A program made the position numbers and the translations under genes. Below the pieces are notes generated by a model. The model worked only from the letters and a program-made list of their open reading frames with translations. It made no database searches and was not told the origin of the DNA. Shown here piece after piece: positions 1 to 50,244 of a stretch of DNA of 50,244 nt. How positions within the stretch are numbered: position 1 is the stretch's first letter; each line of letters starts with the position of its first letter. The DNA lies in the NCBI GenBank assembly GCA_050692015.1, contig JBOGTE010000002.1, positions 1 to 50,244 of the forward strand, given 5' to 3'. This stretch comes from Candidatus Limnocylindria bacterium. Lineage in GTDB: Bacteria; Chloroflexota; Limnocylindria; P2-11E.

Positions 1-2
1 CG

Positions 3-201
3 CACGTCCCGCGCTACGCCGCCGCTCACGTGCCCCTCGTCGGCGAGGACGGCAACGCCTTCGCGATCCTCGGCCGCACACGCCGAGCGCTCAAGGCGGC
101 AGGCGCAAGCCGCGACGAGATCGACGCGTTAACGCGGGAGGCGACCGCCGGCGATCACGACCACCTGCTCGCTACCGTCATGCGCTGGGTCGACGCCGAA
201 T
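3..201 (+). CDS. Hypothetical protein, C-terminal fragment (5' end outside window)
   Basis: Frame 3 reads ...HVPLVGEDGNAFAILGRTRRALKAAGASRDEIDALTREATAGDHDHLLATVMRWVDAE, stop TGA at 199-201. The 4-nt ATGA overlap (198-201) with the next ORF implies translational coupling. Family not recognised. Confidence 0.45.
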
Positions 202-880
202 GAGAGAATCCAGGCACTCGATGGTCACGACGCTCACTGACCTGCAGGCTTACGGGGATGAGTTGGCCGCGCGCATCGACGCCGGCTTCAAGAGTCACCC
301 GGAGCTTCCCGACCACCGTAAGGAGCATCCCTGGCTAACGGGCTGGCTGGGCGATTCCCGCGCGAAAGTCTGGTTCGTCTCTGAGGCGGCCAGCGCCTGG
401 CGTGTGAACCGCGCGGATCCCAACGGCGACGGGCTCTTCACCGTCGAGAGCCAGTGGGCCGTGAGCCCCGGAGACAAGGTGTTCCGGGAAGCGCTGGCGA
501 AGGCAGGCTTCAAGGATCGCCCTGCCGATGGCCCGGGCGGCTGGCACTGCTACATGACGGTCCTCGCGAAGTCGCATATCCAGTACGCGGACCGTGATCA
601 CGAGCAGCGGCAACAGCTCTTCAAGCTGTGGGCGCCGGTCTTGGCCTGGGAGCTGGCCCAAGGGAGGCCGCCGGTCATCGCCGCGATGGGCTCGGCCACC
701 GCCAAGGCTCTGCGCATGCTGACCGAGCTCGGGCTCATCAAGATCCCGGGCAAGGTGGTCGAGATCTGGAACTACGGCTACCTCATGCGACCTGGGCCGA
801 AACAGACCCCGCCAATGGACCCGGCGCGCATCGCTGCGTACGAGGAGCAAGTGGCCGGGGTGGCGCGACTTGGCTTCTAG
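200..880 (+). CDS. Hypothetical protein, possibly UDG-superfamily-like fold with divergent motifs
   Basis: 226-aa ORF, ATGA-coupled to the upstream ORF. Segments VWFVSEAAS...KVFREALAKAGF...WHCYMTVLAKS...PPVIAAMGSATAKAL...VVEIWNYGY line up with the order of UDG family-4 elements (motif A GEAPG, aG-l helix, vyitNvvkC strand, vivaLG..A strand, motif B HPS), but the catalytic residues are not conserved. Inference only. Confidence 0.5.
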   Translation: MRESRHSMVTTLTDLQAYGDELAARIDAGFKSHPELPDHRKEHPWLTGWLGDSRAKVWFVSEAASAWRVNRADPNGDGLFTVESQWAVSPGDKVFREALAKAGFKDRPADGPGGWHCYMTVLAKSHIQYADRDHEQRQQLFKLWAPVLAWELAQGRPPVIAAMGSATAKALRMLTELGLIKIPGKVVEIWNYGYLMRPGPKQTPPMDPARIAAYEEQVAGVARLGF

Positions 881-1292
881 AGCGAAGAGCCCGGCCGAGG
901 TTGATGCTCTGCTCGCCAGCTTGCCGGCAGACCTGAGCACGCTCTTCGGTCGAGCAACGCCGCAGACCGGCTATTGCTGCTGGAAGGCAGGCCGAAGGAA
1001 CTGGCTGCAGTGGAACGACCCGGGCGACTCTGCGCGCAAGCAGCTGGAGAACACGCAGGGTGAGATGCGGAGCTGGGAGTTATTCGCGCGGTTCGCGCGC
1101 CAACCCAGCTCGGCGTGGGAGAAGCCGGCGAGATACGAGGCATGGAAGTGGATGCCTTCGGGTGACGACGTTTGGGGCTGCACGCGTGCCGGGTTGGTTG
1201 CGTTCCCCGGCGACATAGCCCAGCTCAAGGCGCGGCTGATCGCTGACCTCACCGCCTCCCACGATTACTCGCAAGGCGAGTACGGCTCCTGA
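870..1292 (+). CDS. Hypothetical Trp-rich protein (TTG start)
   Basis: 140-aa ORF from a TTG start overlapping the previous stop by 11 nt. Third-position GC is about 78% against about 62% overall, which supports coding. No family recognised. Confidence 0.35.
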   Translation: MASRAKSPAEVDALLASLPADLSTLFGRATPQTGYCCWKAGRRNWLQWNDPGDSARKQLENTQGEMRSWELFARFARQPSSAWEKPARYEAWKWMPSGDDVWGCTRAGLVAFPGDIAQLKARLIADLTASHDYSQGEYGS

Positions 1293-1404
1293 GCCGCGTT
1301 GCTCGCCGGCAGCGAACGCCTCACCACCTACCCGGTGCTGGCGTCAGCCCGACGATGCAGCGCGAGGCCGCCGCGGCCTTCGATGCGGTGCCCGGAGCGG
1401 AGCG

Positions 1405-2196
1405 ATGATCACCAGCCTCGGTCGTCAGGCCACGGCCCGTTCGCTTGATACTCGTCGGATGGACGAACCTCGAGACTTGACCGTGATCTTCGTCGCCGAG
1501 TCGTTCGTCTCCGACCTCTTTAATCCAAACGAATGGCCCGCTCCGACCAAAGACATCGTGTCATCCTGCGCCAGCGAGTTGACAGTTCTCAGGCATTCCG
1601 CCGTGCGAATCGGCGAACTATGCGCAAACCGCCAAGTGCTGACCGACGGATACGCGCGCTCCCTTGAGCAGCAATGGCGAGTGGGTCAGTGGGATTGGAC
1701 GCGGGCCACGTACTTCGCTCAGGTGCCCGAACTTCACCTCACCATCGAGGCCTTCTTCTCAAGCCTCAAGGCCCTGCTGGATCTCATCTCACAGATGTAC
1801 AGGAGTGAGGATGTGGTAACGCCTTCGCTCGACGGATTTCACCGGCAGGGCGCCGTCTATGGCGGCAAGGTACTCAACGTCTTGAAGAGGAACACTGTCA
1901 AAGGCCGAGAAGAGGTGGCGTCCGCGATCTCTGATGTCATTTTGGCCGCGAAGGCAGAGTGGATTGATGACGCGATTCAGGCACGGGACGACCTGGTGCA
2001 TCCCCCTCGAGGTGCCGGGCAGCTGATGTTTGTCCTGAGGCTTGCGGAGCTAGAAGGCCGCCTTGAGATCGTCGAGGTCCTGCCGCCGTCGATCGCGGGG
2101 ACGCCGATCGACGAGTACGCGATTCGCGGCGTGGAGCGAATGACATCGTTTGGCAGAGCAGTGCTTGACCTTCTGAAGCCCGAGAGGGCGGCTTGA
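1405..2196 (+). CDS. Hypothetical protein of foreign (lower-GC) origin with a C-terminal R-x4-H (HEPN-like) motif
   Basis: 263-aa ORF in a roughly 58% GC block against about 70% around it. GGAGCGGAGCG lies ahead of the ATG, and a 17-codon uORF overlaps the start by ATGA (1405-1408). The motif ARDDLVH near the C-terminus is an R-x4-H pattern. No Walker or other recognisable catalytic motif. Confidence 0.6.
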   Translation: MITSLGRQATARSLDTRRMDEPRDLTVIFVAESFVSDLFNPNEWPAPTKDIVSSCASELTVLRHSAVRIGELCANRQVLTDGYARSLEQQWRVGQWDWTRATYFAQVPELHLTIEAFFSSLKALLDLISQMYRSEDVVTPSLDGFHRQGAVYGGKVLNVLKRNTVKGREEVASAISDVILAAKAEWIDDAIQARDDLVHPPRGAGQLMFVLRLAELEGRLEIVEVLPPSIAGTPIDEYAIRGVERMTSFGRAVLDLLKPERAA

Positions 2197-2209
2197 GCGG
2201 CCCGCGCGA

Positions 2210-2230
2210 CTCCGGACCCTGTCCCCGGAG
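2210..2230 (+). terminator. GC-rich hairpin directly after the 1405-2196 ORF (possible terminator)
   Basis: CTCCGGACcctGTCC-CCGGAG forms a stem of about 10 bp and begins 14 nt after the TGA stop. The downstream T-tract is weak (ttgcgcg). Confidence 0.3.
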
Positions 2231-2355
2231 TTGCGCGATGATCCTGACCCCTGCGAGTACCCCAGTTGCACGGAACGGACCCCGACCCAGCGGTACGGAT
2301 CGGGCCGAGTCTCCCAATGTTGGGTCGCATCGGGACGCTGCGGACTCATCCGGTG

Positions 2356-2414
2356 ACGCCTTGAAAACCGCTGAGGCCGCAAGGCCTCCGTGGGTTCGAA
2401 TCCCACCCCCTCCG
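2356..2414 (+). other. tRNA-Ser(UGA) 3'-half fragment, putative attachment-site remnant of an integrated element
   Basis: Anticodon loop cTTGAAAa (UGA), a long variable arm GAGGCCgcaaGGCCTC, T-arm GTGGGttcgaatCCCAC and acceptor 3' strand CCCCTCC-G are all present. The matching 5' acceptor strand (GGAGGGG) and a D-arm are absent upstream, so this is not a complete tRNA. The 3' end resembles tRNA-Ser(GGA) at 49871-49953 but is not identical. Confidence 0.6.
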
Positions 2415-2541
2415 CAGTCTAGAAATGACGCGGAAGGCCCGCTCTTAACTGGAGAGGGCCAGAGCAAGCGAGTTAGGCGAGCCAGGCGCCGAAGGGAACC
2501 GTGACGTTAGTGAAGAGAACAAGCGCCGGGCGATCGACCTC

Positions 2542-3057
2542 ATGGGCGAAGAGTGCCGCGCGATCGAGGCGCTGTTCCGGTCGCTTTCAGCATCGCAGCT
2601 CGACCTTCCTGTCTTCGGCGAGGGCCAGGGCTGGCGGGTAAGGGACATCCCCGCACATCTCGCGCTCTGGCAGTGGGTCGCGACCCGGGTCGCCGAGAAG
2701 GTCAGCGAGCGTGGCCAGCTCCCTGACACGCCGGACTGGGACATCTGGGCGGGGATCGAGACGCCGACGGATGAGCTCAACGACGAGAACTTCCGCGACT
2801 GGAGGGATCGTCCGGTCGAGGACGCGCTGGGCCGTCTGGCGTACGTTCACGCCGAGATGATCCGTGCCGTCGAGCGATTGACGCCTGAACAGATCGCGTC
2901 CGGGACGGCGCTGCCCGATGAGCTTCAGCCGTTCTTGCGGGCGCCGGGCGTCAGGCACATCCGCGCGCATCGAAAGCAGATCGAGTCCGCCCTCGGCGGG
3001 ACCGAGATCCTGAGGGAGGGCGGCTCGGCCACGAGCCGTCCGTCGGGCGTCACTTAA
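2542..3057 (+). CDS. DinB/YfiT-like four-helix-bundle protein (ClbS/DfsB DUF1706-like or MDMPI_N-like)
   Basis: 171 aa. WRVRDIPAHLALWQW resembles the 'W-x-v-kD-vlaHL-x-W' signature of this superfamily. The size is typical (about 170 aa). Confidence 0.45.
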   Translation: MGEECRAIEALFRSLSASQLDLPVFGEGQGWRVRDIPAHLALWQWVATRVAEKVSERGQLPDTPDWDIWAGIETPTDELNDENFRDWRDRPVEDALGRLAYVHAEMIRAVERLTPEQIASGTALPDELQPFLRAPGVRHIRAHRKQIESALGGTEILREGGSATSRPSGVT

Positions 3058-3071
3058 CGTAGAATGACTGC

Positions 3072-3299
3072 ATGACCATTAAAATGACCGCTTCGGCCGC
3101 CAAGGCGAAGATCCTCTCCCTGCTCGACGACGTTTCCGCCGGCCAGGAGGTCGAGATAACCAAGCACGGCCGCGTGGTCGCGAGGCTAGTGCCGGCTACC
3201 GGGCCGCACGCTCTCAAGGGGGCCCTCGTCGGTGTCGCTATGACTGCTGACAAGGAAGAGGATCTGTTCGCCACCGGAGCGAGCTGGGACCTGCCATAA
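3072..3299 (+). CDS. Type II antitoxin, Phd/YefM family
   Basis: MTIKMTASAAKAKILSLLDDVSAGQEVEITKHGRVVARLVP is a textbook Phd/YefM N-terminus. TAGAAT lies 7 nt upstream of the ATG, so the transcript is probably leaderless. Confidence 0.85.
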   Translation: MTIKMTASAAKAKILSLLDDVSAGQEVEITKHGRVVARLVPATGPHALKGALVGVAMTADKEEDLFATGASWDLP

Positions 3300-3304
3300 G
3301 CACG

Positions 3305-3688
3305 GTCGTACTCGACAGCCACGTCGTCCACTGGTGGTCGGCCGAGCCCGCTCGGATCAGCGCCGCCGCCAGCAGGGCCATCAGCGGGGCGGATGAGCTC
3401 GCGGTCGCCGACATCTCGTGGTTCGAGCTCGCCTGGCTTGCTCGACATGAGCGGATCGTCGTGACGATCCCGATCACATACTGGCTTCGGCAGCTGGCAG
3501 CCCAGATCCACTCGATCCCCGTAACGCCGGCGATCGCGGCAACGGCGGTCGCCCTGCCATCGTCGTTCCCGGGGGATCCAGCCGATCGGCTGATCTACGC
3601 GACGGCGATCGAGAATGGTTGGCGGCTCATCACGAAAGACCGCGGGCTGCGCTCCCACCGCCACCCTCATCCCGTGGCCCTCTGGTAG
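3305..3688 (+). CDS. vapC: Type II toxin VapC (PIN domain). N-terminal boundary uncertain: no canonical start codon
   Basis: The frame reads VVLDSHVVHWW...ADISWFE...RLIYATAIENGWRLITKD, which has the PIN acidic residues. It stays open back to 3251, but the only in-frame start-like codons upstream of the conserved N-terminus are CTG (3284) and ATA (3296-98, ATAA-overlapping the antitoxin stop). The first GTG, at 3455, would delete the PIN N-terminus. Confidence 0.6.
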   Translation, partial: VVLDSHVVHWWSAEPARISAAASRAISGADELAVADISWFELAWLARHERIVVTIPITYWLRQLAAQIHSIPVTPAIAATAVALPSSFPGDPADRLIYATAIENGWRLITKDRGLRSHRHPHPVALW

Positions 3689-3759
3689 GCGATCACGCGA
3701 GGCCTATCGCGCGCCTGCACTCGCAGGCCGTCCATTGACGGCGGTCTTGGCGATCCGGC

Positions 3760-4422
3760 CTAGGCGGTCGGCTGCGAAGGCAGGCCACCGTTCGTACGGT
3801 GGTCGACCAAGATCTGGTGAGCGACCTCGTCGCTCACGTCCGAGAAGTCCTCGTACCACACTGACAGCGAGGTGATGCCGGGCACGACCTCCAGGATCAC
3901 GACGTCATCCGCCTCCTGATCGAAGGCGTCGACCACGGCGGCTTTGGCCACGGGGACGGCGAATAGGAGCCGCCGCGGCTGCCGCAGACGCAGCTCACCC
4001 AACGCGGCACGCGCGACCAGGCCATCGATCACGCCCTCGGCCACGAGTATCGCGGTGCGACCCTCCAGCTCGACCGCGGGCCGATCCCCTCTAAGGCGGC
4101 GCTCTTCCTGCTCCGCCTCCTCCGACGCCCGCTGGGCCAGGGTGTCGAGGTCGTCGCCCGGTCGTAGCGCGCGGACCATGACCTCGTCCACCACTCTGAT
4201 CCCGCCGGGAGCCGCGGCGCCGATGACCACGTCGTGACGCGCGGACGCGGTGAGTGCGCGGGCGACGGCGATGTCCAGAGGAGCATCCATCTCCCGGGCC
4301 ACTTCGGCGGCCACAACGAGTCCTCCGCTGAGAAGCCCGACGATCGCCGGATGGTCGTCGCGGAAGGGGGCCAGAGCCTCCGTTAGGCGTTCGCCAGCTT
4401 CGCGCCGGTCGCGGAACTTCAT
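3760..4422 (-). CDS. Phosphoribosyltransferase-domain protein
   Basis: MKFRDRREAGERLTEAL...AIVGLLSGGLVVAAEVA matches the predicted-PRTase family N-terminus. The start was chosen at the MKF ATG (4422), not at the ORF-track extension up to 4719. Confidence 0.7.
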   Translation of the reverse strand: MKFRDRREAGERLTEALAPFRDDHPAIVGLLSGGLVVAAEVAREMDAPLDIAVARALTASARHDVVIGAAAPGGIRVVDEVMVRALRPGDDLDTLAQRASEEAEQEERRLRGDRPAVELEGRTAILVAEGVIDGLVARAALGELRLRQPRRLLFAVPVAKAAVVDAFDQEADDVVILEVVPGITSLSVWYEDFSDVSDEVAHQILVDHRTNGGLPSQPTA

Positions 4423-4490
4423 CGCCGTGACTGTACAGGCCGCTCGAGGCTGAGCGCCGACGTGATCGCCCCGTGCGATAGGGTCGGCGG

Positions 4491-5141
4491 GTGGAGAGAG
4501 TGGTCCTCTTCGACGTCGACAACACGCTCCTCGACAACGATCGCCTGAAAGCAGATCTCGCGGCCTCCCTCGCCTATGACCTCGGGGCCGGTCCGGCCGC
4601 TGACTTCGCGCGACTCTATGAGCAGGTGCGCATCGACGAGGACGGAGTGGTCGACTATCCGGAGACGCTGCGTCGGTTCGCGGCGAGGCACCCGGCGCTC
4701 GCGCACCGAGCGAACGCACTCATCAATGGGGTCGCGTTCGACGCTTACGTCTATCCGGGAGCGCTACGCGTCATCGCCGACTGCCGGGCGACGGGCAGGC
4801 CGGTGGTGCTCTCGGACGGCGACCCGATCTACCAGGTGGCGAAGATCGAGCGATCGGGTATCGCGGCCGCCGTTGCCGGCGACGTGCTCGTCTTCGACCA
4901 CAAGGAACGGCATGTCGATGAGGTCATTGGGCGCTTTCCTGCGTCTCGCTACTTGATGGTCGAGGACAAGGCGCCGACGCTCGCGCTGATGAAGGCGCAG
5001 CTCGGCGAACGACTGGTCACGGTGCACGTCAGACAGGGCCACTACGCCACCGAGGAGACTGCCGGCTTCGTCCCCGACTTCTCCATCGCTTCGGTCGGCG
5101 ACCTCGCGCCCGCGCGCATGATGGCAGGCGAGCTTGGCTGA
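4491..5141 (+). CDS. HAD-family hydrolase
   Basis: N-terminal FDVDNTLL is the DxDxT motif. Confidence 0.75.
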   Translation: MERVVLFDVDNTLLDNDRLKADLAASLAYDLGAGPAADFARLYEQVRIDEDGVVDYPETLRRFAARHPALAHRANALINGVAFDAYVYPGALRVIADCRATGRPVVLSDGDPIYQVAKIERSGIAAAVAGDVLVFDHKERHVDEVIGRFPASRYLMVEDKAPTLALMKAQLGERLVTVHVRQGHYATEETAGFVPDFSIASVGDLAPARMMAGELG

Positions 5142-5318
5142 GATCGTCTCAGCGCACCTCGTTGCGCGCCAGTTCCTGGGGTCGGGCCTGATCTCGTGAC
5201 TTGCGTTGCAGCTGCTTGCACCTGATCGCATTAAGAGTTGGCATCAAGTCTTCGCCGCGAGGCTCTTGGCACCGCCGGCGCTGATGCCACGATAGTGGGA
5301 TGATCGTATGGTCAACGT

Positions 5319-5630
5319 GTGCCACTGAAAAAGCGCCTCTCCGTCACGATCGACCCCGGGCTGCTCGCGGCCGGCCGAGTCGCGGTATCGCAAGGGCGCG
5401 CCGAGAATCTCAGCGCCTGGGTGAGCGAAGCGCTGCGCCGACAGATGGAGAACGACCGCCGTCTGGCGGCCCTCGACCGTGCCATCGGCGAGTACGAGGC
5501 GGAGCACGGCGTGATCACCGAGGAAGAGATGGATGAAGCCACACGCCGGCTTCGAGCGAGGGCCATCGTGATCCGCCCGTCGCCGAAACGGCGGACGGCC
5601 GCGGGCGGTCGCCGGCGGGGTGCCGCCTGA
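5319..5630 (+). CDS. Ribbon-helix-helix (CopG/VapB-like) antitoxin
   Basis: MPLKKRLSVTIDPGLLAAGRVAV...LSAWVSEALRRQ is an RHH N-terminus. The start is GTG, TATGGT lies 6 nt upstream (probably leaderless), and TGGCA/TGCCA repeats sit upstream. Confidence 0.7.
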   Translation: MPLKKRLSVTIDPGLLAAGRVAVSQGRAENLSAWVSEALRRQMENDRRLAALDRAIGEYEAEHGVITEEEMDEATRRLRARAIVIRPSPKRRTAAGGRRRGAA

Positions 5631-6118
5631 GCCTGGTCCTTGACGCGGGCGCGCTGGTCGCCCTGGAGCGCGGCGACCGGACCGTCATCGCGGCGGTCAA
5701 GAAGGAGCGATCCGGGGGCCGCTTCCCGGTGACCCACGGAGGGGTCGTCGGACAAGTCTGGCGAGGCGGCCGCGGACGCCAGGCGCGGCTCGCCAGCTTC
5801 CTACCCGGCTTCGACGTCCGTGCCCTCGACCGAGATCTCGGCCTTAGGGCGGGCGTCCTGCTGGGCAGAGCTGGCAGCGCCGACGTGATCGATGCCGCGC
5901 TTGTCGTCCTGGCCAAAGATGGCGACGAGATCCTGACCTCGGATCCCGAGGACCTGCGCGATCTGGCGATGGCCGCGAGCGCTCACGTTGAGCTGACGCC
6001 GGTCCAGACATCGCGCCGAGCGGCGGCTCGATCCCGCGCCCCGCGTCGACCGTCCGGTGCTACTGATCGATCTCCGCTACGGTCGGCGCGGTGGGGCACC
6101 CCTTCCGCATCGGCGTGA
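5627..6118 (+). CDS. vapC: VapC-like PIN toxin. The only start-like codon is CTG overlapping the antitoxin stop (CTGA)
   Basis: The frame reads LSLVLDAGALVALERGD...VIDAALVVLAKDGDEILTSDPEDLRDLA, PIN-like. There is no ATG, GTG or TTG in frame between the upstream stop (5534) and 5729. Confidence 0.55.
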   Translation: MSLVLDAGALVALERGDRTVIAAVKKERSGGRFPVTHGGVVGQVWRGGRGRQARLASFLPGFDVRALDRDLGLRAGVLLGRAGSADVIDAALVVLAKDGDEILTSDPEDLRDLAMAASAHVELTPVQTSRRAAARSRAPRRPSGATDRSPLRSARWGTPSASA

Positions 6119-6972
6119 AGCTCGCGGGCCAGGACACCACGGCCGAGGCGCTGCGCGAGGTCTGGCGTATCGCCGACGAGAGCGGCCTCGACCACGTCTG
6201 GTGCTTCGACCACGTCGCCGCGATCGGCGAGGGCGGCCCGGACCGCCCGGTCTTCGAGGGCTGGTCGCTGCAGGCGGCGATGGCCGTGGCCACCAAGCGC
6301 GTCCGTATCGGCTGCATGGTCACGGGCAACACCTACCGCCCGCCCTGGATGCTGGCGAAGATCGCCGTCACCGTTGACCACCTCTCCGGCGGCCGCCTCG
6401 AGTTCGGGATCGGCGCGGCCTGGGCGGAGGTCGAGCACCGGATGTACGACGTCGGCGGGCTCGACCACCGGGTCGGCAGGCTGAGCGAGTCCCTTCGCGT
6501 GCTGAAGATGCTCTGGACCGAGGACCGCGCTACGTTCGCGGGCCGCTACTACGCACTGAACGACGCGATCGGCAACCCCAAGCCCGTCCAGAAGCCGCAC
6601 CCGCCCATCTGGATCGGCGCGGGCGGAGACCAGCTCCTGCGGCTGACCGCACGCCACGCCGACGTCTGGAACGGCGCGGGTTCGGTCCCGACCCCGTCCC
6701 ATCCGGCGGCGAAGGAGCGGATCGTCGAGCTCAGCGAGAAGCTGGACGAGGCCTGCGCCGCGATCGGTCGCGACCCGGCCACGATCCGCCGCTCCATCCA
6801 GATGCCCTGGGACGGGAAGGACCGCGGCGCGCTCGTCGAGATGTCGGGCCGCCGCCTGGAGCAGGGCTTCACCGAGCAGATCGTGATGCTGCTCACGCCC
6901 GACGCGGTCCGGGTGGCGGGCGAGGTCGCCGAGACGCTCCCGGACCTGCGAAAGCTGGCGGCGCCGGCCTGA
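6091..6972 (+). CDS. LLM-class (luciferase-like) F420-dependent oxidoreductase
   Basis: 293 aa with typical LLM features: FRIGVKLAG..., GRLEFGIGAAW, HPPIWIGAGG. Confidence 0.75.
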   Translation: MGHPFRIGVKLAGQDTTAEALREVWRIADESGLDHVWCFDHVAAIGEGGPDRPVFEGWSLQAAMAVATKRVRIGCMVTGNTYRPPWMLAKIAVTVDHLSGGRLEFGIGAAWAEVEHRMYDVGGLDHRVGRLSESLRVLKMLWTEDRATFAGRYYALNDAIGNPKPVQKPHPPIWIGAGGDQLLRLTARHADVWNGAGSVPTPSHPAAKERIVELSEKLDEACAAIGRDPATIRRSIQMPWDGKDRGALVEMSGRRLEQGFTEQIVMLLTPDAVRVAGEVAETLPDLRKLAAPA

Positions 6973-7005
6973 GCCGGCCCGTGTAACGGCCGGCGGGCAT
7001 CCCGC

Positions 7006-7233
7006 TTGCATCACACTGGTCCCGTGGCCGAGCTGCGGACGCTCCAGCGGGAGTGCGCCCACAAGCGCTGGGAGTACCAGATCGCGCGGCAGGTGTACGA
7101 CGAGGTCACTCGCCTGGCCGTCGCCGACCGCACCGCCCTCGAGCGCGAGCTGAAGGAGGCGCTGGTCGCCTACTACGCGGCGCACGGCGCCCTGCACTCG
7201 GCGCTTCGCGGCTCCTCCGACCGCCTCCACTAG
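7006..7233 (+). CDS. Small hypothetical protein
   Basis: 75-aa predicted helical ORF between the LLM and permease genes. Confidence 0.35.
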   Translation: MHHTGPVAELRTLQRECAHKRWEYQIARQVYDEVTRLAVADRTALERELKEALVAYYAAHGALHSALRGSSDRLH

Positions 7234-7325
7234 GGCCAGTCGCCCCCCGGCGCCCCGCGCCCTAGACTCCGCTCGCTTCCTCGGCTTCTGAGCCGCTCCT
7301 TCTCGCTCGCGGTCCGGTGTGAGCA

Positions 7326-8759
7326 ATGGGGAAGGGGATCCAGCGCATGGCAGCACGAACCGAGACGGCGGTGGGCCGCGTGAACACGCTCGACCGCTAC
7401 TTCCGCGTCACCGAGCGCGGCTCCACGATCGGCACCGAGATCCGCGGCGGCGCCACGACGTTCCTGGTCATGTCCTACATCCTGGTCGTGAACGCCGTGA
7501 TCCTGTCCCAGGCGGGCGTTCCGTTCACCGCGGTCGTCGCGGCGACGGCGCTCCTCGCCGCGCTCTTCACCGGCGCGATGGCCCTCTGGGCGAACTACCC
7601 CTACGCCGGCGCGGCCGGCCTCGGCATCAACGCGGTCGTCGCGTTCCAGCTCGTCCAGGGCGCCGGCCTCTCGTGGCAGGCGGCCATGGGCGTCATCTTC
7701 CTCGAGGGCGTCGCCATCACCGTGCTCATGGCGATCGGCGTCCGCCGGCTGCTCCTCGACGCCGTGCCGCTCTCGCTGAAGATGGGCATCGGCGCCGGCA
7801 TCGGCGCGTTCATCTTCGCCATCGGCGTCTTCAACGGCGGCCTGGCGGTGGCGACGGGCAACCCGTCGGCACCGATCGGCCTCGGCAACTTCGCGAGCGC
7901 TCCGGTCATCGTCACGCTCGCCGGCCTGCTCATCACCGGAGCGCTCTACGCACGCGGCGTCAAGGGCAGCCTGCTGCTCGGGATCGTCGGCGCGACCATC
8001 GTCGGGGTCATCGTGAACGCGGCGAACGCGGGCGCCACGTACCGGGACTTCCCGGGTGTCGCGGTCATGCCCGAGAGCCTCGTCGCGGCCCCCGACTTCT
8101 CGACCATCGGACAGGGCCTCAACATCGACGTCTTCGCGACCCTCGGTCTCGCGGCCGCCCTCCTGGTCATCTTCAGCATCATGCTCTCCGACTTCTTCGA
8201 CACCGCCGGCACCGTGTACTCGGTCGCTTCCGAGGGCGGGTGGCTCAAGCCGGACGGCCGGATCGACCGTGTAGACCGCGTCTTCTGGATCGACTCCCTC
8301 GGCGCGATGTTCGGCGGGATCTTCGGCACCTCCAGCAACACGACGTACATCGAGTCGGGCTCCGGCGTGGCCGAGGGCGCCCGGACGGGGCTCGCCAGCC
8401 TGGTCACGTCGCTCCTGTTCCTACTCGCCATCTTCCTGGCGCCCATCGCCGGCATCGTCCCGGCGCAGGCGACGGCACCCGCGCTCATGCTCGTGGGCTG
8501 GTTCATGTTCCGGCCGGTGCTGGACCTGAACAAGCTCGGGAACATCGACTTCGCGACCGGTTTCGCCGTGCTCCTCACCGTCTTCGTCATGCCGCTCACG
8601 TACTCGATCACCAACGGCATCGGCGCCGGCTTCGTCGCCTACGCCCTGCTGAAGGCCATCGGGGGCAAGGGCAAGGACGTGTCCACGCCGATGTGGATCA
8701 CGACCGTCGCGTTCATCGTGTACTTCGCGGAGCCGTGGCTCCGGCAGTTCATCGGCTGA
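7326..8759 (+). CDS. NCS2-family nucleobase permease (AzgA/PbuG-like purine permease)
   Basis: 477-aa polytopic membrane protein. The N-terminus LDRYFRVTERGSTIGTEIRGGATTFLVMSYILVVN is characteristic of guanine/hypoxanthine permeases. An alternative start lies at 7347. Confidence 0.8.
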   Translation: MGKGIQRMAARTETAVGRVNTLDRYFRVTERGSTIGTEIRGGATTFLVMSYILVVNAVILSQAGVPFTAVVAATALLAALFTGAMALWANYPYAGAAGLGINAVVAFQLVQGAGLSWQAAMGVIFLEGVAITVLMAIGVRRLLLDAVPLSLKMGIGAGIGAFIFAIGVFNGGLAVATGNPSAPIGLGNFASAPVIVTLAGLLITGALYARGVKGSLLLGIVGATIVGVIVNAANAGATYRDFPGVAVMPESLVAAPDFSTIGQGLNIDVFATLGLAAALLVIFSIMLSDFFDTAGTVYSVASEGGWLKPDGRIDRVDRVFWIDSLGAMFGGIFGTSSNTTYIESGSGVAEGARTGLASLVTSLLFLLAIFLAPIAGIVPAQATAPALMLVGWFMFRPVLDLNKLGNIDFATGFAVLLTVFVMPLTYSITNGIGAGFVAYALLKAIGGKGKDVSTPMWITTVAFIVYFAEPWLRQFIG

Positions 8760-8779
8760 CCCGCGAGGCTCGCGCATCA

Positions 8780-8820
8780 AGGGAGAGGGCTCCGCTTCGG
8801 CGGGGCCCTCTCCTCTTTCT
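8780..8820 (+). terminator. Rho-independent terminator after the permease gene
   Basis: AGGGAGAGGGCtCCGC-TTCG-GCGGgGCCCTCTCCT hairpin followed by CTTTCT. Confidence 0.6.
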
Positions 8821-8880
8821 ACTGCGCTCACGCGCACTGCTTGACCTGCACATCGAGCGCGAACCGTTAACGTCACCGCG

Positions 8881-9369
8881 ATGACCCTGGGTGCCCGCTT
8901 CGCGATCGCGGAGGATCTGGTCATCGAAGTCCCTGTTGCGCCGGAGGCGCTCGCGAGCCGGCTGCGCTCGCGGCTGAACCAGCGCCCGAAGCGCGCGCTA
9001 GGGATCCTCAAGGTGAGCGACGAGTGGATCGGCGTCGTTCATGGGAACGAGTTCGCGGTCTGGGAGCGCCGCCAGCACGCGATGCGGGCGCAGGGCCGGA
9101 TCCGGGCCGTGCGGGGAGGCTCGCGCGTGGAGGCGCGCATCTCTCTGACCCGGCGCTCGGCCGTGCTGATGGTGGTCTTCTTCGCGCTCTTCGCCGTCGG
9201 TGCGGTCGGGATCCTGAGCCGGCCGGAGGGTCTCGGCATCTCCCCCGCGACGCTCGTGCTCGTAGGGCTGGCGGTCCTCGGCACCCTGCTCGTCTTCTGG
9301 GTGGGGTCGCTCCGCCAGCGCGCGGCGCTCCGCGCATTCCTCGCGGACGTGTTCCGCGACGCGCCGTAG
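8881..9369 (+). CDS. Hypothetical membrane protein
   Basis: 162 aa with a two-TM C-terminal half (VLMVVFFALFAVGAVGIL, LVLVGLAVLGTLLVFWVG). Confidence 0.5.
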   Translation: MTLGARFAIAEDLVIEVPVAPEALASRLRSRLNQRPKRALGILKVSDEWIGVVHGNEFAVWERRQHAMRAQGRIRAVRGGSRVEARISLTRRSAVLMVVFFALFAVGAVGILSRPEGLGISPATLVLVGLAVLGTLLVFWVGSLRQRAALRAFLADVFRDAP

Positions 9370-9380
9370 GATCGATCCGG

Positions 9381-10094
9381 ATGGAACCGCTCGTCGCGGC
9401 GCGGGAAGCCCTCGCAAGAGGGGAGCGCGCCGTCCTCGTGACCGTCACCGGGATCGAGGGTGAGCCGCCCTCGCGGGAGGGGCTGGCCTTCGCCTACGTC
9501 GAGGGCGGCCGGACGTTCGGCACGCTCGGCTGCGACGGGTTCGACCGCGCCGCGGCGGCCGATGCGGCGCGAGCGCTCGGGAGCGCGACGCGCCTCGAGA
9601 GCGCGTACGAGTGGGATGCCGGCTCGCGCATTCTTGTAGAGGTGCGGCCGCTGCGGCAGGAGGACGCCGTTCCCGGAGCCGGCGCCGAAGCGGAGGTCCT
9701 CGTCGTCGGGGGCGGTCCGGTCGCGCGTGCTCTCGAGGTCCTCGCTCGCACCGTCGGCTTCCAGGTACGCACCGCCGCGCCGACCGATGATCTCGACGCC
9801 GGCCGCGAGACGTACGTCGTCATCTGCGGTCACGACGAGGAGGCTTCCCAGCCCGCGCTGCGGAAGCTGCTCTCGAGCCCCGCGCCGTACCTCGGCATGA
9901 TGGGCAGCCGTCGCCACACGGGGCACCTGCTCGGGGAGCTGCGCGCCGCCGGCCACAGCGACAGCTCGCTCGAGCGCGTGCACACGCCGGTGGGACTCGA
10001 CCTGCGCGCCGAGACGCCCGAGGAGATCGCGCTGGCCGCGCTCGCTCATGTCGTCGCGGTGCGGAGGAGGGGAACGGGTGCACCGCTCGCTTGA
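9381..10094 (+). CDS. xdhC: XdhC/CoxI-family molybdenum-cofactor insertion accessory protein
   Basis: MEPLVAAREALARGERAVLVTV (XdhC_CoxI N-terminus) plus a Rossmann-like LVVGGGPVARAL. The start was taken at the internal ATG of the 9024-10094 ORF. Confidence 0.7.
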   Translation: MEPLVAAREALARGERAVLVTVTGIEGEPPSREGLAFAYVEGGRTFGTLGCDGFDRAAAADAARALGSATRLESAYEWDAGSRILVEVRPLRQEDAVPGAGAEAEVLVVGGGPVARALEVLARTVGFQVRTAAPTDDLDAGRETYVVICGHDEEASQPALRKLLSSPAPYLGMMGSRRHTGHLLGELRAAGHSDSSLERVHTPVGLDLRAETPEEIALAALAHVVAVRRRGTGAPLA

Positions 10095-10159
10095 TCCTGG
10101 TATGCGCTCGTCCGCCGCGCGGCTACGAGAGTCGCCTGTTCCCTCGAGGGGTCCGCCGG

Positions 10160-10165
10160 TACAAT
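10160..10165 (+). promoter_or_regulatory. Putative -10 hexamer (TACAAT) for tRNA-Ser(GCT)
   Basis: A TANNNT hexamer lies 9 nt upstream of the tRNA 5' end. Confidence 0.3.
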
Positions 10166-10174
10166 GACCCCCCA

Positions 10175-10264
10175 GGAGAGGTCGCATAGTTGGCCTAGTG
10201 CGGCAGGTTGCTAACCTGCTATAGGGAGTTTTCCCTATCGAGGGTTCGAATCCCTCCCTCTCCG
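10175..10264 (+). tRNA. tRNA-Ser (anticodon GCT)
   Basis: 90 nt. Acceptor GGAGAGG/CCTCTCC, anticodon loop tTGCTAa, long variable arm, T-loop GGTTCGAATCC. Confidence 0.9.
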
Positions 10265-10292
10265 CCGTCGCGGTAGCCTCTCAGCCGTTCCC

Positions 10293-10751
10293 ATGAAAAC
10301 GGAGCGCTCCTACAACGAGCACAACACCCGCGAGCGCGAGCGGCTGCGCGCCCTCGTCGAGCGCCTCAGCGATGACGACCTGCGGCGCAAGGTCAACGAG
10401 AGCTGGACGGTCGCGGCTGTGCTCGGCCACGTCGCCTTCTGGGATGCCCGCCAGCTGTACCTGGTGGACAAGCTCGAGCGCGGCCTGGCCTTCACCCCCG
10501 CCGAGATCGAGCCGCACCCGCCGGACTGGATCAACGACTCCACGCGTCCGCTGATCGATGCGCTCGATCCGCGCGCGGCCGCCGACCTCGCACTTCGGAT
10601 CGCGGAGCAGATCGACGCGAAGATCGCCGCGCTCCCGCCCGACCTCGCGGCACACACCTGGCCGACGGACCCGGAAAGCCTGGTCAACCCCTTGCGCGCC
10701 GCGCACCGCGGCGAGCACCTCGACGAGATCGAGGCCGCCCTGGCCCGCTGA
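10293..10751 (+). CDS. DinB-like (DUF664-type) four-helix-bundle protein
   Basis: WTVAAVLGHVAFWD with a C-terminal HRGEHLDEI. His-rich DinB/YfiT-like pattern. Confidence 0.5.
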   Translation: MKTERSYNEHNTRERERLRALVERLSDDDLRRKVNESWTVAAVLGHVAFWDARQLYLVDKLERGLAFTPAEIEPHPPDWINDSTRPLIDALDPRAAADLALRIAEQIDAKIAALPPDLAAHTWPTDPESLVNPLRAAHRGEHLDEIEAALAR

Positions 10752-10786
10752 GCCCCGCGCGAGCACCTGACGCCGGGCTCGGGGAC

Positions 10787-12019
10787 CTAGACGCCCAGCG
10801 GCCTCGCGACCAGGCCGGCCGGCACCTTCGGATAGAAGTAGGTCGTCTTCGGCGGGAGCCTCTCCCACGAGTCCGCGACCCGCTGCAGCGTCTCGGCGTC
10901 CACCGGCCGGAGCAGCACCGCGTCGGTCCCGCCCACCGCGGCATCGATGGCGCGATCGGTGTCGTGCTCGTAGCGCACCTCGGCCCCGCCGCTCCGCGCC
11001 GGGTCGATGAGGAGCGCCTCCGCCACCGCGACCGGCAGCGACCTCCAGGCTTCCGAGACCGCCGAGAGGTCCACACCGGTGCGCGGCTCCAGGCGCTGGA
11101 ACGTGCCGTCGCGCACCAGCACGATCCCGGGCTGGGTGTCGGCGAGCGCGCCCTTGTCGATCGGCGACGCGTCGAAGGACCGGGCCACCGCCTCGTCGAT
11201 GGCGGCGCGCGCGCCGGAGACGACGCGGTGCGTCGGCAGGATCCGCAGTCCTGGGTCGTCCAGGGCGCAGAGGTACGCGAGGGCGAAGTGCGCGGGGTCC
11301 TCCGGGAAGTCGATGGTCTTCGCCTCCATCTCCTCGCGGAGGTACTCGAGCCCCACCTCGTAGCGGTGGTGCCCGTCCGCGAGGTAGACGCGCGCTTCCT
11401 TGAGCTGCGCCTGGAGCTCGCCGGCGAGCGCGGGCTCGTCCAGCGCCCACAGCACGTGCCGCTCCGCGCCGGTGCGCGCCTCAGCGACGGCCCGGGCAGG
11501 CCCGCGGCTGGTCCACTCCTCGAGCATCCCGGCCATGCGCCCCTCGGCGTCCTCGTACAGGCCGAAGATCGGGCTGGTGTTCACGCGCGTGAGGCGCAGG
11601 AGGCGCAGGCGGTCGCTCTTGTCCTTGGGGATCGTCTGCTCGTGAGGCCGCACGATGCCGAGGCCGAACTGGTACAGCCGCAGCGCCCCCAGGAACCCGC
11701 GCCGCCGCAGGCGCTGGCCGCCGAGCTCGAAGTGGTGGTCGTAGAGGTAGAACGCGGGCGTGGTGTCGTGCCGGAGCACGCCCTTCTCCGTCCACTGCTC
11801 GAGGGCCGCCTTCGCGCGCGAGTAGCGGTCGTCCACGGGGTCGTCGCCCGCCTCCGGCCTGCCGAACTCGAGGCGGACGAAGTTGTGCGGGCTCCGCTCG
11901 TAGAGCCGCTCGCGCTCCGCCTCCGAGATCACGTCGTACGGCGGGCAGATGAGATCCGCGAGTCCGCCGGCCTTCTTCTCGTCGTACCGCAGCCCCTGGA
12001 AGGGGACGATCTCCGCCAT
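10787..12019 (-). CDS. DUF1015-domain protein
   Basis: MAEIVPFQGLRYDE is the characteristic DUF1015 N-terminus. 410 aa. Confidence 0.7.
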   Translation of the reverse strand: MAEIVPFQGLRYDEKKAGGLADLICPPYDVISEAERERLYERSPHNFVRLEFGRPEAGDDPVDDRYSRAKAALEQWTEKGVLRHDTTPAFYLYDHHFELGGQRLRRRGFLGALRLYQFGLGIVRPHEQTIPKDKSDRLRLLRLTRVNTSPIFGLYEDAEGRMAGMLEEWTSRGPARAVAEARTGAERHVLWALDEPALAGELQAQLKEARVYLADGHHRYEVGLEYLREEMEAKTIDFPEDPAHFALAYLCALDDPGLRILPTHRVVSGARAAIDEAVARSFDASPIDKGALADTQPGIVLVRDGTFQRLEPRTGVDLSAVSEAWRSLPVAVAEALLIDPARSGGAEVRYEHDTDRAIDAAVGGTDAVLLRPVDAETLQRVADSWERLPPKTTYFYPKVPAGLVARPLGV

Positions 12020-12131
12020 CTCCGCCCATGTTCGTCCCTTCGGTCGAAGCGAGCAGGCGGGGCCTTGGCTGGGATCGGTCGGGCGTCGAGATCGCGCGCT
12101 CGCCGTGCGCTCGATCGCCCCGGGCGATTAG

Positions 12132-13649
12132 GTGCTCGTGCGAACCAGTCCCACGGTCCCGCACCTCCTCGGCGTGCTCCTCCTGGTGTCGTTCTTCAAC
12201 GTCAGTGCGTCAGCACCACGGTCAAGCGAGCCACTGGACGGTCCGTCGCCGGAAGGGCTCGATGCGGCGGAGGCGCAGGCCTGGGGGCCGACGCCCTCGA
12301 ACCCGCTCAGCTGCGTGCAGCGCGTCGATGTCGCCGGGCTCGATCAGGTCGTCGATCTGAGCTGGGCGCCGGGCGGATCGAAGCTCGCGCTCACCCGGGT
12401 CGTCACCTCGCCGTCGGCGCGGACCATCACCGGGTACGAGGAGGACCCCTTCCTCGCCGTCCTGGACCTCGCTACCGGCAAGGCGGAAGACCTCGGGGCC
12501 GGAGCCCGCGCGCGCTGGTCGGCCTCGGGCGATCTCCTGGCCTTCTGGCGCGGCGGCCGCCTCTACATCCACAGGGGGACGGAGAGGGTCACGGTCATCG
12601 ACTCGACCGTTCCGGACGTCCGCTGGGTGGGTGAGGAGCTGGTGTACTTCTTCCAGGACCAGATCCGCGGCTGGTCCGAGCGCGGCGATCGCCTCATCTC
12701 GACCGTCGGCTGGGACCACATGCCGCGGTTCCCCAAGGACGACACCTACTTCAGCGGCGACGGCGCGCTCTTCATCGTCACGCGCTACTCCATGGACGGC
12801 AGCGCCTACCGCTACATCGGGCAGACCGCGACCGGGCACGTCGCACCGCTCGAGACCGCCGGCACGACCTACACGGAGTGGGCTCCCACCGGCCAGACCC
12901 TCCTGGTGCGCTCGGACCACGACGTCGAGCTGCGCGGCCCTGGGGGAGTGCGCACCGTGGCGCCGGTCTCGGCCTTCCCCGGAGCGGTCCACGGCTGGAC
13001 CCCAGACGGCAAGGGCCTGCTGATGGGCGGGGTGACCGCGACGGTCCCGTCCGGCGCCGCGTTCGACCGGTTCGCGGTCTGGGAAGGCGGCGCCGTGGTC
13101 GCCACGGCGACGCTGCCGAACCTGATCGGCGGCCGCGCCTTCAGTCCCGACGGGCGGTACTTCGCGGGGATCGCGCGGGCCGGGGTCCACGAGACCGCCC
13201 TCGAGATCTACCGCTGCGGCACGCGCCTCGTCCGGGCGGCGGAGCGCGCGGATCCCGTCTCGCGTGCCCGGGAGGCCCGGATCGCGGGCGACGGCCGCCG
13301 CCTGGTCCGGCCGGTCTCCGGCTTCATCTCCCAGTTCCTCCAGGGGAGCCACACCGGCGTGGACATCGCGGCCCCGTTCGGCGCGATCATCGCCGCCGCC
13401 GACGAGGGCGAGGTGACGCACGTGGGGTGGGTGCCGGTCGGCGGCCGCGCCGTGTGTGTGACGCACAGCGCCGGCCTCGAGAGCTGCTACTACCACACGT
13501 CGCTGTCGTACGTGACCGTCGGGCAGCGTGTCGCCCGCGGTCAGCCCATCGCCGCCATCGGCATGAGCGGGCTCACGACGGGCGCCCACGTCCACTGGGA
13601 AGTGAAGCAGGACGGCCGCATCGTCGATCCGCTCGAGGTGCGTCGCTAG
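12132..13649 (+). CDS. M23-family metallopeptidase with N-terminal beta-propeller (TolB-like) region
   Basis: C-terminal HTGVDIAAPFGAIIAAADEGEV...HVHWEV (LytM/M23 HxxxD...HxH), N-terminal signal-like segment, and repeated xSPDG/W-rich strands. Confidence 0.75.
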   Translation: MLVRTSPTVPHLLGVLLLVSFFNVSASAPRSSEPLDGPSPEGLDAAEAQAWGPTPSNPLSCVQRVDVAGLDQVVDLSWAPGGSKLALTRVVTSPSARTITGYEEDPFLAVLDLATGKAEDLGAGARARWSASGDLLAFWRGGRLYIHRGTERVTVIDSTVPDVRWVGEELVYFFQDQIRGWSERGDRLISTVGWDHMPRFPKDDTYFSGDGALFIVTRYSMDGSAYRYIGQTATGHVAPLETAGTTYTEWAPTGQTLLVRSDHDVELRGPGGVRTVAPVSAFPGAVHGWTPDGKGLLMGGVTATVPSGAAFDRFAVWEGGAVVATATLPNLIGGRAFSPDGRYFAGIARAGVHETALEIYRCGTRLVRAAERADPVSRAREARIAGDGRRLVRPVSGFISQFLQGSHTGVDIAAPFGAIIAAADEGEVTHVGWVPVGGRAVCVTHSAGLESCYYHTSLSYVTVGQRVARGQPIAAIGMSGLTTGAHVHWEVKQDGRIVDPLEVRR

Positions 13650-13700
13650 CGGACCTCGACGCGCGTCGCGCGGAGCGCTCCATGATCTAGTGTCGCGACG

Positions 13701-14273
13701 GTGCCGCCCTCGCTCCTCATCACGGTCATTGGCAAGAGCGCCCGCGACCCGAACGATCCCGTCTCGCCCGAGGCGCTCGCCGCAGCGGAGGAAGTGGGTC
13801 GCCTGATCGCGGAGGCCGGGGCGACCGTAGTGAGCGGCGGGTTATCCGGCGTGATGGAGGCGGTCAGCCGCGGCGCGAAGGGCGCCGGTGGCCTGACGAT
13901 CGGGATCCTGCCCGGCTTCGACAAGCGCGAGGCGAACCGGTACGTCGACATACCGATCACAACTGGGATGGGCTACATGCGGAACACGCTGAACGTCCGC
14001 GTTGCCGACGCGGTGATCATGATCAGCGGCGGCATCGGCACGCTCAACGAGCTGACCGTGGCGTACGAGGACAAGCCGACAGTCATCCTCGAGGGCACCG
14101 GAGGCTGGGCCGATCGCATGCGCGAGGTCGCGTACAAGGGCGTGCACCTCGACGAGGGCGGCCGCAGCGTCCTTCGGTACGCCTCGACTCCGAAGGAAGC
14201 CGTCGATCTTGCGCTGGAGCTGGCGGCGGCGGACGAGCGCTCGCGCCGCGCTGGCGACGCGGAGTTCCGCTGA
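13701..14273 (+). CDS. LOG-family / TIGR00725 Rossmann-fold nucleotide-binding protein
   Basis: GGLSGVMEAVSRGAKGAGG and SGGIGTLNELT motifs. Confidence 0.75.
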   Translation: MPPSLLITVIGKSARDPNDPVSPEALAAAEEVGRLIAEAGATVVSGGLSGVMEAVSRGAKGAGGLTIGILPGFDKREANRYVDIPITTGMGYMRNTLNVRVADAVIMISGGIGTLNELTVAYEDKPTVILEGTGGWADRMREVAYKGVHLDEGGRSVLRYASTPKEAVDLALELAAADERSRRAGDAEFR

Positions 14274-14323
14274 GGGTCAGCGCTCGGTCGCGCGGGCTTC
14301 CCTTTCGGACCTCAGCGCGGGCA

Positions 14324-15613
14324 TCACCAGCGGCCGATGACGCCCTCGGCCCAGGCCGCCGCGGCGAAGAGCCGCCGGTCGTCGCCCGGGGCGGTCACTA
14401 GCTGCAGCCCCAGCGGCAGGCCCGAGGGGCCGCGCCCCGCCGGGACGGTCACCGCGGGCGCGCCGACGAGCGTCCAGCGCGAGCAGAAGACCGGGTCGCC
14501 GGTGGTCTCCGGCGTCGGCGCCTCGCCCGTCGCGGGGAGGGTCAGCACCGCGTCGTACGGCGCCGCCCAGTCGGCGAAGGTCGCCACCAGCCGGTCGCGC
14601 TCGAGGAGTGCCTCCCGGTAGGTCGCGTCGCCGACCGTCTCGCCCTCGGCAACGAGCGCCCGCGCCACCTCGCTCGCCAGCGAAGGCTCTCGCCGGATCG
14701 CCGTGCCGATCGTGCCGACGCTCTCGCGGGCCATGATCGTCCGGAGGACGGGGACGGCCCCTTCGATGCCCTTCGGAAGCGCGGGCCACTCGATCGCGCG
14801 CCCGACCGCGGCCAGCGCGTCGATCGTCAGCTGGAAGCGCTGCCGCGCCGCCTCACTCGCGCGCTCCCAGTCCCTGGTGCGGATCGCCGCAAAGCGCGGC
14901 GGGGCGGTGGCGGGTCCAGCCCACCACCGATCGAGCGGCTCGCGCGCCATGGCGGCGCAGAGTAGTGCCGCCCCTTCGACGGTCCTGGTGAACGTCCCGG
15001 CGTGGTCGAGCGTCGGCGCGAACGGCATGACACCTTCGAGAGGGATCCGGCCGTACGTCGGCTTGACCCCTACGACGCCGCAGAACGCGGCGGGCCTGAT
15101 GACGGACCCGTTGGTCTGGCTGCCGATCGCTGCCGGGATCATCCCGGCCGCGACAGCGGCGGCGGAGCCCATCGAGGACCCGCCGGGCGTGCGCGAGCGA
15201 TCGTGGGGGTTGGTGGTCGGACCTGGCTGGAAGAAGGCCAGCTCCGTCGTGACCGTCTTCCCGATCACGATCGCGCCCGCAGCCTCTAGCGCCTCGACCG
15301 CGGCGGCGCTCCGGTCCGGCACCCGGCCGCGGTCGAGGGGCGTGCCGTTCTCGGTCGGGATGCCCGCCGTGTCGTAGATGTCCTTGACGCCCACCGGCAC
15401 GCCGTGCAGGAGGCCGGGCTCGGATCCACTCGCGAGCGCGCGGTCCTTCTCGTCCGCCAGGCGCAGCGCGCGGTCCCGGTCGAGCCACGCGAACGCCCGC
15501 ACCGCCGGCTCGCGCTCGTCGTACTTCGCGAGGGCGGCCAGAACGAGCGCGCGGCTGGTCGTCAGGCGCTGGCGGACCGCGCGCGCGGCGGCCGGGAGGT
15601 CTTCGAGGTACAT
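14324..15613 (-). CDS. Amidase (amidase-signature family)
   Basis: GGSSMGSAAAVAAG signature with the Ser-cisSer-Lys context. Start taken at MYLEDLP (15613). The alternative start at 15679 would overlap the upstream exonuclease gene by 31 nt. Confidence 0.8.
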   Translation of the reverse strand: MYLEDLPAAARAVRQRLTTSRALVLAALAKYDEREPAVRAFAWLDRDRALRLADEKDRALASGSEPGLLHGVPVGVKDIYDTAGIPTENGTPLDRGRVPDRSAAAVEALEAAGAIVIGKTVTTELAFFQPGPTTNPHDRSRTPGGSSMGSAAAVAAGMIPAAIGSQTNGSVIRPAAFCGVVGVKPTYGRIPLEGVMPFAPTLDHAGTFTRTVEGAALLCAAMAREPLDRWWAGPATAPPRFAAIRTRDWERASEAARQRFQLTIDALAAVGRAIEWPALPKGIEGAVPVLRTIMARESVGTIGTAIRREPSLASEVARALVAEGETVGDATYREALLERDRLVATFADWAAPYDAVLTLPATGEAPTPETTGDPVFCSRWTLVGAPAVTVPAGRGPSGLPLGLQLVTAPGDDRRLFAAAAWAEGVIGRW

Positions 15614-15648
15614 GTCGCGCGCATGGTGACGCGTGGCGTCCGGCCGCG

Positions 15649-16863
15649 TCAGCTTGCGGGTCGCAGGTCTCGTCGCCATCTCGCCCGTAACAGTCTGCGC
15701 AGCCGCGCCTCGGCCTGCCTCCGCCAGCCCGGCGCGCCGGCACCCAGGGCCAGCAGCGTCTCGAGCATCGCGATCGCGCGGTCGGGATCGCCCCGGCGCT
15801 CGAGCGCGCGGGCGAAGGGCAGCGAGGCCCGCACCCGCGTGACCGGATCGCCATCGACGTACGCGCTCTCGTAGCAGCAGAACGCCGCCGTGGTCTCGCC
15901 CTCGCGCTCGAAGACCCGCGCGAGCGCCAGAGCGGCCGGGCCGTGGTCGGGCGCGCGCCCGCCTCGCGCCAGGATCACCGCGCTGGCAACGCGGTCCGCG
16001 ATCCGGACCAGGGAGATGACGTCCTGCGCGTTGTGCCGAAGCACCGGCTCCAGCAGCCGTTCGTCGCGCGTGCGGAGGTAGCCGAAGTAGCGCTCCGGGA
16101 TCAGCGCTCCGGGGATGTCGTCGGTCCGCGGCTCGTCCAGTACCGACGCCTCGATCTGGCGGAGCGTCGTCGAGCCGAAGCGGTCCTTCCAGAGCCGCCG
16201 CGCGGGGTGGAGCAGGTCGAGGTGGCTCTCGTCCACGGACAGCTCGGCGCGCAGCGCCAGCACGACGCGCGTGCGCAGGATGGGCAGGTCGAACGACTTG
16301 CCGTTGTACGACGCGCAAGCGCGGAACGCGGCCATCTCCTGGTGGATCGCCGCGACGAAGCGCCGCTCCGCGCCGAGGTCCGAGAGCACGTGCTGCCGGA
16401 GCACGACCTCGCCAGCGGAGACGCGCGCCGTCCCGAGCATGAACACGTACGTTCCGGTGCCTCCCGAGAGGCCCGTGGTCTCCGTGTCGAGGAAGAGGAT
16501 GTCCTCCCAGCGGCGCGGCGCCTCGCCGCGCAGGCCCAGGTGCGCAAGGGTGAGTGGGTCCGGGTCGGATCGGCCGACGACCTCCAGCCCCAAGCCGTTG
16601 AGCTCGTAGCGCTCTTCGACGACGTTCCAGCCGGCGCCCGGCGACGTTGCCTCGGGTCGGCCCGTCCCTGTGCCTCGGTCGCTCCTCGCCTCTCGCTTGA
16701 TGCTGGGCTCGGGGTCGAAAGCGCCGGCTCGTCGCTCCCTCGCGGGCTCGGGCCTCCCCTCGACCTCGCCGGGCGCCGGCATGCCGACGCTCGCCTCCGC
16801 TCCTTGGAGGACCGCGCGCGCGGCCGCGACGCGCGCCAGCCGGTCGCGGAGCGCGAGGGTCAT
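15649..16863 (-). CDS. mrfB: RNase H-like 3'-5' exonuclease (YprB/MrfB-like, PF13482) with C-terminal TPR-like region
   Basis: ILFLDTETTGLSGGTGTYVFMLG is the DEDD-type exonuclease motif I typical of YprB. The ATG at 16863 overlaps the helicase stop in an ATGA, so the two are translationally coupled. Confidence 0.7.
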   Translation of the reverse strand: MTLALRDRLARVAAARAVLQGAEASVGMPAPGEVEGRPEPARERRAGAFDPEPSIKREARSDRGTGTGRPEATSPGAGWNVVEERYELNGLGLEVVGRSDPDPLTLAHLGLRGEAPRRWEDILFLDTETTGLSGGTGTYVFMLGTARVSAGEVVLRQHVLSDLGAERRFVAAIHQEMAAFRACASYNGKSFDLPILRTRVVLALRAELSVDESHLDLLHPARRLWKDRFGSTTLRQIEASVLDEPRTDDIPGALIPERYFGYLRTRDERLLEPVLRHNAQDVISLVRIADRVASAVILARGGRAPDHGPAALALARVFEREGETTAAFCCYESAYVDGDPVTRVRASLPFARALERRGDPDRAIAMLETLLALGAGAPGWRRQAEARLRRLLRARWRRDLRPAS

Positions 16864-19157
16864 GCGATCAGCTCGGCGACGGCCGCCTTCACGTCGTGGC
16901 CGATGGCGTACGCCGGCCCCACGCACGACGGGCACCCGGTCTCGCAGTCGCACGCGGCGACGTGCTCCCGCGCACGCTCGAGGAGCGCTTCCGACGAGCG
17001 GAAAAGCCGCTCCGAGAAGCCCACGCCGCCGGGAGTCATGTCGAAGAGGTAGAGCGTCGGGCGCTCGGTGTGCGGGGAGCGGACCTCGACCGAGAGGCCG
17101 AGGTCATGGGGGTCGCACATCAGGAAGAGCGGCGCGAGGCCGTGAAGCAGGTTGCCCAGACCCGCCAGAGCCACCTCGACGCGCTCGCGCGGCCAGCCCG
17201 GCGTCGCGCCGTCGGCCAGCGAGAGCCAGTACGACGTCGTCTGTAGCTCCTGCTCGGGGAGGTGGATCTTCCCCCAGCCGACGTTCTCGTGCGTGTACAT
17301 CGTCAGCTTCTTGTAGACCGTGGCCAGGGCGCTCACGAGGACCTCGCCGTGCGACCGTGTGAAGCGCTCGCGGCCCGAGCGCTTCGGCAGAGCGTCCGTC
17401 GCGAACGAATCGAGCACGCGGATGCGCACCGCGAGGCCCGCGTCGGTGTAGTGGTCCACCTTCACCTCGGTCACGTAGGCCTTGGCGTTCTCCCAGTCCA
17501 GGCGCTCCACCTGGTACTGGCGCGACTCGTGAAGGTAGATGGCCTGCTCGTGCACGAGCACCGGGGCGGCGAAGCGGTCCACCTCGCCGATCACCCGCGT
17601 GTGGCCCCGGGTCGTATCGACGATCACGACGTTGTCGTTGCTGGCGGTGCGCAGCGACATCGCCTCGGCGGGGAAGGCCTGCGCCGACCAGTGGTAGCGG
17701 CCGTCGGCCTCGTGCAGGATGCCCTGCTCGTCGAGGTAGGAGAGGACGCCGGGCGTGTCCTCCGTGCCGAAGCGCTCGGTCCGCTCGAAGGGCAGCTCGA
17801 AGGCGCCGCACTTGAGGTGCCCCACCAGGACGTGGAGGTTGTCGGGGTTGACCAGGCCCTGCTCGGGCGGCCTGCGCAAGACATGGTCGGGGTGCTGCAC
17901 GACGTACTGGTCCGTCGGCGACGACGTGGCGACGAGGAAGGCGGCCGAGAGCTCGCCGCGGCGGCCGGCGCGGCCCATGCGCTGCCACGTCGAGGCGACG
18001 GTGCCCGGGTAGCCCACCAGCACCGCGGCCTGGAGCGCGCCGATGTCGATGCCCAGCTCCAGGGCGTTGGTGGAGACGACGCCGCGCACCGTCCCCTCGC
18101 GCAGGCCCCGCTCGATGGCCCGCCGCTCGCTGGGCAGGTAGCCGCCGCGATAGCCGCGGACGAGGTCGCCCGGCCACTGCGGCTCCGGGAACCGGGAGCG
18201 CAGGTAGGTGAGCAGGAGCTCGGTCTGCACGCGCGAGCGCGTGAAGCAGATGGTCTGGATGCCGGACGCCAGGAGAGTCGCTGCGATGTCGCGGCCGGAG
18301 AGCAGCGCGCTCCTGCGGATGCCGAGGGAGGCGTTCACCACCGGCGGCTGCACGAACGCGATGACCTTCTCGCCCTGCGGCGCTCCGGACTCGTCGATCA
18401 GCACGACGTCGTCCTCGACGTGGCGGCGGGCCAGCTCCTCGGGGTTCGCGATGGTCGCGGACGTGCAGATGAAGGTGGGGTGCGAGCCGTAGAAGGCGCA
18501 GATGCGCCGCAGCCTGCGCAGCACGTTCGCCACATTGCTGCCGAAGACGCCGCGGTACGTGTGCAGCTCGTCCAGCACGACGTAGCGGAGGTCCTCGAAG
18601 AGCTTCACCCACTTGGTGTGGTGGGGGAGGATCCCCGTGTGGAGCATGTCCGGGTTCGTGATGACCACGTGCCCGGCCGAGCGGACCTGGGCGCGCGCCT
18701 GCGGCGGCGTGTCGCCGTCGTAGGTGTACGTCTTGAGCTCGATCTCCATCTCCGTGGAGAGCCGCTCGAGCTCGGCCAGCTGGTCCTGCGCCAGCGCCTT
18801 GGTGGGGAAGATGAAGAGCGCCCGCGCGGACGGGTCCTTGGCGATGGCGTGCAGGACGGGGAGGTCGTAGCAGAGCGTCTTGCCCGAGGCGGTCGGCGTG
18901 ACCACGACGACGTTCCGCTCCGCGTGCGCCGCCTCGAGCGCCGCGGCCTGGTGCGAGTAGAGCGCCTCGATCCCGCGCCGGCGCAGCGAGCGGACGATCC
19001 GCTCGTCCAGCCACACGGGGAAGGGCGCGTAGCGGGGCGCCTTCGCAGGAAGGCGCTCCCACCTCGTGACCAGCGAGGCGAACTCGGGGTCCCGCTCGAA
19101 GGAGTCGAGGATCTGCTCCAGGCTGGTGCGGGCGGGGAATGGAACAGCAGTTCGCAT
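16860..19157 (-). CDS. mrfA: DEAD/DEAH-box helicase with C-terminal DUF1998 four-Cys domain (YprA/MrfA-like)
   Basis: Walker A VVTPTASGKT, DExH box VLDELHTY, helicase C motifs, and C-terminal CDCETGCPSC as in DUF1998. Start taken at MRTAVPF (19157), not the ORF-track 19352. Confidence 0.8.
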   Translation of the reverse strand: MRTAVPFPARTSLEQILDSFERDPEFASLVTRWERLPAKAPRYAPFPVWLDERIVRSLRRRGIEALYSHQAAALEAAHAERNVVVVTPTASGKTLCYDLPVLHAIAKDPSARALFIFPTKALAQDQLAELERLSTEMEIELKTYTYDGDTPPQARAQVRSAGHVVITNPDMLHTGILPHHTKWVKLFEDLRYVVLDELHTYRGVFGSNVANVLRRLRRICAFYGSHPTFICTSATIANPEELARRHVEDDVVLIDESGAPQGEKVIAFVQPPVVNASLGIRRSALLSGRDIAATLLASGIQTICFTRSRVQTELLLTYLRSRFPEPQWPGDLVRGYRGGYLPSERRAIERGLREGTVRGVVSTNALELGIDIGALQAAVLVGYPGTVASTWQRMGRAGRRGELSAAFLVATSSPTDQYVVQHPDHVLRRPPEQGLVNPDNLHVLVGHLKCGAFELPFERTERFGTEDTPGVLSYLDEQGILHEADGRYHWSAQAFPAEAMSLRTASNDNVVIVDTTRGHTRVIGEVDRFAAPVLVHEQAIYLHESRQYQVERLDWENAKAYVTEVKVDHYTDAGLAVRIRVLDSFATDALPKRSGRERFTRSHGEVLVSALATVYKKLTMYTHENVGWGKIHLPEQELQTTSYWLSLADGATPGWPRERVEVALAGLGNLLHGLAPLFLMCDPHDLGLSVEVRSPHTERPTLYLFDMTPGGVGFSERLFRSSEALLERAREHVAACDCETGCPSCVGPAYAIGHDVKAAVAELIA
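19142..19153. promoter_or_regulatory. GAAC-N4-GTTC palindrome (LexA/Cheo-type SOS box), box 1
   Basis: tGGAACagcaGTTCGc lies immediately inside the first codons of the helicase gene (start codon at 19155-19157). Confidence 0.5.
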
Positions 19158-19166
19158 AGGCGCGCC

Positions 19167-19195
19167 ACGATATGGAACGCCCGTTCGGAGGTCAA
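19167..19195 (-). promoter_or_regulatory. Predicted promoter of the mrfA-like operon: -35 TTGACC / 17 nt / -10 TATCGT, with SOS box 2 (GAACgcccGTTC, 19175-19186) in the spacer
   Basis: Minus strand reads TTGACCtccGAACgggcGTTCcaTATCGT, then 9 nt, then ATG. A LexA operator between -35 and -10 is the classic SOS-promoter layout. Confidence 0.5.
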
Positions 19196-19270
19196 GAGAG
19201 GCCCCACACTGCTGGGACGGCGCGGGCGGGCCGTCCCTAGTCCAGCATGCCGCCGTTAGGTAGAGGTGGA

Positions 19271-20965
19271 ATGCACTCCGACCGTCTGAGCGGCTCCGAC
19301 GTCGAGCGCGCGGCCCTTCGCCTGCGGCTCGCCGCGGCCGCTCTCGCGACAACGCTCATCCTTCTGGGTGGCGACGCTCCCGCGGCCGTCCCGCTCGTCC
19401 TGCTCGGCTACGTGCTCGTGGCCGTGGCGGCCAGGTTCGGCACGCCGCTTCTGACGGGAGCGCCCGCCGGCGTCGCGGTCATCGGCGCGATGGGGCTCGA
19501 CATCGCCGCGACCGCGGGCCTCGTCGCCGCCCTGCCTATCGACCGCCCGGCGTGGATGCTCTTCCTGTTCCCGATCGGGCACGGCGCGCTCCGCTTCGGG
19601 CCGCTCGGCGCGGCCGCCGCCGCGGCCATCGCCATCGTGCTCGTGGACGTCACCATCGCGCTCCGTCTGTCCGAGGCCGAGGCTATCCAGCTCTGGCCGC
19701 TGCAGCTGCTGGTGGCGGCCGCCCTCGTGGCCGCGGAGCTCGCGCGGCTCCGCGAGCGGGACGAGCGCGAGCACGACATGCTGCGGCGCCGCGCGGCCGC
19801 GCGGGAGGACCTGTCGGCCGGCGTCGCCTCGGCGCACGTCCTGCGCTCCGCGACCGAGCACCTCTCCCGGCTGCCCGGCGTGACCGCCGCCTGGGCCTGG
19901 GTCCAGAAGGACGACGGGATACTGGTCGAGCACGAGCGGGGCGACCTTCCGGCACCGCTGCGCGAGGTGACGAGCCGCGCGGCCGAGATGCCTTCGCGCG
20001 GCAGGGTCGTCGCCTCCGAGCACGTCGTGCCGTCGCTCCTCGAGGGGCGCGTCATCGGGCTGCATGACGATCCCTACACCGCGGTGGGCGTCATCCTCGA
20101 CCCGGCCGGTACGGACGCGGAGCGGCGTGACGCGCTCATGCTCGACATCGCGGACGCTTCGGCGCGGGCCCTCGCGGCGGCGGTGGAGCGCGAGCGCGCC
20201 GAGCGGGCTGTCGGGGAGCTGCGGGTCGCCCTCGAGAGCGTTCGCGGCCAGCTGCGCGCGAAGGAGGAGGCGGTCGCGACGGCGGTCCACGAGCTCCGGA
20301 CCCCTCTCACCAGCGTGGGCGGCTACGCGCAGATCGTCTCCCGCCACCTCGACACCATGCAGCGGCAGGTCGCGCAGCTGGCGCGGCTGATCTCGGACCT
20401 CCAGCCGGCGGCCGCGCGCTCGGCGGAGCTGACCGTGGCGCCGCTGGACCTCCGCGACCTGGTGCGCGGGGCCGTGTCCCGCGTGCGCGTCCTGTCGGAC
20501 GCCAACGTCGAGCTGGACGAGCCTCGAGCTCCGATCGTCCTAACGGTGGACGGCCCGCGCATCGGCCAGGTGATCGACAACCTCCTCGGGAACGCCGTGA
20601 AGTACTCGCCCGCGCCGGCGAGGATCGCGGTCGGCCTGCGCGAGGAGGACGACAGCGTCCTGCTGACGGTCACGGACCAGGGGCGGGGCATCTCCGCCGA
20701 GGACCTGCCGCGCCTCTTTGAGCGCGGCTACCGCGCGGCGGACGACGTGCGCGGGCAGGGCCTGGGGCTCGCCGTCGTCCGCGAGGTGGTCGAGGCCCAC
20801 GGCGGCCGAGTGGGCGCGTCGAGCCCGGGCGAGGGCGCCGGCAGCACCTTCTGGATGGTGCTGCCCAGGGCCGCCCGGCCCGCGATCCCAGATGGCAACG
20901 GGGAGCGGCCGCCCGCGGCGGACGAAGGCGAGGCCGACCGCGTGCCGCGGGAGCCCGCGGGTTAG
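19271..20965 (+). CDS. Sensor histidine kinase (HisKA + HATPase_c), membrane-anchored. No adjacent response regulator
   Basis: N-terminal TM helices, H-box VHELRTPLTSV, N/G boxes (DNLLGNAVKYS, DQGRGI, GQGLGLAVV). An alternative start lies at 19247. Confidence 0.8.
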   Translation: MHSDRLSGSDVERAALRLRLAAAALATTLILLGGDAPAAVPLVLLGYVLVAVAARFGTPLLTGAPAGVAVIGAMGLDIAATAGLVAALPIDRPAWMLFLFPIGHGALRFGPLGAAAAAAIAIVLVDVTIALRLSEAEAIQLWPLQLLVAAALVAAELARLRERDEREHDMLRRRAAAREDLSAGVASAHVLRSATEHLSRLPGVTAAWAWVQKDDGILVEHERGDLPAPLREVTSRAAEMPSRGRVVASEHVVPSLLEGRVIGLHDDPYTAVGVILDPAGTDAERRDALMLDIADASARALAAAVERERAERAVGELRVALESVRGQLRAKEEAVATAVHELRTPLTSVGGYAQIVSRHLDTMQRQVAQLARLISDLQPAAARSAELTVAPLDLRDLVRGAVSRVRVLSDANVELDEPRAPIVLTVDGPRIGQVIDNLLGNAVKYSPAPARIAVGLREEDDSVLLTVTDQGRGISAEDLPRLFERGYRAADDVRGQGLGLAVVREVVEAHGGRVGASSPGEGAGSTFWMVLPRAARPAIPDGNGERPPAADEGEADRVPREPAG

Positions 20966-20969
20966 GCGG

Positions 20970-21164
20970 CTAGCGGTCCCGGAAGATGGCGCGCGCGGCG
21001 AGCCGCAGGACGTACCAGGTCGCGAGGAACGCGCCCGCCTCGAGCGTGAAGCTGTGGAGCTTGTAGAACATCTCCGCGATCACGAGCGAGGTCGCGAGCG
21101 TCACCACGTCGATGGCGTTGATGCCCTGCAGCACGAGCGCACGGATGCCGGTCAGGTTCGTCAT
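20970..21164 (-). CDS. Small hydrophobic protein (64 aa)
   Basis: MTNLTGIRALVLQGINAIDVVTLATSLVIAEMFYKLHSFTLEAGAFLATWYVL, two predicted TM segments. Convergent with the kinase gene. Confidence 0.4.
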   Translation of the reverse strand: MTNLTGIRALVLQGINAIDVVTLATSLVIAEMFYKLHSFTLEAGAFLATWYVLRLAARAIFRDR

Positions 21165-21353
21165 GGCGCAAGAGCGTACCCTCCGGCGCCCGGGCGCGCA
21201 TCGGGCTAACCTCAGCCCGATCCGATCCAAGCCTGGCTCGAGCGACGAGCGGCTCAGCCGCGAGGAGCGAGTCCACAAGCAGCGGAGCGTGCGGCGACGC
21301 ACGGCCGGTGCGAAGCGAGGCCGGGTCGAGCGCGTTGAACAGGAGGGGGAGCA

Positions 21354-24300
21354 ATGGCCACTGCCCGCCGTACCACTCGCAGGCCCGCACGTCCCAAGCG
21401 CGCCCGGACACGGGCCGCCACGGCCGCGCCGGGCCGGACGGACCCGTTCGCCCGGCTCGAGTTCCGCCTGGCGGGGCCCTTCCGTGGCGGCCGCTGCGGG
21501 GCGGTCGCCGGGCACCCGACCGAGAGGCTGACCTTCTACATGGGAACGACCGGCGGCGGGGTGTGGAAGACGACGGACGGCGGTGCCTTCTGGGAGAACA
21601 TCTCGGACGGCTTCTTCCAGCGCGCGTCGGTGGGCGCGATCGCGGTGGCGGCGAGCGACCCGAACGTGGTCTACGTCGGCATGGGCGAGGCCTGCATCCG
21701 CGAGAACGTCTCGCACGGCGACGGCGTGTACAAGAGCAGCGACGGCGGGCGCACCTGGACGAACGTCGGTCTACAGAACACACGGAACATCAGCACGGTG
21801 GTCATCGACCCGCGCGACTCGGACAGCGTGTACGTGGCCGCCCTGGGGCACGCGCACGGACCGAACACCGAGCGCGGCGTGTTCCGGTCCCGAGACGGCG
21901 GGGCCACCTGGAAGCGCGTGCTCTACCGGGACGACACCACCGGGGCCATCGACCTCTCGATGGACCCGAACAACCCGCGGATCGTGTACGCGGCGCTCTG
22001 GGACACCGTCCGGCTCCCGCACTACATGCGGAGCGGCGGCCCCGGCAGCGGTCTGTTCAAAACAACAGATGGCGGCGACACCTGGACCGAGCTCACGCGG
22101 AAGGCCGGCCTGCCCGGCGGCACGCTCGGGAAGATCGGGATCGCCGTCGCCCCGTCCCGCCCCGACCGCGTCTACGCCATCGTCGAGGCGGCAAGCGGCG
22201 CGGTCTTCCGATCCGACGACGGCGGCGAGACGTGGCAGCGCGGCAGCGAGGACCGTAACCTCCGCCAGCGCGCCTGGTACTACCACCACATCTTCGTCGA
22301 TCCGCGCGACGCGGACACCGTGTGGGTCCTGAACGTGGACGGCTGGCGCTCCATCGACGGCGGCAAGACCTTCGAGCAGTTCCAGATACCACACGGCGAC
22401 AACCACGACCTCTGGATCGACCCGAGCGACCCCCGGAGGATGATCGAGGGGAACGACGGCGGCGCGACCGTCACGTTCAACGGCGGCGAGACGTGGTCCT
22501 CGATCTACAACCAGCCGACGGCCGAGATGTACCACGTCATCACCGACACGCGGTTCCCGTACCACATCTACGCGGGGCAGCAGGACAACACGGCCATCGC
22601 CGTTCCGAGCCGCGCGCGGATCGCGGGCATCACGGGCATCGAGGCGTACGAGATCGGCGGCGGCGAGAGCGGCTACGTGGCGATCCGCCCGGACGACCCG
22701 AACATCGCCTACTGCGGCTCGTTCCAGGGCTACCTCACGCGGTACGACCACCGCACCGGCCAGTCGCGCAACATCATGGTCTGGCCGGAGATGAGCTCCG
22801 GGCACGCGGCCAAGGACGTCCGGTACCGCTTCCAGTGGACGTTCCCCATCGTCCTCTCGCCGCACGACCCCAACACGCTCTACGTCACCGGCAACCGCGC
22901 CTTCCGCTCGCGCGACGAGGGCGAGACGTGGCAGACGATCAGCCCGGACCTGACCCGGAACGATCCCTCGCGGATGGCCGACTCCGGCGGCCCGATCACC
23001 AAGGACCAGACGGGGGCCGAGTACTACTGCACGATCTTCGCGTTCGCGGAGTCGCCCGTTAAGAAGGGCGTCCTCTGGGCCGGCTCCGACGACGGCCTGG
23101 TCCACGTGTCGAGCGACGACGGCAAGACCTGGAAGAACGTGACCCCGCGCGGCATGCCGGCCTGGTCAACGGTCTCGCTCGTCGAGGCGTCGCCGCACGA
23201 CCCGAACACCGCGTACCTCGCCGTCGAGCGCCACATGCTCGACGACTTCAAGCCCTACCTTTACAGGACCCGCGACCTGGGCCGGACGTGGACGAAGATC
23301 ACGACCGGCATCCCCGACGACGACTTCTGCCGCGCCGTCCGCGAGGACCCCGTGCGGCCGGGGCTCCTCTTCGCCGGGACCGAGACGGGCGTGTACGTCT
23401 CGTACGATGGCGGCGGGCGCTGGCAGCGGCTCCAGGCGAACCTCCCGCACGTCCCGGTGCACGACCTGGTCGTCAAGGACACGGACCTGGTCCTCGGGAC
23501 GCACGGCCGCTCGTTCTGGGTCCTGGACGACATGACCGCGGTGCGCGAGTGGGCCGCGCCGAAGAGCGGCGAGCGGGCGCGCCTGTCCGCTCCGCGTCCC
23601 ACCTACCGCATCCGGTCAAAGGGCGGCTTCCCCGGGAAGCCGGTCCTCGGCAAGAACTACCGCTTCACCGACGCGGCGATGCTCACGTACCGGCTCTCCG
23701 AGACGAAGGACGCGCCCGGCGAGAAGCAGGAGACCTACCTCGACGCCGGCAAGAACCCGCCCGACGGCGTGATCGTCTCGTACTGGCTCCGCGAGCGGCC
23801 GGAGGGCGACGTCACGATGTCCTTCCACGACGCCCGCGGGAAGCTCATCCGCTCCTTCAGCAGCCGCAAGACCGCCGCCACGGAGGCGTCCCCGGCGAGC
23901 GCCGCGCTCCCGGCAGAAGGCGCCGAGACGGTGACGGGGCCCGGCGCCTCTCCCACGGCCGCCAAGCCCGAGGACGAGGACAAGAAGGAGCCGCGCGTCC
24001 CCAAGGAGCCCGGTCTCAACCGGTTCGTGTGGAACATGCGGCATCCCGACGCGTCCAAGGTCGCGGACGACCCGTCGATGGAGGAATTCGAGCGGGCCCT
24101 CGCGGGCCCGGTCGTGCCGCCCGGCCGCTACCAGGTGCGGCTGAAGGTGGGGGACACCACGCTCACCGAGGGCTTCGAGGTCCGCATGGACCCGCGCGTC
24201 GAGGTGCGGGACGAGGACCTGCGTCAGCAGTTCGAGCTGCTCCTGGCGATCCGCGACAAGCTCTCCGAGACGCACGACGCCATCAGCAGGATCCGCTCCC

Positions 24301-24722
24301 TGCGCAAGCAGATCGAGGAGTGGGAGGTGCGCAGCGGCAAGGACCGCTCGCTCCGCGCCGTCACGCGCTCGGCCTCGTCGCTGCGGAAGGCGCTCGTGGC
24401 GGTCGAGGAGGAGCTGGTGCAGACCAAGGCGCGCAGCCGCCAGGACACCCTGAACTTCCCGATCAAGCTGAACGCGAAGCTCGGGGGACTCGGTGCCGCC
24501 GTGGCCCAGGGCGACGCCCGGCCGACGGCCGCGCAGCGCGCGGTGTTCCAGGACCTGGGGCGCCGCATCGACGCGCAGCTCGTGAAGCTGCGGGCGCTCA
24601 CGGACAAGGACGTGCCGCAGCTGGCGCGTACGATCCGGAGCGCGGGCGTGCCGCCGATCGTCCTGGAGGGCGGGGCCGACCGGCGTCCGGCCAGGACCAG
24701 GAAGGCCGCGGCCGCGACCTAA
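21354..24722 (+). CDS. BNR/Asp-box repeat (sortilin/VPS10-like) beta-propeller protein
   Basis: Multiple S-x-D-x-G-x-T-W Asp-box repeats (SSDGGRTWT, SRDGGATWK, TTDGGDTWT, SDDGGETWQ, SIDGGKTF, SRDEGETWQ, SSDDGKTWK, YDGGGRWQ). GGAGG RBS 6 nt upstream. The Arg-rich N-terminal 60 aa may mean the true start is the internal MGTTGGG. Confidence 0.8.
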   Translation: MATARRTTRRPARPKRARTRAATAAPGRTDPFARLEFRLAGPFRGGRCGAVAGHPTERLTFYMGTTGGGVWKTTDGGAFWENISDGFFQRASVGAIAVAASDPNVVYVGMGEACIRENVSHGDGVYKSSDGGRTWTNVGLQNTRNISTVVIDPRDSDSVYVAALGHAHGPNTERGVFRSRDGGATWKRVLYRDDTTGAIDLSMDPNNPRIVYAALWDTVRLPHYMRSGGPGSGLFKTTDGGDTWTELTRKAGLPGGTLGKIGIAVAPSRPDRVYAIVEAASGAVFRSDDGGETWQRGSEDRNLRQRAWYYHHIFVDPRDADTVWVLNVDGWRSIDGGKTFEQFQIPHGDNHDLWIDPSDPRRMIEGNDGGATVTFNGGETWSSIYNQPTAEMYHVITDTRFPYHIYAGQQDNTAIAVPSRARIAGITGIEAYEIGGGESGYVAIRPDDPNIAYCGSFQGYLTRYDHRTGQSRNIMVWPEMSSGHAAKDVRYRFQWTFPIVLSPHDPNTLYVTGNRAFRSRDEGETWQTISPDLTRNDPSRMADSGGPITKDQTGAEYYCTIFAFAESPVKKGVLWAGSDDGLVHVSSDDGKTWKNVTPRGMPAWSTVSLVEASPHDPNTAYLAVERHMLDDFKPYLYRTRDLGRTWTKITTGIPDDDFCRAVREDPVRPGLLFAGTETGVYVSYDGGGRWQRLQANLPHVPVHDLVVKDTDLVLGTHGRSFWVLDDMTAVREWAAPKSGERARLSAPRPTYRIRSKGGFPGKPVLGKNYRFTDAAMLTYRLSETKDAPGEKQETYLDAGKNPPDGVIVSYWLRERPEGDVTMSFHDARGKLIRSFSSRKTAATEASPASAALPAEGAETVTGPGASPTAAKPEDEDKKEPRVPKEPGLNRFVWNMRHPDASKVADDPSMEEFERALAGPVVPPGRYQVRLKVGDTTLTEGFEVRMDPRVEVRDEDLRQQFELLLAIRDKLSETHDAISRIRSLRKQIEEWEVRSGKDRSLRAVTRSASSLRKALVAVEEELVQTKARSRQDTLNFPIKLNAKLGGLGAAVAQGDARPTAAQRAVFQDLGRRIDAQLVKLRALTDKDVPQLARTIRSAGVPPIVLEGGADRRPARTRKAAAAT

Positions 24723-25921
24723 TGCCTAAGCGGTACGACGGGTATCGCTCGTTCCAGTACCTCCAGGCCGGGACGGACTACCGCGAGTTCCGGCTCGCGA
24801 AGGACGTCGGGCGCGTGGCCACCTACGACATGGGGCTGTCGCGGGAGCAGGCCGAGCGCGCGGAGCGCCTGTTGGCCGAGCACCCGGTCGTCTCGCTCCA
24901 CGACCACACCGCCATCGCGCCGGAGGACCCCGCCGAGCTCATGGAGCAGCGTCGGAGCGGCCGCGACGCGACAGGCTACGCGGGCCTCGCCGGCTCCGGC
25001 ACGGACGTGTTCTTCGAGAACTTCATGGACGGGACGGCGCTCATCACCTCTCGGCGCGGCTGGAAGTGGGACGACATCGTCCTCGACCTGGGCATGCGCC
25101 TCTCGGACATCGCCCACCAGGACCTCGTCTATGTGGCCACCACGATCGACCAGGTCCTTGACGCGAAGCCGAGCGGCCGCATCGCGTTCGTCGCCTGTCT
25201 CGAAGCGGCGACGGCCATCGAGAACGAGGTGGACCGAGTTGACGTGCTCTACGGCTTCGGGGTCCGCTGCATGGGCATCACCTACAGCGAGGCCAACGCG
25301 CTCGGGTCCGGGCTGCGCGAGGAGCGCGACGGCGGCCTGACCGACCTTGGCCGCGAGGTGGTCGTGCGCATGAACAGGCTGGGCATGACCATAGACCTGG
25401 CGCACGTCGGCGACCGGACCTCGCTCGACACGATCGAGCTCTCGGAGAGGCCCGTCTTCATCACGCATGCCGGCGCGCGGGCGCTCTGGCCGACCAAGCG
25501 CATGAAGCCGGACGAGGTCCTCCGGGCGATGGCGGCGAAGGGCGGGGTCATCGGGGTCGAGGCCGCGCCGCACACGACGCTCACGAAGAAGCACCCCAAG
25601 CACTCGCTCGACTCCGTCATGGAGCACGTTGAGTACTGCGTCGGGCTCCTGGGCGTGGACCACGTGGCGCTCGGGCCGGACACCCTCTTCGGCGACCACG
25701 TGGGCCTGCACCACGCCTTCGCCGAGGCGCTCTCCATCGGCCGCATCACCGAGGGGCTGCAATACCCAAAGGTCGAGTACGTGGACGGCATGGAGAGCCC
25801 CGGCGAGGCCATGCGGAACGCCGTGGGCTGGATGGTCAAGCACGGGTGGTCCGACGCGGATATCGCGAAGATCGCCGGCGGGAACGTGATCCGCGTGCTC
25901 CGCGAGACCTGGGCCCGCTAG
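24722..25921 (+). CDS. Membrane dipeptidase (peptidase family M19)
   Basis: 399 aa with M19 motifs (HDHT..., GVRCMGITYSEAN, DLAHV, GPDT). The start overlaps the upstream stop (TAATG). Confidence 0.8.
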   Translation: MPKRYDGYRSFQYLQAGTDYREFRLAKDVGRVATYDMGLSREQAERAERLLAEHPVVSLHDHTAIAPEDPAELMEQRRSGRDATGYAGLAGSGTDVFFENFMDGTALITSRRGWKWDDIVLDLGMRLSDIAHQDLVYVATTIDQVLDAKPSGRIAFVACLEAATAIENEVDRVDVLYGFGVRCMGITYSEANALGSGLREERDGGLTDLGREVVVRMNRLGMTIDLAHVGDRTSLDTIELSERPVFITHAGARALWPTKRMKPDEVLRAMAAKGGVIGVEAAPHTTLTKKHPKHSLDSVMEHVEYCVGLLGVDHVALGPDTLFGDHVGLHHAFAEALSIGRITEGLQYPKVEYVDGMESPGEAMRNAVGWMVKHGWSDADIAKIAGGNVIRVLRETWAR

Positions 25922-26748
25922 GACCCGCCTGGGAGCGCCTCGGCCACGAACCCCGAGACCGCGTTCACGAGCTCCGGGCCCGCGAGCAGCGCCAGGTCGT
26001 TGTGATCCGCGCCCGCGATCTCGACGAACCGCTTCGGCTCGCCGGCGGCCTCGTACAGGCGGCGGGAGTGGACCATCGGAATGATGCGGTCGGCGCTTCC
26101 CGCCAGCACGAGCACCGGTGAACGCACCTCCCCGATGCGGGCGATCGAGTCGTAGCGCTCGACGAGCAGCGGGCCGACCGGAAGCCAGGGGTAGTGCAGC
26201 CTCGCCATGTCCTCTAGGGAGGTGAAGGGCGAGCGCAGGATGAGCGCCAGCGGCGCGCGCTCGACCGCCAGCTGTATCGCCACGGCCGCGCCGAGGGACT
26301 CGCCGAAGTAGGCGATCCTGCCCGGGTCGGCGCCGCTCGCGACGAGCAGGTCCAGCGCCGCGCGGGCGTCGGCCAGTAGCCCGTCCTCGCTCGGCGTGCC
26401 CGCCTGGCCGGCGTACCCGCGGTAGTCGAAGAGCAGGACGCCGAGACCCTCGGTCGCCAGAGCCGTCGCGAGCGGCGCGCGGTGGGAACGGTCGCCCGCG
26501 TTCCCGTTCATCACGAGGACGGTCGCGCCGCCGGGCGGCGCCGCGCGATACCAGCCGCTCAGCTCGAGGCCGTCGGCCGTGGTGAAGCGCACCTCCTCCG
26601 CGCCCGGCAGCGCCGACGCGACCGGCGGTGGCTGCTGCGAGAGCGGGAAGTAGATGAACGACCGCTGAAGTGACGAGAACAGTCCCGGCATCAGGGCCAC
26701 CAGGACCAGCGCCGCCGCCGCGGCGAGCAGGAGTGGCCGGGCATTCAC
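25918..26748 (-). CDS. Alpha/beta-fold hydrolase
   Basis: N-terminal TM/signal segment, nucleophile elbow GESLGAAVA, and a C-terminal D...H (GADHND). Confidence 0.7.
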   Translation of the reverse strand: MNARPLLLAAAAALVLVALMPGLFSSLQRSFIYFPLSQQPPPVASALPGAEEVRFTTADGLELSGWYRAAPPGGATVLVMNGNAGDRSHRAPLATALATEGLGVLLFDYRGYAGQAGTPSEDGLLADARAALDLLVASGADPGRIAYFGESLGAAVAIQLAVERAPLALILRSPFTSLEDMARLHYPWLPVGPLLVERYDSIARIGEVRSPVLVLAGSADRIIPMVHSRRLYEAAGEPKRFVEIAGADHNDLALLAGPELVNAVSGFVAEALPGGS

Positions 26749-26773
26749 GCGTGCCGGAGGCGTCGCGATGATC

Positions 26774-27697
26774 TCACCCGGCGGATCGGCCGGCCAGTGC
26801 GCGCGTCGCTCGACCCGGGGGCTCCCGGCCGAGAAGGCCGCACATCCAGGTCGCGGCCTCCGCCACCTTCACCGCGTCCACCCCGGTCTCCACGCCGAGC
26901 CCGTCGAGCATCCACACCAGGTCCTCGGTCGCGAGGTTCCCCGCCGCCGCCTTCGCGAACGGCGAGCCGCCGATCCCGCCGGCGCTCGCGTCGATGGTCG
27001 TGACGCCGAGCTCGAGCGCGACGAGGACGTTCGCCAGCGCCTGGCCGTAGGTGTCGTGGAAGTGCACGGCGAGGCGGTCGGCGCGCGCCCCCGTGTCGAG
27101 GATCGCGCCGATCAGCTCCTGGACCTGGCGGGGCGTGCCGCTCCCGAGCGTGTCGCCGATCGCGAGCTCGTCGATGCCGAGCTCGAGGAGCCGCTCGGCC
27201 TGGGCGAGCGTCGCCCCGGCCGGCGCCGGCCCCTCCCAGGGGTCGCCCAGGGCCATCGCGAGGTACGCGCGGACGCGGAGTCCCGATCCCCTGGCGCGCG
27301 CGACCAGGCTCGCGAGCGCGTCCAGCACCTCGGCGCGCGTGCGGCCGACGTTCTTGACCGAGTAGGTCTCCGTGGCCGACGCGAAGAACGCGACGTCGGT
27401 CATCCCCGCGGCGAGAGCGCGCTCCAGGCCGCGCTCGTTAGGCACGAACGCCACGTGGCGCAGGCCGGGGCGCCGCGGGAGCCGCGCCGCCACCTTCTCC
27501 GCGTCTGCGAGCTGCGGCACCGCCTCGGGCGACACGAAGCTGGTGGCCTCGATGACCCGGTGGCCCGCGGCGGCGAGCCGCTCGATGAATGCGACCTTGT
27601 CTTCCGCCGAGACGACCTGCGCCTCGGCCTGGAGCCCGTCGCGCGGCGCGACCTCCACGATCGTGACCCGCTCTGGCATGCGGTCGCGGATGGGCAC
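26774..27697 (-). CDS. hmgL: Hydroxymethylglutaryl-CoA lyase
   Basis: VTIVEVAPRDGLQ, the TIM-barrel DRE-TIM family, and HFHDTYGQALANVLVALELG. Confidence 0.85.
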   Translation of the reverse strand: MPIRDRMPERVTIVEVAPRDGLQAEAQVVSAEDKVAFIERLAAAGHRVIEATSFVSPEAVPQLADAEKVAARLPRRPGLRHVAFVPNERGLERALAAGMTDVAFFASATETYSVKNVGRTRAEVLDALASLVARARGSGLRVRAYLAMALGDPWEGPAPAGATLAQAERLLELGIDELAIGDTLGSGTPRQVQELIGAILDTGARADRLAVHFHDTYGQALANVLVALELGVTTIDASAGGIGGSPFAKAAAGNLATEDLVWMLDGLGVETGVDAVKVAEAATWMCGLLGREPPGRATRALAGRSAG

Positions 27698-27718
27698 CGC
27701 GGGCTATCGTGCCACGCG

Positions 27719-28315
27719 ATGGAGTTCCAGGAAGTCATCCGCAAGCGGAAGATGGTGCGCAGCTTCGAGGACCGTCCGATCCCAGCCGAGATGGTCGAGC
27801 GCATCCTCGCGAACGCGCGGAAGGCGCCGTCCGCGGGTTTCAGCCAGCCCTTCCAGTTCCTGGTGTTCGACGGCAAGGACGAGGTGACTCGTTTCTGGGA
27901 TGTGGTGAACCCCGAGCGCGAAGGCGGCTGGCCGGATCTGTTCAACGCTCCTCTCATGATCGTCTGCTGCTCCGTAAAGGACCTCAGTATCGATCGATAT
28001 GCCCTGCCCGATAAGGGCTGGACCGACCGCAGCGAGTCGCACTGGCCGGTCCCGTACTGGGACATCGACACCGCGATGTCGGCCATGAGCATCCTGCTGA
28101 CGGCGGTCGATGCGGGGCTAGGCGCGCTGTTCTTCGGCATCTTCCGGATGAAGGAGTTCAAGGAGACGTTCGGTGTCCCGGAGCGGGTCACTCCGATCGG
28201 CGCGATCGCCATCGGCTACCCCAAGCCGAAGGACCGCCCGTCGCCGTCGATCAAGACCGTCGGCCGCCGCCCGGCGGAGCAGCTCGTCCACCGCGCGATG
28301 TGGGGGAGGCACTGA
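27719..28315 (+). CDS. Nitroreductase-family protein
   Basis: MEFQEVIRKRKMVRSFEDRPIP is the classic nitroreductase N-terminus. Only the 3' part of the long 26768-28315 ORF is real. Confidence 0.75.
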   Translation: MEFQEVIRKRKMVRSFEDRPIPAEMVERILANARKAPSAGFSQPFQFLVFDGKDEVTRFWDVVNPEREGGWPDLFNAPLMIVCCSVKDLSIDRYALPDKGWTDRSESHWPVPYWDIDTAMSAMSILLTAVDAGLGALFFGIFRMKEFKETFGVPERVTPIGAIAIGYPKPKDRPSPSIKTVGRRPAEQLVHRAMWGRH

Positions 28316-28357
28316 CGGACGAGCGGATCCTGGTCCGCGAGAAGGGCCGCTAGCGCC

Positions 28358-30277
28358 TTAGCCGGCGGGCTTGAACTCGGCGATGCGCTGGCCGCGGCGC
28401 AGCTGGTCGCCGGCCGAGCACAGCAGGCGCGTGACGGTGCCGTCGGCGGGCGCGTCGATCCGCAGCTCCATCTTCATCGCCTCGATCACCGCCACCGCGT
28501 CGCCCCGGCGCACGCGCTGGCCCGCGGAGGCGTGGACGGCCAGCAGCACGCCCGGCATGGGCGCCACGATCTCCGCCGCGGCCGCGGCCTGGGCCACGTC
28601 CCGCTCGACGGGATCGGTCCGCAGCTCGTAGGTGGAGCCGCGCCAGGACACCCACACGCGCGGTCCGTCGGTGGCGACCGCGGCGGGCGAGCCTCCCAGG
28701 CTCCAGGCGTGCGGCTCAGCTTCGTCCTTCGCCGCGTGCGACCCGCTCACCACGTAGGGGCCTTCGCCCTCGACCAGGACGGCGCGCTCGCTCGCTCCGT
28801 CGCGGAGCACGACCGACCCGGCGTGGCCGAGGCCGGGGCGCCAGGCGCCGAGAGCGCTCCAGGGATCGCGAGACGTGCGCGGCCGAGCGTCGATGACGCC
28901 GGTGGCCGCGAGAGTGTGGACCTCGTCCGGAGTGTCCCCGTGAGGGACGAGCTCCAGGGTCTGCTCCTCGACGAAGCTCGTGGTCACGCGCCCGGCGCGC
29001 ACCTCCGAGTGGGAGAGGTAGCGAAGCAGGAACGGGATGTTCGTCCGGACCCCGAGGACCTCGGTGCGCTGGAGCGCCTCGGCCAGCGCGTCGAGAGCGC
29101 CGCCGCGGTCGTCAGCGCGCGCGATCAGCTTCGCCAGGAGCGGGTCGTACTCCGCCGTGACCACCGACCCCTCCTCGTACCCCGCGTCCACCCGGACGCC
29201 CTCGGGCCACCTCACGTGCAGGAGCTTTCCGGTGGAGGGCAGGAACCCGGCGGCGGGGTCCTCCGCGTAGATGCGCGCCTCTACCGCGTGCCCGGCGGGT
29301 GAGGCCTTCGCGAGCACCAGGCGCTCACCGGCGGCGATCCGGAGCTGCTGCTCCACCAGGTCGAAGCCGGTCAGCTCCTCGGTGACCGTGTGCTCCACCT
29401 GCAGCCGCGCGTTCACCTCGAGGAAGTAGGCCTCGCCCTTCTGGTCCACGACGAACTCGACCGTCCCCGCGCCCACGTAGCGCGCCGCGTGCGCCATCGT
29501 CGTGGCCGACTCGGCGAGCTTCTGGCGCTGCCACCGCGTCAGCCCGGGCGCGGGTCCCTCTTCCACGATCTTCTGGTGCCGTCGCTGCGCCGAGCAGTCG
29601 CGCTCGCCGAGCGCGCGCACGCGGTCGTGCCGGTCCGCCAGGATCTGCACCTCGATGTGCCGCGGGCCTGTGACGTACCGCTCGAGCAGCAGGCGCTCGT
29701 CGCCGAAGGCCGCGAGGGCGATGCGCCGGGCGCGGGCCAGCGCTTCGCGTAGCCCGGCCGCTTTCACCACGACCTGCATGCCGATCCCGCCGCCGCCCGC
29801 GGTGGGCTTGACGATGACGGGGTAGCCGATCCGCTTGGCCGCCTCGGCGAACGCCGCGTCGCGCTGGTCCTCCTCGGCGTATCCGGGAAGCACGGCGATC
29901 CCCGCGCGCCGCGCCACCGACTTCGCCTCGGACTTCGAGCCGAGCGTGGCGAGCACGTCGGCGGGCGGGCCGACGAAGGTCAGCCCCGCGTCCGTCACCG
30001 CCCGGGCGAACGCCGGCTCCTCGGCGAGGAAGCCGTACCCGGGATGTACCAGGTCCGCGCCCGCTTCGGCCGCTGCGGCGAGGATCCGTGGGATGGAGAG
30101 GTACGACTCGCGCGCCGGCGACGGCCCGATGTGCACTGCACGATCGGCCTCGCGCACGTGCGGCGCACCGGCGTCCGCATCCGAGTACACCGCGACCGTG
30201 GTCAGGCCCATCCGGCGTCCGGTGCGGATTACGCGGCGCGCGATCTCGGCGCGGTTCGCCACCAGGAGCGTGGTCAC
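28358..30277 (-). CDS. Acyl-CoA carboxylase alpha subunit (biotin carboxylase + BCCP), likely methylcrotonyl-CoA carboxylase alpha
   Basis: GTG start VTTLLVANRAEIARRVIRT. ATP-grasp and biotin-carboxylase motifs. C-terminal biotinyl site EAMKME. Confidence 0.85.
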   Translation of the reverse strand: MTTLLVANRAEIARRVIRTGRRMGLTTVAVYSDADAGAPHVREADRAVHIGPSPARESYLSIPRILAAAAEAGADLVHPGYGFLAEEPAFARAVTDAGLTFVGPPADVLATLGSKSEAKSVARRAGIAVLPGYAEEDQRDAAFAEAAKRIGYPVIVKPTAGGGGIGMQVVVKAAGLREALARARRIALAAFGDERLLLERYVTGPRHIEVQILADRHDRVRALGERDCSAQRRHQKIVEEGPAPGLTRWQRQKLAESATTMAHAARYVGAGTVEFVVDQKGEAYFLEVNARLQVEHTVTEELTGFDLVEQQLRIAAGERLVLAKASPAGHAVEARIYAEDPAAGFLPSTGKLLHVRWPEGVRVDAGYEEGSVVTAEYDPLLAKLIARADDRGGALDALAEALQRTEVLGVRTNIPFLLRYLSHSEVRAGRVTTSFVEEQTLELVPHGDTPDEVHTLAATGVIDARPRTSRDPWSALGAWRPGLGHAGSVVLRDGASERAVLVEGEGPYVVSGSHAAKDEAEPHAWSLGGSPAAVATDGPRVWVSWRGSTYELRTDPVERDVAQAAAAAEIVAPMPGVLLAVHASAGQRVRRGDAVAVIEAMKMELRIDAPADGTVTRLLCSAGDQLRRGQRIAEFKPAG

Positions 30278-30357
30278 GCCGGGAGTGTGCCTGAGTCGAT
30301 CCGCGCCGAGCCCGCTGGCCGGTGAGGACGAGCGACGCGTGTATGGGCCGAAGGCCC

Positions 30358-31944
30358 TTACATGCGGAAGACGCCGTAGCGCGGCGGCCGCTCGATGGGG
30401 GAGTGGCGCGCGGCCGCGATGCCGAGCGCTAGGACGTTGCGTGTGTCCAGCGGGTCGATGACGCCGTCGTCCCAGAGCCGCGCAGTCGAGTAGTAGGGCG
30501 AGCCCTGCGTCTCGTACTGCTCGCGGATCCGCGCCCGGAAGGACTCCCGCGCCGCGTCGTTCTCGAACGTTCCGACCAGGCTGAGCACGCTCGCGGCCTG
30601 CTCGCCGCCCATCACGCTGATCCGCGCGTTCGGCCACATCCAGAGCTGCCGGGGCTGGTAGGCACGGCCGGCCATCCCGTAGTTCCCGGCGCCGAAGCTG
30701 CCGCCAATGATCACCGTGAACTTGGGCACCGTGGCGCACGCGACGGCCATGACCATCTTGGCCCCGTCCTTCGCGATCCCGCCGGCCTCGTACTCCTTCC
30801 CGACCATGAACCCGGCGATGTTCTGGAGGAACACCAGTGGGACCCCGCGCTGGTCGCAGAGCTCGATGAAGTGCGTGGCCTTGAGCGCGCTCTCGCTGAA
30901 GAGGATCCCGTTGTTGGCCACGATGCCGACGCGGAAGCCCATGATCCGCGCGAAGCCGCAGACGACCGTCGTCCCGTAGAGCGCCTTGAACTCCTGGAAC
31001 CGCGAGCCGTCCACGATGCGCGCGATCACCTCGTGCACGTCGTACGGCTGGCGTACGTCCACCGGGACGAGGGCGTAGAGGTCGTTCGGGTCGAGCGCGG
31101 GGGGCTCCGGGTCGGCCACGTCCTCGCCCCAATAGGTCGGCCGGTCGAGCTGCGCGACCATCGCGCGCGCGATGGCGAGCGCGTGCGCGTCGTCCACGGC
31201 GTAGTGGTCTGCGACACCACTGGTGCGCGCGTGGACATCCGCGCCGCCGAGGTCCTCGGCCGTCACCTCCTCGCCGGTCGCGGCCTTCACCAGCGGCGGG
31301 CCGCCCAGGAAGATCGTGCCCTGGCCCTTCACGATGACGACCTCGTCACTCATCGCGGGCACGTACGCACCGCCGGCGGTGCAGGACCCCATCACGACGG
31401 CGAGCTGGGGCACGCCCAGGCGCGACAGCCGCGCCTGCTCGAAGAAGATCCGACCGAAGTGGTCGCGGTCGGGGAAGACCTCGTCCTGGAGCGGCAGGAA
31501 CGCGCCGCCCGAGTCCACGAGGTAGATGCAGGGGAGGAGGTTCTCGCGCGCGATCTCCTGCGCGCGGAGGTGCTTCTTGACGGTGACGGGGTAGTACGTG
31601 CCGCCCTTGACGGTCGCGTCGTTGGCCACGATCACGCACTCCTGGCCGGACACGCGGCCGATGCCGGTGACGATGCCGGCCGACGGCGCGTCGCCGTCGT
31701 ACATGCCGTAGGCCGCGAGGGGCGACAGCTCCAGGAACGGGGTCGCCGAGTCGAGGAGCCGCTCGACGCGCTCGCGCGGGAGGAGCTTGCCCGCGCGGAC
31801 GTGCCGCTCGCGGGCGCGCTCCGGGCCGCCCTGCCGCGTCTTCTCGAGGCGCTCGCGTAGCTCGGCGACGAGGCCCGCCATGTGCTCGCGGCTGCCCTTG
31901 GCCTGGTCGGACGTGCGGTCGAGGGCCGAGCGGAGCAGCGTCAT
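30358..31944 (-). CDS. Acyl-CoA carboxylase carboxyltransferase (beta) subunit, likely methylcrotonyl-CoA carboxylase beta
   Basis: 528 aa. Carboxyltransferase N and C domains ([19 protein letters not shown]..., [11 protein letters not shown]). Confidence 0.85.
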
Positions 31945-31975
31945 CTGGGCGGCGATGCTAGCGGGGCCGCCCTCG

Positions 31976-32665
31976 TCACTTCAGGTGTTCTCGGAGGGAT
32001 CCCACCGCTCGCTGCCAGGCGTCCTCGGCGTCCTGCGCCCGGTAGACGTCCTTGCGCTGCTCGTTCATGAAGGCGTGGTCCGCCTCCGGGTAGACGTGCG
32101 ACTCGAACGTCATGCCCGCGGCCCGGACGTCTTTCGCGAGCTGGTCGCGCGCGGCCTCGGTGACCATGGTGTCCTTGCCGCCGAAGATGCCGAGCACGGC
32201 GGCCTTCAGCTTCGAGAAGTCGGGCTTCACGTTCGGATGGACCCCGTAGCAGTCCACGACCGCGCCCACCTCGTCCGGCGCGACGGTGCCCGCGAGCAGC
32301 GCGATCTGCCCCCCCATGCAGAACCCGATCACTCCGACCTTGACGCTGGCGTTCGACTCGTGGGACTTCAGGAACTTCGCCGCGCCGCGCACGTCCTTGG
32401 CCGCTTCGTCGGCGTTCAGCGCCATGAACAGCTTGCCCGCCTCGTCGGGCTCGCCGATCGGGACGGTCTTGCCGTGCCAGAGGTCCGGTGCCAGCGCGGC
32501 GAAGCCCTCCTCGGCGAAGCGGTCGGTCACGCCCCGGATCTGGTCGTTCAGGCCCCACCACTCCTGGATGACGACCACGCCCGGCCCCCGCCCCGCCGCC
32601 GGCGTCGCCAGGTAGCCGCGGGTGGTCCGGCCGTTGCTCGGGTACTGGACGTTCTGCCCTGCCAT
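31976..32665 (-). CDS. Dienelactone hydrolase-family protein
   Basis: [12 protein letters not shown], nucleophile GFCMGG, and HAF. Confidence 0.8.
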
Positions 32666-32773
32666 CGCGTCCTCCCCTCCCGCGCCTCGATCTGCGCAGC
32701 TGGCCGGCGCGGGGAGTGGGGACGTAGTAGCAGGAATTCGTTCGGCGTGGCCGGGGCCCGTCGGGCGCCGCGG

Positions 32774-33148
32774 CTACTCGGCGGCGTCGCCCCCGAGACG
32801 GTCGAAGGCGCGGGATGCGTCGCGGATGACCGTCGCCACGGTGCCCTCGGCCAGCCGGTAGCGGACGACATTGCCGGTGCGGGTCGCCGTGACGGCTCCG
32901 ATCTCCCGTAGCACGCGGAGGTGCTGGCTGGTCGCGGAGCGCGTCCTGCCGATGACGCTCGCCAGGTCGCTCGCCGCCAGAGGGGTCTCCTCCAGGGCGC
33001 GCACGATCTTGAGGCGCGTGGGGTCGCAGAGGCTCTCTAGGATCCGGCGGGCGTCCCGCTCGGAGCGCCCGCTGAGCATCTGCTTCTGGGCCGCCGTGAC
33101 GGCTGATGGGTCGATGGCGCGGTCCTGTGGCATCCGTGCCTCCCGCAA
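32774..33148 (-). CDS. ArsR/SmtB-family transcriptional regulator
   Basis: LCDPTRLKIVRALEETPLAASDLASVIGRTRSATSQHLRVLREIGAV is a wHTH of the ArsR type. Confidence 0.8.
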   Translation of the reverse strand: MREARMPQDRAIDPSAVTAAQKQMLSGRSERDARRILESLCDPTRLKIVRALEETPLAASDLASVIGRTRSATSQHLRVLREIGAVTATRTGNVVRYRLAEGTVATVIRDASRAFDRLGGDAAE

Positions 33149-33260
33149 TGCGTCCGATCTCCGCTTTTCGGTGCTCAGATGCAGGACGCGTGCCCGTGCG
33201 CTCGGCGACTGGGTCTGCCGTCAGTCGCGTGACCTGCGGGTGACGCTCCGGCGGGCCGAA

Positions 33261-33266
33261 TAGAAT
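33261..33266 (+). promoter_or_regulatory. Putative -10 hexamer (TAGAAT) for tRNA-Arg(TCG)
   Basis: TANNNT lies 10 nt upstream of the tRNA 5' end. The same hexamer recurs before the next tRNA (33379-33384) and before the Phd antitoxin (3059-3064). Confidence 0.3.
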
Positions 33267-33276
33267 TCACTCACCT

Positions 33277-33349
33277 GGCCCCGTAGCTCAGCGGATAAAG
33301 CAACGGACTTCGAATCCGTGATCGGGAGTTCGATTCTCCCCGGGGCCGC
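33277..33349 (+). tRNA. tRNA-Arg (anticodon TCG)
   Basis: Acceptor GGCCCCG/CGGGGCC, anticodon loop cTTCGAa, T-loop GAGTTCGATTCTC. Confidence 0.85.
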
Positions 33350-33391
33350 CGAAGTCCGCGCCTCGACCACCCGACCGCTAGAATGGACTGC

Positions 33392-33464
33392 GAGCCCGTA
33401 GCTCAGCGGATAGAGCACGACGCTACGGACGTCGGGGTCGCAGGTTCGATTCCTGTCGGGCTCG
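33392..33464 (+). tRNA. tRNA-Arg (anticodon ACG)
   Basis: Acceptor GAGCCCG/CGGGCTC, anticodon loop cTACGGa, T-loop GGTTCGATTCC. TAGAAT lies 7 nt upstream. Confidence 0.85.
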
Positions 33465-34140
33465 CTGCTTCTCTACTGTCCATAGCGTCCCAAGGTCGAG
33501 GACCGGACCAGTTGCCTGGGTCTTCGAGCACCGTCAACGCGAGTCGCCGGCGATGTGTCGCGCGACGATGATCGTTCGCACAGCGCACCTCGCACTTCGC
33601 GATCTCGTCGAGGATCCGTTGCCACGGGTGCCCGTTGTGGACCAGTGTGCTGACATCGGCTGTCTTATCGCGAATGTGGTCGAAGTCGAGGACAATCGGA
33701 TCGTTCTCGCCGCAATCGACACAAGGATGTTCGGCCAGGTACTCCCGGATCAGACGTAGGTTCCGCTCGACATAGATCCTCTGGTTACGGCGGATCCGCA
33801 CCATCTGGGTATCGTGAAGACGCTGATGGCGTTCCGCGTTGTACGCGGCGATGCACGCCCTGCACCACGACTGCAACACGCTCGATCCACGGAACCGCCG
33901 CTGAAACGCTTCTGCCGGCTTCATCTCAGCGCAACGCCGGCAGGGGTACATCTCGCGTCGACCGATCACACGGGTCGAGCGGGAGGGGTTGACCGACCAG
34001 GGCCACCGCGCCCGCTGGTAGTCGCGCCGGCAGCTGCTGCACGTACTCCTGCGCCGACCGGTGTCCGCGCGGAGATCGAACTCATCCACCGGCTTGACCT
34101 CGCCGCATGAACGGCATCTCTGAACTGCGACATCGTCCAT
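33403..34140 (-). CDS. HNH-type endonuclease-like protein with N-terminal Cys-x2-Cys zinc-ribbon repeats (low-GC, likely mobile-element remnant)
   Basis: C-x2-C pairs (CRSCGEV...CSSCRRD, CRRCAEM...CRACIAAY) followed by HPCVDCGENDPIVLDFDHIRDK...VRCANDH (HNH C-x2-C...DH...N...C-x-N-x-H). Local GC about 55%. The last roughly 20 codons overlap tRNA-Arg(ACG) on the opposite strand, so the true C-terminus is uncertain. Confidence 0.6.
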   Translation of the reverse strand: MDDVAVQRCRSCGEVKPVDEFDLRADTGRRRSTCSSCRRDYQRARWPWSVNPSRSTRVIGRREMYPCRRCAEMKPAEAFQRRFRGSSVLQSWCRACIAAYNAERHQRLHDTQMVRIRRNQRIYVERNLRLIREYLAEHPCVDCGENDPIVLDFDHIRDKTADVSTLVHNGHPWQRILDEIAKCEVRCANDHRRATHRRRLALTVLEDPGNWSGPRPWDAMDSREAASPTGIEPATPTSVASCSIR

Positions 34141-34170
34141 GTGTTCCTCCGGCGCGCCTGGGCTCTCCCT

Positions 34171-34188
34171 AGGTGTTCACGAACACCT
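34171..34188. promoter_or_regulatory. 18-bp perfect palindrome AGGTGTTCacGAACACCT (operator-like) in the HNH gene promoter
   Basis: Sits immediately downstream of a minus-strand promoter (-35 TTGTCA / 17 nt / -10 TAGAAC) and upstream of a strong SD (GGAGGA, 5 nt before ATG 34140). Confidence 0.45.
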
Positions 34189-34234
34189 GTTCTACCAGGT
34201 CGGCGGCGGCTTGACAAGAGTTCAGCCAGGCGGC

Positions 34235-35014
34235 CTAGGCCATCTCCACGATCGCCTGCCAGGCCATGCGCAGGCCGGCGATGGCGACCACGCCGGCGAG
34301 CAGCAGCATCAGGACGCGCGGCTTCGTCCGCTGGCTCACCGCGGCACCGATGGGCGACGCCACCAGCGCGGCCCCGACGACGATCGCCGCGAGCGGGGGA
34401 TCGATCTGCGAGGTCGCGGCTTTCCCGATGAGCGCCGCGACCGCCGCGAACATGCCCGCCCCGAGGCTCGAGCCGATCGCGATCCGCACCGGCACTCGCA
34501 GCAGGTACACCATCGCCGCGAGCAGGAACCCGATCGCGCCGATGCCGACCATACCGCCGAAGAACCCGATGACGACCGCGATCGCCACCGCCAGCTTCTC
34601 GTTCACGTGCACCTCGTCCACGGTGCGGTCGGGATCGCGCTCCGGGCGCAGCAGGAGCGGTACGTTGATCAGCGCGAAGGCCGCGAAGATCGCGATGAGC
34701 AGCCGGTCGGGAGCCGCCCCCGACACGAGCGCCCCTACCAGTGAGGCCATGCCGCCGGTGGGCCCCATCAGCCGGACCAGGCGGCCCGAGACGTTCCCGT
34801 AGCTGCGGTGGCGGAGCATCCCGAGCGTGCTGCCGGAGATGGCCTGAACGATGGTCAGGCCGGTGATGATCTTGATCGGCAGCACGGTCGCCCCCACCAG
34901 CGGGGGCACATATAGAAGGAGTGGGGTCAGCACGATCCCGCCGCCGATCCCCAGCAGCCCGGAGAGGAACGACGAGACCGCGCCGAAGACCGCCGTGAGC
35001 AGCTCTACGGGCAC
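34235..35014 (-). CDS. TauE/SafE-family (DUF81) sulfite/anion exporter
   Basis: 259-aa polytopic membrane protein with two internal repeats each containing the GxGGG motif (GIGGGIV, GMVGIGA). Confidence 0.75.
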   Translation of the reverse strand: MPVELLTAVFGAVSSFLSGLLGIGGGIVLTPLLLYVPPLVGATVLPIKIITGLTIVQAISGSTLGMLRHRSYGNVSGRLVRLMGPTGGMASLVGALVSGAAPDRLLIAIFAAFALINVPLLLRPERDPDRTVDEVHVNEKLAVAIAVVIGFFGGMVGIGAIGFLLAAMVYLLRVPVRIAIGSSLGAGMFAAVAALIGKAATSQIDPPLAAIVVGAALVASPIGAAVSQRTKPRVLMLLLAGVVAIAGLRMAWQAIVEMA

Positions 35015-35088
35015 CGGACGGCCCTCGCAGCAGTCAGCCCGCCCTGCTGCTCGATCATCACAGTGAGCCGGAGCGTATACAGGAACGG

Positions 35089-35163
35089 ATGAAGACGGCC
35101 TTCCTCTGGGTCATCGTCGCGCTGATCATCGCGAGCCTCGTTATCTCGAGCACCTGCGCGTGA
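35089..35163 (+). CDS. Candidate 24-aa hydrophobic micro-protein/uORF overlapping the start of the Kelch gene
   Basis: ATG with AGGAAC 3 nt upstream. Encodes MKTAFLWVIVALIIASLVISSTCA. Its TGA (35161-63) overlaps the GTG start (35160-62) of the downstream gene. Confidence 0.3.
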   Translation: MKTAFLWVIVALIIASLVISSTCA

Positions 35164-36218
35164 CGCGCGCGCGGCTGGCGCCGGCGATGGCCGTTGCGCT
35201 GCTCTGGGCCTCCTGCACACCGGCTGAGCCCGGCGCCGTGGTGGCGACATCGCCTGCCGCGCCCGCCCCGACCACGACGACGACGGCGCCGCCGTCCGCC
35301 GACCCGGCGACCCAGGCACCAGCGGGTATGTCCTGGTCGCGCATCCCCGACATCCCGACTCCGCGCAGCGAGGTCGCGGCGACGCTCTTCGACGGCCACA
35401 TCTACGTGATCGGCGGGTTCGGCGGTCTGGCGGTCGTGGAACGGTACGACGCGCTGAACAGGCGGTGGGAGCGGATGCCCGATCTGCCGATCGGCGTGGA
35501 CCATCCGATGGCGGCATCGGTGGACGGGCCGAACGCCGGCGTCTACGTCATCGGCGGGAACTCTGGGGGCCGACCGAGCGAACGCGTCTTCCGGCTGGCA
35601 CCGGGTGCCTCGGCATGGCAGGAAGTGGCGCCCATGCCGGGCCCTCGCTCTGCCGGCGGTGCGGCCTCCACATTTCTCGGATCGCAGGGGCCTGAGCCCG
35701 AGCTGATCGTCGTGATCGGGGGCGCGTCCGGCCGCGGACTCGAGCCGGCCACATTCGTCTACGACACGGTCGCGGACGCCTGGTCGTCGCGCGCGCCCGT
35801 GCCCACGCCGCGCGACCATCTCGCGGTGGCGTGGGTCAGTGCGAGGATCTGCGCCGTGGGTGGGCGCACGCTCTCGATGGCACGGAACCTCGCGGCCTTC
35901 GAGTGCTACGACCCGAGGACCGACACGTGGGAGCGCATGCCCGCCGCGCCGACGGCACGTGGCGGCGTCGGAGCGGCGGTCGCCGGCAAGCGCCTCTTCT
36001 TCATCGGCGGCGAGCAGCCGCAGGGCACCTTCAACGAGGTCGAGATCTACGACCTGGCAACGGGGACCTGGACGCGGGGGCCGGACCTGCCGACCGCCAG
36101 GCATGGCATCGGCGTCGTGGCCTACAACGACCAGGTCTTCGTGATGACCGGTGGGCCCACCCCGGGCGGGAGCCAGACGGCGGTCTGTGAGGTGCTGACC
36201 ATCACGGCGGCCCGCTGA
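35160..36218 (+). CDS. Kelch-repeat beta-propeller protein, probable secreted/lipoprotein
   Basis: Signal peptide MTRARLAPAMAVALLWASC, a PT-rich linker, and repeated 'YVIGG / VIGGxxG / AVGG / FIGG' Kelch blades. Confidence 0.75.
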   Translation: MTRARLAPAMAVALLWASCTPAEPGAVVATSPAAPAPTTTTTAPPSADPATQAPAGMSWSRIPDIPTPRSEVAATLFDGHIYVIGGFGGLAVVERYDALNRRWERMPDLPIGVDHPMAASVDGPNAGVYVIGGNSGGRPSERVFRLAPGASAWQEVAPMPGPRSAGGAASTFLGSQGPEPELIVVIGGASGRGLEPATFVYDTVADAWSSRAPVPTPRDHLAVAWVSARICAVGGRTLSMARNLAAFECYDPRTDTWERMPAAPTARGGVGAAVAGKRLFFIGGEQPQGTFNEVEIYDLATGTWTRGPDLPTARHGIGVVAYNDQVFVMTGGPTPGGSQTAVCEVLTITAAR

Positions 36219-36227
36219 CCGCGGCGC

Positions 36228-37154
36228 CTACCGCGGCTGCGCGGCTCCGCCTTCCGGCGCGTACACCGCCAGCGCTCCGGGCCGCACCCTGAACGTCGCG
36301 GGGAGCGTCCCCACCAGCCGGCCGTCGGCGTGCACCGGCAGGCGCGCGTCCGAGCTCACGGTCGCCTCGCGCGCGCGGATCACCACCGGCGGCTCCTGGT
36401 GCCGCCCCTCGCGCCAGAGGCGAAGCAGCGACCGCACCAGCGCCCGCCGCCCCATGCGCGGGAAGAGCAGCACCTCGAGCAGGCCGTCGCGCATGTCGCC
36501 GGCCGGCGCGACCGGGAAGGACCAGTGGTAGTAGGGCGAGTTCACCACGAGCGCCTGGTAGGCGCGGACGGTGCGCTCAGCCTCGGGCGTCGTCACCCGG
36601 AGGCGGTGCGAGCCCTGCCGGGCCCAGCGCCAGATCCACCGCATGGCGCGGCGCCAGCTCCCGCGCTCCGCGGCGCGCGCGGCTCCGAAGAGCTCGGCAT
36701 CGAGCCCGATCCCGGCCGTCTCGAAGAAGACGCGGCCGTGCACCTCGCCGACGTCGGCGTGCGACACGTTGCGGGCGGCGATGACGCGGGCCGCGCCGGC
36801 CGCGTCCAGCGGCACGCCGAGACCCTTGGCGATGTTCATGAAGCTGCCGAACGGGAGGATGCCGAGCACCACGCCGCTGCCCAGGAGCTCGCGCGCCACG
36901 GCCTGGACCGTGCCGTCCCCGCCCGCCGCGATGACCGCCTCGTACCCGCTCTCGACGGCGCCGCGGGCCAGCTGTTCGGCGGTCGGCTCGGGCAGCGCGC
37001 ACTCACGCACATCGAGGTGGATCCCGGCTGCCTCGAGGATGCGAACGACCTCGCCGAGGTCACCGGTACCCGCGTGCCGGCTCCCGGCCTTCGGGTTGAC
37101 GACGCAGAGCGCCCTGGTCCGTACCGATGTCGCCACCGGAGCGCGCTGAGGCAA
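36228..37154 (-). CDS. Diacylglycerol-kinase catalytic-domain lipid kinase (YegS/DagK-like)
   Basis: VVNPKAGS..., AAGGDGT (the GGDG motif), and ILPFGSFMN. Confidence 0.8.
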   Translation of the reverse strand: MPQRAPVATSVRTRALCVVNPKAGSRHAGTGDLGEVVRILEAAGIHLDVRECALPEPTAEQLARGAVESGYEAVIAAGGDGTVQAVARELLGSGVVLGILPFGSFMNIAKGLGVPLDAAGAARVIAARNVSHADVGEVHGRVFFETAGIGLDAELFGAARAAERGSWRRAMRWIWRWARQGSHRLRVTTPEAERTVRAYQALVVNSPYYHWSFPVAPAGDMRDGLLEVLLFPRMGRRALVRSLLRLWREGRHQEPPVVIRAREATVSSDARLPVHADGRLVGTLPATFRVRPGALAVYAPEGGAAQPR

Positions 37155-37184
37155 GAAGCGGGCCGGGTTAGGCTTCGCGCCGCA

Positions 37185-37544
37185 GTGAGTCCGCTACCGA
37201 TCCACGCGCAGCTCGCGACCGCGCTGATCCTCTATCTCGCCGCCCTCGGCGTGTGGGGGACCGCTCTGGGCCTCGGCGGATCCGGGCCGACAGCGTCCTA
37301 CCGGGGCTCGCTGGTCATCGCCGAGGCCGTCGTCGTGCTGCAAGGTCTCCTCGGCGCCGCCGCGTGGCTCTCGACCGGGCCGAGCGACGCGATCCACGTG
37401 CTCTACGGGCTCGCGCTGGTCGTGACGATCCCGCTGGTGGCGACCGTCGTCCGCGAGGGATCGCCGCGGCGGACGTCGCTCTCCCTGGGGCTGGCCTCGT
37501 TCTTCGCCGCGGGGCTCGCCATAAGAGGGATGACGACAGGCTAG
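37185..37544 (+). CDS. Small membrane protein (119 aa)
   Basis: GTG start. Three predicted TM helices (LILYLAALGVWGTALGL, VVVLQGLLGAAAWL, VLYGLALVVTIPLVATVV). Confidence 0.45.
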   Translation: MSPLPIHAQLATALILYLAALGVWGTALGLGGSGPTASYRGSLVIAEAVVVLQGLLGAAAWLSTGPSDAIHVLYGLALVVTIPLVATVVREGSPRRTSLSLGLASFFAAGLAIRGMTTG

Positions 37545-37592
37545 CGAGGAAAAGGGAGACACCGCAGTGGCTCAGACCGACGAGCGACGCAT

Positions 37593-37610
37593 GTATCGCG
37601 CTAGCGATAC
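37593..37610. promoter_or_regulatory. Inverted repeat GTATCGC-gcta-GCGATAC overlapping the RBS region of the aminotransferase gene
   Basis: 7-N4-7 perfect inverted repeat ending 3 nt before GTG 37614. Confidence 0.3.
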
Positions 37611-37613
37611 CGG

Positions 37614-38807
37614 GTGAGCGGGCACCACGCCGCGCCCGTCATCGACGACGTGCCGGACACGAGCCGGGAGGCCCTGCAGGCCCTCGCGCCCGACGTCCTC
37701 TACTGGAACGTCGCCGGCAGCGGGCCCACGTTCCCGGCCGCGCAGAACGCCGCCGAGCGCGCGCGCCGCTGGCTGAACGAGGTCGGGATGTTCTCCCACG
37801 CCGGCTACGACGCCTACAACGAGTGGCTGGCGGCGGCGCGCGAGGACCTCGCGGCCCTCATGGGCGACCCGGGTGGCGCGTCGCGCATCGCGCTCATGAC
37901 CTCCGCGACCGAGGGGCTCAACACGCTCTCGCTCGGCCTGCGCCTCCCTCCGGGGTCGCTGATCGTGACCACCGCCGAGGAGCACGGCTCCGCCCTCATG
38001 CCGCTCCACCGCCGCCGCGAGCGCGGCGACCGGCTGCGGATCCTTCCCTACGAGGACGACCAGCAGTTCACTCTCGACCTCGTTGGGGCGCTGGAGGAGG
38101 GCGCGCGCGCACTTGTGATGTCGCTCGTCTCCTGCAAGAGCGGCGCGGTGCTCCCGGTGCGCGCCGCCTGCGCCGTCGCGCGGCAGGCCGGGGCGACGAC
38201 GATCGTCGATGCGGCGCAGGCGCTCGGCCAGATCCCGGTGGACGTCCGGGAGCTCGGTGCCGACGCGGTCGTGACGCTCGGGCACAAGTGGATGCACGGT
38301 CCGCTCGCGACCGGAGCCATCTGGGTCCGCGACGTCGAGACCTTCAGCGTCGAGCGCCTCGGCTGGCGCTCGCAGGCCGAGTTCGACGTCCACGACGGGT
38401 ACACCCTCCAGCCCGACGCCAGGCGCTTCGAGGCCGGCACGATCGACGCGGCCGCGTTCGTCGGCCTGCGCCAGGCGATCGTCATCCAGCGCGCCCTCGG
38501 CCGGCTGGTGCCGTCGCGCATCCGCGAGCTGCGCCGGCGCCTCTTCGAGCAGATCCGGGCCCTGGACCTCCCGGCCCGGTCCCGTCCGCACGACCCCACC
38601 GGGATCGTCGTCGTGGAGCCTCGGGGCGGCGACGCGGCCGGTATCGTGAGCGGTATGTGGCGCGACGATCGGGTCGTCGTGAAGCACCTCGCGGAGCGGG
38701 GCGTCGTCCCCGACGGGATCCGCATCTCCTTCTGGGCGCTGCACACCGAGGCCGACATCGAGCTCCTGTCGGCGGCGCTGGCGCGGCAGCTCGCGGTGAC
38801 CGCATGA
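37614..38807 (+). CDS. Class V aminotransferase (cysteine desulfurase/kynureninase-like PLP enzyme)
   Basis: 397 aa. PLP-lysine context TLGHKWMHGP. Typical class V fold length. Confidence 0.75.
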   Translation: MSGHHAAPVIDDVPDTSREALQALAPDVLYWNVAGSGPTFPAAQNAAERARRWLNEVGMFSHAGYDAYNEWLAAAREDLAALMGDPGGASRIALMTSATEGLNTLSLGLRLPPGSLIVTTAEEHGSALMPLHRRRERGDRLRILPYEDDQQFTLDLVGALEEGARALVMSLVSCKSGAVLPVRAACAVARQAGATTIVDAAQALGQIPVDVRELGADAVVTLGHKWMHGPLATGAIWVRDVETFSVERLGWRSQAEFDVHDGYTLQPDARRFEAGTIDAAAFVGLRQAIVIQRALGRLVPSRIRELRRRLFEQIRALDLPARSRPHDPTGIVVVEPRGGDAAGIVSGMWRDDRVVVKHLAERGVVPDGIRISFWALHTEADIELLSAALARQLAVTA

Positions 38808-39610
38808 AGCCCCTCGAGGGACAGACCGCGATCGTCACCGGCGGCGGCAAGGGGCTGGGCCGCGCCATCGCGGAGGTCATGGCCGAGGCCGGCGCCAGCG
38901 TCGTGATCGCCTCTCGCAACGCGCCGGAGCTCGACGACGTCGTGCTCGGCATCAAGCGCTCGGGCGGCAAGGCGCTGGCCTACGCCGCGGACGTGGCCGA
39001 CGAGCGCCAGGTCCAGGAGCTGGTGCTCAACACGGAGCGCTGGGTCGGCCCCGCCTCGATCCTGGTGAACAGCGCGAGCGTGCTCGAGCCGATGGCCCAT
39101 CTCGCACGCACCGACGCGACGACGTGGCTCCGGCACATGGCCATCAACATCGGCGGCGTGTACCTCTGCAGCCGCGCGGTCCTGCCGGGGATGCTCGAGC
39201 GCGGGCACGGCCGCATCGTCAACGTCTCCTCGAGCGCGGCGCGCCGCGCCAGCGCCGGCTGGACCGCTTACTGCGCCAGCAAAGCCGCCGTCGATCAGCT
39301 CACTCGCGCCCTGGCGCTGGAGATCGAGGACAGCGGCGTCACCGCCTGCGCCTTCTATCCGGGGTACATGGACACCGCGATGCAGGAGCGCATCCGGCGC
39401 GCTGCGCCGGCCGACTTCCCGCGCGTCGAGGAGTTCCGCGAGCTCGAGCGCCAGGGCAAGCTGAAGGACCCGCGCGAGGCGGCGCGCGCCATCGCGTACC
39501 TGTCCTCGCCGCAGGCGCAGCGGAACGGGCACGTGGTGGAGATGGCGGACGAGGAGCTGGGTCGCGAGGTCGAGCGCTTCTTCGCGGGGACCGAGGTCCC
39601 GGCCGGCTAG
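38804..39610 (+). CDS. SDR-family short-chain dehydrogenase/reductase
   Basis: TAIVTGGGKGLGRAIA (TGxxxGxG), NSAS, YCASKAA (YxxxK). ATGA overlap with the upstream gene. Confidence 0.85.
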   Translation: MKPLEGQTAIVTGGGKGLGRAIAEVMAEAGASVVIASRNAPELDDVVLGIKRSGGKALAYAADVADERQVQELVLNTERWVGPASILVNSASVLEPMAHLARTDATTWLRHMAINIGGVYLCSRAVLPGMLERGHGRIVNVSSSAARRASAGWTAYCASKAAVDQLTRALALEIEDSGVTACAFYPGYMDTAMQERIRRAAPADFPRVEEFRELERQGKLKDPREAARAIAYLSSPQAQRNGHVVEMADEELGREVERFFAGTEVPAG

Positions 39611-39876
39611 GACGCCGGGGGCCGCCCTGCCTTCAGCGGCTTGTACGCGCGCCGCTTGGCGATGGCCTCGCGCAGCGTTCGCTCCACTCCCGGCGCGTCG
39701 GCCTGGGCGCGCCGCTCCAGCTCCGCCTCCGGGCGCCCGATGAGCCCGCAGGACGGGCAGTCGCCCATAGGGCTCAGGCGCGTGTGGCAGTTGCTGCAGT
39801 GCACCTCGAAGGCGCCGTGCGGCTTGAACAGCTCGAGGGACCTCGCCTCCGCCATGAGCTCCGCGACGTCGGCCAC
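39607..39876 (-). CDS. Small zinc-ribbon protein (89 aa) co-transcribed downstream of the aldehyde dehydrogenase
   Basis: GTG start 9 nt after the ALDH stop. CSNCH...CPSCG four-Cys motif. Third-position GC is close to 100%, which supports coding. Confidence 0.55.
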   Translation of the reverse strand: MADVAELMAEARSLELFKPHGAFEVHCSNCHTRLSPMGDCPSCGLIGRPEAELERRAQADAPGVERTLREAIAKRRAYKPLKAGRPPAS

Positions 39877-39885
39877 GCGCGGATC

Positions 39886-41325
39886 CTAGCCGCTCGCGAG
39901 CACGACGGACTTCTTCTCCACGTAGCCCTCGAGGGCCTCGATCCCGTGCTCCTTGCCGTATCCCGACTGCTTCACCCCGCCGAAGGGCAGCTGGTCGTAG
40001 GCGACCTGGATGTCGTTGACCCAGGTGTAGCCGGCGTCCAGCTGCTCGGCCGCGCGCCGCGCCTTGGCCATGTCCTTCGTGAAGATCGAGGACCCCAGCC
40101 CGTAGACCGTGCTGTTCGCCCTGGCGATGGCCTCGTCCAGGTCCTTCACGACGAAGACCGGGACGGCCGGCCCGAAGACCTCCTCCGTCGCCATGCGCGA
40201 GTCCTCGGGCACCTCGGCCAGGACCGTGGCCGGGTAGAACCAGCCCTTCTGGAGGTCCGCGCCCTCGGGGCGCTTGCCGCCGGCGAGGACGCGCGCACCG
40301 CGCTTGACCGCGTCGGCGACCTGCGCCTCGACCTCCGCGCGCTGGTGCTCGGTGTGGAGCGGACCCATCTTCGTGTCGGCCGCGAACTGGTCGCCCAGCT
40401 TCCACTCCTTCTGAGCGCGGTCGGCGAGCTTGGCCATGAACTCCTCGGCGATCTTCTCGAACAGGTAGATGCGCTTCACCGCCAGGCAGGCCTGGCCGGC
40501 GTTGAAGAAGCGGCCGATGGCGGCCGCCGCCGTCGCGCGGCGCACGTCGGCGTCGTCCGCGACGATCATGGGGTCGCTGCCGCCGAGCTCGAGCGTCACG
40601 CGGGTCACGTTCTTGGCCGCCAGGCTCATGATCCGCTTGCCGGTCTCGGTCTGGCCGGTGAAGGCGACCTTGCTCACCTTGGGGTGGCCGACCAGCGCGT
40701 CGCCGATCTCGCCGCCCGGCCCGTGCACGATGTTGATGACCCCGGGCGGGAAGCCCGCCGAAGCGATGGCCTCGATGGCGCGCTGGGTCGCCAGGGGCGT
40801 GGTGGAGGCCGGCTTGAGCACCACGGTGCAGCCCGCCGCCAGGGCGGGGCAGAGCTTGTTGGCCATCAGCGTCAGCGGGAAGTTCCAAGGCGTGATCGCG
40901 GCCACGACGCCCACGGGCCTTCGGATGGTGATGCCGAACTTGGCCGGGTCGTCGAGCGGGATGTAGTCGCCGCGGATCTTGTCGGCCAGCCCCGCGAAGT
41001 ACTCGAGGTTCTCGGCGACGCGTCCGGCCTCGAGCTTGGCGTGCGCGAGCGGCTTGCCCTGCTCGCGCGCCAGCAGCTCGGCGACCTCGTCCACGACCTC
41101 GTGCATCTTCCGCGCGGCCTCGTGCATCAGGCGCGCGCGCTTGGTCCCGCTGGTGGCGGCCCAGCCGGGGAACGCGGCGGCCGCTGCGCTCACCGCAGCG
41201 TCCACGTCGGTCATGGTCCCGCGCGGCACTTCGCCCACGACCTCGCCGTTCGCGGGGTTCCGCACCGGCATCGTCTTGCCGCCCTGCGCACCGACCAGCT
41301 CGCCGTTGATGAGCATCTTCGTCAC
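39886..41325 (-). CDS. NAD(P)-dependent aldehyde dehydrogenase
   Basis: 479 aa. ELGGSDP (the catalytic Glu context) and FNAGQACLAVKR (the catalytic Cys). Confidence 0.85.
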   Translation of the reverse strand: MTKMLINGELVGAQGGKTMPVRNPANGEVVGEVPRGTMTDVDAAVSAAAAAFPGWAATSGTKRARLMHEAARKMHEVVDEVAELLAREQGKPLAHAKLEAGRVAENLEYFAGLADKIRGDYIPLDDPAKFGITIRRPVGVVAAITPWNFPLTLMANKLCPALAAGCTVVLKPASTTPLATQRAIEAIASAGFPPGVINIVHGPGGEIGDALVGHPKVSKVAFTGQTETGKRIMSLAAKNVTRVTLELGGSDPMIVADDADVRRATAAAAIGRFFNAGQACLAVKRIYLFEKIAEEFMAKLADRAQKEWKLGDQFAADTKMGPLHTEHQRAEVEAQVADAVKRGARVLAGGKRPEGADLQKGWFYPATVLAEVPEDSRMATEEVFGPAVPVFVVKDLDEAIARANSTVYGLGSSIFTKDMAKARRAAEQLDAGYTWVNDIQVAYDQLPFGGVKQSGYGKEHGIEALEGYVEKKSVVLASG

Positions 41326-41373
41326 GAGGTCACCTCCGAGGGACGTCTCCGGATGGTCGCGGGCCGGCCGCGA

Positions 41374-41392
41374 CGAATGGTCCTACCATTCG
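41374..41392. promoter_or_regulatory. 19-bp perfect palindrome CGAATGGT-cct-ACCATTCG in the divergent ALDH / enoyl-CoA hydratase promoter region
   Basis: 8-N3-8 perfect inverted repeat. A related half-site GGATGGTC lies at 41351-58. Located 28 nt upstream of ATG 41420, which has a GGAGGG RBS. Confidence 0.45.
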
Positions 41393-41419
41393 GCCGACAT
41401 CATTGGGAGGGTAACGCGA

Positions 41420-42196
41420 ATGCCTGTCGTCCGTCTGCAGACCCAGGACCGCGTGGGCCACATCATCCTCGACCGCCCGCCCGCGAACTCGTACGACCTA
41501 GCCTTCATAGTCGACCTTGACAGCGCCATCGAGGCCGCGCGCGCGGATGACGCGGTCAAGGCGATCCTCGTCCGCAGCGCGTCCGAGCGCTTCTTCTCGG
41601 CCGGCGCGGACGTGTCGGTCTTCGCGAGGAGCGACCTGGCCGCGCAGCAGGAGTTCGTCGCCCACGCGAACGACGTGATGAACAAGCTCGAGAGCACCGC
41701 CAAGGTCGTCCTCGCGGCGATCGGCGGGCACTGTCTGGGCGGCGGCCTCGAGATCGCGCTCTGCTGCGACTTCCGCATCGCGGCCGAGGGCGCGTACAAG
41801 ATCGGCCTGCCCGAGGTGACGCTGGGCCTCCTGCCCGGGACGGGCGGAACGCAGCGCCTGCCGCGCCTGATCGGCCGGCAGAAGGCGCTCGACCTGATGC
41901 TCCGCGGCGCCACGCTCTCGCCGGAGGCGGCCAGGGACGCCGGCATCGTGGACGAGCTCGTCCCTGCCGCGGACCTTCTGACGCGCTCGGCCGAGCGCGC
42001 CCGCGCTTACACGGAAGGCCCCAGCTACGCGATCGGGCAGATCAAGCTCGCGGCCGTTCAGGGACTGGGGAAGCCGCTCGCCGAGGGGCTGGCCGTCGAG
42101 CGCGAGGCGCTGGTCCGGCTCTTCCGGAGCGAGGACGCCCGCGAGGGCGTGACCGCGTTCACGGAGAAGCGCAAGCCCGACTACAAGGGCCGCTGA
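41420..42196 (+). CDS. Enoyl-CoA hydratase/isomerase (crotonase) family, paralog 1
   Basis: GHIILDRPPANS..., FSAGADV, oxyanion-hole and catalytic Glu context CLGGGLEIALCCDFRIAA. Confidence 0.8.
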   Translation: MPVVRLQTQDRVGHIILDRPPANSYDLAFIVDLDSAIEAARADDAVKAILVRSASERFFSAGADVSVFARSDLAAQQEFVAHANDVMNKLESTAKVVLAAIGGHCLGGGLEIALCCDFRIAAEGAYKIGLPEVTLGLLPGTGGTQRLPRLIGRQKALDLMLRGATLSPEAARDAGIVDELVPAADLLTRSAERARAYTEGPSYAIGQIKLAAVQGLGKPLAEGLAVEREALVRLFRSEDAREGVTAFTEKRKPDYKGR

Positions 42197-42236
42197 CCGA
42201 TACGCTCACGTGGCGGCCGTAGCCGCGGGAGGTCTC

Positions 42237-43007
42237 ATGCCTACCGTCATCGTCACGCGCGAGGAACCCATCGCCGTCGTCCAGCTCAACAGGCCGGAGG
42301 TCCTCAACGCGCTCAGCGAGGAGCTCATGGACGAGCTCGCCCTGGCTCTCGAGACCCTCGACGGCGACGAGGCGGTCCGCTGCATCGTCCTCACCGGCAA
42401 CGAGAAGGCCTTCGCCGCGGGTGCGGACATCAAGGCCGCCTTCGTCGAGGCCACGCCCGTCTCGATGCTGGCGCAGGACCTCACGACCCGCTGGGAGCGG
42501 GTCCGGCGGATCAGGACGCCGATCGTCGCCGCCGTGTCGGGCTACGCGCTCGGCGGCGGGTGCGAGCTCGCGATGGTCTGCGACATCATCGTCGCCTCCG
42601 AGACCGCGCAGTTCGGCCAGCCCGAGGTGAACCTCGGGATCATCCCTGGCGCCGGGGGGACGCAGCGCCTCACGCGAACGGTGGGGAAGTACGTCGCGAT
42701 GGAGATGGTGCTCACCGGGCGCCGCGTGAAGGCCGACGAAGCCAAGGCCATGGGTCTCGTCGCCCACGTGTACCCGGCCGCGAGTTGGCTCGAGGACGCG
42801 AAGGCCCTGGCGCGCACGATCGCCGAGAAGCCGCCCATCGCCATCAGGCTCGCCACGGAGGCCATCGACGTGGCCCTCAACTCCCCGCTCGACGCGGGCC
42901 TCGAGTTCGAGCGCAAGGCCTTCTACCTCCTGTTCGCCACGGAGGACAAGAAGGAGGGCGTCGATGCCTTCGTGAACAAGCGCAAGCCCTCCTTCAAAGG
43001 ACGGTGA
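42237..43007 (+). CDS. Enoyl-CoA hydratase (crotonase) family, paralog 2
   Basis: VVQLNRPEVLNAL, FAAGADI, ALGGGCELAMVCDIIVAS, FGQPE. Confidence 0.85.
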   Translation: MPTVIVTREEPIAVVQLNRPEVLNALSEELMDELALALETLDGDEAVRCIVLTGNEKAFAAGADIKAAFVEATPVSMLAQDLTTRWERVRRIRTPIVAAVSGYALGGGCELAMVCDIIVASETAQFGQPEVNLGIIPGAGGTQRLTRTVGKYVAMEMVLTGRRVKADEAKAMGLVAHVYPAASWLEDAKALARTIAEKPPIAIRLATEAIDVALNSPLDAGLEFERKAFYLLFATEDKKEGVDAFVNKRKPSFKGR

Positions 43008-43828
43008 GCGCGACCCGCGGAGCGGCGGCCGCCGGGCCTCGCCCGGCCGCTGGCCTGGAGCGCGACGGGGCGCTCGCGGTCATCACGCTGCAGCGGCCCG
43101 AGGTGCTGAACGCGTTCGACGAGGCCATGACGCGCGCGCTCGCCGCGGCGCTGGACGAGGTCGGGCCCGACCCGTCGGTGCGGGCCGTCGTCGTGACCGG
43201 CGCCGGACGCGCGTTCTCCGCGGGCCAGGACCTGCGCGACCGCGCGGCCGCGATCGAGAGCGGCGGCGAGCTTCATCTCGGCGACGAGCTGCGCCGCCGC
43301 TACCACCCGGCCATCTCGGCCATCCGCGCGATGCGGAAGCCGGTGATCGCGGCGGTGAACGGCGTCGTGTCCGGCGCGGGCTTCGGGCTCGCGGTCGCGT
43401 GCGACATCCGGGTCGCGTCCAGGGCGGCCTCGTTCCGGGCGGGGTGGGCGAAGGTAGGACTGGTGCCGGACGCGGGCTCCGCGTTCTTCCTGCCGCGCAT
43501 CGTCGGCTGGGGCCGCGCCCTCGACATCGTCCTCGCCAGCGAGACGATCCCCGCCGACGAAGCGCTGCGGATCGGCCTGGTCACGCGCGTCTGGCCCGAG
43601 GACTCCTTCGAGCGCGAGTGGCGCGCGTTCGCGCGGGCGCTTTCCGAGGGCGCGACGGAGGCCTACGCGCTCTCCAAGCAGGGGCTGGACGCGGCCTGGG
43701 ACCGTGACTTCACGTCGTTCCTGGAGGTCGAGGCGGAGCTGCAGGACCGCGCCGGCCGGACCCGTGACTACGCCGAGGGCGTCCGCGCCTTCGTCGGCAA
43801 GCGCCCGCCGCGCTTCGAGGGGCGCTGA
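43004..43828 (+). CDS. Enoyl-CoA hydratase (crotonase) family, paralog 3
   Basis: GTGA-overlapping start. AVITLQRPEVLNAF, FSAGQDL, SGAGFGLAVACDIRVAS. Confidence 0.8.
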   Translation: MSATRGAAAAGPRPAAGLERDGALAVITLQRPEVLNAFDEAMTRALAAALDEVGPDPSVRAVVVTGAGRAFSAGQDLRDRAAAIESGGELHLGDELRRRYHPAISAIRAMRKPVIAAVNGVVSGAGFGLAVACDIRVASRAASFRAGWAKVGLVPDAGSAFFLPRIVGWGRALDIVLASETIPADEALRIGLVTRVWPEDSFEREWRAFARALSEGATEAYALSKQGLDAAWDRDFTSFLEVEAELQDRAGRTRDYAEGVRAFVGKRPPRFEGR

Positions 43829-45147
43829 TGCCGGCCCGAGCCAGACGCGCCGCCACCCTCGAACGGATCACCAACGTGCACGAGCGGAAGGCGCCGGCCT
43901 TGGAGCGACCGGAGCGATCCGCATTGCCCCGCCATGCTCCCTCGACGCACGAAGACGGCCGTGACGCGATGGTGATCGGCTACGTGCGCACCCCGTTCGG
44001 GCGGTACGGCGGCGCGCTCGCCCTGGTGCGGCCTGACGATCTCGCCGCGCATGTGATCCGCTGCGTGCTGGAGCGCGCGGGCATCGACGGCAAGGAGGTG
44101 GACGAGGTCGTCTTCGGCGCCTCCAACCAGGCGGGCGAAGACAACCGCAACGTCGGGCGGATGGCCGCGCTGCTTGCGGGCCTGCCCAAGGAGACGCCGG
44201 GGGTCACGGTCAACCGCCTCTGCGGCAGCGGACTCGAGGCGGTGAACGACGCCGGGCGCCGGATCCGCCAGGGCGAGGCCGATCTCGTGATCGCGGGCGG
44301 CGTCGAGTCCATGTCGCGTGCACCCTGGGTGATGCTGAAGCCGTCCGAGGCGTTCCCGCGGGGCGAGCGCGTCGTCGCCGATACCCACCTCGGCTGGCGC
44401 CTAGTCAACCCGCGCATGCTCGATCTCGGATATCACCCGATCTCGCTCGGCGAGACCGCTGAGAACGTGTGCGCGCAGACGGGCGTGTCGCGGAAGGACC
44501 AGGACGCGTACGCGTTGCGCTCCCAGACCCGCTACGCCAAGGCGAAGGCCGACGGCTTCTTCGAAGGCGAGATCGTCGCCGTGGATACGCCGGCCGGGAA
44601 GGTGAGCGAGGACGAGCACCCTCGCGCGAACACGTCGCTCGAGAAGCTCTCGAGCCTGAAGCCCGCGTTCCGGGCGGGCGGATCGGTCACGGCCGGCAAC
44701 TCATCGGGAGTGAACGACGGCGCGGTCGCTCTGATCGTCGCCAGCCGCGCGAAGGCCGCGAAGCTGGGGATCCGCCCGCTCGGGCGCGTCGTAGCGGCCG
44801 CGACGGCAGGCGTGCACCCGGATGTGATGGGTCTCGGCCCGGTGCCGGCCGTGCGGAAGCTCATCGCGCGGACCGGTCTCGACGTGGACCGCGTCGACGC
44901 GGTCGAGCTCAACGAAGCCTTCGCCGCCCAGGTGATCCCGGTCATGCGCGAGCTCGGGCTGCCCGACGACCGCACGAACCCCAACGGCGGCGCGATCGCC
45001 ATTGGCCACCCCATCGGCGCCTCCGGCGCTCGGCTTGCCGGCACGCTCCTCCGTGAGCTGGAGCGCCGCGGCGGCCGCTACGGCATCGCGACAGCGTGCA
45101 TCGGAGTGGGGCAGGGGATCGCCACGCTGTTCGAGCGGGAGCCCTGA
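43828..45147 (+). CDS. Acetyl-CoA C-acyltransferase (thiolase)
   Basis: VIGYVRTPFGRYGG, active-site NRLCGSGLEAV, C-terminal NPNGGAIAIGHPIGASGARL and CIGVGQG. The ATG at 43828 (TGATG-coupled, GAGGGG SD) gives an atypical 47-aa extension. The alternative start 43969 fits the family N-terminus. Confidence 0.8.
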   Translation: MPARARRAATLERITNVHERKAPALERPERSALPRHAPSTHEDGRDAMVIGYVRTPFGRYGGALALVRPDDLAAHVIRCVLERAGIDGKEVDEVVFGASNQAGEDNRNVGRMAALLAGLPKETPGVTVNRLCGSGLEAVNDAGRRIRQGEADLVIAGGVESMSRAPWVMLKPSEAFPRGERVVADTHLGWRLVNPRMLDLGYHPISLGETAENVCAQTGVSRKDQDAYALRSQTRYAKAKADGFFEGEIVAVDTPAGKVSEDEHPRANTSLEKLSSLKPAFRAGGSVTAGNSSGVNDGAVALIVASRAKAAKLGIRPLGRVVAAATAGVHPDVMGLGPVPAVRKLIARTGLDVDRVDAVELNEAFAAQVIPVMRELGLPDDRTNPNGGAIAIGHPIGASGARLAGTLLRELERRGGRYGIATACIGVGQGIATLFEREP

Positions 45148-45152
45148 CCGCT

Positions 45153-45335
45153 CTAGTGCGGCGCCTGCCTTCCGGGTCTAACGCGCCCCGACAGGCGCCC
45201 CGCGTTCCGTAGCGCCTGCCTGAGGATGAACTCGATCTGCGCATTCGCGCTCCGGAGGTCGTCCGCCGCCCACTTCTGGACGGCGTCGAACACGTCGGGA
45301 TCCACCCGGAGGAGGAAGGCCTTCTTCTCGGGCAC
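45153..45335 (-). CDS. Arc/MetJ-type ribbon-helix-helix DNA-binding protein (60 aa)
   Basis: MPEKKAFLLRVDPDVFDAVQKWAADDLRSANAQIEFILRQAL gives a beta-strand plus two-helix RHH layout. Lies 7 nt downstream of the SPFH gene on the same strand. Confidence 0.6.
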   Translation of the reverse strand: MPEKKAFLLRVDPDVFDAVQKWAADDLRSANAQIEFILRQALRNAGRLSGRVRPGRQAPH

Positions 45336-45341
45336 CTAGAG

Positions 45342-46235
45342 CTACTGGTACAGCGTGCCGGTGTTCACGACAGGCTGAGTGCTGGTCTCGCTCACGAGGA
45401 CGACCAGGAGGTTGCTCACCATCGCGGCCTTTCGCTCCTCGTCGAGGTCGACGACGCCCTTCTTCGAGAGCTCGGCGAGCGCCATCTCCACCATGCCGAC
45501 CGCGCCTTCGACGATGCGGGTCCGCGCGGCGACCACGGCACCCGCCTGCTGGCGCCGCAGCATCGCTTGGGCGATCTCCGGCGCGTACGCCAGGTGGCTG
45601 ATACGGGCCTCGATGACCTCGATGCCGGCGCGCGACAGGCGGTCCTGGATCTCGGTGCGCAGCTGGCCCGCGATCTCGTTGGCGGATCCGCGCAGCGCGA
45701 TCTCTCCATCGACATGCGCGTCGTAGGGGTACGTCGTCGCGAGGTTCCGGACCGCGGCCTCGCTCTGCACCTTCATGAAGTGCTCGTAGTCGTCCACCTG
45801 GAACACCGCCTCGGCCGTCTCGATCACGCGCCAGACGACGACCGCGGCGATCTCGATGGGGTTGCCGTCCTTGTCGTTCACCTTGAGCCGCCCGGTCTCG
45901 AAGTTGCGCACGCGCTGCGACACGGCCTTTCGCGGCCAGGCGAGCGGGTTGGTCAACCACAGGCCCGGCTCCTTCGCCGAGCCGATGTACGTGCCAAACA
46001 GCTGGATGACCCGCGCCTCGTTCGGGGACACGATGTAGAGGCCGGCCAGCCCTATGCCGGCGAGCGTCATGCCGATGATCGATGCCAGGACGGCTCCACC
46101 GTCCGGAGCGATGTCGAGCTCGATGGCCCGCCCGATCGCCATTAGGAGCCACCAGATGGACGCGAGCTCGAGCGCGATGAAGAGCAACCCCGGGATCCAG
46201 CCATTTATGAGGGTTGCGCGCCTTTCAGTGATCAC
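45342..46235 (-). CDS. SPFH/band-7 (stomatin/prohibitin-like) membrane protein
   Basis: N-terminal TM helix followed by the band-7 domain ([10 protein letters not shown]..., [20 protein letters not shown]). Start taken at the GTG (VITERR) preceded by GGAGGA, not the ORF-track ATG 46262. Confidence 0.75.
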
Positions 46236-46258
46236 GTGTGTTCCTCCACAGCCTGATG

Positions 46259-46285
46259 CCAAATTTGGATGATATCATGATAATA
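46259..46285. promoter_or_regulatory. Two abutting perfect 10-bp AT-rich palindromes (CCAAATTTGG, ATGATATCAT) plus a TATTAT/-10-like element in the SPFH-Arc operon promoter
   Basis: Minus strand reads -35 TTGCGC / 17 nt / -10 TATTAT, followed by both palindromes, then GGAGGA and GTG. AT-rich island in a 70% GC background. Confidence 0.45.
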
Positions 46286-46286
46286 G

Positions 46287-46835
<549 letters not shown>

Positions 46836-46905
46836 TGCCGCTTGCCCGGCGGCCCCTCCTACCCTCGTATCCTCGCAGGAGAGACTGGATCAGGGCGGTG
46901 ATCGT

Positions 46906-47961
46906 ATGAGTGAGATGGCGAACGTCGCGCGCGAGCTGGTCGCGCCGGGCAGGGGGGTCCTCGCGGCGGACGAAAGCTCCAGCACCATCAAGAGACGGTT
47001 CGACGCCATCGGCGTCGAGAGCACCGAGCAGAACCGGCGCGACTACCGCGAGCTGCTCTTCCGCACGTCGGGCGCGGCCGAGTACATCAGCGGCGTGATC
47101 CTCTACGACGAGACGATCAAGCAGAAGGCCGCGGACGGCACCCCGCTGGTGAAGGTCCTGCAGGACCAGAAAGTGCACCCGGGGATCAAGGTCGATCTCG
47201 GGGCGAAGCCGCTGGCGAACCGGCCGGGCGAGACCATCACCGAAGGGCTCGACGGGCTGCGCGAGCGCTTCGCCGAGTACAAGAAGCTCGGCGCGACCTT
47301 CAGCAAGTGGCGCGCGGTCATCAACATCGCGCCTGGGTCAAAGGACGCGGCCTCTGCGGCGACGCCCACGCGCGGATGCATCGAGGCGAACGCGCACGCG
47401 CTGGCGCGCTACGCGGCGCTGAGCCAGGAGGCCGGGATCGTCCCCATCGTGGAGCCCGAGGTCCTCATGGACGGGGACCACTCCATCGAGACGTGTTACG
47501 ACGTGACGCTCGTCACCCTCCACGCCGTCTTCCGTGAGCTCGCCGGAGCGCGGGTCGTGCTCGAGGAGATGCTCCTCAAGCCGAACATGGTCATCTCCGG
47601 CAGCGAGGCGAAGGACCGCGCGCCGGCCCGTGACGTCGCGCGCTTCACGCTCCACTGTTTCCGGCAGGCGGTCCCCGCGGCGGTCCCCGGCATCGTGTTC
47701 CTGTCGGGAGGGCAATCCGACGAGGAGGCCACCGTCAACCTCGACGCCATCAACCGCCGCGCCGCCGAGATCGGCGTGCCGTGGCAGCTCAGCTACTCGT
47801 ACGGCCGCGGCCTGCAGGCCGCACCGCAGAAGGCCTGGTCCGGCAAGCAGGAGAACGTCGCGGCGGCGCAGCGAGCCTACTACCACAGGGCCCGATTGAC
47901 GTCGGCAGCGCGGATGGGGAAGTACACACCCGACATGGAGAAGGAGCTGGTGTCGGCGTAG
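46906..47961 (+). CDS. fba: Class I fructose-bisphosphate aldolase
   Basis: GRGVLAADESSSTIKRRF is the FBA class I N-terminal signature. Schiff-base lysine context LLKPNMV. Confidence 0.85.
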   Translation: MSEMANVARELVAPGRGVLAADESSSTIKRRFDAIGVESTEQNRRDYRELLFRTSGAAEYISGVILYDETIKQKAADGTPLVKVLQDQKVHPGIKVDLGAKPLANRPGETITEGLDGLRERFAEYKKLGATFSKWRAVINIAPGSKDAASAATPTRGCIEANAHALARYAALSQEAGIVPIVEPEVLMDGDHSIETCYDVTLVTLHAVFRELAGARVVLEEMLLKPNMVISGSEAKDRAPARDVARFTLHCFRQAVPAAVPGIVFLSGGQSDEEATVNLDAINRRAAEIGVPWQLSYSYGRGLQAAPQKAWSGKQENVAAAQRAYYHRARLTSAARMGKYTPDMEKELVSA

Positions 47962-48137
47962 CTCAGCTGGCGAGGAACGACCGGTGGTGATCGGAGGGAA
48001 GGAGATCCAGGGTATCTGGGAGGCTCTGTCGCCCGAGTCAGCGAAGGTCACGCGCCAGCCGTCCCTCGTCCGCCAGCCGCTCCTGCACACGCGCTCCCGG
48101 GTAGCAACGGCATCGTCCTTGCCCGTCAGGGCGGGTC

Positions 48138-48416
48138 GTGGACGTGCTCATCCATGAATTCGAGGAGCCGGTGCGCGACCCGGATGGGCATCTGTACCGT
48201 GCTCGAGCTTTCGGTCGGCGGCGCCGCGACGGCACGTGGATCGGATGGCTCGAGTTCCGCCCAAGCGGGTCCGGTGGCGTCGCGCGCGCGACCGACCGAG
48301 AGACGACCCAGCCCAACGAGGAGGCGCTCCGCTACTGGGCGACGGGCATCGAGGTGCGCTATCTCGAAGGTGCGATCGAGCGGGCGGTCCGGCTGCGGCC
48401 TCTCCCTCGCCTCTAG
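48138..48416 (+). CDS. Hypothetical protein (92 aa)
   Basis: ORF in codon-biased frame. No family recognised. Confidence 0.35.
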   Translation: MDVLIHEFEEPVRDPDGHLYRARAFGRRRRDGTWIGWLEFRPSGSGGVARATDRETTQPNEEALRYWATGIEVRYLEGAIERAVRLRPLPRL

Positions 48417-49747
48417 GCGGGAGCGGGCTCCGCCGGGAGCGGGACCGGGCGTTGCGGCGGCGAGATCCGCAGCGCGAGGGCCACGGCCACGAAGCCCATG
48501 ATCGCCGCCGACACGAACATCAGGTGGTAGTCGCCCAGCAGCACGCGGAAGAAGCCTCCCGCGTACGCCGCGATGGCCGCGCCGATCATGTGCGAGAACC
48601 AGATCCAGCCGTACAGCGTCCCGAGCGAGGCGCGGCCGAAGCGTGACGCGGTGAGGCTCACCGTCGGCGGGACGGTCGCGATCCAGTCGAGCCCGTAGAC
48701 GACCGCGAACAGCATCAGCCCCTGGAAGTCGTAGACGAGCGGCAGGGCCATCAGCGAGATGGCGCGGAAGCCGTAGTACATCGCCAGCAGCTTCCGCGGG
48801 TCATAGCGGTCGGTGAGCCACCCGGAGGCCAGCGTGCCGACGATGTTCAGGGACCCCAGGAGCGCGATGGCGCCCGCGGCGACCACCTCGGTGAACCCGT
48901 GCTCCACCGCGTGCGGGATGAGGTGAGTGCCGATGAGGCCGTTCGACGTGTAGCCGCACACGAAGAAGGAGCCCGCCAGCAGCCAGAAGTCCATCGTCCG
49001 CACCGCGCTTCGCAGCGGCGTGCCCTTGGTGTCGAGGGCGCGCTCCCGCGAGATCGTCGCGGCCGTCTCGCCGTACGGCGCGAGCCCCACGTCGGCCGGC
49101 CGATCGCGCATGAAGAAGAGGACGGGGACCAGCGCGAGCGCGGTGGCGATGGCGATGACCGTCATCGCCGCGCGCCAGCCGTCGGCCACGAGGATAGTCG
49201 CCATCACCGGGATGAATACCAGCTGGCCGGCGGAGACGGCCGCGCCGAAGGCCCCCACGATCACGCCCTGGTGCTTGCGGAACCAGCGATGCGCCACGGC
49301 CGCGCTCACGACCTGGCCGGCGCCCCCGGTCCCGAGGCCGATGGCGATGCCCCAGATCAGGTAGAAGTGCCACAGCTCGCGGACGTGCAGCAGCGCCCAG
49401 ATGCCGCCGGCGATGAGGCCGATGCCCGCGAGGAGCACCCGGCGCGGGCCGAACCGGTCCACCAGGCCGCCTCCGAGCGGTCCGCCGAGGCCGAACGCGA
49501 TGAGGCTGAGCGCCACGGCGAGCGAGATGCTCGCCCGGTCCCATCCGAACTCGGTCTCGAGCGGCAGGATGATGAGCCCCGGCGTCGCCCGGACGGCCTG
49601 GGCCACCAGGAGCGACACGAACATGACCGCGACGACGACCCAGGCGTAGTGCAACCGCACGGTCGGCAGTTTGAAGGAGATCGCGCGCGCGGTCCGTGTC
49701 GCGCGCGACACATGCGACCCGGAAGGCTCGTCTGTCGGCGTCCTCAC
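48413..49747 (-). CDS. MFS transporter
   Basis: 12-TM topology. GGLVDRFGPRRVL is the MFS motif A (G-x-L-a-D-r-x-G-r-r). Confidence 0.8.
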   Translation of the reverse strand: MRTPTDEPSGSHVSRATRTARAISFKLPTVRLHYAWVVVAVMFVSLLVAQAVRATPGLIILPLETEFGWDRASISLAVALSLIAFGLGGPLGGGLVDRFGPRRVLLAGIGLIAGGIWALLHVRELWHFYLIWGIAIGLGTGGAGQVVSAAVAHRWFRKHQGVIVGAFGAAVSAGQLVFIPVMATILVADGWRAAMTVIAIATALALVPVLFFMRDRPADVGLAPYGETAATISRERALDTKGTPLRSAVRTMDFWLLAGSFFVCGYTSNGLIGTHLIPHAVEHGFTEVVAAGAIALLGSLNIVGTLASGWLTDRYDPRKLLAMYYGFRAISLMALPLVYDFQGLMLFAVVYGLDWIATVPPTVSLTASRFGRASLGTLYGWIWFSHMIGAAIAAYAGGFFRVLLGDYHLMFVSAAIMGFVAVALALRISPPQRPVPLPAEPAPA

Positions 49748-49762
49748 CTCTAAACTTGTGAG

Positions 49763-49845
49763 CGGAGAGGTGTCCGAGTGGTTGAAGGTGCCGCTCTCGA
49801 AAAGCGGTAGGCGAAAGCCTCGCGGGTTCGAATCCCGCCCTCTCC
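49763..49845 (+). tRNA. tRNA-Ser (anticodon CGA)
   Basis: GGAGAGG.../CCTCTCC acceptor, anticodon loop cTCGAAa, long variable arm, T-loop GGTTCGAATCC. TAAACT lies 7 nt upstream. Confidence 0.85.
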
Positions 49846-49870
49846 GCCCGGTACGCTTCGGAAGCTATCG

Positions 49871-49953
49871 GGAGAGGTCGCCTAGTGGCCTAGGGCGCTG
49901 ACCTGGAAAGTCAGTGGGTGAAAGCCCCGTGGGTTCGAATCCCACCCTCTCCG
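49871..49953 (+). tRNA. tRNA-Ser (anticodon GGA)
   Basis: GGAGAGG acceptor, anticodon loop cTGGAAa, long variable arm, T-loop GGTTCGAATCC. Confidence 0.85.
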
Positions 49954-50084
49954 CTGTACCCTTACTGATGGTCGTGCTAGGCGGGGAGTTAGCGGTGCCC
50001 TGTACCCGAGATCCGCTTTAGCGGGGCTGAATCCCCTCCCGAGGCCGGCCACCGCGGATCCTGCTAGCGCACGGAGGCGTTGAA

Positions 50085-50181
50085 GGCCGGGTCCTGTGCA
50101 GCAGTGAGCCGTGAACCCCGTCAGATCCGGAAGGAAGCAGCGGTAAGCGGAATTCGCTGGGTGCCGCAGGGCGACCTGGCC
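50085..50181 (+). ncRNA. ffs: Signal recognition particle RNA (small 4.5S-type SRP RNA)
   Basis: Contains the universally conserved domain IV motif GTCAGATCCGGAAGGAAGCAGC (E. coli has CAGGUCAGGUCCGGAAGGAAGCAGCC) with the GGAA tetraloop. The terminal helix GGCCGGGTC / GACCTGGCC closes a molecule of about 97 nt. Boundaries are approximate. Confidence 0.65.
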
Positions 50182-50244
50182 CGAGCTGACGACGCTGGTA
50201 GCTCCGTAGTGGTCCGTTCGACGGAGGGTGCACGGCCGTGAAGC

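Follow-up and report, generated by a model that had tools for sequence, protein, structure and literature searches.

We analyzed a window that is a complete 50,244-bp contig from a Candidatus Limnocylindria MAG, in which position 1 is the contig end. This end lies 2.36 kb to the left of a fragment of a tRNA-Ser(UGA) gene. The features around the fragment are as follows.

3-203, plus strand: small mobile-element protein; 66 aa are seen, the N-terminus is cut by the contig end, and the conserved domain is essentially complete
200-880, plus strand: divergent uracil-DNA-glycosylase (UDG)-superfamily protein of a rare family, treated as cargo; GC3 0.85
870-1292, plus strand: 140-aa ORF of unknown function; GC3 0.79; gene also called on a Logan contig
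1405-2196, plus strand: 263-aa orphan ORF with the lowest GC of the block (59.8% GC, GC3 0.71)
2236-2359, plus strand: conserved noncoding element arm (P-arm type), ending exactly at the core
2360-2414, plus strand: tRNA-Ser(UGA) 3′ half, C32 to discriminator (tRNA positions 32 to 73), 55 nt; putative att core of an attR-type junction
2360-2366, plus strand: anticodon loop CTTGAAA, whose first base is C32
2367-2371, plus strand: 3′ strand of the anticodon stem
within 2372-2388, plus strand: long variable arm GAGGCC-GCAA-GGCCTC
2390-2406, plus strand: T-arm GTGGG-TTCGAAT-CCCAC
2407-2413, plus strand: acceptor 3′ strand CCCCTCC
2414, plus strand: discriminator G
2416-5283: variable hot-spot flank, outside the element; GC3 0.71 to 0.84, Pfam domains
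2542-3057: DinB-family gene (Pfam)
3072-3299: Phd antitoxin (Pfam)
3296-3688: PIN/VapC (Pfam)
within 3760-4719, minus strand: PRTase-like gene (Pfam)
4491-5141: HAD hydrolase (Pfam)

The fragment is 94 to 96% identical to the intact tRNA-Ser(UGA) of related MAGs over 56 to 57 nt (E values of 1e-17 to 1e-22), and the similarity of phage tRNA-Ser genes to the window begins exactly at position 2360. For a 25-nt piece of the fragment, the number of matches expected by chance is 0. Both the anatomy and the identity values bear out the first-pass annotation in its recognition of a tRNA-Ser(UGA) 3′ half, but the limits it had given, 2356-2414, are to be corrected to 2360-2414. Its statement that no matching 5′ part lies upstream also holds. 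We found no GGAGGGG-like acceptor 5′ strand in the 360 nt upstream of the fragment, the anticodon stem cannot form because the GACGC upstream of the loop does not pair with ACCGC, and no tRNA was called at the fragment by ARAGORN. The Rfam tRNA model likewise gave no match there at an E value of ≤1. A functional noncanonical tRNA, which had been raised as a counter-explanation, is ruled out by the negative ARAGORN and Rfam results and by stems without their 5′ strands. We also rejected the idea that a decayed 5′ half precedes the fragment: compared with real tRNA 5′ halves, the upstream sequence matched at 16 to 18 of 45 positions at offset 0 and at 6 to 20 at other offsets, and the tRNA finders were negative. 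Elsewhere in the window there is neither another copy of the anticodon/variable-arm part nor an intact tRNA-Ser(UGA), and the exact 55-nt core has 0 matches in GTDB representative genomes. The core is undegraded: all 55 nt are identical to the copy within the intact tRNA of contig L084, and pairing in the variable arm is perfect.

The permease gene at 7326-8756 served as a probe for related loci. An intact plus-strand tRNA-Ser(UGA) was found 85 nt to ∼8 kb upstream of the permease in at least nine related MAG loci (L010, L027, L029, L034, L036, L037, L039, L043, and L044), and tRNA-Ser(GCU) lies downstream, as in the window, wherever the relative's locus extends far enough. The fragment thus occupies what was ancestrally the tRNA-Ser(UGA) locus. 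Relatives do not share the genes upstream of this tRNA; each of them carries unrelated DNA there, and none of the proteins encoded in 3-5141 was found at any related locus. The comparison with genomes lacking the insertion that had been suggested earlier is supplied by the nine loci, which have an intact tRNA-Ser(UGA) and no left-block proteins.

The GC content is 65.2% in 1-2415 and 67.7% in 2416-5900, compared to 71.0% in the whole window, and GC3 in the four left ORFs is 0.71 to 0.85 versus 0.88 to 0.97 in most core genes. The low GC of 1405-2196 reported by the first-pass annotation is real, although it amounts to 59.8% and not ∼58%, and the anomaly is not confined to the left of the fragment. 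Homologs of the genes in 2416-5283 were found at none of 80 related loci, and the sequence common to the closest relatives starts at 5284 (L007) or 6068 (L004). Searches to the right of 2414 found no second tRNA fragment or tandem array, and 2416-5283 yielded no integrase remnant. Of the earlier claim that the fragment bounds an island, the element end stands but the compositional boundary does not, as atypical, nonconserved DNA runs ∼2.9 kb further right. Within this larger insertion hot spot, the fragment marks where one element ends.

The left block, 1-2359, is foreign and carries a mobile-element gene. The product of ORF 3-203 matches phrog_1933 (E value of 2e-23), with tblastn matches in 197 phage records and a total of 457 homologs, and the alignment shows that the variable N-terminus is the sole missing part. 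Its homologs adjoin Xis-like HTH_17 genes and tyrosine integrases, the latter lying 0 to 3 genes downstream in 5 of 6 contexts; members of the family are also found in an ICE-like setting alongside T4SS genes. In the window, this position after the small protein is taken by the UDG-like gene. ORF 200-880 scored 22.8 bits against the Pfam UDG model, slightly below the cut-off, whereas 4 of the 5 members of its family match PF03167 (best E value of 2.7e-9). It has only 4 homologs in 5.8 billion clusters. The AF2 model of this protein (pLDDT 81) has UdgX and a family-4 UDG as its best PDB matches, with E values of ∼1e-6 and TM scores of ∼0.5. ORF 870-1292 had no match in Pfam, NCBIfam, PHROGs, PADLOC, or PDB sequences. 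ORF 1405-2196 is the sole member of its family among the 5.8 billion clusters, with no family or PDB match and an unusable AF2 model (pLDDT 38.6). By eye, its translation contains RDDLVH, which we might speculate to be a HEPN-like R-x4-H motif. PADLOC found no defense system in the left-block cargo. All four ORFs are open, and the domain searches agree with the earlier description of them as lacking a housekeeping role.

No integrase domain was found in the window, and tblastn with five integrases from the homolog contexts detected no remnant of one. The ORFs of 1-2504 contain no DEDD/Transposase_20 or other transposase domain by Pfam. IMG/VR gave 0 matches for the degenerate core, the arm-plus-core pattern, the UDG-like protein, and the integrase of contig L092. 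The small phrog_1933 gene is the sole pointer to a phage in the visible block, and the phage identity of the element is unproven.

We next compared the boundary at C32 with that in other contigs, since it recurs in the window, L016, L011, L085/L087, and L086. In L016, from an independent MAG, the fragment has a non-tRNA 5′ side, and the order of arm, core, and non-element flank is that of the window; this contig ends 634 nt upstream of its own fragment, and L011 starts at C32. The JGI contigs L085/L087 and L086 contain the exact 55-nt core with non-tRNA left sides. In L085/L087 the C32 boundary is abutted by ∼240 nt of noncoding DNA and a transposase ORF, which we take from its translation to be IS110-family-like. 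L086 has the arm and core, then 88 nt, and then the last 95 residues of an integrase, which shares 68% identity with that of L092. L092 in turn encodes a small protein 71% identical to that of ORF 3-203, and the terminal 28 nt of the L092 contig match the 3′ end of the window core exactly and form an attL-type junction. The sequence CAT(T/C)TTGTTGGCG... is the element-side flank 3′ of the core in L084, L086, L087, and L092, and L085 has the near-variant CAGTCTTGTTGGCG... at this place. The CAT(T/C)TTGTTGGCG... flank is absent from the right flank of the window, as is expected for attR. A degenerate fragment was seen in L022 and a 20-nt repeat in L052.

The ∼120 nt that precede the core show homology to the arms found at the fragments of L016 and L086. 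An nhmmer profile built from these two arms, core excluded, matched 2236-2349 with an E value of 1.4e-4, and the next match in the window had an E value of 6.5. In register, identity was 22 of 45 positions in both comparisons, versus 4 to 15 at offsets of ±1 to 4. Local Smith-Waterman alignments of the arms were weak (z = 0.5 for window versus L016 and z = 4.1 for window versus L086), and the homology claim rests on the in-register counts and the nhmmer profile, not on these alignments. The common pattern of the arms is TCGGRAC-N4-CSGAMYC-N12-core. CGG(A/G)AC repeats occur within the arm and may represent putative integrase arm sites. The arm of the window is unrelated to that of L085.

A Logan contig, SRR27067772_3408 (2,389 bp, k=31), corresponds to window positions 1-2389 at 100% identity and with the same start base, and this assembly is probably from the same sample as the MAG. 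Exact-protein look-ups returned this contig, the window contig, two contigs starting to the right of the fragment, and nothing else. By construction, Logan contigs have no 31-mer in common (PMC12424806). The contig end at 2389 equals 2359 + 30, which places the branch of the k=31 assembly exactly at 2360. Given this end and the lack of shared 31-mers, the 30-mer 2360-2389 must be preceded by at least two different sequences in the sample, which suggests a second left context for the tRNA-Ser core there.

Taken together, these data suggest, with a probability that we put at roughly 0.8, that an integrative element inserted in tRNA-Ser(UGA), be it a prophage or an island of the integrative/conjugative type, has its distal, attR-type end at window positions 1-2414. 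The displaced fragment is in the gene's own orientation with foreign DNA on its 5′ side. That such an element lies to the left was the central proposal of the first-pass annotation, and it is favored by the ancestral locus, the foreign left block, the phrog_1933 gene, the arm homology, and a right flank unlike the element-side flank. The element would have entered the chromosomal tRNA-Ser(UGA) of the Candidatus Limnocylindria bacterium by site-specific recombination, most likely catalyzed by a tyrosine integrase, and the crossover would have taken place in the anticodon loop. Its attP would have contained the tRNA sequence from C32 through the 3′ end. The tRNA 5′ half and one core copy would then form an intact gene at the unseen left junction, and the right junction would be made up of the noncoding arm at 2236-2359, then the other core copy at 2360-2414, and then the DNA that originally lay downstream. 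Both the integrase and the intact tRNA would be located beyond position 1. Judging by L092 for its type and by L086 for distance and orientation, the integrase is expected to be related to that of L092 and convergent with the tRNA, ∼90 nt from the tRNA 3′ end. Counted against the proposal were that no integrase or intact tRNA is visible, that the small protein is followed by the UDG-like gene in a gene order unlike that of the homolog contexts and L092, that IMG/VR has no match, and that the composition to the right of the fragment is atypical.

The present state of the element is a separate question. It is possible, although we consider it rather unlikely, that the block is a decayed relic of an old integration whose integrase was lost or replaced, that no excision occurs now, and that the intact tRNA is perhaps a few kb away. 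The origin would be the same as in our preferred reading, and the difference would concern the present state alone. The small protein is followed by no integrase within 0 to 3 genes, nor by a remnant of one, although an integrase follows in five of six contexts. The unrelated DNA at the hot spot in every relative suggests repeated gain and decay, and remnants exist elsewhere (the L022 degenerate fragment, the L052 20-nt repeat, and an L092 integrase C-terminal remnant). However, the undegraded core with its perfectly paired variable arm, the four open ORFs, and the recognizably conserved arm argue against decay.

Other origins for the junction appear far less probable. An assembly chimera, in which an attP with arm, core, and element flank and a chromosomal attB with 5′ half, core, and flank were both present in the sample and were joined by the assembler through a crossover in the 55- to 61-nt common core, would mean that 1-2359 is not contiguous with 2415 onward. 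The graph of what is probably the same sample does branch at the core, breaks at tRNA-Ser(UGA) are seen in several related MAG contigs (L011 at C32, L016 634 nt upstream of the fragment), and a repeat of 55 nt is near the limit of common short-read k values. Still, we regard a chimera as improbable, because the arrangement of arm, core, and non-element flank is also seen in the independent MAG of L016, and it would in any case leave unchanged the conclusion that an element targets tRNA-Ser(UGA) at C32. Least credible of all is a simple disruption, in which a transposon or IS110-type insertion split the anticodon loop without duplicating the 3′ half, leaving the 5′ half at the other end of the insert. 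The transposase ORF abutting C32 in L085/L087 would fit such an event, but the left block has no transposase domain, and its arm is homologous to those of L016 and L086 rather than to that of L085. L086 furthermore ties this arm type to a tyrosine integrase remnant, the core probably has a second context in the sample, and loss of the sole UCA-reading tRNA would probably be deleterious.

The preferred reading, an element end of attR type, is the textbook signature left by mobile elements that insert into a tRNA gene and displace its 3′ half; such events are common and well understood, and no new mechanism is entailed. It flags the first 2.4 kb of a MAG contig as mobile, with a rare UDG-superfamily gene and an orphan gene, and singles out tRNA-Ser(UGA) as a hot spot for insertions in the Limnocylindria. 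Insertions there may account for the breaks of several MAG contigs at this gene in Limnocylindria. The defined att core and the arm motif provide a handle for recovering the full element and its integrase from long-read data. As a tentative and rather doubtful extension, the window, L016, and L086 could belong to a previously undescribed lineage of tRNA-Ser(UGA)-specific integrative elements marked by the conserved 120-nt arm, widespread among uncultured Limnocylindria and related bacteria of soil and freshwater and systematically breaking MAG contigs at this tRNA; with an unrelated IS110-type element (L085/L087) at the same C32/T33 junction, two distinct recombination systems would then converge on a single site.

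Among known systems, the window most resembles the islands and prophages in tRNA genes of the Islander type, which use an anticodon-centered ("A") attP and tyrosine integrases (Williams 2002; Hudson et al. 2015, PMC4383910). Such an architecture is the norm among tDNA islands: the Islander database holds 3,760 islands with a 3′ tDNA fragment and 2,083 with an anticodon-centered attP (PMC4383910). Shared with this type are the directly oriented, displaced 3′ tDNA fragment at the far island end, the identity block that starts in the anticodon loop and extends to the tRNA 3′ end, the foreign composition and gene set, and the empty site in relatives. Unlike in this type, the integrase and regenerated tRNA would be beyond the contig end, the host is an uncultured member of the Limnocylindria (Chloroflexota), and the cargo is orphan or very rare. 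Phage mv4 of Lactobacillus delbrueckii likewise targets tRNA-Ser with a tyrosine recombinase (bioRxiv 10.1101/2023.11.06.565760). It uses the tRNA-Ser 3′ end with a short core, in contrast to the 55-nt block from the anticodon loop in the window.

Another close analogue is L092 (SRR33230369_306914), which has, in order, the tRNA-Ser 3′ end, the flank, an integrase (401 aa, Phage_int_SAM_3 and Phage_integrase), an HTH_17 gene, and the small protein. It resembles the window in this protein and in the 28 identical nt of the tRNA-Ser 3′ end, and its integrase type is linked via L086 to an arm homologous to that of the window. In contrast to the window, L092 displays the tRNA-proximal (attL-type) end. 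Its small gene reads toward the tRNA from the integrase side, whereas that of the window reads toward the fragment from the opposite side, so that, seen from the core, the genes run in the mirror-image order of L092, and the UDG-like gene follows the small gene in place of the L092 xis and int. The element therefore has an architecture unlike that of its closest analogues, and it may be degraded.

The sequence at 2360 to 2414 (+ strand) reads as tRNA-Ser(UGA) from C32 to the discriminator, beginning with the CTTGAAA loop and the 3′ side of the anticodon stem and running through a long, perfectly paired variable arm and the T-arm to the acceptor 3′ strand. ARAGORN called no tRNA at this position, though it called five elsewhere in the window:

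10175, tRNA-Ser(GCU)
33277 and 33392, two tRNA-Arg genes
49763, tRNA-Ser(CGA)
49871, tRNA-Ser(GGA)

The Rfam tRNA model gave no match at the fragment (E≤1). At this threshold, Rfam matched only RF04351 there, a plastid element; its model also hits the window's intact tRNA-Ser(GCU), on the antisense strand of the 3′ half. The anticodon stem is not formed by the bases upstream, and no acceptor 5′ strand was found within 360 nt upstream. The first-pass annotation had described a tRNA-Ser(UGA) 3′ half at 2356 to 2414 lacking its 5′ half; the fragment and the missing 5′ half both stand, and the start shifts to 2360, with C32 as the boundary. In a blastn search against phages, tRNA-Ser genes aligned to the window exactly from 2360 to 2414/2415. 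Intact tRNA-Ser(UGA) genes of related genomes were 94 to 96% identical to the fragment, with compensatory differences in the variable arm (GAGGCC/GGCCTC in the window versus GAAGTC/GGCTTC in the relatives).

We used the xanthine/uracil permease gene (7326 to 8756) as a synteny probe against one genome per GTDB species and obtained 80 loci, ∼40 of which were Limnocylindria orthologs at 71 to 92% identity. Nine of these loci (L010, L027, L029, L034, L036, L037, L039, L043, and L044) carry an intact tRNA-Ser(UGA) on the + strand, at distances of 85 nt to ∼8 kb upstream of the permease, and tRNA-Ser(GCU) follows downstream, as in the window, wherever those loci reach far enough. Because the relatives share this order of intact tRNA-Ser(UGA), permease, and tRNA-Ser(GCU), the fragment, 4.9 kb upstream of the permease, sits at the ancestral location of tRNA-Ser(UGA). 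Between that tRNA and the permease, the DNA is unrelated from one genome to another, proteins encoded at 3 to 5141 had no homolog in any of the loci, and sequence common to the closest relatives starts only at 5284 (L007) and 6068 (L004). The downstream side of tRNA-Ser(UGA) is an insertion hot spot. The comparison with related genomes proposed at first pass thus favored an insertion, with nine genomes carrying the intact tRNA at the locus and none the left-block proteins. In L052, an intact tRNA-Ser(UGA) has its terminal 20 nt (TCGAATCCCACCCCCTCCGC) repeated at 100% identity ∼860 nt downstream (2023 to 2078 and 2940 to 2959), possibly left by a different element that crossed over in the T-loop/acceptor region. 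In L036, a 67-aa gene (MADDLTVNREGD...; 9692 to 9907) directly follows the intact tRNA-Ser(UGA) and may remain from an earlier integration; it has 82% DNA identity to the gene after the integrase in L093 (2115 to 2329), a contig that appears to end in another tRNA's 3′ end, on the opposite strand.

Left of the fragment lie four ORFs, and to its right ∼2.9 kb of DNA that is also variable and low in GC3, encoding DinB-family, Phd/VapC toxin-antitoxin, PRTase-like, and HAD hydrolase proteins:

3 to 203, + strand, phrog_1933-family small protein (ACRDGT_00315, partial)
200 to 880, + strand, divergent UDG-superfamily protein (ACRDGT_00320, matched from 221 to 880)
870 to 1292, + strand, ORF
1405 to 2196, + strand, ORF (ACRDGT_00330)
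2542 to 3057, DinB-family gene
3072 to 3299, Phd/YefM-type antitoxin
3296 to 3688, PIN-domain VapC-type toxin, overlapping the antitoxin by 4 nt just right of the fragment

GC content is 71.0% in the whole window, 65.2% in 1 to 2415, and 59.8% in ORF 1405 to 2196, and GC3 is 0.71 to 0.85 in the four left ORFs versus 0.88 to 0.97 in most core genes. The left block is therefore atypical, as first annotated, but the fragment does not bound the atypical DNA, which continues past it; the ∼2.9-kb right flank held no second tRNA fragment. A second DinB_2 gene was called after tRNA-Ser(GCU) (L002 6030 to 6488, approximately window 10293 to 10751).

Alignment to homologs indicated that ORF 3 to 203 lacks only its variable N terminus. 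It matched phrog_1933 (E 2e-23), with homologs in Mycobacterium, Arthrobacter, Microbacterium, Listeria, and Campylobacter phages and 457 in metagenomes. In five of the six homolog contexts retrieved (L088/L089, an ICE-like element with T4SS genes; L090; L092; L093; and L094), a tyrosine integrase lies 0 to 3 genes downstream on the same strand, in most cases accompanied by an excisionase-like HTH_17 gene; L095, the remaining context, is a gene array resembling those of phages or plasmids. The UDG-like protein had a borderline Pfam match of its own, and PF03167 was matched by 4/5 family members; its AF2 model (pLDDT 81) best matched UdgX and family-4 UDGs in the PDB (E ∼1e-6). Its only four homologs are all on contigs of <2.2 kb. 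For ORFs 870 to 1292 and 1405 to 2196, family and PDB sequence searches detected neither relatives nor domains, and the AF2 model of the latter was unusable. The left block is mobile DNA. A search with the integrases of the homolog contexts found neither an integrase nor a remnant in the window.

The same boundary recurs elsewhere. In L016, a Limnocylindria MAG contig, the 3′ half occupies 667 to 722 with a non-tRNA 5′ side, and the contig continues leftward for another 634 nt before it ends; L011 starts exactly at C32, and L022 has a degenerate fragment starting near position 39. The exact 55-nt core was found in four JGI metagenome contigs (L084 to L087), inside an intact tRNA in L084 and starting from C32 with non-tRNA left sides in L085/L087 and L086. 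Given the same C32 start in L016, L011, L085/L087, and L086, the recombination boundary is reproducible across independent contigs. ARAGORN miscalls L016 635 to 723 as tRNA-Ser(UGA), the called 5′ half (GGTCGGGACAGATCGGAACCATCGTCTGCGAA) being element arm; att fragments can thus inflate automated tRNA counts in such MAGs. In L084 (340 to 426), the 3′ half is identical to the window core and the D-arm departs from the Limnocylindria consensus (e.g., L037 4862 to 4949) at several positions, which would fit a spread of element-borne 3′ halves from host to host. L085 (Ga0209343_10110927), which has the same left side as L087, carries a 427-aa ORF (112 to 1392, minus strand) that from its translation looks like an IS110-family transposase, followed by ∼240 nt of noncoding DNA (1393 to 1634) abutting the tRNA-Ser(UGA) 3′ half exactly at C32/T33, the junction used by integrase-type elements. 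We take the CT at this junction to resemble the IS110/IS621-type recombination core dinucleotide.

The 45 nt left of the core in the window, L016, and L086 agree in register at 22/45, 22/45, and 29/45 positions, compared with 4 to 15 at offsets of ±1 to 4, and share the pattern TCGGRAC-N4-CSGAMYC-N12-core plus several CGG(A/G)AC copies. An nhmmer profile built from the L016 and L086 arms only matched window 2236 to 2349 at E 1.4e-4, the single significant match in 50 kb; plain local alignment gave a weaker signal. The arm is thus element DNA conserved beside the core, as expected of a P arm with putative integrase binding sites. In L086, 88 nt beyond the arm and core, the opposite strand encodes the end of a tyrosine integrase (C-terminal 95 residues), truncated by an IS256-type transposase (family read from translation). 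This remnant shares 68% identity with the L092 integrase (401 aa), and the small protein of L092 is 71% identical to that of the window. The final 28 nt of the L092 contig match window 2389 to 2416 exactly and place the integrase module 3′ of the tRNA, which makes this an attL-type junction. The post-core sequence is mutually homologous in L084, L086, L087, and L092 (CAT(T/C)TTGTTGGCG...), with a near-variant in L085, and the window's right flank (CAGTCTAGAAATG...) is not homologous to it. The window thus shows an attR configuration, in which the core is preceded by the element arm and followed by DNA that is not part of the element. At 731 to 791 and 2576 to 2633 of L092 (reverse complement), a 20-residue, 90% identical copy of the integrase C terminus ∼700 nt from the tRNA-Ser end occurs besides the intact integrase gene 2.5 kb away, suggesting successive integrations at that site.

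Position 1 is a contig end. Logan contigs SRR27067772_3408 (2,389 bp) and L003 are 100% identical to window 1 to 2389 and 4818 to 10265, respectively, which makes SRR27067772, or a closely similar sample, the probable source of the MAG. By construction, no 31-mer occurs in two Logan contigs of the same accession (PMC12424806). SRR27067772_3408 ends at 2389, its last 31-mer being 2359 to 2389, and the 30-mer 2360 to 2389 should therefore have at least two different predecessors in the sample. This would be expected if the intact tRNA (...GCGGT|CTTGAAAA) and the fragment (...GACGC|CTTGAAAA) coexist, and is silent on where the other copy lies. SRR27067772_3408 and the MAG contig start at the same base, position 1, which we take to mean that the sample holds alternative sequences to its left. 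L003 ends at 10265, one base beyond the tRNA-Ser(GCU) discriminator (gene at 10175 to 10266), suggesting two different sequences downstream of that gene in the sample, perhaps reflecting strain variation or a further att site, occupied or empty. The other L003 end (4818) and the start of the contig of a second MAG (4264) both lie inside the variable flank.

Taken together, the first reading of the fragment as the end of an integrated element is right for the visible 2.4 kb, the contig starting at position 1. The likeliest history would be a tyrosine integrase crossover in the 7-nt anticodon loop, the element, a prophage or some other integrative element, bringing a copy of positions 32 to 73; the tRNA gene would therefore be intact at the left junction, with a second 3′-half copy at the right. 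Since the integrase is missing after the small gene and the gene order is the mirror image of L092, we allow for a degraded or rearranged element. In the Islander survey, 3′ fragments mark 3760 islands and 5′ fragments 159, and 2083 islands have an anticodon-centred attP, making the 3′-fragment architecture the commonest in tDNA islands (PMC4383910). The window is thus an ordinary case of a familiar kind of event, here in the little-studied phylum Chloroflexota.

What the first reader, a model, noticed from the sequence alone, without database searches (positions are those of the whole stretch)
1405..2196. Foreign 263-aa orphan gene with an R-x4-H (HEPN-like) motif at the island tip: candidate defence/abortive-infection effector
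This is the lowest-GC gene in the window. Third-position GC is about 65% against 90% or more for neighbouring genes, so it looks recently acquired. It has no Walker, HTH or other recognisable motif, but carries ARDDLVH (R-x4-H) in the C-terminal third, the hallmark of HEPN RNases (Abi_2/AbiD-F, AbiU2, RnlA and similar). It is followed by a GC-rich hairpin, preceded by an ATGA-overlapping 17-codon uORF, and sits at the att-proximal tip of the element. Island tips are where phage-defence cargo typically accumulates.
Basis: partly seen in the sequence, partly recalled or inferred. Interest (0 to 1): 0.65.

Follow-up and report, generated by a model that had tools for sequence, protein, structure and literature searches.

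The report
Unannotated stand-alone HEPN RNase gene family
The low-GC gene at 1405-2196 is not an orphan: it belongs to a rare, widely scattered and so far unannotated family of about 240-residue proteins with the fold and invariant catalytic motif of HEPN RNases, so it is probably a horizontally acquired RNA-cutting toxin or defence gene, although a defence role is not shown.

Summary

No Pfam, NCBIfam, PADLOC or PHROG model covers the protein. Weak HEPN_Apea hits are confined to the motif, and a profile-profile comparison with ApeA is not significant.

Across about 110 homologous loci in at least 10 phyla the gene has no conserved partner. It is lower in GC than its flanks in 44 of 47 loci. 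Its neighbours are a mix of housekeeping genes and defence, toxin-antitoxin or mobile genes.

In the window it is the last gene before a tRNA-Ser 3' fragment (2360-2416), a likely att remnant.

The HEPN RNase assignment is well supported. The defence or abortive-infection role is plausible but unproven.

The parts
1405..2196 (+). Coding sequence of the stand-alone HEPN-like protein. It is 263 aa from the ATG at 1405. Alternative starts are the ATG at 1459 (245 aa, favoured by homologue N-termini) and the TTG at 1477 (239 aa, the NCBI call).
   Evidence: ORF list. Identical to NCBI MAG protein P0001. 130 homologous cluster representatives. GC 59.8% and GC3 71.2%. AF2 model with pLDDT 95.4.
1984..2001 (+). 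Predicted catalytic motif R194-D-D-L-V-H199 (R170 and H175 in 239-aa numbering), at the C-terminal end of core helix 3.
   Evidence: R and H are invariant in 65/65 aligned sequences and kept in 106/108 representatives. The residue after R is D 58, N 4, H 3. Helix 145-174 ends at the motif.
1768..1782 (+). K122-x3-D126 (K98 and D102 in 239-aa numbering) in core helix 2. This is the predicted auxiliary active-site acidic residue.
   Evidence: D is kept in 108/108 and K in 105/108 representatives. It lies in helix 84-110 of the model. HEPN families typically have a conserved acidic residue in helix 2 (PMC3710099).
2204..2236 (+). GC-rich hairpin 8 nt after the stop codon (12-bp stem, 9-nt loop, no U-tract). 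It is a possible terminator or mRNA-stabilising stem.
   Evidence: RNA fold of 2180-2300: -52 kcal/mol, z = -3.0. The terminator scan did not call it because it lacks a T-run.
2360..2416 (+). tRNA-Ser-type 3' fragment (anticodon loop CTTGAAA, variable arm, T-arm, acceptor 3' strand). It is a likely attR remnant of an element lying to its left.
   Evidence: ARAGORN does not call it. The T-arm and acceptor match the window's tRNA-Ser(GGA) except for one base. The opposite strand hits an Rfam family (Plastid-psbl-rps4 3'UTR), which I take, from my own knowledge, to lie antisense to a plastid tRNA-Ser gene. It occurs once in the window. No 5' acceptor strand is visible upstream.
1355..1408 (+). 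17-codon ORF overlapping the ATG at 1405 as ATGA. It is present but probably not functional.
   Evidence: Sequence read directly. Homology starts at residues 19-38 of the 263-aa reading.
3..203 (+). Context: the 3' part of a small phage-type gene, cut by the contig start. It is the only direct sign that the left stub is phage-derived.
   Evidence: phrog_1933 at E 3.7e-21. tblastn matches in 211 phage records.

Best explanation
The gene encodes a stand-alone member of the HEPN superfamily of metal-independent endoribonucleases. It belongs to a family with no model in Pfam, NCBIfam, PADLOC or PHROGs.

Shown:
- The family exists, with 130 representatives.
- R, H, D and K are almost invariant.
- The predicted fold is a four-helix core. 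Helix 1 is residues 24-50, helix 2 is 84-110 and carries K98/D102, and helix 3 is 145-174 and ends in R170-D-x3-H175. A beta-hairpin insert follows at 185-202, then helix 4 at 211-233. A conserved GFH...GG insert lies between helices 2 and 3.
- The gene is compositionally foreign and has no conserved partner gene.

Inferred from established HEPN biochemistry:
- Two subunits dimerise so that their R-x4-H motifs form one composite active site.
- His activates the ribose 2'-OH, and Arg and Asp stabilise the transition state.
- RNA is cut to leave a 2',3'-cyclic phosphate. The target is most likely tRNA anticodon loops or mRNA.

Inferred from context:
- The gene is cargo of a mobile element, here the last gene before a tRNA-Ser att remnant.
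- It acts as a growth-arresting effector in a conflict role: single-gene abortive-infection or anti-phage defence, or addiction.
- With no antitoxin partner, its activity would have to be held in check by the protein's own conserved non-catalytic parts. These are the N-terminal FNPNxW...SC segment, the GFH/GG insert and the hairpin. This last step is speculation.
For: - Family: an exhaustive phmmer scan gave 130 hits at E<=1e-3, 89 at <=1e-10 and 49 at <=1e-30, mostly 230-260 aa.
- Motifs: K98, D102, F121, R170 and H175 are invariant in 65 sequences. The residue after R is D/N/H. R and H are kept in 106/108 unbiased representatives and D102 in 108/108.
- Structure: pLDDT 95.4 and pTM 0.91, with R170 at the end of helix 145-174 and H175 just after it. 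This is where PMC3710099 places Rx4-6H, along with N/D/H after R, an acidic residue in helix 2 and inserts between helices 2 and 3.
- Pfam: 10 of 65 members give sub-threshold HEPN_Apea hits (best 8.3e-5) and 2 give HEPN_Swt1. In the two members scanned individually (P0104, P0105) the matched stretch falls on the motif helix.
- Mobility: the gene is lower in GC than its flanks in 44/47 dereplicated loci, median -7.3 points, p = 2e-8. It is scattered over at least 10 phyla.
- Decay: frameshifted or truncated copies occur (L014, L015, L002/L005).
- Context: some neighbours are TIR/ThsB-like, PD-T4-6-like kinase, PDC-M14A, PDC-S45, PDC-S15, HNH or integrase genes, and one locus is a HicAB/BrnTA/ParE/PemK island.
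- Window: a phage-type gene at 3-203 and a tRNA-Ser fragment at 2360-2416.
Against: - No curated HEPN model reaches its threshold on any member tested. The target itself has no Pfam hit even at E<=1.
- Foldseek against PDB finds nothing significant, with best E 0.75.
- Many homologues sit among housekeeping genes: panC/panD, SDR, Amt/P-II, SerRS and TopA.
- No neighbour family recurs in more than 2 of 148 neighbours, and defence enrichment was not quantified.
- The family was not found in GenBank phages, PLSDB plasmids or IMG/VR.
- How a partner-less toxin would be controlled is unknown.
- Dimerisation, RNase activity and the target were not tested.
Confidence: 0.55

Rival explanations
1. It is the toxin of an addiction or toxin-antitoxin module that stabilises the mobile element. 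The antitoxin would be unrecognised: a small protein, an antisense or upstream RNA as in AbiF-type type III systems, or the upstream 140-aa ORF at 870-1292.
For: - HEPN toxins commonly work in TA pairs such as HepT-MNT, or AbiF with an RNA antitoxin (DARNA preprint).
- One homologue lies in an island of HicAB, BrnTA, ParE and PemK modules.
- In L004 an upstream gene overlaps the family gene by 4 nt.
- The copy in the window is co-directional with the upstream 140-aa ORF.
Against: - No neighbour is conserved across 112 loci. BLAST clusters hold at most 5 loci, and those are near-identical genomes. At most 2 of 148 neighbours share a Pfam or PADLOC family.
- The window's upstream ORFs have no homologues next to other family members.
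- There are no tandem-repeat arrays upstream in the window or consistently in homologue flanks.
- Antitoxins under 40-60 aa and non-repetitive RNAs were not excluded.
Confidence: 0.2
2. It is an accessory RNA-processing or stress-response RNase with a physiological role, such as RNA turnover, rather than a conflict role.
For: - Many loci place the gene among housekeeping genes on the same strand: 70 of 87 upstream and 74 of 99 downstream neighbours are co-directional.
- HEPN domains such as Las1, Swt1 and Ire1/RNase L do process cellular RNAs (PMC3710099).
- Two members have weak HEPN_Swt1 hits.
Against: - Distribution is very patchy. The stringent DNA pattern found 21 loci, from about 20 of the 185,579 species genomes, all of them environmental MAGs.
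- The GC deficit relative to flanks is consistent.
- Pseudogenised copies occur.
- There is no conserved synteny.
Confidence: 0.12
3. It is a helical protein with a non-enzymatic role, for example a ligand- or protein-binding four-helix bundle. The R...H pair would be conserved for structure or binding rather than catalysis.
For: - Foldseek finds no significant match.
- Profile-profile comparison with ApeA is not significant.
- Some HEPN domains are non-catalytic binding modules (PMC3710099).
Against: - According to PMC3710099, non-catalytic HEPN domains have typically lost Rx4-6H.
- Here R, the polar residue after it, H and the helix-2 Asp are all under near-absolute conservation, while mean column identity is only 24%.
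Confidence: 0.08

Closest known systems
ApeA (single-gene HEPN anti-phage protein; Pfam PF18739 HEPN_Apea; Ec1ApeA WP_000706972.1; Ec2ApeA WP_032180471.1, of which WP_072664300.1 is the copy compared here)
   Same: - Both are stand-alone genes with no linked partner.
- Both carry an R-[N/D]-x3-H motif at the end of core helix 3 of a diverged HEPN domain of about 250 aa with an insertion between helices 3 and 4.
- Both are carried as cargo of mobile elements. Ec2ApeA sits in a P2-like prophage and Ec1ApeA lies between IS2 and a MobQ relaxase.
- The only recurring Pfam signal in the family is HEPN_Apea (10/65 members).
- hhalign against Ec2ApeA places RDxLxHP on R502-NLIV-H507, though without significance.
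   Different: - ApeA is about 580-600 aa, with N-terminal and Mid domains that form the deoxydinucleotide-binding pocket and the decamer contacts (preprint 10.64898/2026.01.26.701840). This family is about 240 aa and lacks both domains.
- No Pfam hit reaches the gathering score (20.9 bits in the one member whose score was listed, against a cut-off of 24.4).
- There is no PADLOC hit at E<=1.
- The profile-profile comparison with 33 ApeA HEPN regions gives Prob 0.4%, E 0.15 and an out-of-register alignment.
HepT / minimal HEPN toxins of HEPN-MNT (type VII) toxin-antitoxin systems (PDB 5yep, 7ae2, 8xdj)
   Different: - HepT is about 130 aa and always sits next to an MNT nucleotidyltransferase antitoxin that AMPylates it.
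- This family is twice as long, with an N-terminal segment, a helix 2-helix 3 insert and a beta-hairpin.
- It has no recurrent neighbour of any kind.
Abi_2 / AbiD-AbiF, AbiU2, RnlA/LsoA
   Same: All are HEPN-superfamily RNases used in abortive infection, and several are carried by mobile elements.
   Different: - None of these Pfam families matches the target at E<=1.
- None appears among the 25 families that most of the 65 members match at E<=1; 7 further families, each matched by a single member, were not listed.
- No AbiF-like upstream RNA repeat array is present.
DARNA (PD-T7-3) and other HEPN single-protein defences
   Different: DARNA is 456 aa, with an N-terminal HEPN domain and a large C-terminal ssDNA-sensing domain. 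There was no PADLOC hit for the target.

Membership tests
HEPN superfamily | Conserved Rx4-6H motif, with a polar residue (mostly N, D or H) immediately after R | tested here: met
   R-D-D-L-V-H lies at residues 194-199. R and H are 65/65 in alignment A2 and 106/108 among all representatives covering the site. The next residue is D 58, N 4, H 3. Criterion from PMC3710099.
HEPN superfamily | Motif located at the end of core helix 3 and the start of the helix 3-helix 4 loop of an up-down four-helix bundle | tested here: met
   In the AF2 model (pLDDT 95.4) helix 145-174 ends at R170 and H175 is the first residue after it. The long helices are 24-50, 84-110, 145-174 and 211-233.
HEPN superfamily | Second conserved acidic residue in helix 2 (typically Ex3[KR]) | tested here: met
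   D102 is invariant (108/108) and K98 is kept in 105/108. They form Kx3D in helix 84-110, which is the reverse order of the usual Ex3K.
HEPN superfamily | Structural similarity to solved HEPN domains | tested here: inconclusive
HEPN superfamily | Significant sequence-profile match to a curated HEPN family | tested here: not met
   The target has no Pfam hit at E<=1. Members give only sub-threshold hits: HEPN_Apea in 10/65 (best 8.3e-5; 20.9 bits against a cut-off of 24.4 in the member checked) and HEPN_Swt1 in 2/65.
HEPN superfamily | Metal-independent endoribonuclease activity dependent on R and H | not testable with these tools
   This needs biochemistry.
ApeA (PF18739 / PADLOC ApeA) | Profile match to the ApeA HEPN domain | tested here: not met
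   There is no PADLOC hit at E<=1. Pfam hits are below the gathering score. hhalign of A2 against the 33-sequence ApeA HEPN alignment A5 gives Prob 0.4%, E 0.15.
ApeA (PF18739 / PADLOC ApeA) | Three-domain architecture (N-terminal, Mid, HEPN; about 580 aa) with a ligand pocket between the N-terminal and HEPN domains | tested here: not met
   Family members are mostly 230-260 aa, and the whole length is taken up by the HEPN-like fold. ApeA architecture is from the preprint.
HepT-MNT (type VII TA) | Adjacent MNT nucleotidyltransferase antitoxin gene | tested here: not met
   No neighbour family recurs in more than 2 of 148 dereplicated +-1/+-2 neighbours. None is adjacent in the window.
Abi_2 / AbiD-F (PF07751), AbiU2, RnlA | Profile match to the family model | tested here: not met
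   None of these models matches the target at E<=1, and none is among the 25 most-matched families listed for the 65 members. There is no PADLOC hit.
AbiF-like type III TA | Upstream tandem-repeat RNA antitoxin | tested here: not met
   TRF finds no repeats in window 1-3000. There is no consistent repeat array in 600 nt upstream or 400 nt downstream of the family gene in the loci where it was found.
tRNA-integrated genomic island / prophage | Direct repeat of a tRNA 3' end at both borders, plus an integrase next to the intact tRNA | tested here: inconclusive
   One border is present: the tRNA-Ser 3' fragment at 2360-2416. The other border, the integrase and the intact tRNA-Ser(UGA) would lie beyond the contig start. 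The only phage-like gene is at 3-203. The ORFs at 200-880 and 870-1292 have no phage matches.

The most novel reading that the evidence does not exclude
This is a new minimal class of single-gene anti-phage system: a protein of about 240 aa that is almost entirely one HEPN domain. It has no separate sensor domain and no antitoxin. Its own conserved embellishments (N-terminal FNPNxW...SC segment, GFH...GG insert, beta-hairpin) would form the trigger-sensing or auto-inhibitory switch that releases a tRNA- or mRNA-cleaving activity on infection.
Probability: 0.3. Interest if true: 0.55.

Novelty: new variant of a known kind. Interest (0 to 1): 0.4.

Why it matters
HEPN RNases are the effectors of Cas13, Csm6, RNase L, ApeA, DARNA and many toxin-antitoxin systems. 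How each is kept silent and then triggered is the open question in that field.

This family is absent from Pfam, NCBIfam, PADLOC and PHROGs. The word-indexed search of 5.8 billion proteins found only the gene itself. It comes almost only from uncultured environmental lineages. It appears to be a partner-less HEPN protein with no sensor domain. If it is active and conditionally toxic, it would be one of the smallest self-contained HEPN switches, and a compact model for auto-inhibition.

If it is only one more toxin family, the result is still useful as an annotation: a profile (alignment A2) that turns about 130 clusters of 'hypothetical proteins' into predicted RNases.

Tried and rejected
- **Word-indexed homology search.** It found only the gene itself, and a profile run found 8 proteins. 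These results are misleading. The exhaustive scan was needed.
- **Single-sequence AF2.** It was useless, with pLDDT 38.6.
- **The search for related loci.** I replaced it with a hand-made degenerate DNA pattern for WID..[IV]..RD.L.HP. All 21 genome hits and 90 of the 97 metagenome hits turned out to be true family members.
- **Viral contigs.** The strict pattern gave 0 hits. A relaxed pattern gave 2 hits, and both were chance matches.
- **tblastn against GenBank phages and PLSDB plasmids.** No match.
- **afdb50 fold search.** The library was unavailable.
- **Foldseek against PDB and BFVD.** Nothing significant.
- **PDB sequence and profile searches.** Only noise.
- **Conserved partner gene.** Rejected.
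- **RNA antitoxin repeats.** Rejected.
- **Integron attC reading of the hairpin.** Rejected by eye. The stem sequence GTTGCGC does not fit GTTRRRY.
- **ApeA relationship.** I recovered the Ec1 and Ec2 ApeA genes from E. coli genomes using the preprint's cloned DNA. I then built a 33-sequence HEPN_ApeA alignment. hhalign was not significant.
- **The look-up of encoding contigs for the window protein.** Not on record.
Full report
**1. The observation**

The ORF at 1405-2196 (+) exists and is 263 aa from the first ATG. It is identical to an NCBI-annotated hypothetical protein of a 'Candidatus Limnocylindria bacterium' MAG. The record's longest contig is 50,244 bp, the same length as the window, so the window is evidently the whole contig. 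NCBI starts the protein at the TTG at 1477, giving 239 aa.

Composition:
- Its GC content is 59.8%, the lowest of any plausible gene. The 1501-2000 bin is 58.2%, against 65-77% elsewhere.
- GC3 is 71.2%. The mean over ORFs with a coding-like GC3 pattern is 90% (sd 7), and the two flanking genes are at 84-85%.

Local features:
- ARDDLVH is at residues 193-199 (nt 1981-2001). By itself it is weak evidence. With 23 Arg and 4 His, about 0.34 R-x4-H matches are expected by chance, and 0.03 if the residue after R must be N, D or H.
- The hairpin is real: 2204-2236, 12-bp stem, 9-nt loop, z = -3.0 for the 121-nt region. It has no U-tract.
- The 17-codon ORF at 1355-1408 overlapping ATGA is present.

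**2. Not an orphan**

The word-indexed search returned only the gene itself. An exhaustive phmmer scan of 1.84 billion cluster representatives found 130 proteins at E<=1e-3, 89 at <=1e-10 and 49 at <=1e-30. Most are 230-260 aa, and the best is 47% identical.

Homology starts at query residues 19-38. Several homologues have their own residues 1-3 aligned to query residues 19-20. The ATG at 1459 (245 aa) is therefore the most parsimonious start, although the ATG at 1405 has the better Shine-Dalgarno-like GGAG, 7 nt upstream (read from the sequence). Residues 1-18 are essentially unconserved; only one weak hit (P0078) aligns back to residue 12. The ATGA-coupled uORF is probably without function.

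**3. What the family looks like**

In a 65-sequence alignment with 24% mean column identity, only five columns are invariant: K98, D102, F121, R170 and H175 (239-aa numbering; add 24 for the 263-aa reading).
- The residue after R170 is D in 58 sequences, N in 4 and H in 3.
- Among all 130 representatives, aligned without regard to the motif, 106 of the 108 that cover the site keep both R and H. D102 is kept in 108/108 and K98 in 105/108.
- Other strongly conserved positions are an N-terminal FNPNxW...SC segment, H87, G120-F121-H122, G129-G130, W162-I163-D164 and P204.

AlphaFold2 gave no usable model with a single sequence (pLDDT 38.6). With the alignment it gave pLDDT 95.4 and pTM 0.91. The model has these elements:
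- long helices at 24-50, 84-110, 145-174 and 211-233;
- a short helical insert between the second and third long helices;
- a beta-hairpin at 185-202 between the third and fourth.

R170 lies at the end of helix 145-174, and H175 is the first residue after it. K98 and D102 lie in helix 84-110.

**4. Comparison with the HEPN definition**

Anantharaman et al. 2013 (PMC3710099) list these features of the HEPN superfamily:
- Rx4-6H is the most conserved feature.
- The residue after R is mostly N, D or H.
- Many families have a second conserved acidic residue in helix 2.
- Inserts between helices 2 and 3 are frequent.

Every one of these is met here.

Structural searches:
- Foldseek against PDB and BFVD finds nothing significant.

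Sequence libraries:
- The target has no hit in Pfam, NCBIfam, PHROGs or PADLOC.
- Of the 65 family members, 10 give sub-threshold HEPN_Apea hits (best 8.3e-5) and 2 give HEPN_Swt1. In the two members scanned individually (P0104 and P0105) the matched stretch falls on the helix ending in the motif.

I conclude that this is a HEPN-superfamily protein, with confidence about 0.8. It belongs to a family that none of the four profile libraries searched here covers.

**5. Is it ApeA?**

ApeA is the known single-gene HEPN defence and the source of the only recurring Pfam signal. I recovered the Ec1ApeA and Ec2ApeA genes from complete E. coli genomes, using the cloned DNA given in the supplement of preprint 10.64898/2026.01.26.701840. 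I then collected 35 relatives of the Ec2ApeA HEPN region and aligned 33 sequences.

- hhalign of the family profile against Ec2ApeA alone places IDxxIxxRDxLxHP on I495...R502-NLIV-H507. That is the ApeA catalytic motif, but E is 0.29.
- Against the ApeA profile the result is Prob 0.4% and E 0.15, with an out-of-register alignment.
- ApeA also has N-terminal and Mid domains that build its ligand pocket and decamer. This family lacks both.

It is therefore not an ApeA member. The resemblance is at the level of the superfamily and the lifestyle: stand-alone and carried on mobile elements.

**6. Genomic context of homologues**

A degenerate DNA pattern for WID..[IV]..RD.L.HP found 21 loci in GTDB species genomes. 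All are environmental MAGs, spread over:
- Chloroflexota, including Dehalococcoidia
- Beta-, Gamma- and Deltaproteobacteria, including Desulfarculaceae
- Acidobacteriota
- Aminicenantia
- Nitrospirales
- Planctomycetota, including Brocadia
- Clostridia

All 21 contain a true family member. The same pattern found 97 metagenome loci, 90 of them true. The pattern catches only about a third of the family.

No neighbour is conserved:
- BLAST clusters of neighbours hold at most 5 loci, and those come from near-identical genomes.
- Among 148 dereplicated +-1/+-2 neighbours, no Pfam or PADLOC family occurs more than twice.

The neighbours are mixed.
- Housekeeping: panC/panD, SDR, ammonium transporter/P-II, seryl-tRNA synthetase, topoisomerase I and acyl-CoA ligase.
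- Conflict or mobile:
  - TIR/ThsB-like or PDC-S66 (L012, L006);
  - a PD-T4-6/mad6-like kinase (L017);
  - a PDC-M14A-like gene overlapping the family gene by 4 nt, plus an integrase (L004);
  - HNH_5 (L021) and PDC-S45 trypsin-like (L116);
  - PDC-S15 and FRG (two neighbours each), and PIN_12;
  - one 12.6-kb contig full of HicAB, BrnTA, ParE and PemK modules (L121).

I could not compute a proper defence-enrichment statistic, because the family-library searches were exhausted.

Two family-wide properties point to mobility and dispensability:
- The gene is lower in GC than its flanks in 44 of 47 dereplicated loci (median -7.3 points, Wilcoxon p = 2e-8).
- Several copies are frameshifted or truncated.

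The family was not found in GenBank phages, PLSDB plasmids or IMG/VR at the sensitivities used. No tandem-repeat RNA-antitoxin-like arrays flank the genes.

**7. The local element**

Downstream of the gene, at 2360-2416 (+), lies a tRNA-Ser-type fragment. It comprises the anticodon loop CTTGAAA (anticodon UGA by position), the variable arm, the T-arm and the acceptor 3' strand. It matches the window's tRNA-Ser(GGA) T-arm and acceptor except for one base. It has no 5' acceptor strand and ARAGORN does not call it.

A lone 3' fragment on the + strand implies, by the standard geometry of tRNA-targeted integration, an element on its left. The HEPN gene would then be the last gene before attR. The rest of the element lies beyond the contig start.

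The only positive phage signal in the 2.4-kb stub is the truncated small gene at 3-203 (phrog_1933, E 3.7e-21; 211 phage records). The weakly UDG-like ORF at 200-880 and the 140-aa ORF at 870-1292 have no phage matches. 'Island tip' is therefore plausible but unproven.

**8. Mechanism**

- *Shown:* family, motifs, fold, solo status and compositional foreignness.
- *Inferred from HEPN biochemistry (PMC3710099):* homodimerisation forms a composite active site from two R-x4-H motifs. Cleavage is metal-independent and leaves a 2',3'-cyclic phosphate. The likely targets are tRNA anticodon loops or mRNA.
- *Inferred from context:* a conflict role, meaning abortive-infection defence or addiction.
- *Speculative:* the conserved non-catalytic elements act as a built-in switch, because there is no partner gene and no sensor domain.

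**9. Verdict**

- 'Orphan', the Abi_2/AbiU2/RnlA comparison and the uORF do not hold up.
- The defence function is not demonstrated.
- This is an unannotated family within a well-known superfamily. It is of moderate interest, and its main attraction is as a minimal partner-less HEPN protein.

Noticed in passing
window 3072-3299 (+) and 3461-3688 (+): A 75-aa ORF reads like a Phd/YefM-type antitoxin (MTIKMTASAAKAKILSLLDDVSAGQEVEITKHGRVVARLVP...). It is followed by a 75-aa piece that looks like the C-terminal half of a PIN/VapC toxin, possibly a frameshifted toxin gene. This was judged by eye only.
   Followed up: no
window 5319-5630 (+) and 5729-6118 (+): A second apparent toxin-antitoxin pair: a ribbon-helix-helix-like 103-aa ORF followed by a PIN-like 129-aa ORF. 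The chromosomal side of the att-like site therefore also carries TA-type genes. This was judged by eye only.
   Followed up: no
window 33277-34140: A second low-GC patch (GC 63%, GC3 73%) lies directly after two tRNA-Arg genes (33277-33350, 33392-33465). On the minus strand it holds a 245-aa ORF with Cys-rich zinc-ribbon-like repeats and an HNH-like 'DFDHIRDK...CANDH' motif. Its 3' end overlaps the second tRNA-Arg. It may be another small insertion at a tRNA.
   Followed up: partly
window 200-880 (+): A 226-aa ORF has a weak uracil-DNA-glycosylase-superfamily match (PF03167, E 1e-4, below the gathering score). It has no phage homologue by tblastn, and its role in the element stub is unknown.
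   Followed up: partly
L004 4232-5985: In a Betaproteobacteria MAG the family gene overlaps by 4 nt a 330-aa upstream gene that matches the PADLOC candidate PDC-M14A (E 1e-15). Before that is a 1254-aa protein with no Pfam hit, and an integrase follows. This may be a lineage-specific multi-gene arrangement that includes the HEPN protein.
   Followed up: partly
L123 (E. coli JNQH497, NZ_CP091925.1 3055016-3056767) and L124 (E. coli 504211): Ec2ApeA is annotated only as 'hypothetical protein' in RefSeq and sits between the baseplate and tail-morphogenesis genes of a P2-like prophage. Ec1ApeA is annotated as apeA and lies between an IS2 transposase and a MobQ relaxase.
   Followed up: partly
L121 1-12616: A metagenome contig carries a truncated (169-aa) family member inside a dense run of small same-strand cassettes: DUF4160/DUF2442, HicAB, BrnTA, ParE/RHH and PemK/RHH. 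The layout is reminiscent of a chromosomal integron cassette array or a TA island. attC sites were not searched for.
   Followed up: no

Follow-up and report, generated by a model that had tools for sequence, protein, structure and literature searches.

The window analyzed here is a 50,244-bp stretch of DNA from Candidatus Limnocylindria bacterium, an uncultured soil bacterium of the Chloroflexota, class Limnocylindria. This class is abundant in soil and freshwater and remains uncultured. On the minus strand, genes for an mrfA-type helicase, an mrfB-type exonuclease, and an amidase follow one another in this order with one predicted promoter ahead of all three, and the neighbors of the operon in the window are housekeeping genes.

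The helicase gene (16860..19157, minus strand) encodes an mrfA/yprA-type SF2 DExH helicase of 765 aa with the Pfam domains DEAD (E 1.6e-34), Helicase_C (E 5e-15), WHD_HRQ1 (E 8e-9), and MZB (PF09369, formerly DUF1998; residues 668–746, E 5.4e-22). Its translation contained TPTASGKT with the Walker A GKT, VLDELH with DELH, and four cysteines in CDCETGCPSC, which aligned with CPCHDGCPSC of the B. subtilis YprA/MrfA structure 6ZNP. The match between 6ZNP and the helicase was nearly full-length (E 2.5e-256, 856 bits, residues 29–749 vs. 20–733). The DExH core, the winged helix, and the four-Cys MZB/DUF1998 domain are all shared with B. subtilis MrfA. The NCBI record MGH2376925.1 names the protein [quoted passage not shown]

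An ATGA overlap joins the helicase stop (16860) to the exonuclease start (16863). The exonuclease gene (15649..16863, minus strand) encodes an mrfB/yprB-type DEDDh 3′–5′ exonuclease of 404 aa, which matched RNase_H_2 (PF13482) at E 8.6e-36 and contained ILFLDTETTGL. In the comparison with the MrfB structure 8UN9 (E 8.9e-33), the DEDDh motifs were retained, and FLDTETTGL, YNGKSFD, and HNAQD lined up with the MrfB catalytic motifs. Like B. subtilis MrfB (PMC11194089), the protein has a DEDDh core and a poorly conserved N-terminal extension. A C-terminal TPR region, also known from MrfB, is putative here, with weak TPR_12, TPR_14, and TPR_7 matches (E ~1e-3, all under the curated cut-offs). The mrfB gene was adjacent to mrfA in every locus long enough, including homologs at 35–42% identity, and the MrfAB (YprA/YprB) pair of mitomycin C repair in B. 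subtilis is likewise encoded by two adjacent co-directional genes. Judged by their sequences, the two genes are thus of the MrfA/YprA and MrfB/YprB types, and the preliminary description was correct in its 765-aa helicase with a C-terminal four-Cys DUF1998 domain, its ATGA-coupled RNase-H-like exonuclease with LFLDTETTGL, and its assignment of the pair.

Predicted promoter, putative operators, and their conservation

On the minus strand, the region ahead of the helicase reads TTGACC tcc GAACgggcGTTC ca TATCGT ggcgcgcct ATG c GAACtgctGTTC ca. The −35 hexamer TTGACC (19190..19195, minus strand) and the −10 hexamer TATCGT (19167..19172, minus strand) are separated by 17 bp and represented the sole sigma-70-like match of a consensus scan of positions 14000–19600, with one found against 0.1 expected. 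Between them lies a perfect GAAC-N4-GTTC core, predicted LexA box 1 (19175..19186, GAACgggcGTTC on the coding strand), so the promoter architecture proposed in the preliminary description was confirmed by the sequence and the scan. Predicted LexA box 2 (19142..19153, GAACtgctGTTC on the coding strand) occupies +4 to +15 of the helicase coding sequence. That an identical perfect core overlaps the early codons was rightly noted before, but the form given for it, GAACagcaGTTC, is the plus-strand reading, and the coding-strand box begins in codon 2 and reaches codon 6 rather than codon 5. The window contained three perfect GAAC-N4-GTTC sites against 0.39 expected, a number that only 1 of 100 shuffles reached. 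Two of the three stand at the helicase promoter, 33 bp apart, and the third lies in another promoter region.

From the −10 hexamer to the helicase start codon there are 9 nt in the window and 7–12 nt in 59 orthologs, and no Shine–Dalgarno sequence was found ahead of the helicase start in the orthologous promoters. Because the −10 hexamer sits only 9 nt from the start codon, the operon mRNA is probably leaderless; both the promoter and the leaderless start are predictions based on consensus.

Conservation was assessed in a footprint set of 60 Limnocylindria orthologs with 78–96% aa identity. Box 1 was perfect in 59/60, box 2 in 55/60, and both in 54/60; one of the two boxes was degenerate in 6/60, which suggests that dual occupancy is not indispensable. 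Across the 60 promoters, the GAAC and GTTC arms, TTGAC, and (C)ATATCGT at the −10 hexamer were conserved, the N4 was variable, and neither the box flanks nor the sequence further upstream of −35 was conserved. The extended flank ascribed earlier to both boxes is common to them in this genome (cGAAC-N4-GTTCca) but not in the orthologs, in which box 2 differs, with G as its 3′ flank in 54/60. The box 1 spacer had R at position 1 and Y at position 4 in 60/60 orthologs (R-N-N-Y), in agreement with the Gram-positive LexA consensus CGAACRNRYGTTYC (PMC2248561). In Firmicutes and Actinobacteria, the motif recognized by LexA is GAAC-N4-GTTC, and Chloroflexi have variants of it (PMC4951493).

The gene upstream of the helicase differs between genomes, which assigns the boxes to the helicase. 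Of the 134 perfect cores in 803 kb of helicase loci, approximately 125 were located at the promoter or the start of the helicase gene. More distant mrfA homologs likewise had a perfect box close to the start, namely L054/L077 (~73% identity) and those of two MAGs, L070 from the Bacillota and L075 from the Armatimonadota. While the helicase gene has a GC3 of 0.92, rare codons are fixed in box 2: codon 2 was CGA or AGA in 60/60 orthologs vs. 5.6% of the Arg codons elsewhere in the gene, and codon 5 was GTT in 56/60 vs. 1.6% of the Val codons elsewhere; residue 4 was free to vary. This pattern indicates that selection at the DNA level maintains box 2 in spite of codon bias, which makes it a clean case of a putative operator inside a coding sequence overriding strong codon bias.

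LexA and the wider predicted regulon in Limnocylindria

The preliminary description proposed looking for the motif at lexA. At the class level it was present there: all 11 distinct Limnocylindria lexA promoters (11/11) carried one perfect GAAC-N4-GTTC between −35 and −10, in promoters from congeners of the window genome. The layout was TTGACA-N3-box-N2/3-(−10), followed by 6–9 nt and the start codon. Five of these promoters each share a WGS prefix, and hence a MAG, with a helicase locus: JBHEML (L204/L061), JBBQVQ (L205/L013), DASWCU (L209/L011), DATDNP (L212/L038), and DAIDAP (L213/L081). A sixth shares a metagenome with a helicase locus and is probably from the same MAG. The encoded LexA has LexA_DNA_bind and Peptidase_S24 domains with the AAG cleavage site, G(K/D)SM, and the Lys (AAG, G(K/D)SM, and ATLKRF in the L096 protein), and its relatives carry the database name "[Candidatus Limnocylindria bacterium]." By these motifs, Limnocylindria possess a canonical cleavable LexA.

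Downstream in the lexA operon are genes for an AlkZ-like glycosylase and a Y-family polymerase, the latter a classical SOS function. A dnaB paralog had the box in three species, and no recA was found by tblastn in any of the loci examined. The third box of the window (34181..34192) precedes, by ~45 nt, a minus-strand ORF (34140..33403) that is Cys-rich and HNH-like. Ahead of the homolog of this ORF in L077 (4076..5047) stands TTGACA-tac-GAACgtatGTTC-ga-TATGAT, and the HNH-like ORF is probably another member of the same regulon. No SOS system has been described for the class Limnocylindria, and these data provide a first outline of its predicted SOS regulon, comprising lexA-alkZ-dinB, the dnaB paralog, mrfAB-amidase, and the HNH-like gene.

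Three other readings of the helicase locus were weighed against an SOS-controlled repair operon. The palindromes might be sites of a regulator other than LexA, or promoter structure, leaving the operon outside the SOS response; box 1 is indeed embedded in the promoter, and its conservation could partly reflect promoter function. This reading is very improbable, as all lexA promoters of the class carry this 12-bp palindrome in an identical position, which is the hallmark of an autoregulated LexA; the palindrome also precedes the Y-family polymerase operon, and its arms, spacing, and R-N-N-Y spacer agree with the known LexA consensus. Moreover, box 2, which overlaps neither promoter hexamer, is kept against codon bias all the same. 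It is scarcely credible that box 2 was instead conserved as an N-terminal peptide, M-R-T-x-V-R, needed by the protein. Residues R2, T3, and V5 are conserved, and the N-terminus of YprA-family helicases includes a structural strand (PMC12458937), but selection on the protein would permit CGC or CGG and GTC or GTG where CGA/AGA and GTT are found, and the alignment with B. subtilis MrfA starts only at residue 29.

The YprA family is common to repair and defense (PMC12458937), and the helicase could accordingly be part of an anti-phage system such as DISARM, Dpd, or Druantia rather than of DNA repair. The PADLOC models DruE, BrxH, DrmA, DpdF/J, and SngC do match its core (E 1e-18 to 1e-46), but these matches are incomplete and fall far short of the full-length one to MrfA, and an MrfB-type exonuclease partner defines the repair branch (PMC12458937). 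The exonuclease, the amidase, and the HNH-like ORF matched no PADLOC defense model; DrmB/C, Dpd genes, DruH, and other defense partners were not found by PADLOC among the operon partners or the housekeeping neighbors. A defense role is thus most improbable, and repair remains the preferred reading.

Proposed mechanism and comparison with known systems

Because it sits behind two predicted LexA sites, the mrfA-mrfB-amidase operon is very probably induced by DNA damage as part of the SOS response of Candidatus Limnocylindria bacterium. As long as the DNA is undamaged, both operators would be occupied by LexA dimers. On box 1, which fills the 17-bp spacer, LexA would compete with RNA polymerase; on box 2, it may block open-complex formation or promoter escape, because the start codon, the probable start of a leaderless transcript, is 9 nt from the −10 hexamer. 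Upon damage, RecA filaments would stimulate LexA self-cleavage, both operators would be cleared, and the operon would be transcribed. By homology to B. subtilis, MrfA (3′–5′ helicase) and MrfB (3′–5′ DEDDh exonuclease) would then act without UvrABC to remove bulky adducts of the mitomycin type or intrastrand crosslinks, with the amidase co-expressed.

The arrangement differs from B. subtilis mrfAB in the two predicted LexA boxes ahead of the genes, the amidase after them, and the probably leaderless transcript. The LexA regulon of B. subtilis is not known to include mrfAB, and LexA regulation would therefore not be a family trait. We found no description of LexA control of B. subtilis mrfAB in the searchable literature, nor any prior link between MrfAB and LexA for any organism; the present data tie the MrfAB pathway to predicted LexA control. 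The preliminary description also stated that B. subtilis mrfAB was described as independent of the SOS response. This statement could not be traced: the preprint is silent on the point, and PMC11194089 reports independence of UvrABC NER.

The predicted Limnocylindria regulon resembles the GAAC-N4-GTTC (Cheo) regulons of B. subtilis, M. tuberculosis, and Dehalococcoides ethenogenes in palindrome, spacing, and an R-N-R-Y-like spacer preference, as well as in operators that overlap the promoter, a (here predicted) autoregulated lexA, and a Y-family polymerase among its members. It differs from them in content, with mrfAB-amidase, an AlkZ-like glycosylase in the lexA operon, a dnaB paralog, and an HNH-like gene, and in its uniform design of a box in the spacer and a predicted leaderless start. 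MmcA/MmcB, which are SOS-regulated in Caulobacter crescentus, are evidence of MMC-specific repair beyond the Firmicutes. They too have been named repair factors specific to mitomycin C lesions (bioRxiv 10.1101/2022.06.10.495655), but they are unrelated, consisting of a glyoxalase-fold protein and an endonuclease, and the LexA motif there is GTTC-N7-GTTC. E. coli DinG and other LexA-regulated helicases offer a parallel to the control predicted here for MrfA. DinG is an SF2 repair helicase under LexA control (PMC12345164), but it belongs to the Fe-S XPD-like family, has 5′–3′ polarity, and is without a coupled exonuclease gene. The SOS membership of the mrfAB operon, while well supported, is unsurprising and overturns nothing; LexA regulons are known to vary, and a LexA-controlled repair helicase-nuclease is an expected outcome. 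It also predicts that mrfAB expression would serve as a damage marker in these organisms.

The amidase gene

The amidase gene (14324..15613, minus strand; alternative start 15679) encodes an amidase-signature enzyme of 429 aa and lies outside the interval 15649–19195 of the preliminary description, which had nevertheless placed it correctly as the next gene on the same strand in near-overlap. It matched Pfam Amidase (PF01425) at E 2.4e-73 over residues 23–415, and VGVKD, TPGGSSMGS (GGSS), and GSQTNGSVIRP in its translation provide the Ser-cisSer-Lys signature of the AS domain. No NCBIfam equivalog cut-off was reached by the amidase, and its closest solved relative was malonamidase E2 (E 2e-54). 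The gap to the exonuclease gene is 35 nt; with the alternative ATG at 15679, the two genes would overlap by 31 nt.

The amidase is a probable third gene of the operon, conserved and tightly packed in the class Limnocylindria only. What it contributes is another matter, and on balance we lean toward a mere passenger, perhaps co-transcribed, that has no role in DNA repair and reflects an accidental operon extension in this class. It is missing from the nearest outgroups with both LexA boxes (L054, L077) and from all homologs below 60% identity; a GNAT gene or 0.6–2 kb of other sequence separates it from mrfB in many species; and its closest characterized relatives are small-molecule amidases (malonamidase E2, GatA, biuret hydrolase, urethanases). 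Against this, its same-strand position after mrfB was retained in almost all Limnocylindria loci of sufficient length, its start was within ~25 nt of the mrfB stop or overlapped it in ~20 species (overlapping, e.g., in L006), and no promoter-like or terminator-like site was found at the junction in the window. Between relatives of this divergence, synteny is weak evidence of function.

It appears unlikely that the amidase genuinely belongs, as a third component, to an SOS-induced module of adduct repair. If it did, this AS hydrolase, a relative of malonamidase and, at a greater distance, of the carbamate-hydrolyzing urethanases, might detoxify an amide- or carbamate-bearing genotoxin; alternatively, it might trim an adduct or peptide remnant, which MrfAB could then excise. 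Mitomycins bear a C10 carbamate that is required for cross-linking. Together with the AlkZ-like glycosylase of the lexA operon, such an amidase would point to a Limnocylindria SOS regulon specialized for natural-product crosslinkers in soil. Both the amidase and the GNAT protein are flagged here as candidates for an accessory role in MrfAB repair, a pathway that is poorly understood. On the other side of the operon promoter, a divergent histidine-kinase gene begins 72 nt from box 1 in the window and could share this putative operator.

The mrfA operon and its promoter

The operon lies on the minus strand in a region with a G+C content of 72–75%. Its first gene (19157..16860) encodes a 765-aa helicase with DEAD, Helicase_C, WHD_HRQ1, and MZB (formerly DUF1998) domains in Pfam, residues 29–749 of which align to 6ZNP, the crystal-structure sequence of B. 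subtilis YprA/MrfA (E = 2.5e-256). The helicase TGA overlaps the ATG of the exonuclease gene (16863..15649), whose 404-aa product carries an RNase_H_2 domain and weak TPR matches in Pfam. This product aligns with 8UN9, the exonuclease core of MrfB, at E = 8.9e-33, and DTE, YNGKSFD, and HNAQD fall on the catalytic motifs. The domains, both alignments, and the TGA/ATG overlap confirm the MrfA/MrfB-like pair proposed in the preliminary description, and NCBI assigns both (MGH2376924.1 and MGH2376925.1) to a ‘Candidatus Limnocylindria bacterium’ MAG. Since PADLOC matched the helicase core only partially and the partner proteins not at all, the pair was assigned to the YprA-family repair branch described in PMC12458937. 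Next after mrfB comes a gene for a 429-aa protein with the amidase signature (15613..14324, minus strand, alternative start 15679). A convergent SLOG-family gene closes the cluster, and at the other end, upstream of mrfA, stands a divergent histidine-kinase gene.

The minus-strand promoter reads TTGACC-tcc-GAACgggcGTTC-ca-TATCGT-ggcgcgcct-ATG-c-GAACtgctGTTC-ca, and this TTGACC-17-TATCGT was the sole sigma-70-like match in 14000–19600. The two GAAC-N4-GTTC cores previously noted, one between −35 and −10 (box 1) and one over the first mrfA codons (box 2), are present in the sequence, 33 bp apart. The 50-kb window holds three such cores against 0.39 expected, and the remaining one is described with the HNH-like gene below.

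At positions 1–6000, the window has a lower G+C content (0.65–0.69 vs. about 0.72), and the ORFs in these 6 kb include a weakly UDG-like one and one for a DinB_2/MDMPI_N protein. Another DinB_2 protein (10293–10751) is encoded beside tRNA-Ser 10175–10266. None of these genes has a LexA box.

Conservation of the two boxes across orthologous promoters

By scanning one genome per species, 79 loci with helicase relatives were obtained, mostly labelled Limnocylindria or Chloroflexota, from which 60 distinct promoters with helicases 78–96% identical to the query were compared. There was no conservation upstream of −35, while TTGAC was conserved, the GAAC and GTTC arms of box 1 were invariant, and (C)ATATCGT was conserved on its 3′ side. 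The box 1 spacer was variable yet kept the form R-N-N-Y (R at position 1 and Y at position 4 in 60/60). Box 1 was perfect in 59 and box 2 in 55 of the 60 promoters, with both perfect in 54. The distance between the box centres ranged from 31 to 35 bp, so strict helical phasing was not kept. In the orthologue promoters compared, the −10 element ended 7–12 nt from the start codon, and the mrfA start lacked a preceding Shine-Dalgarno sequence; together these features suggest a leaderless mRNA.

Upstream neighbours varied by genome, with the histidine kinase limited to the window and the relatives closest to it, so the boxes travel with the helicase. In the 803 kb of helicase loci, about 125 of the 134 perfect cores were at the mrfA promoter or start. 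Three others were rejected as operators, one inside a DUF1015 gene (L019:6932), one inside an opposite-strand gene (L017:11119), and one that by context reading fell within the helicase's own coding sequence (L020:8125).

As box 2 overlaps coding sequence, its conservation could in principle reflect the protein. Codon 2 was CGA or AGA in 60/60 orthologues, compared with 5.6% of the Arg codons elsewhere in the gene, and codon 5 was GTT in 56/60, compared with 1.6% of the other Val codons, in a gene with an overall GC3 of 0.92. Residue 4 was free (A, D, S, G, P, and others). Because rare codons are fixed at positions 2 and 5 while residue 4 varies, protein-level constraint cannot explain the pattern, and the codon statistics indicate that box 2 is selected as DNA.

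At locus L029, a 530-aa TnpB/IS605-OrfB-like ORF (4403–5995) with a Cas12f1-like TNB domain (E = 2e-7) lies between the LexA-box promoter and mrfA. Its first bases, ATG-t-cGAACagacGTTCg, give it a box of its own, and the ORF shares 4 nt with the start of mrfA, which retains its own box 2. A similar junction beside mrfA was seen at the upstream edge of L046, where the contig ends before any ORF is visible. The Limnocylindria operon (80–96% aa identity to the query) also occurred in MAGs labelled Saccharimonadales, Bathyarchaeia, Acidiferrales, and Longimicrobiales (L020, L034, L044, and L056), contigs which are probably binning contamination in public assemblies.

Limnocylindria lexA genes and further candidate targets

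In Firmicutes and Actinobacteria, LexA recognises GAAC-N4-GTTC, and variations are described for Chloroflexi (PMC4951493). The R-N-N-Y spacer of box 1 at the helicase agrees with the Gram-positive consensus CGAACRNRYGTTYC (PMC2248561).

Among about 40 window ORFs, no lexA or recA was found by Pfam, nor did tblastn with E. coli and B. subtilis LexA and E. coli RecA find any in the window and the 79 helicase loci. A LexA profile (B. subtilis and M. tuberculosis) run against a set of 5.8 billion proteins returned mycobacterial LexA only, and a mycobacterial LexA representative search, through the clusters of 10 high-GC representatives, gave almost no taxonomy. The protein representative P0239 was dropped as a Limnocylindria LexA, its locus being actinobacterial-looking with a DUF222-HNH neighbour. 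The window organism's own lexA was sought via representatives P0433 and P0437, both of which led to other species, and tblastn of LexA-locus flanking genes against the Limnocylindria loci was uninformative. When metagenomes were scanned with a DNA pattern encoding the LexA peptide GYPP[ST]xREI in high-GC codons, 120 lexA loci were obtained. These genes were grouped, and the group with the helicase-type promoter architecture was chosen and then named Limnocylindria by homologue search.

In this group (L096, L152), the lexA promoter reads TTGACA-N3-GAAC-N4-GTTC-N2/3-(−10), the same design as at the helicase, and relatives with 77–96% identity are annotated as ‘transcriptional repressor LexA [Candidatus Limnocylindria bacterium]’. 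The HTH and S24 domains are present in the protein, as are an AAG cleavage site, the serine of G(K/D)SM, and a lysine. The preliminary description had named the motif at lexA promoters as a check, and a single perfect box occupied the promoter spacer in 11/11 distinct Limnocylindria lexA promoters, all from congeners of the window organism; in all 11, the start codon lay 6–9 nt past the −10. Five lexA contigs share a WGS prefix with a helicase locus (JBHEML, JBBQVQ, DASWCU, DATDNP, and DAIDAP), and therefore both promoters coexist in one genome; a sixth shares the metagenome Ga0194121 with a helicase locus. Of the 29 perfect cores in the lexA loci (129 kb), 27 were at lexA and dnaB promoters. 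The original observation is confirmed, and strong comparative evidence supports LexA control of the mrfA operon as predicted; we consider such control very probable.

Other high-GC soil LexA groups (L083–L202) had distinct operator layouts. One large group had a single CGAACACACGTTCG downstream of the −10, often beside an apparent tRNA gene, and another had two boxes upstream of the lexA start plus a GAAC-N4-GTTT site, its boxes lying partly on the edge of an apparent opposite-strand upstream gene. GAAC-N4-GTTC was absent from several myxobacteria-like groups.

Downstream of lexA, the operons of L203–L228 (e.g., L205 10001–12941 and L204 3305–6244) encode an AlkZ-like DNA glycosylase of the interstrand-crosslink glycosylase family PF06224 and a Y-family polymerase; the AlkZ gene was absent in some species (L203, L217–L221, and L227). 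A leaderless-type promoter with one LexA box was present in all. Two tandem dnaB genes lie upstream of lexA, and in three species the first has a perfect box abutting the −10 (L205 4116–4140, TAAATC; L213 4380–4405, TAGACT; L222 185–210, TATACT), with the start codon 6–7 nt after it. LexA control of a replicative-helicase paralogue, as predicted here for dnaB1, is unusual. In L213, the first dnaB contains an intein with a LAGLIDADG domain (one species), and the region directly after the lexA operon (13594–20087), with a serine recombinase, a D5_N/primase-helicase gene, and small domain-less ORFs, looks like an integrated mobile element.

The third window box (34181–34192) lies about 45 nt upstream of a minus-strand HNH-like ORF (34140..33403), overlapping a −10-like TAGAAC that is followed by a GGAGGA Shine-Dalgarno sequence. 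The Cys-rich product has CxxC pairs and DFDHIRDK...CANDHRR, with no match in Pfam, NCBIfam, or PADLOC. A two-module homologue in L077 (region 3984–5047) has a perfect TTGACA-N3-box-N2-TATGAT promoter, and the gene is likely a further LexA target. It is possibly of mobile origin, with a GC3 of only 0.73 and a 3′ end that overlaps the opposite-strand tRNA-Arg 33392–33465. Judged by their boxes, lexA-alkZ-dinB, dnaB1, mrfA-mrfB-amidase, and the HNH-like gene would form the putative regulon so far.

Amidase linkage, predicted regulation, and breadth

In nearly every Limnocylindria locus that extends far enough, the amidase gene is found 3′ of mrfB in the same orientation. The two ORFs abut or overlap in about 20 species (in L006, the longest amidase ORF begins at 9332, before the mrfB end at 9404); elsewhere the interval holds a GNAT acetyltransferase gene, as in L033 (9428–10063, overlapping the mrfB stop), or 0.6–2 kb of sequence, a gap seen in about half of the loci. 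Nothing resembling a promoter or terminator was found between mrfB and the amidase in the window. The near-overlap described earlier therefore stands as close packing on the same strand, and co-transcription with mrfAB is likely. The amidase reached no NCBIfam equivalog cut-off; its closest solved relative is malonamidase E2, with urethanases, GatA, and biuret hydrolase more distant, and the accessory repair role once suggested is only a possibility.

Helicase and exonuclease homology is common to B. subtilis MrfAB and this operon, whereas the LexA boxes and the amidase are seen in the Limnocylindria operon. In the mrfAB preprint, SOS comes up once, in a different context, and LexA not at all; the MrfB structure paper states that the pathway acts independently of UvrABC (PMC11194089); and a search for LexA with DUF1998, yprA, or mrfA found no study of regulation. 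The earlier statement that B. subtilis mrfAB was described as SOS-independent is consequently not supported by the sources read, which speak of UvrABC independence, and no report of LexA control of mrfAB was found in the literature searched.

LexA dimers on box 1 would compete with sigma/RNA polymerase in the promoter spacer, and dimers on box 2, at the first bases of the probably leaderless transcript, would block initiation or escape. RecA-stimulated self-cleavage of LexA would free both boxes, and MrfA and MrfB would subsequently act as in B. subtilis, given their homology. By analogy with other SOS systems, two operators, compared with the single one at lexA, should give tighter repression and later induction. 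As a predicted LexA target, the mrfA operon is a well-documented addition to a known kind of system.

Five other distant mrfA homologues had no box, and those of Ktedonobacterales and Tepidiformaceae had one-mismatch sites. One Bacillota MAG (L070) and one Armatimonadota MAG (L075) had a perfect box at the mrfA start. In L054 and L077, the nearest outgroups (about 73% identity), both boxes are kept but the amidase is missing. Judging from this distribution, LexA control of mrfA appears recurrent, not universal, and in the Limnocylindria lineage it appears older than the amidase link.
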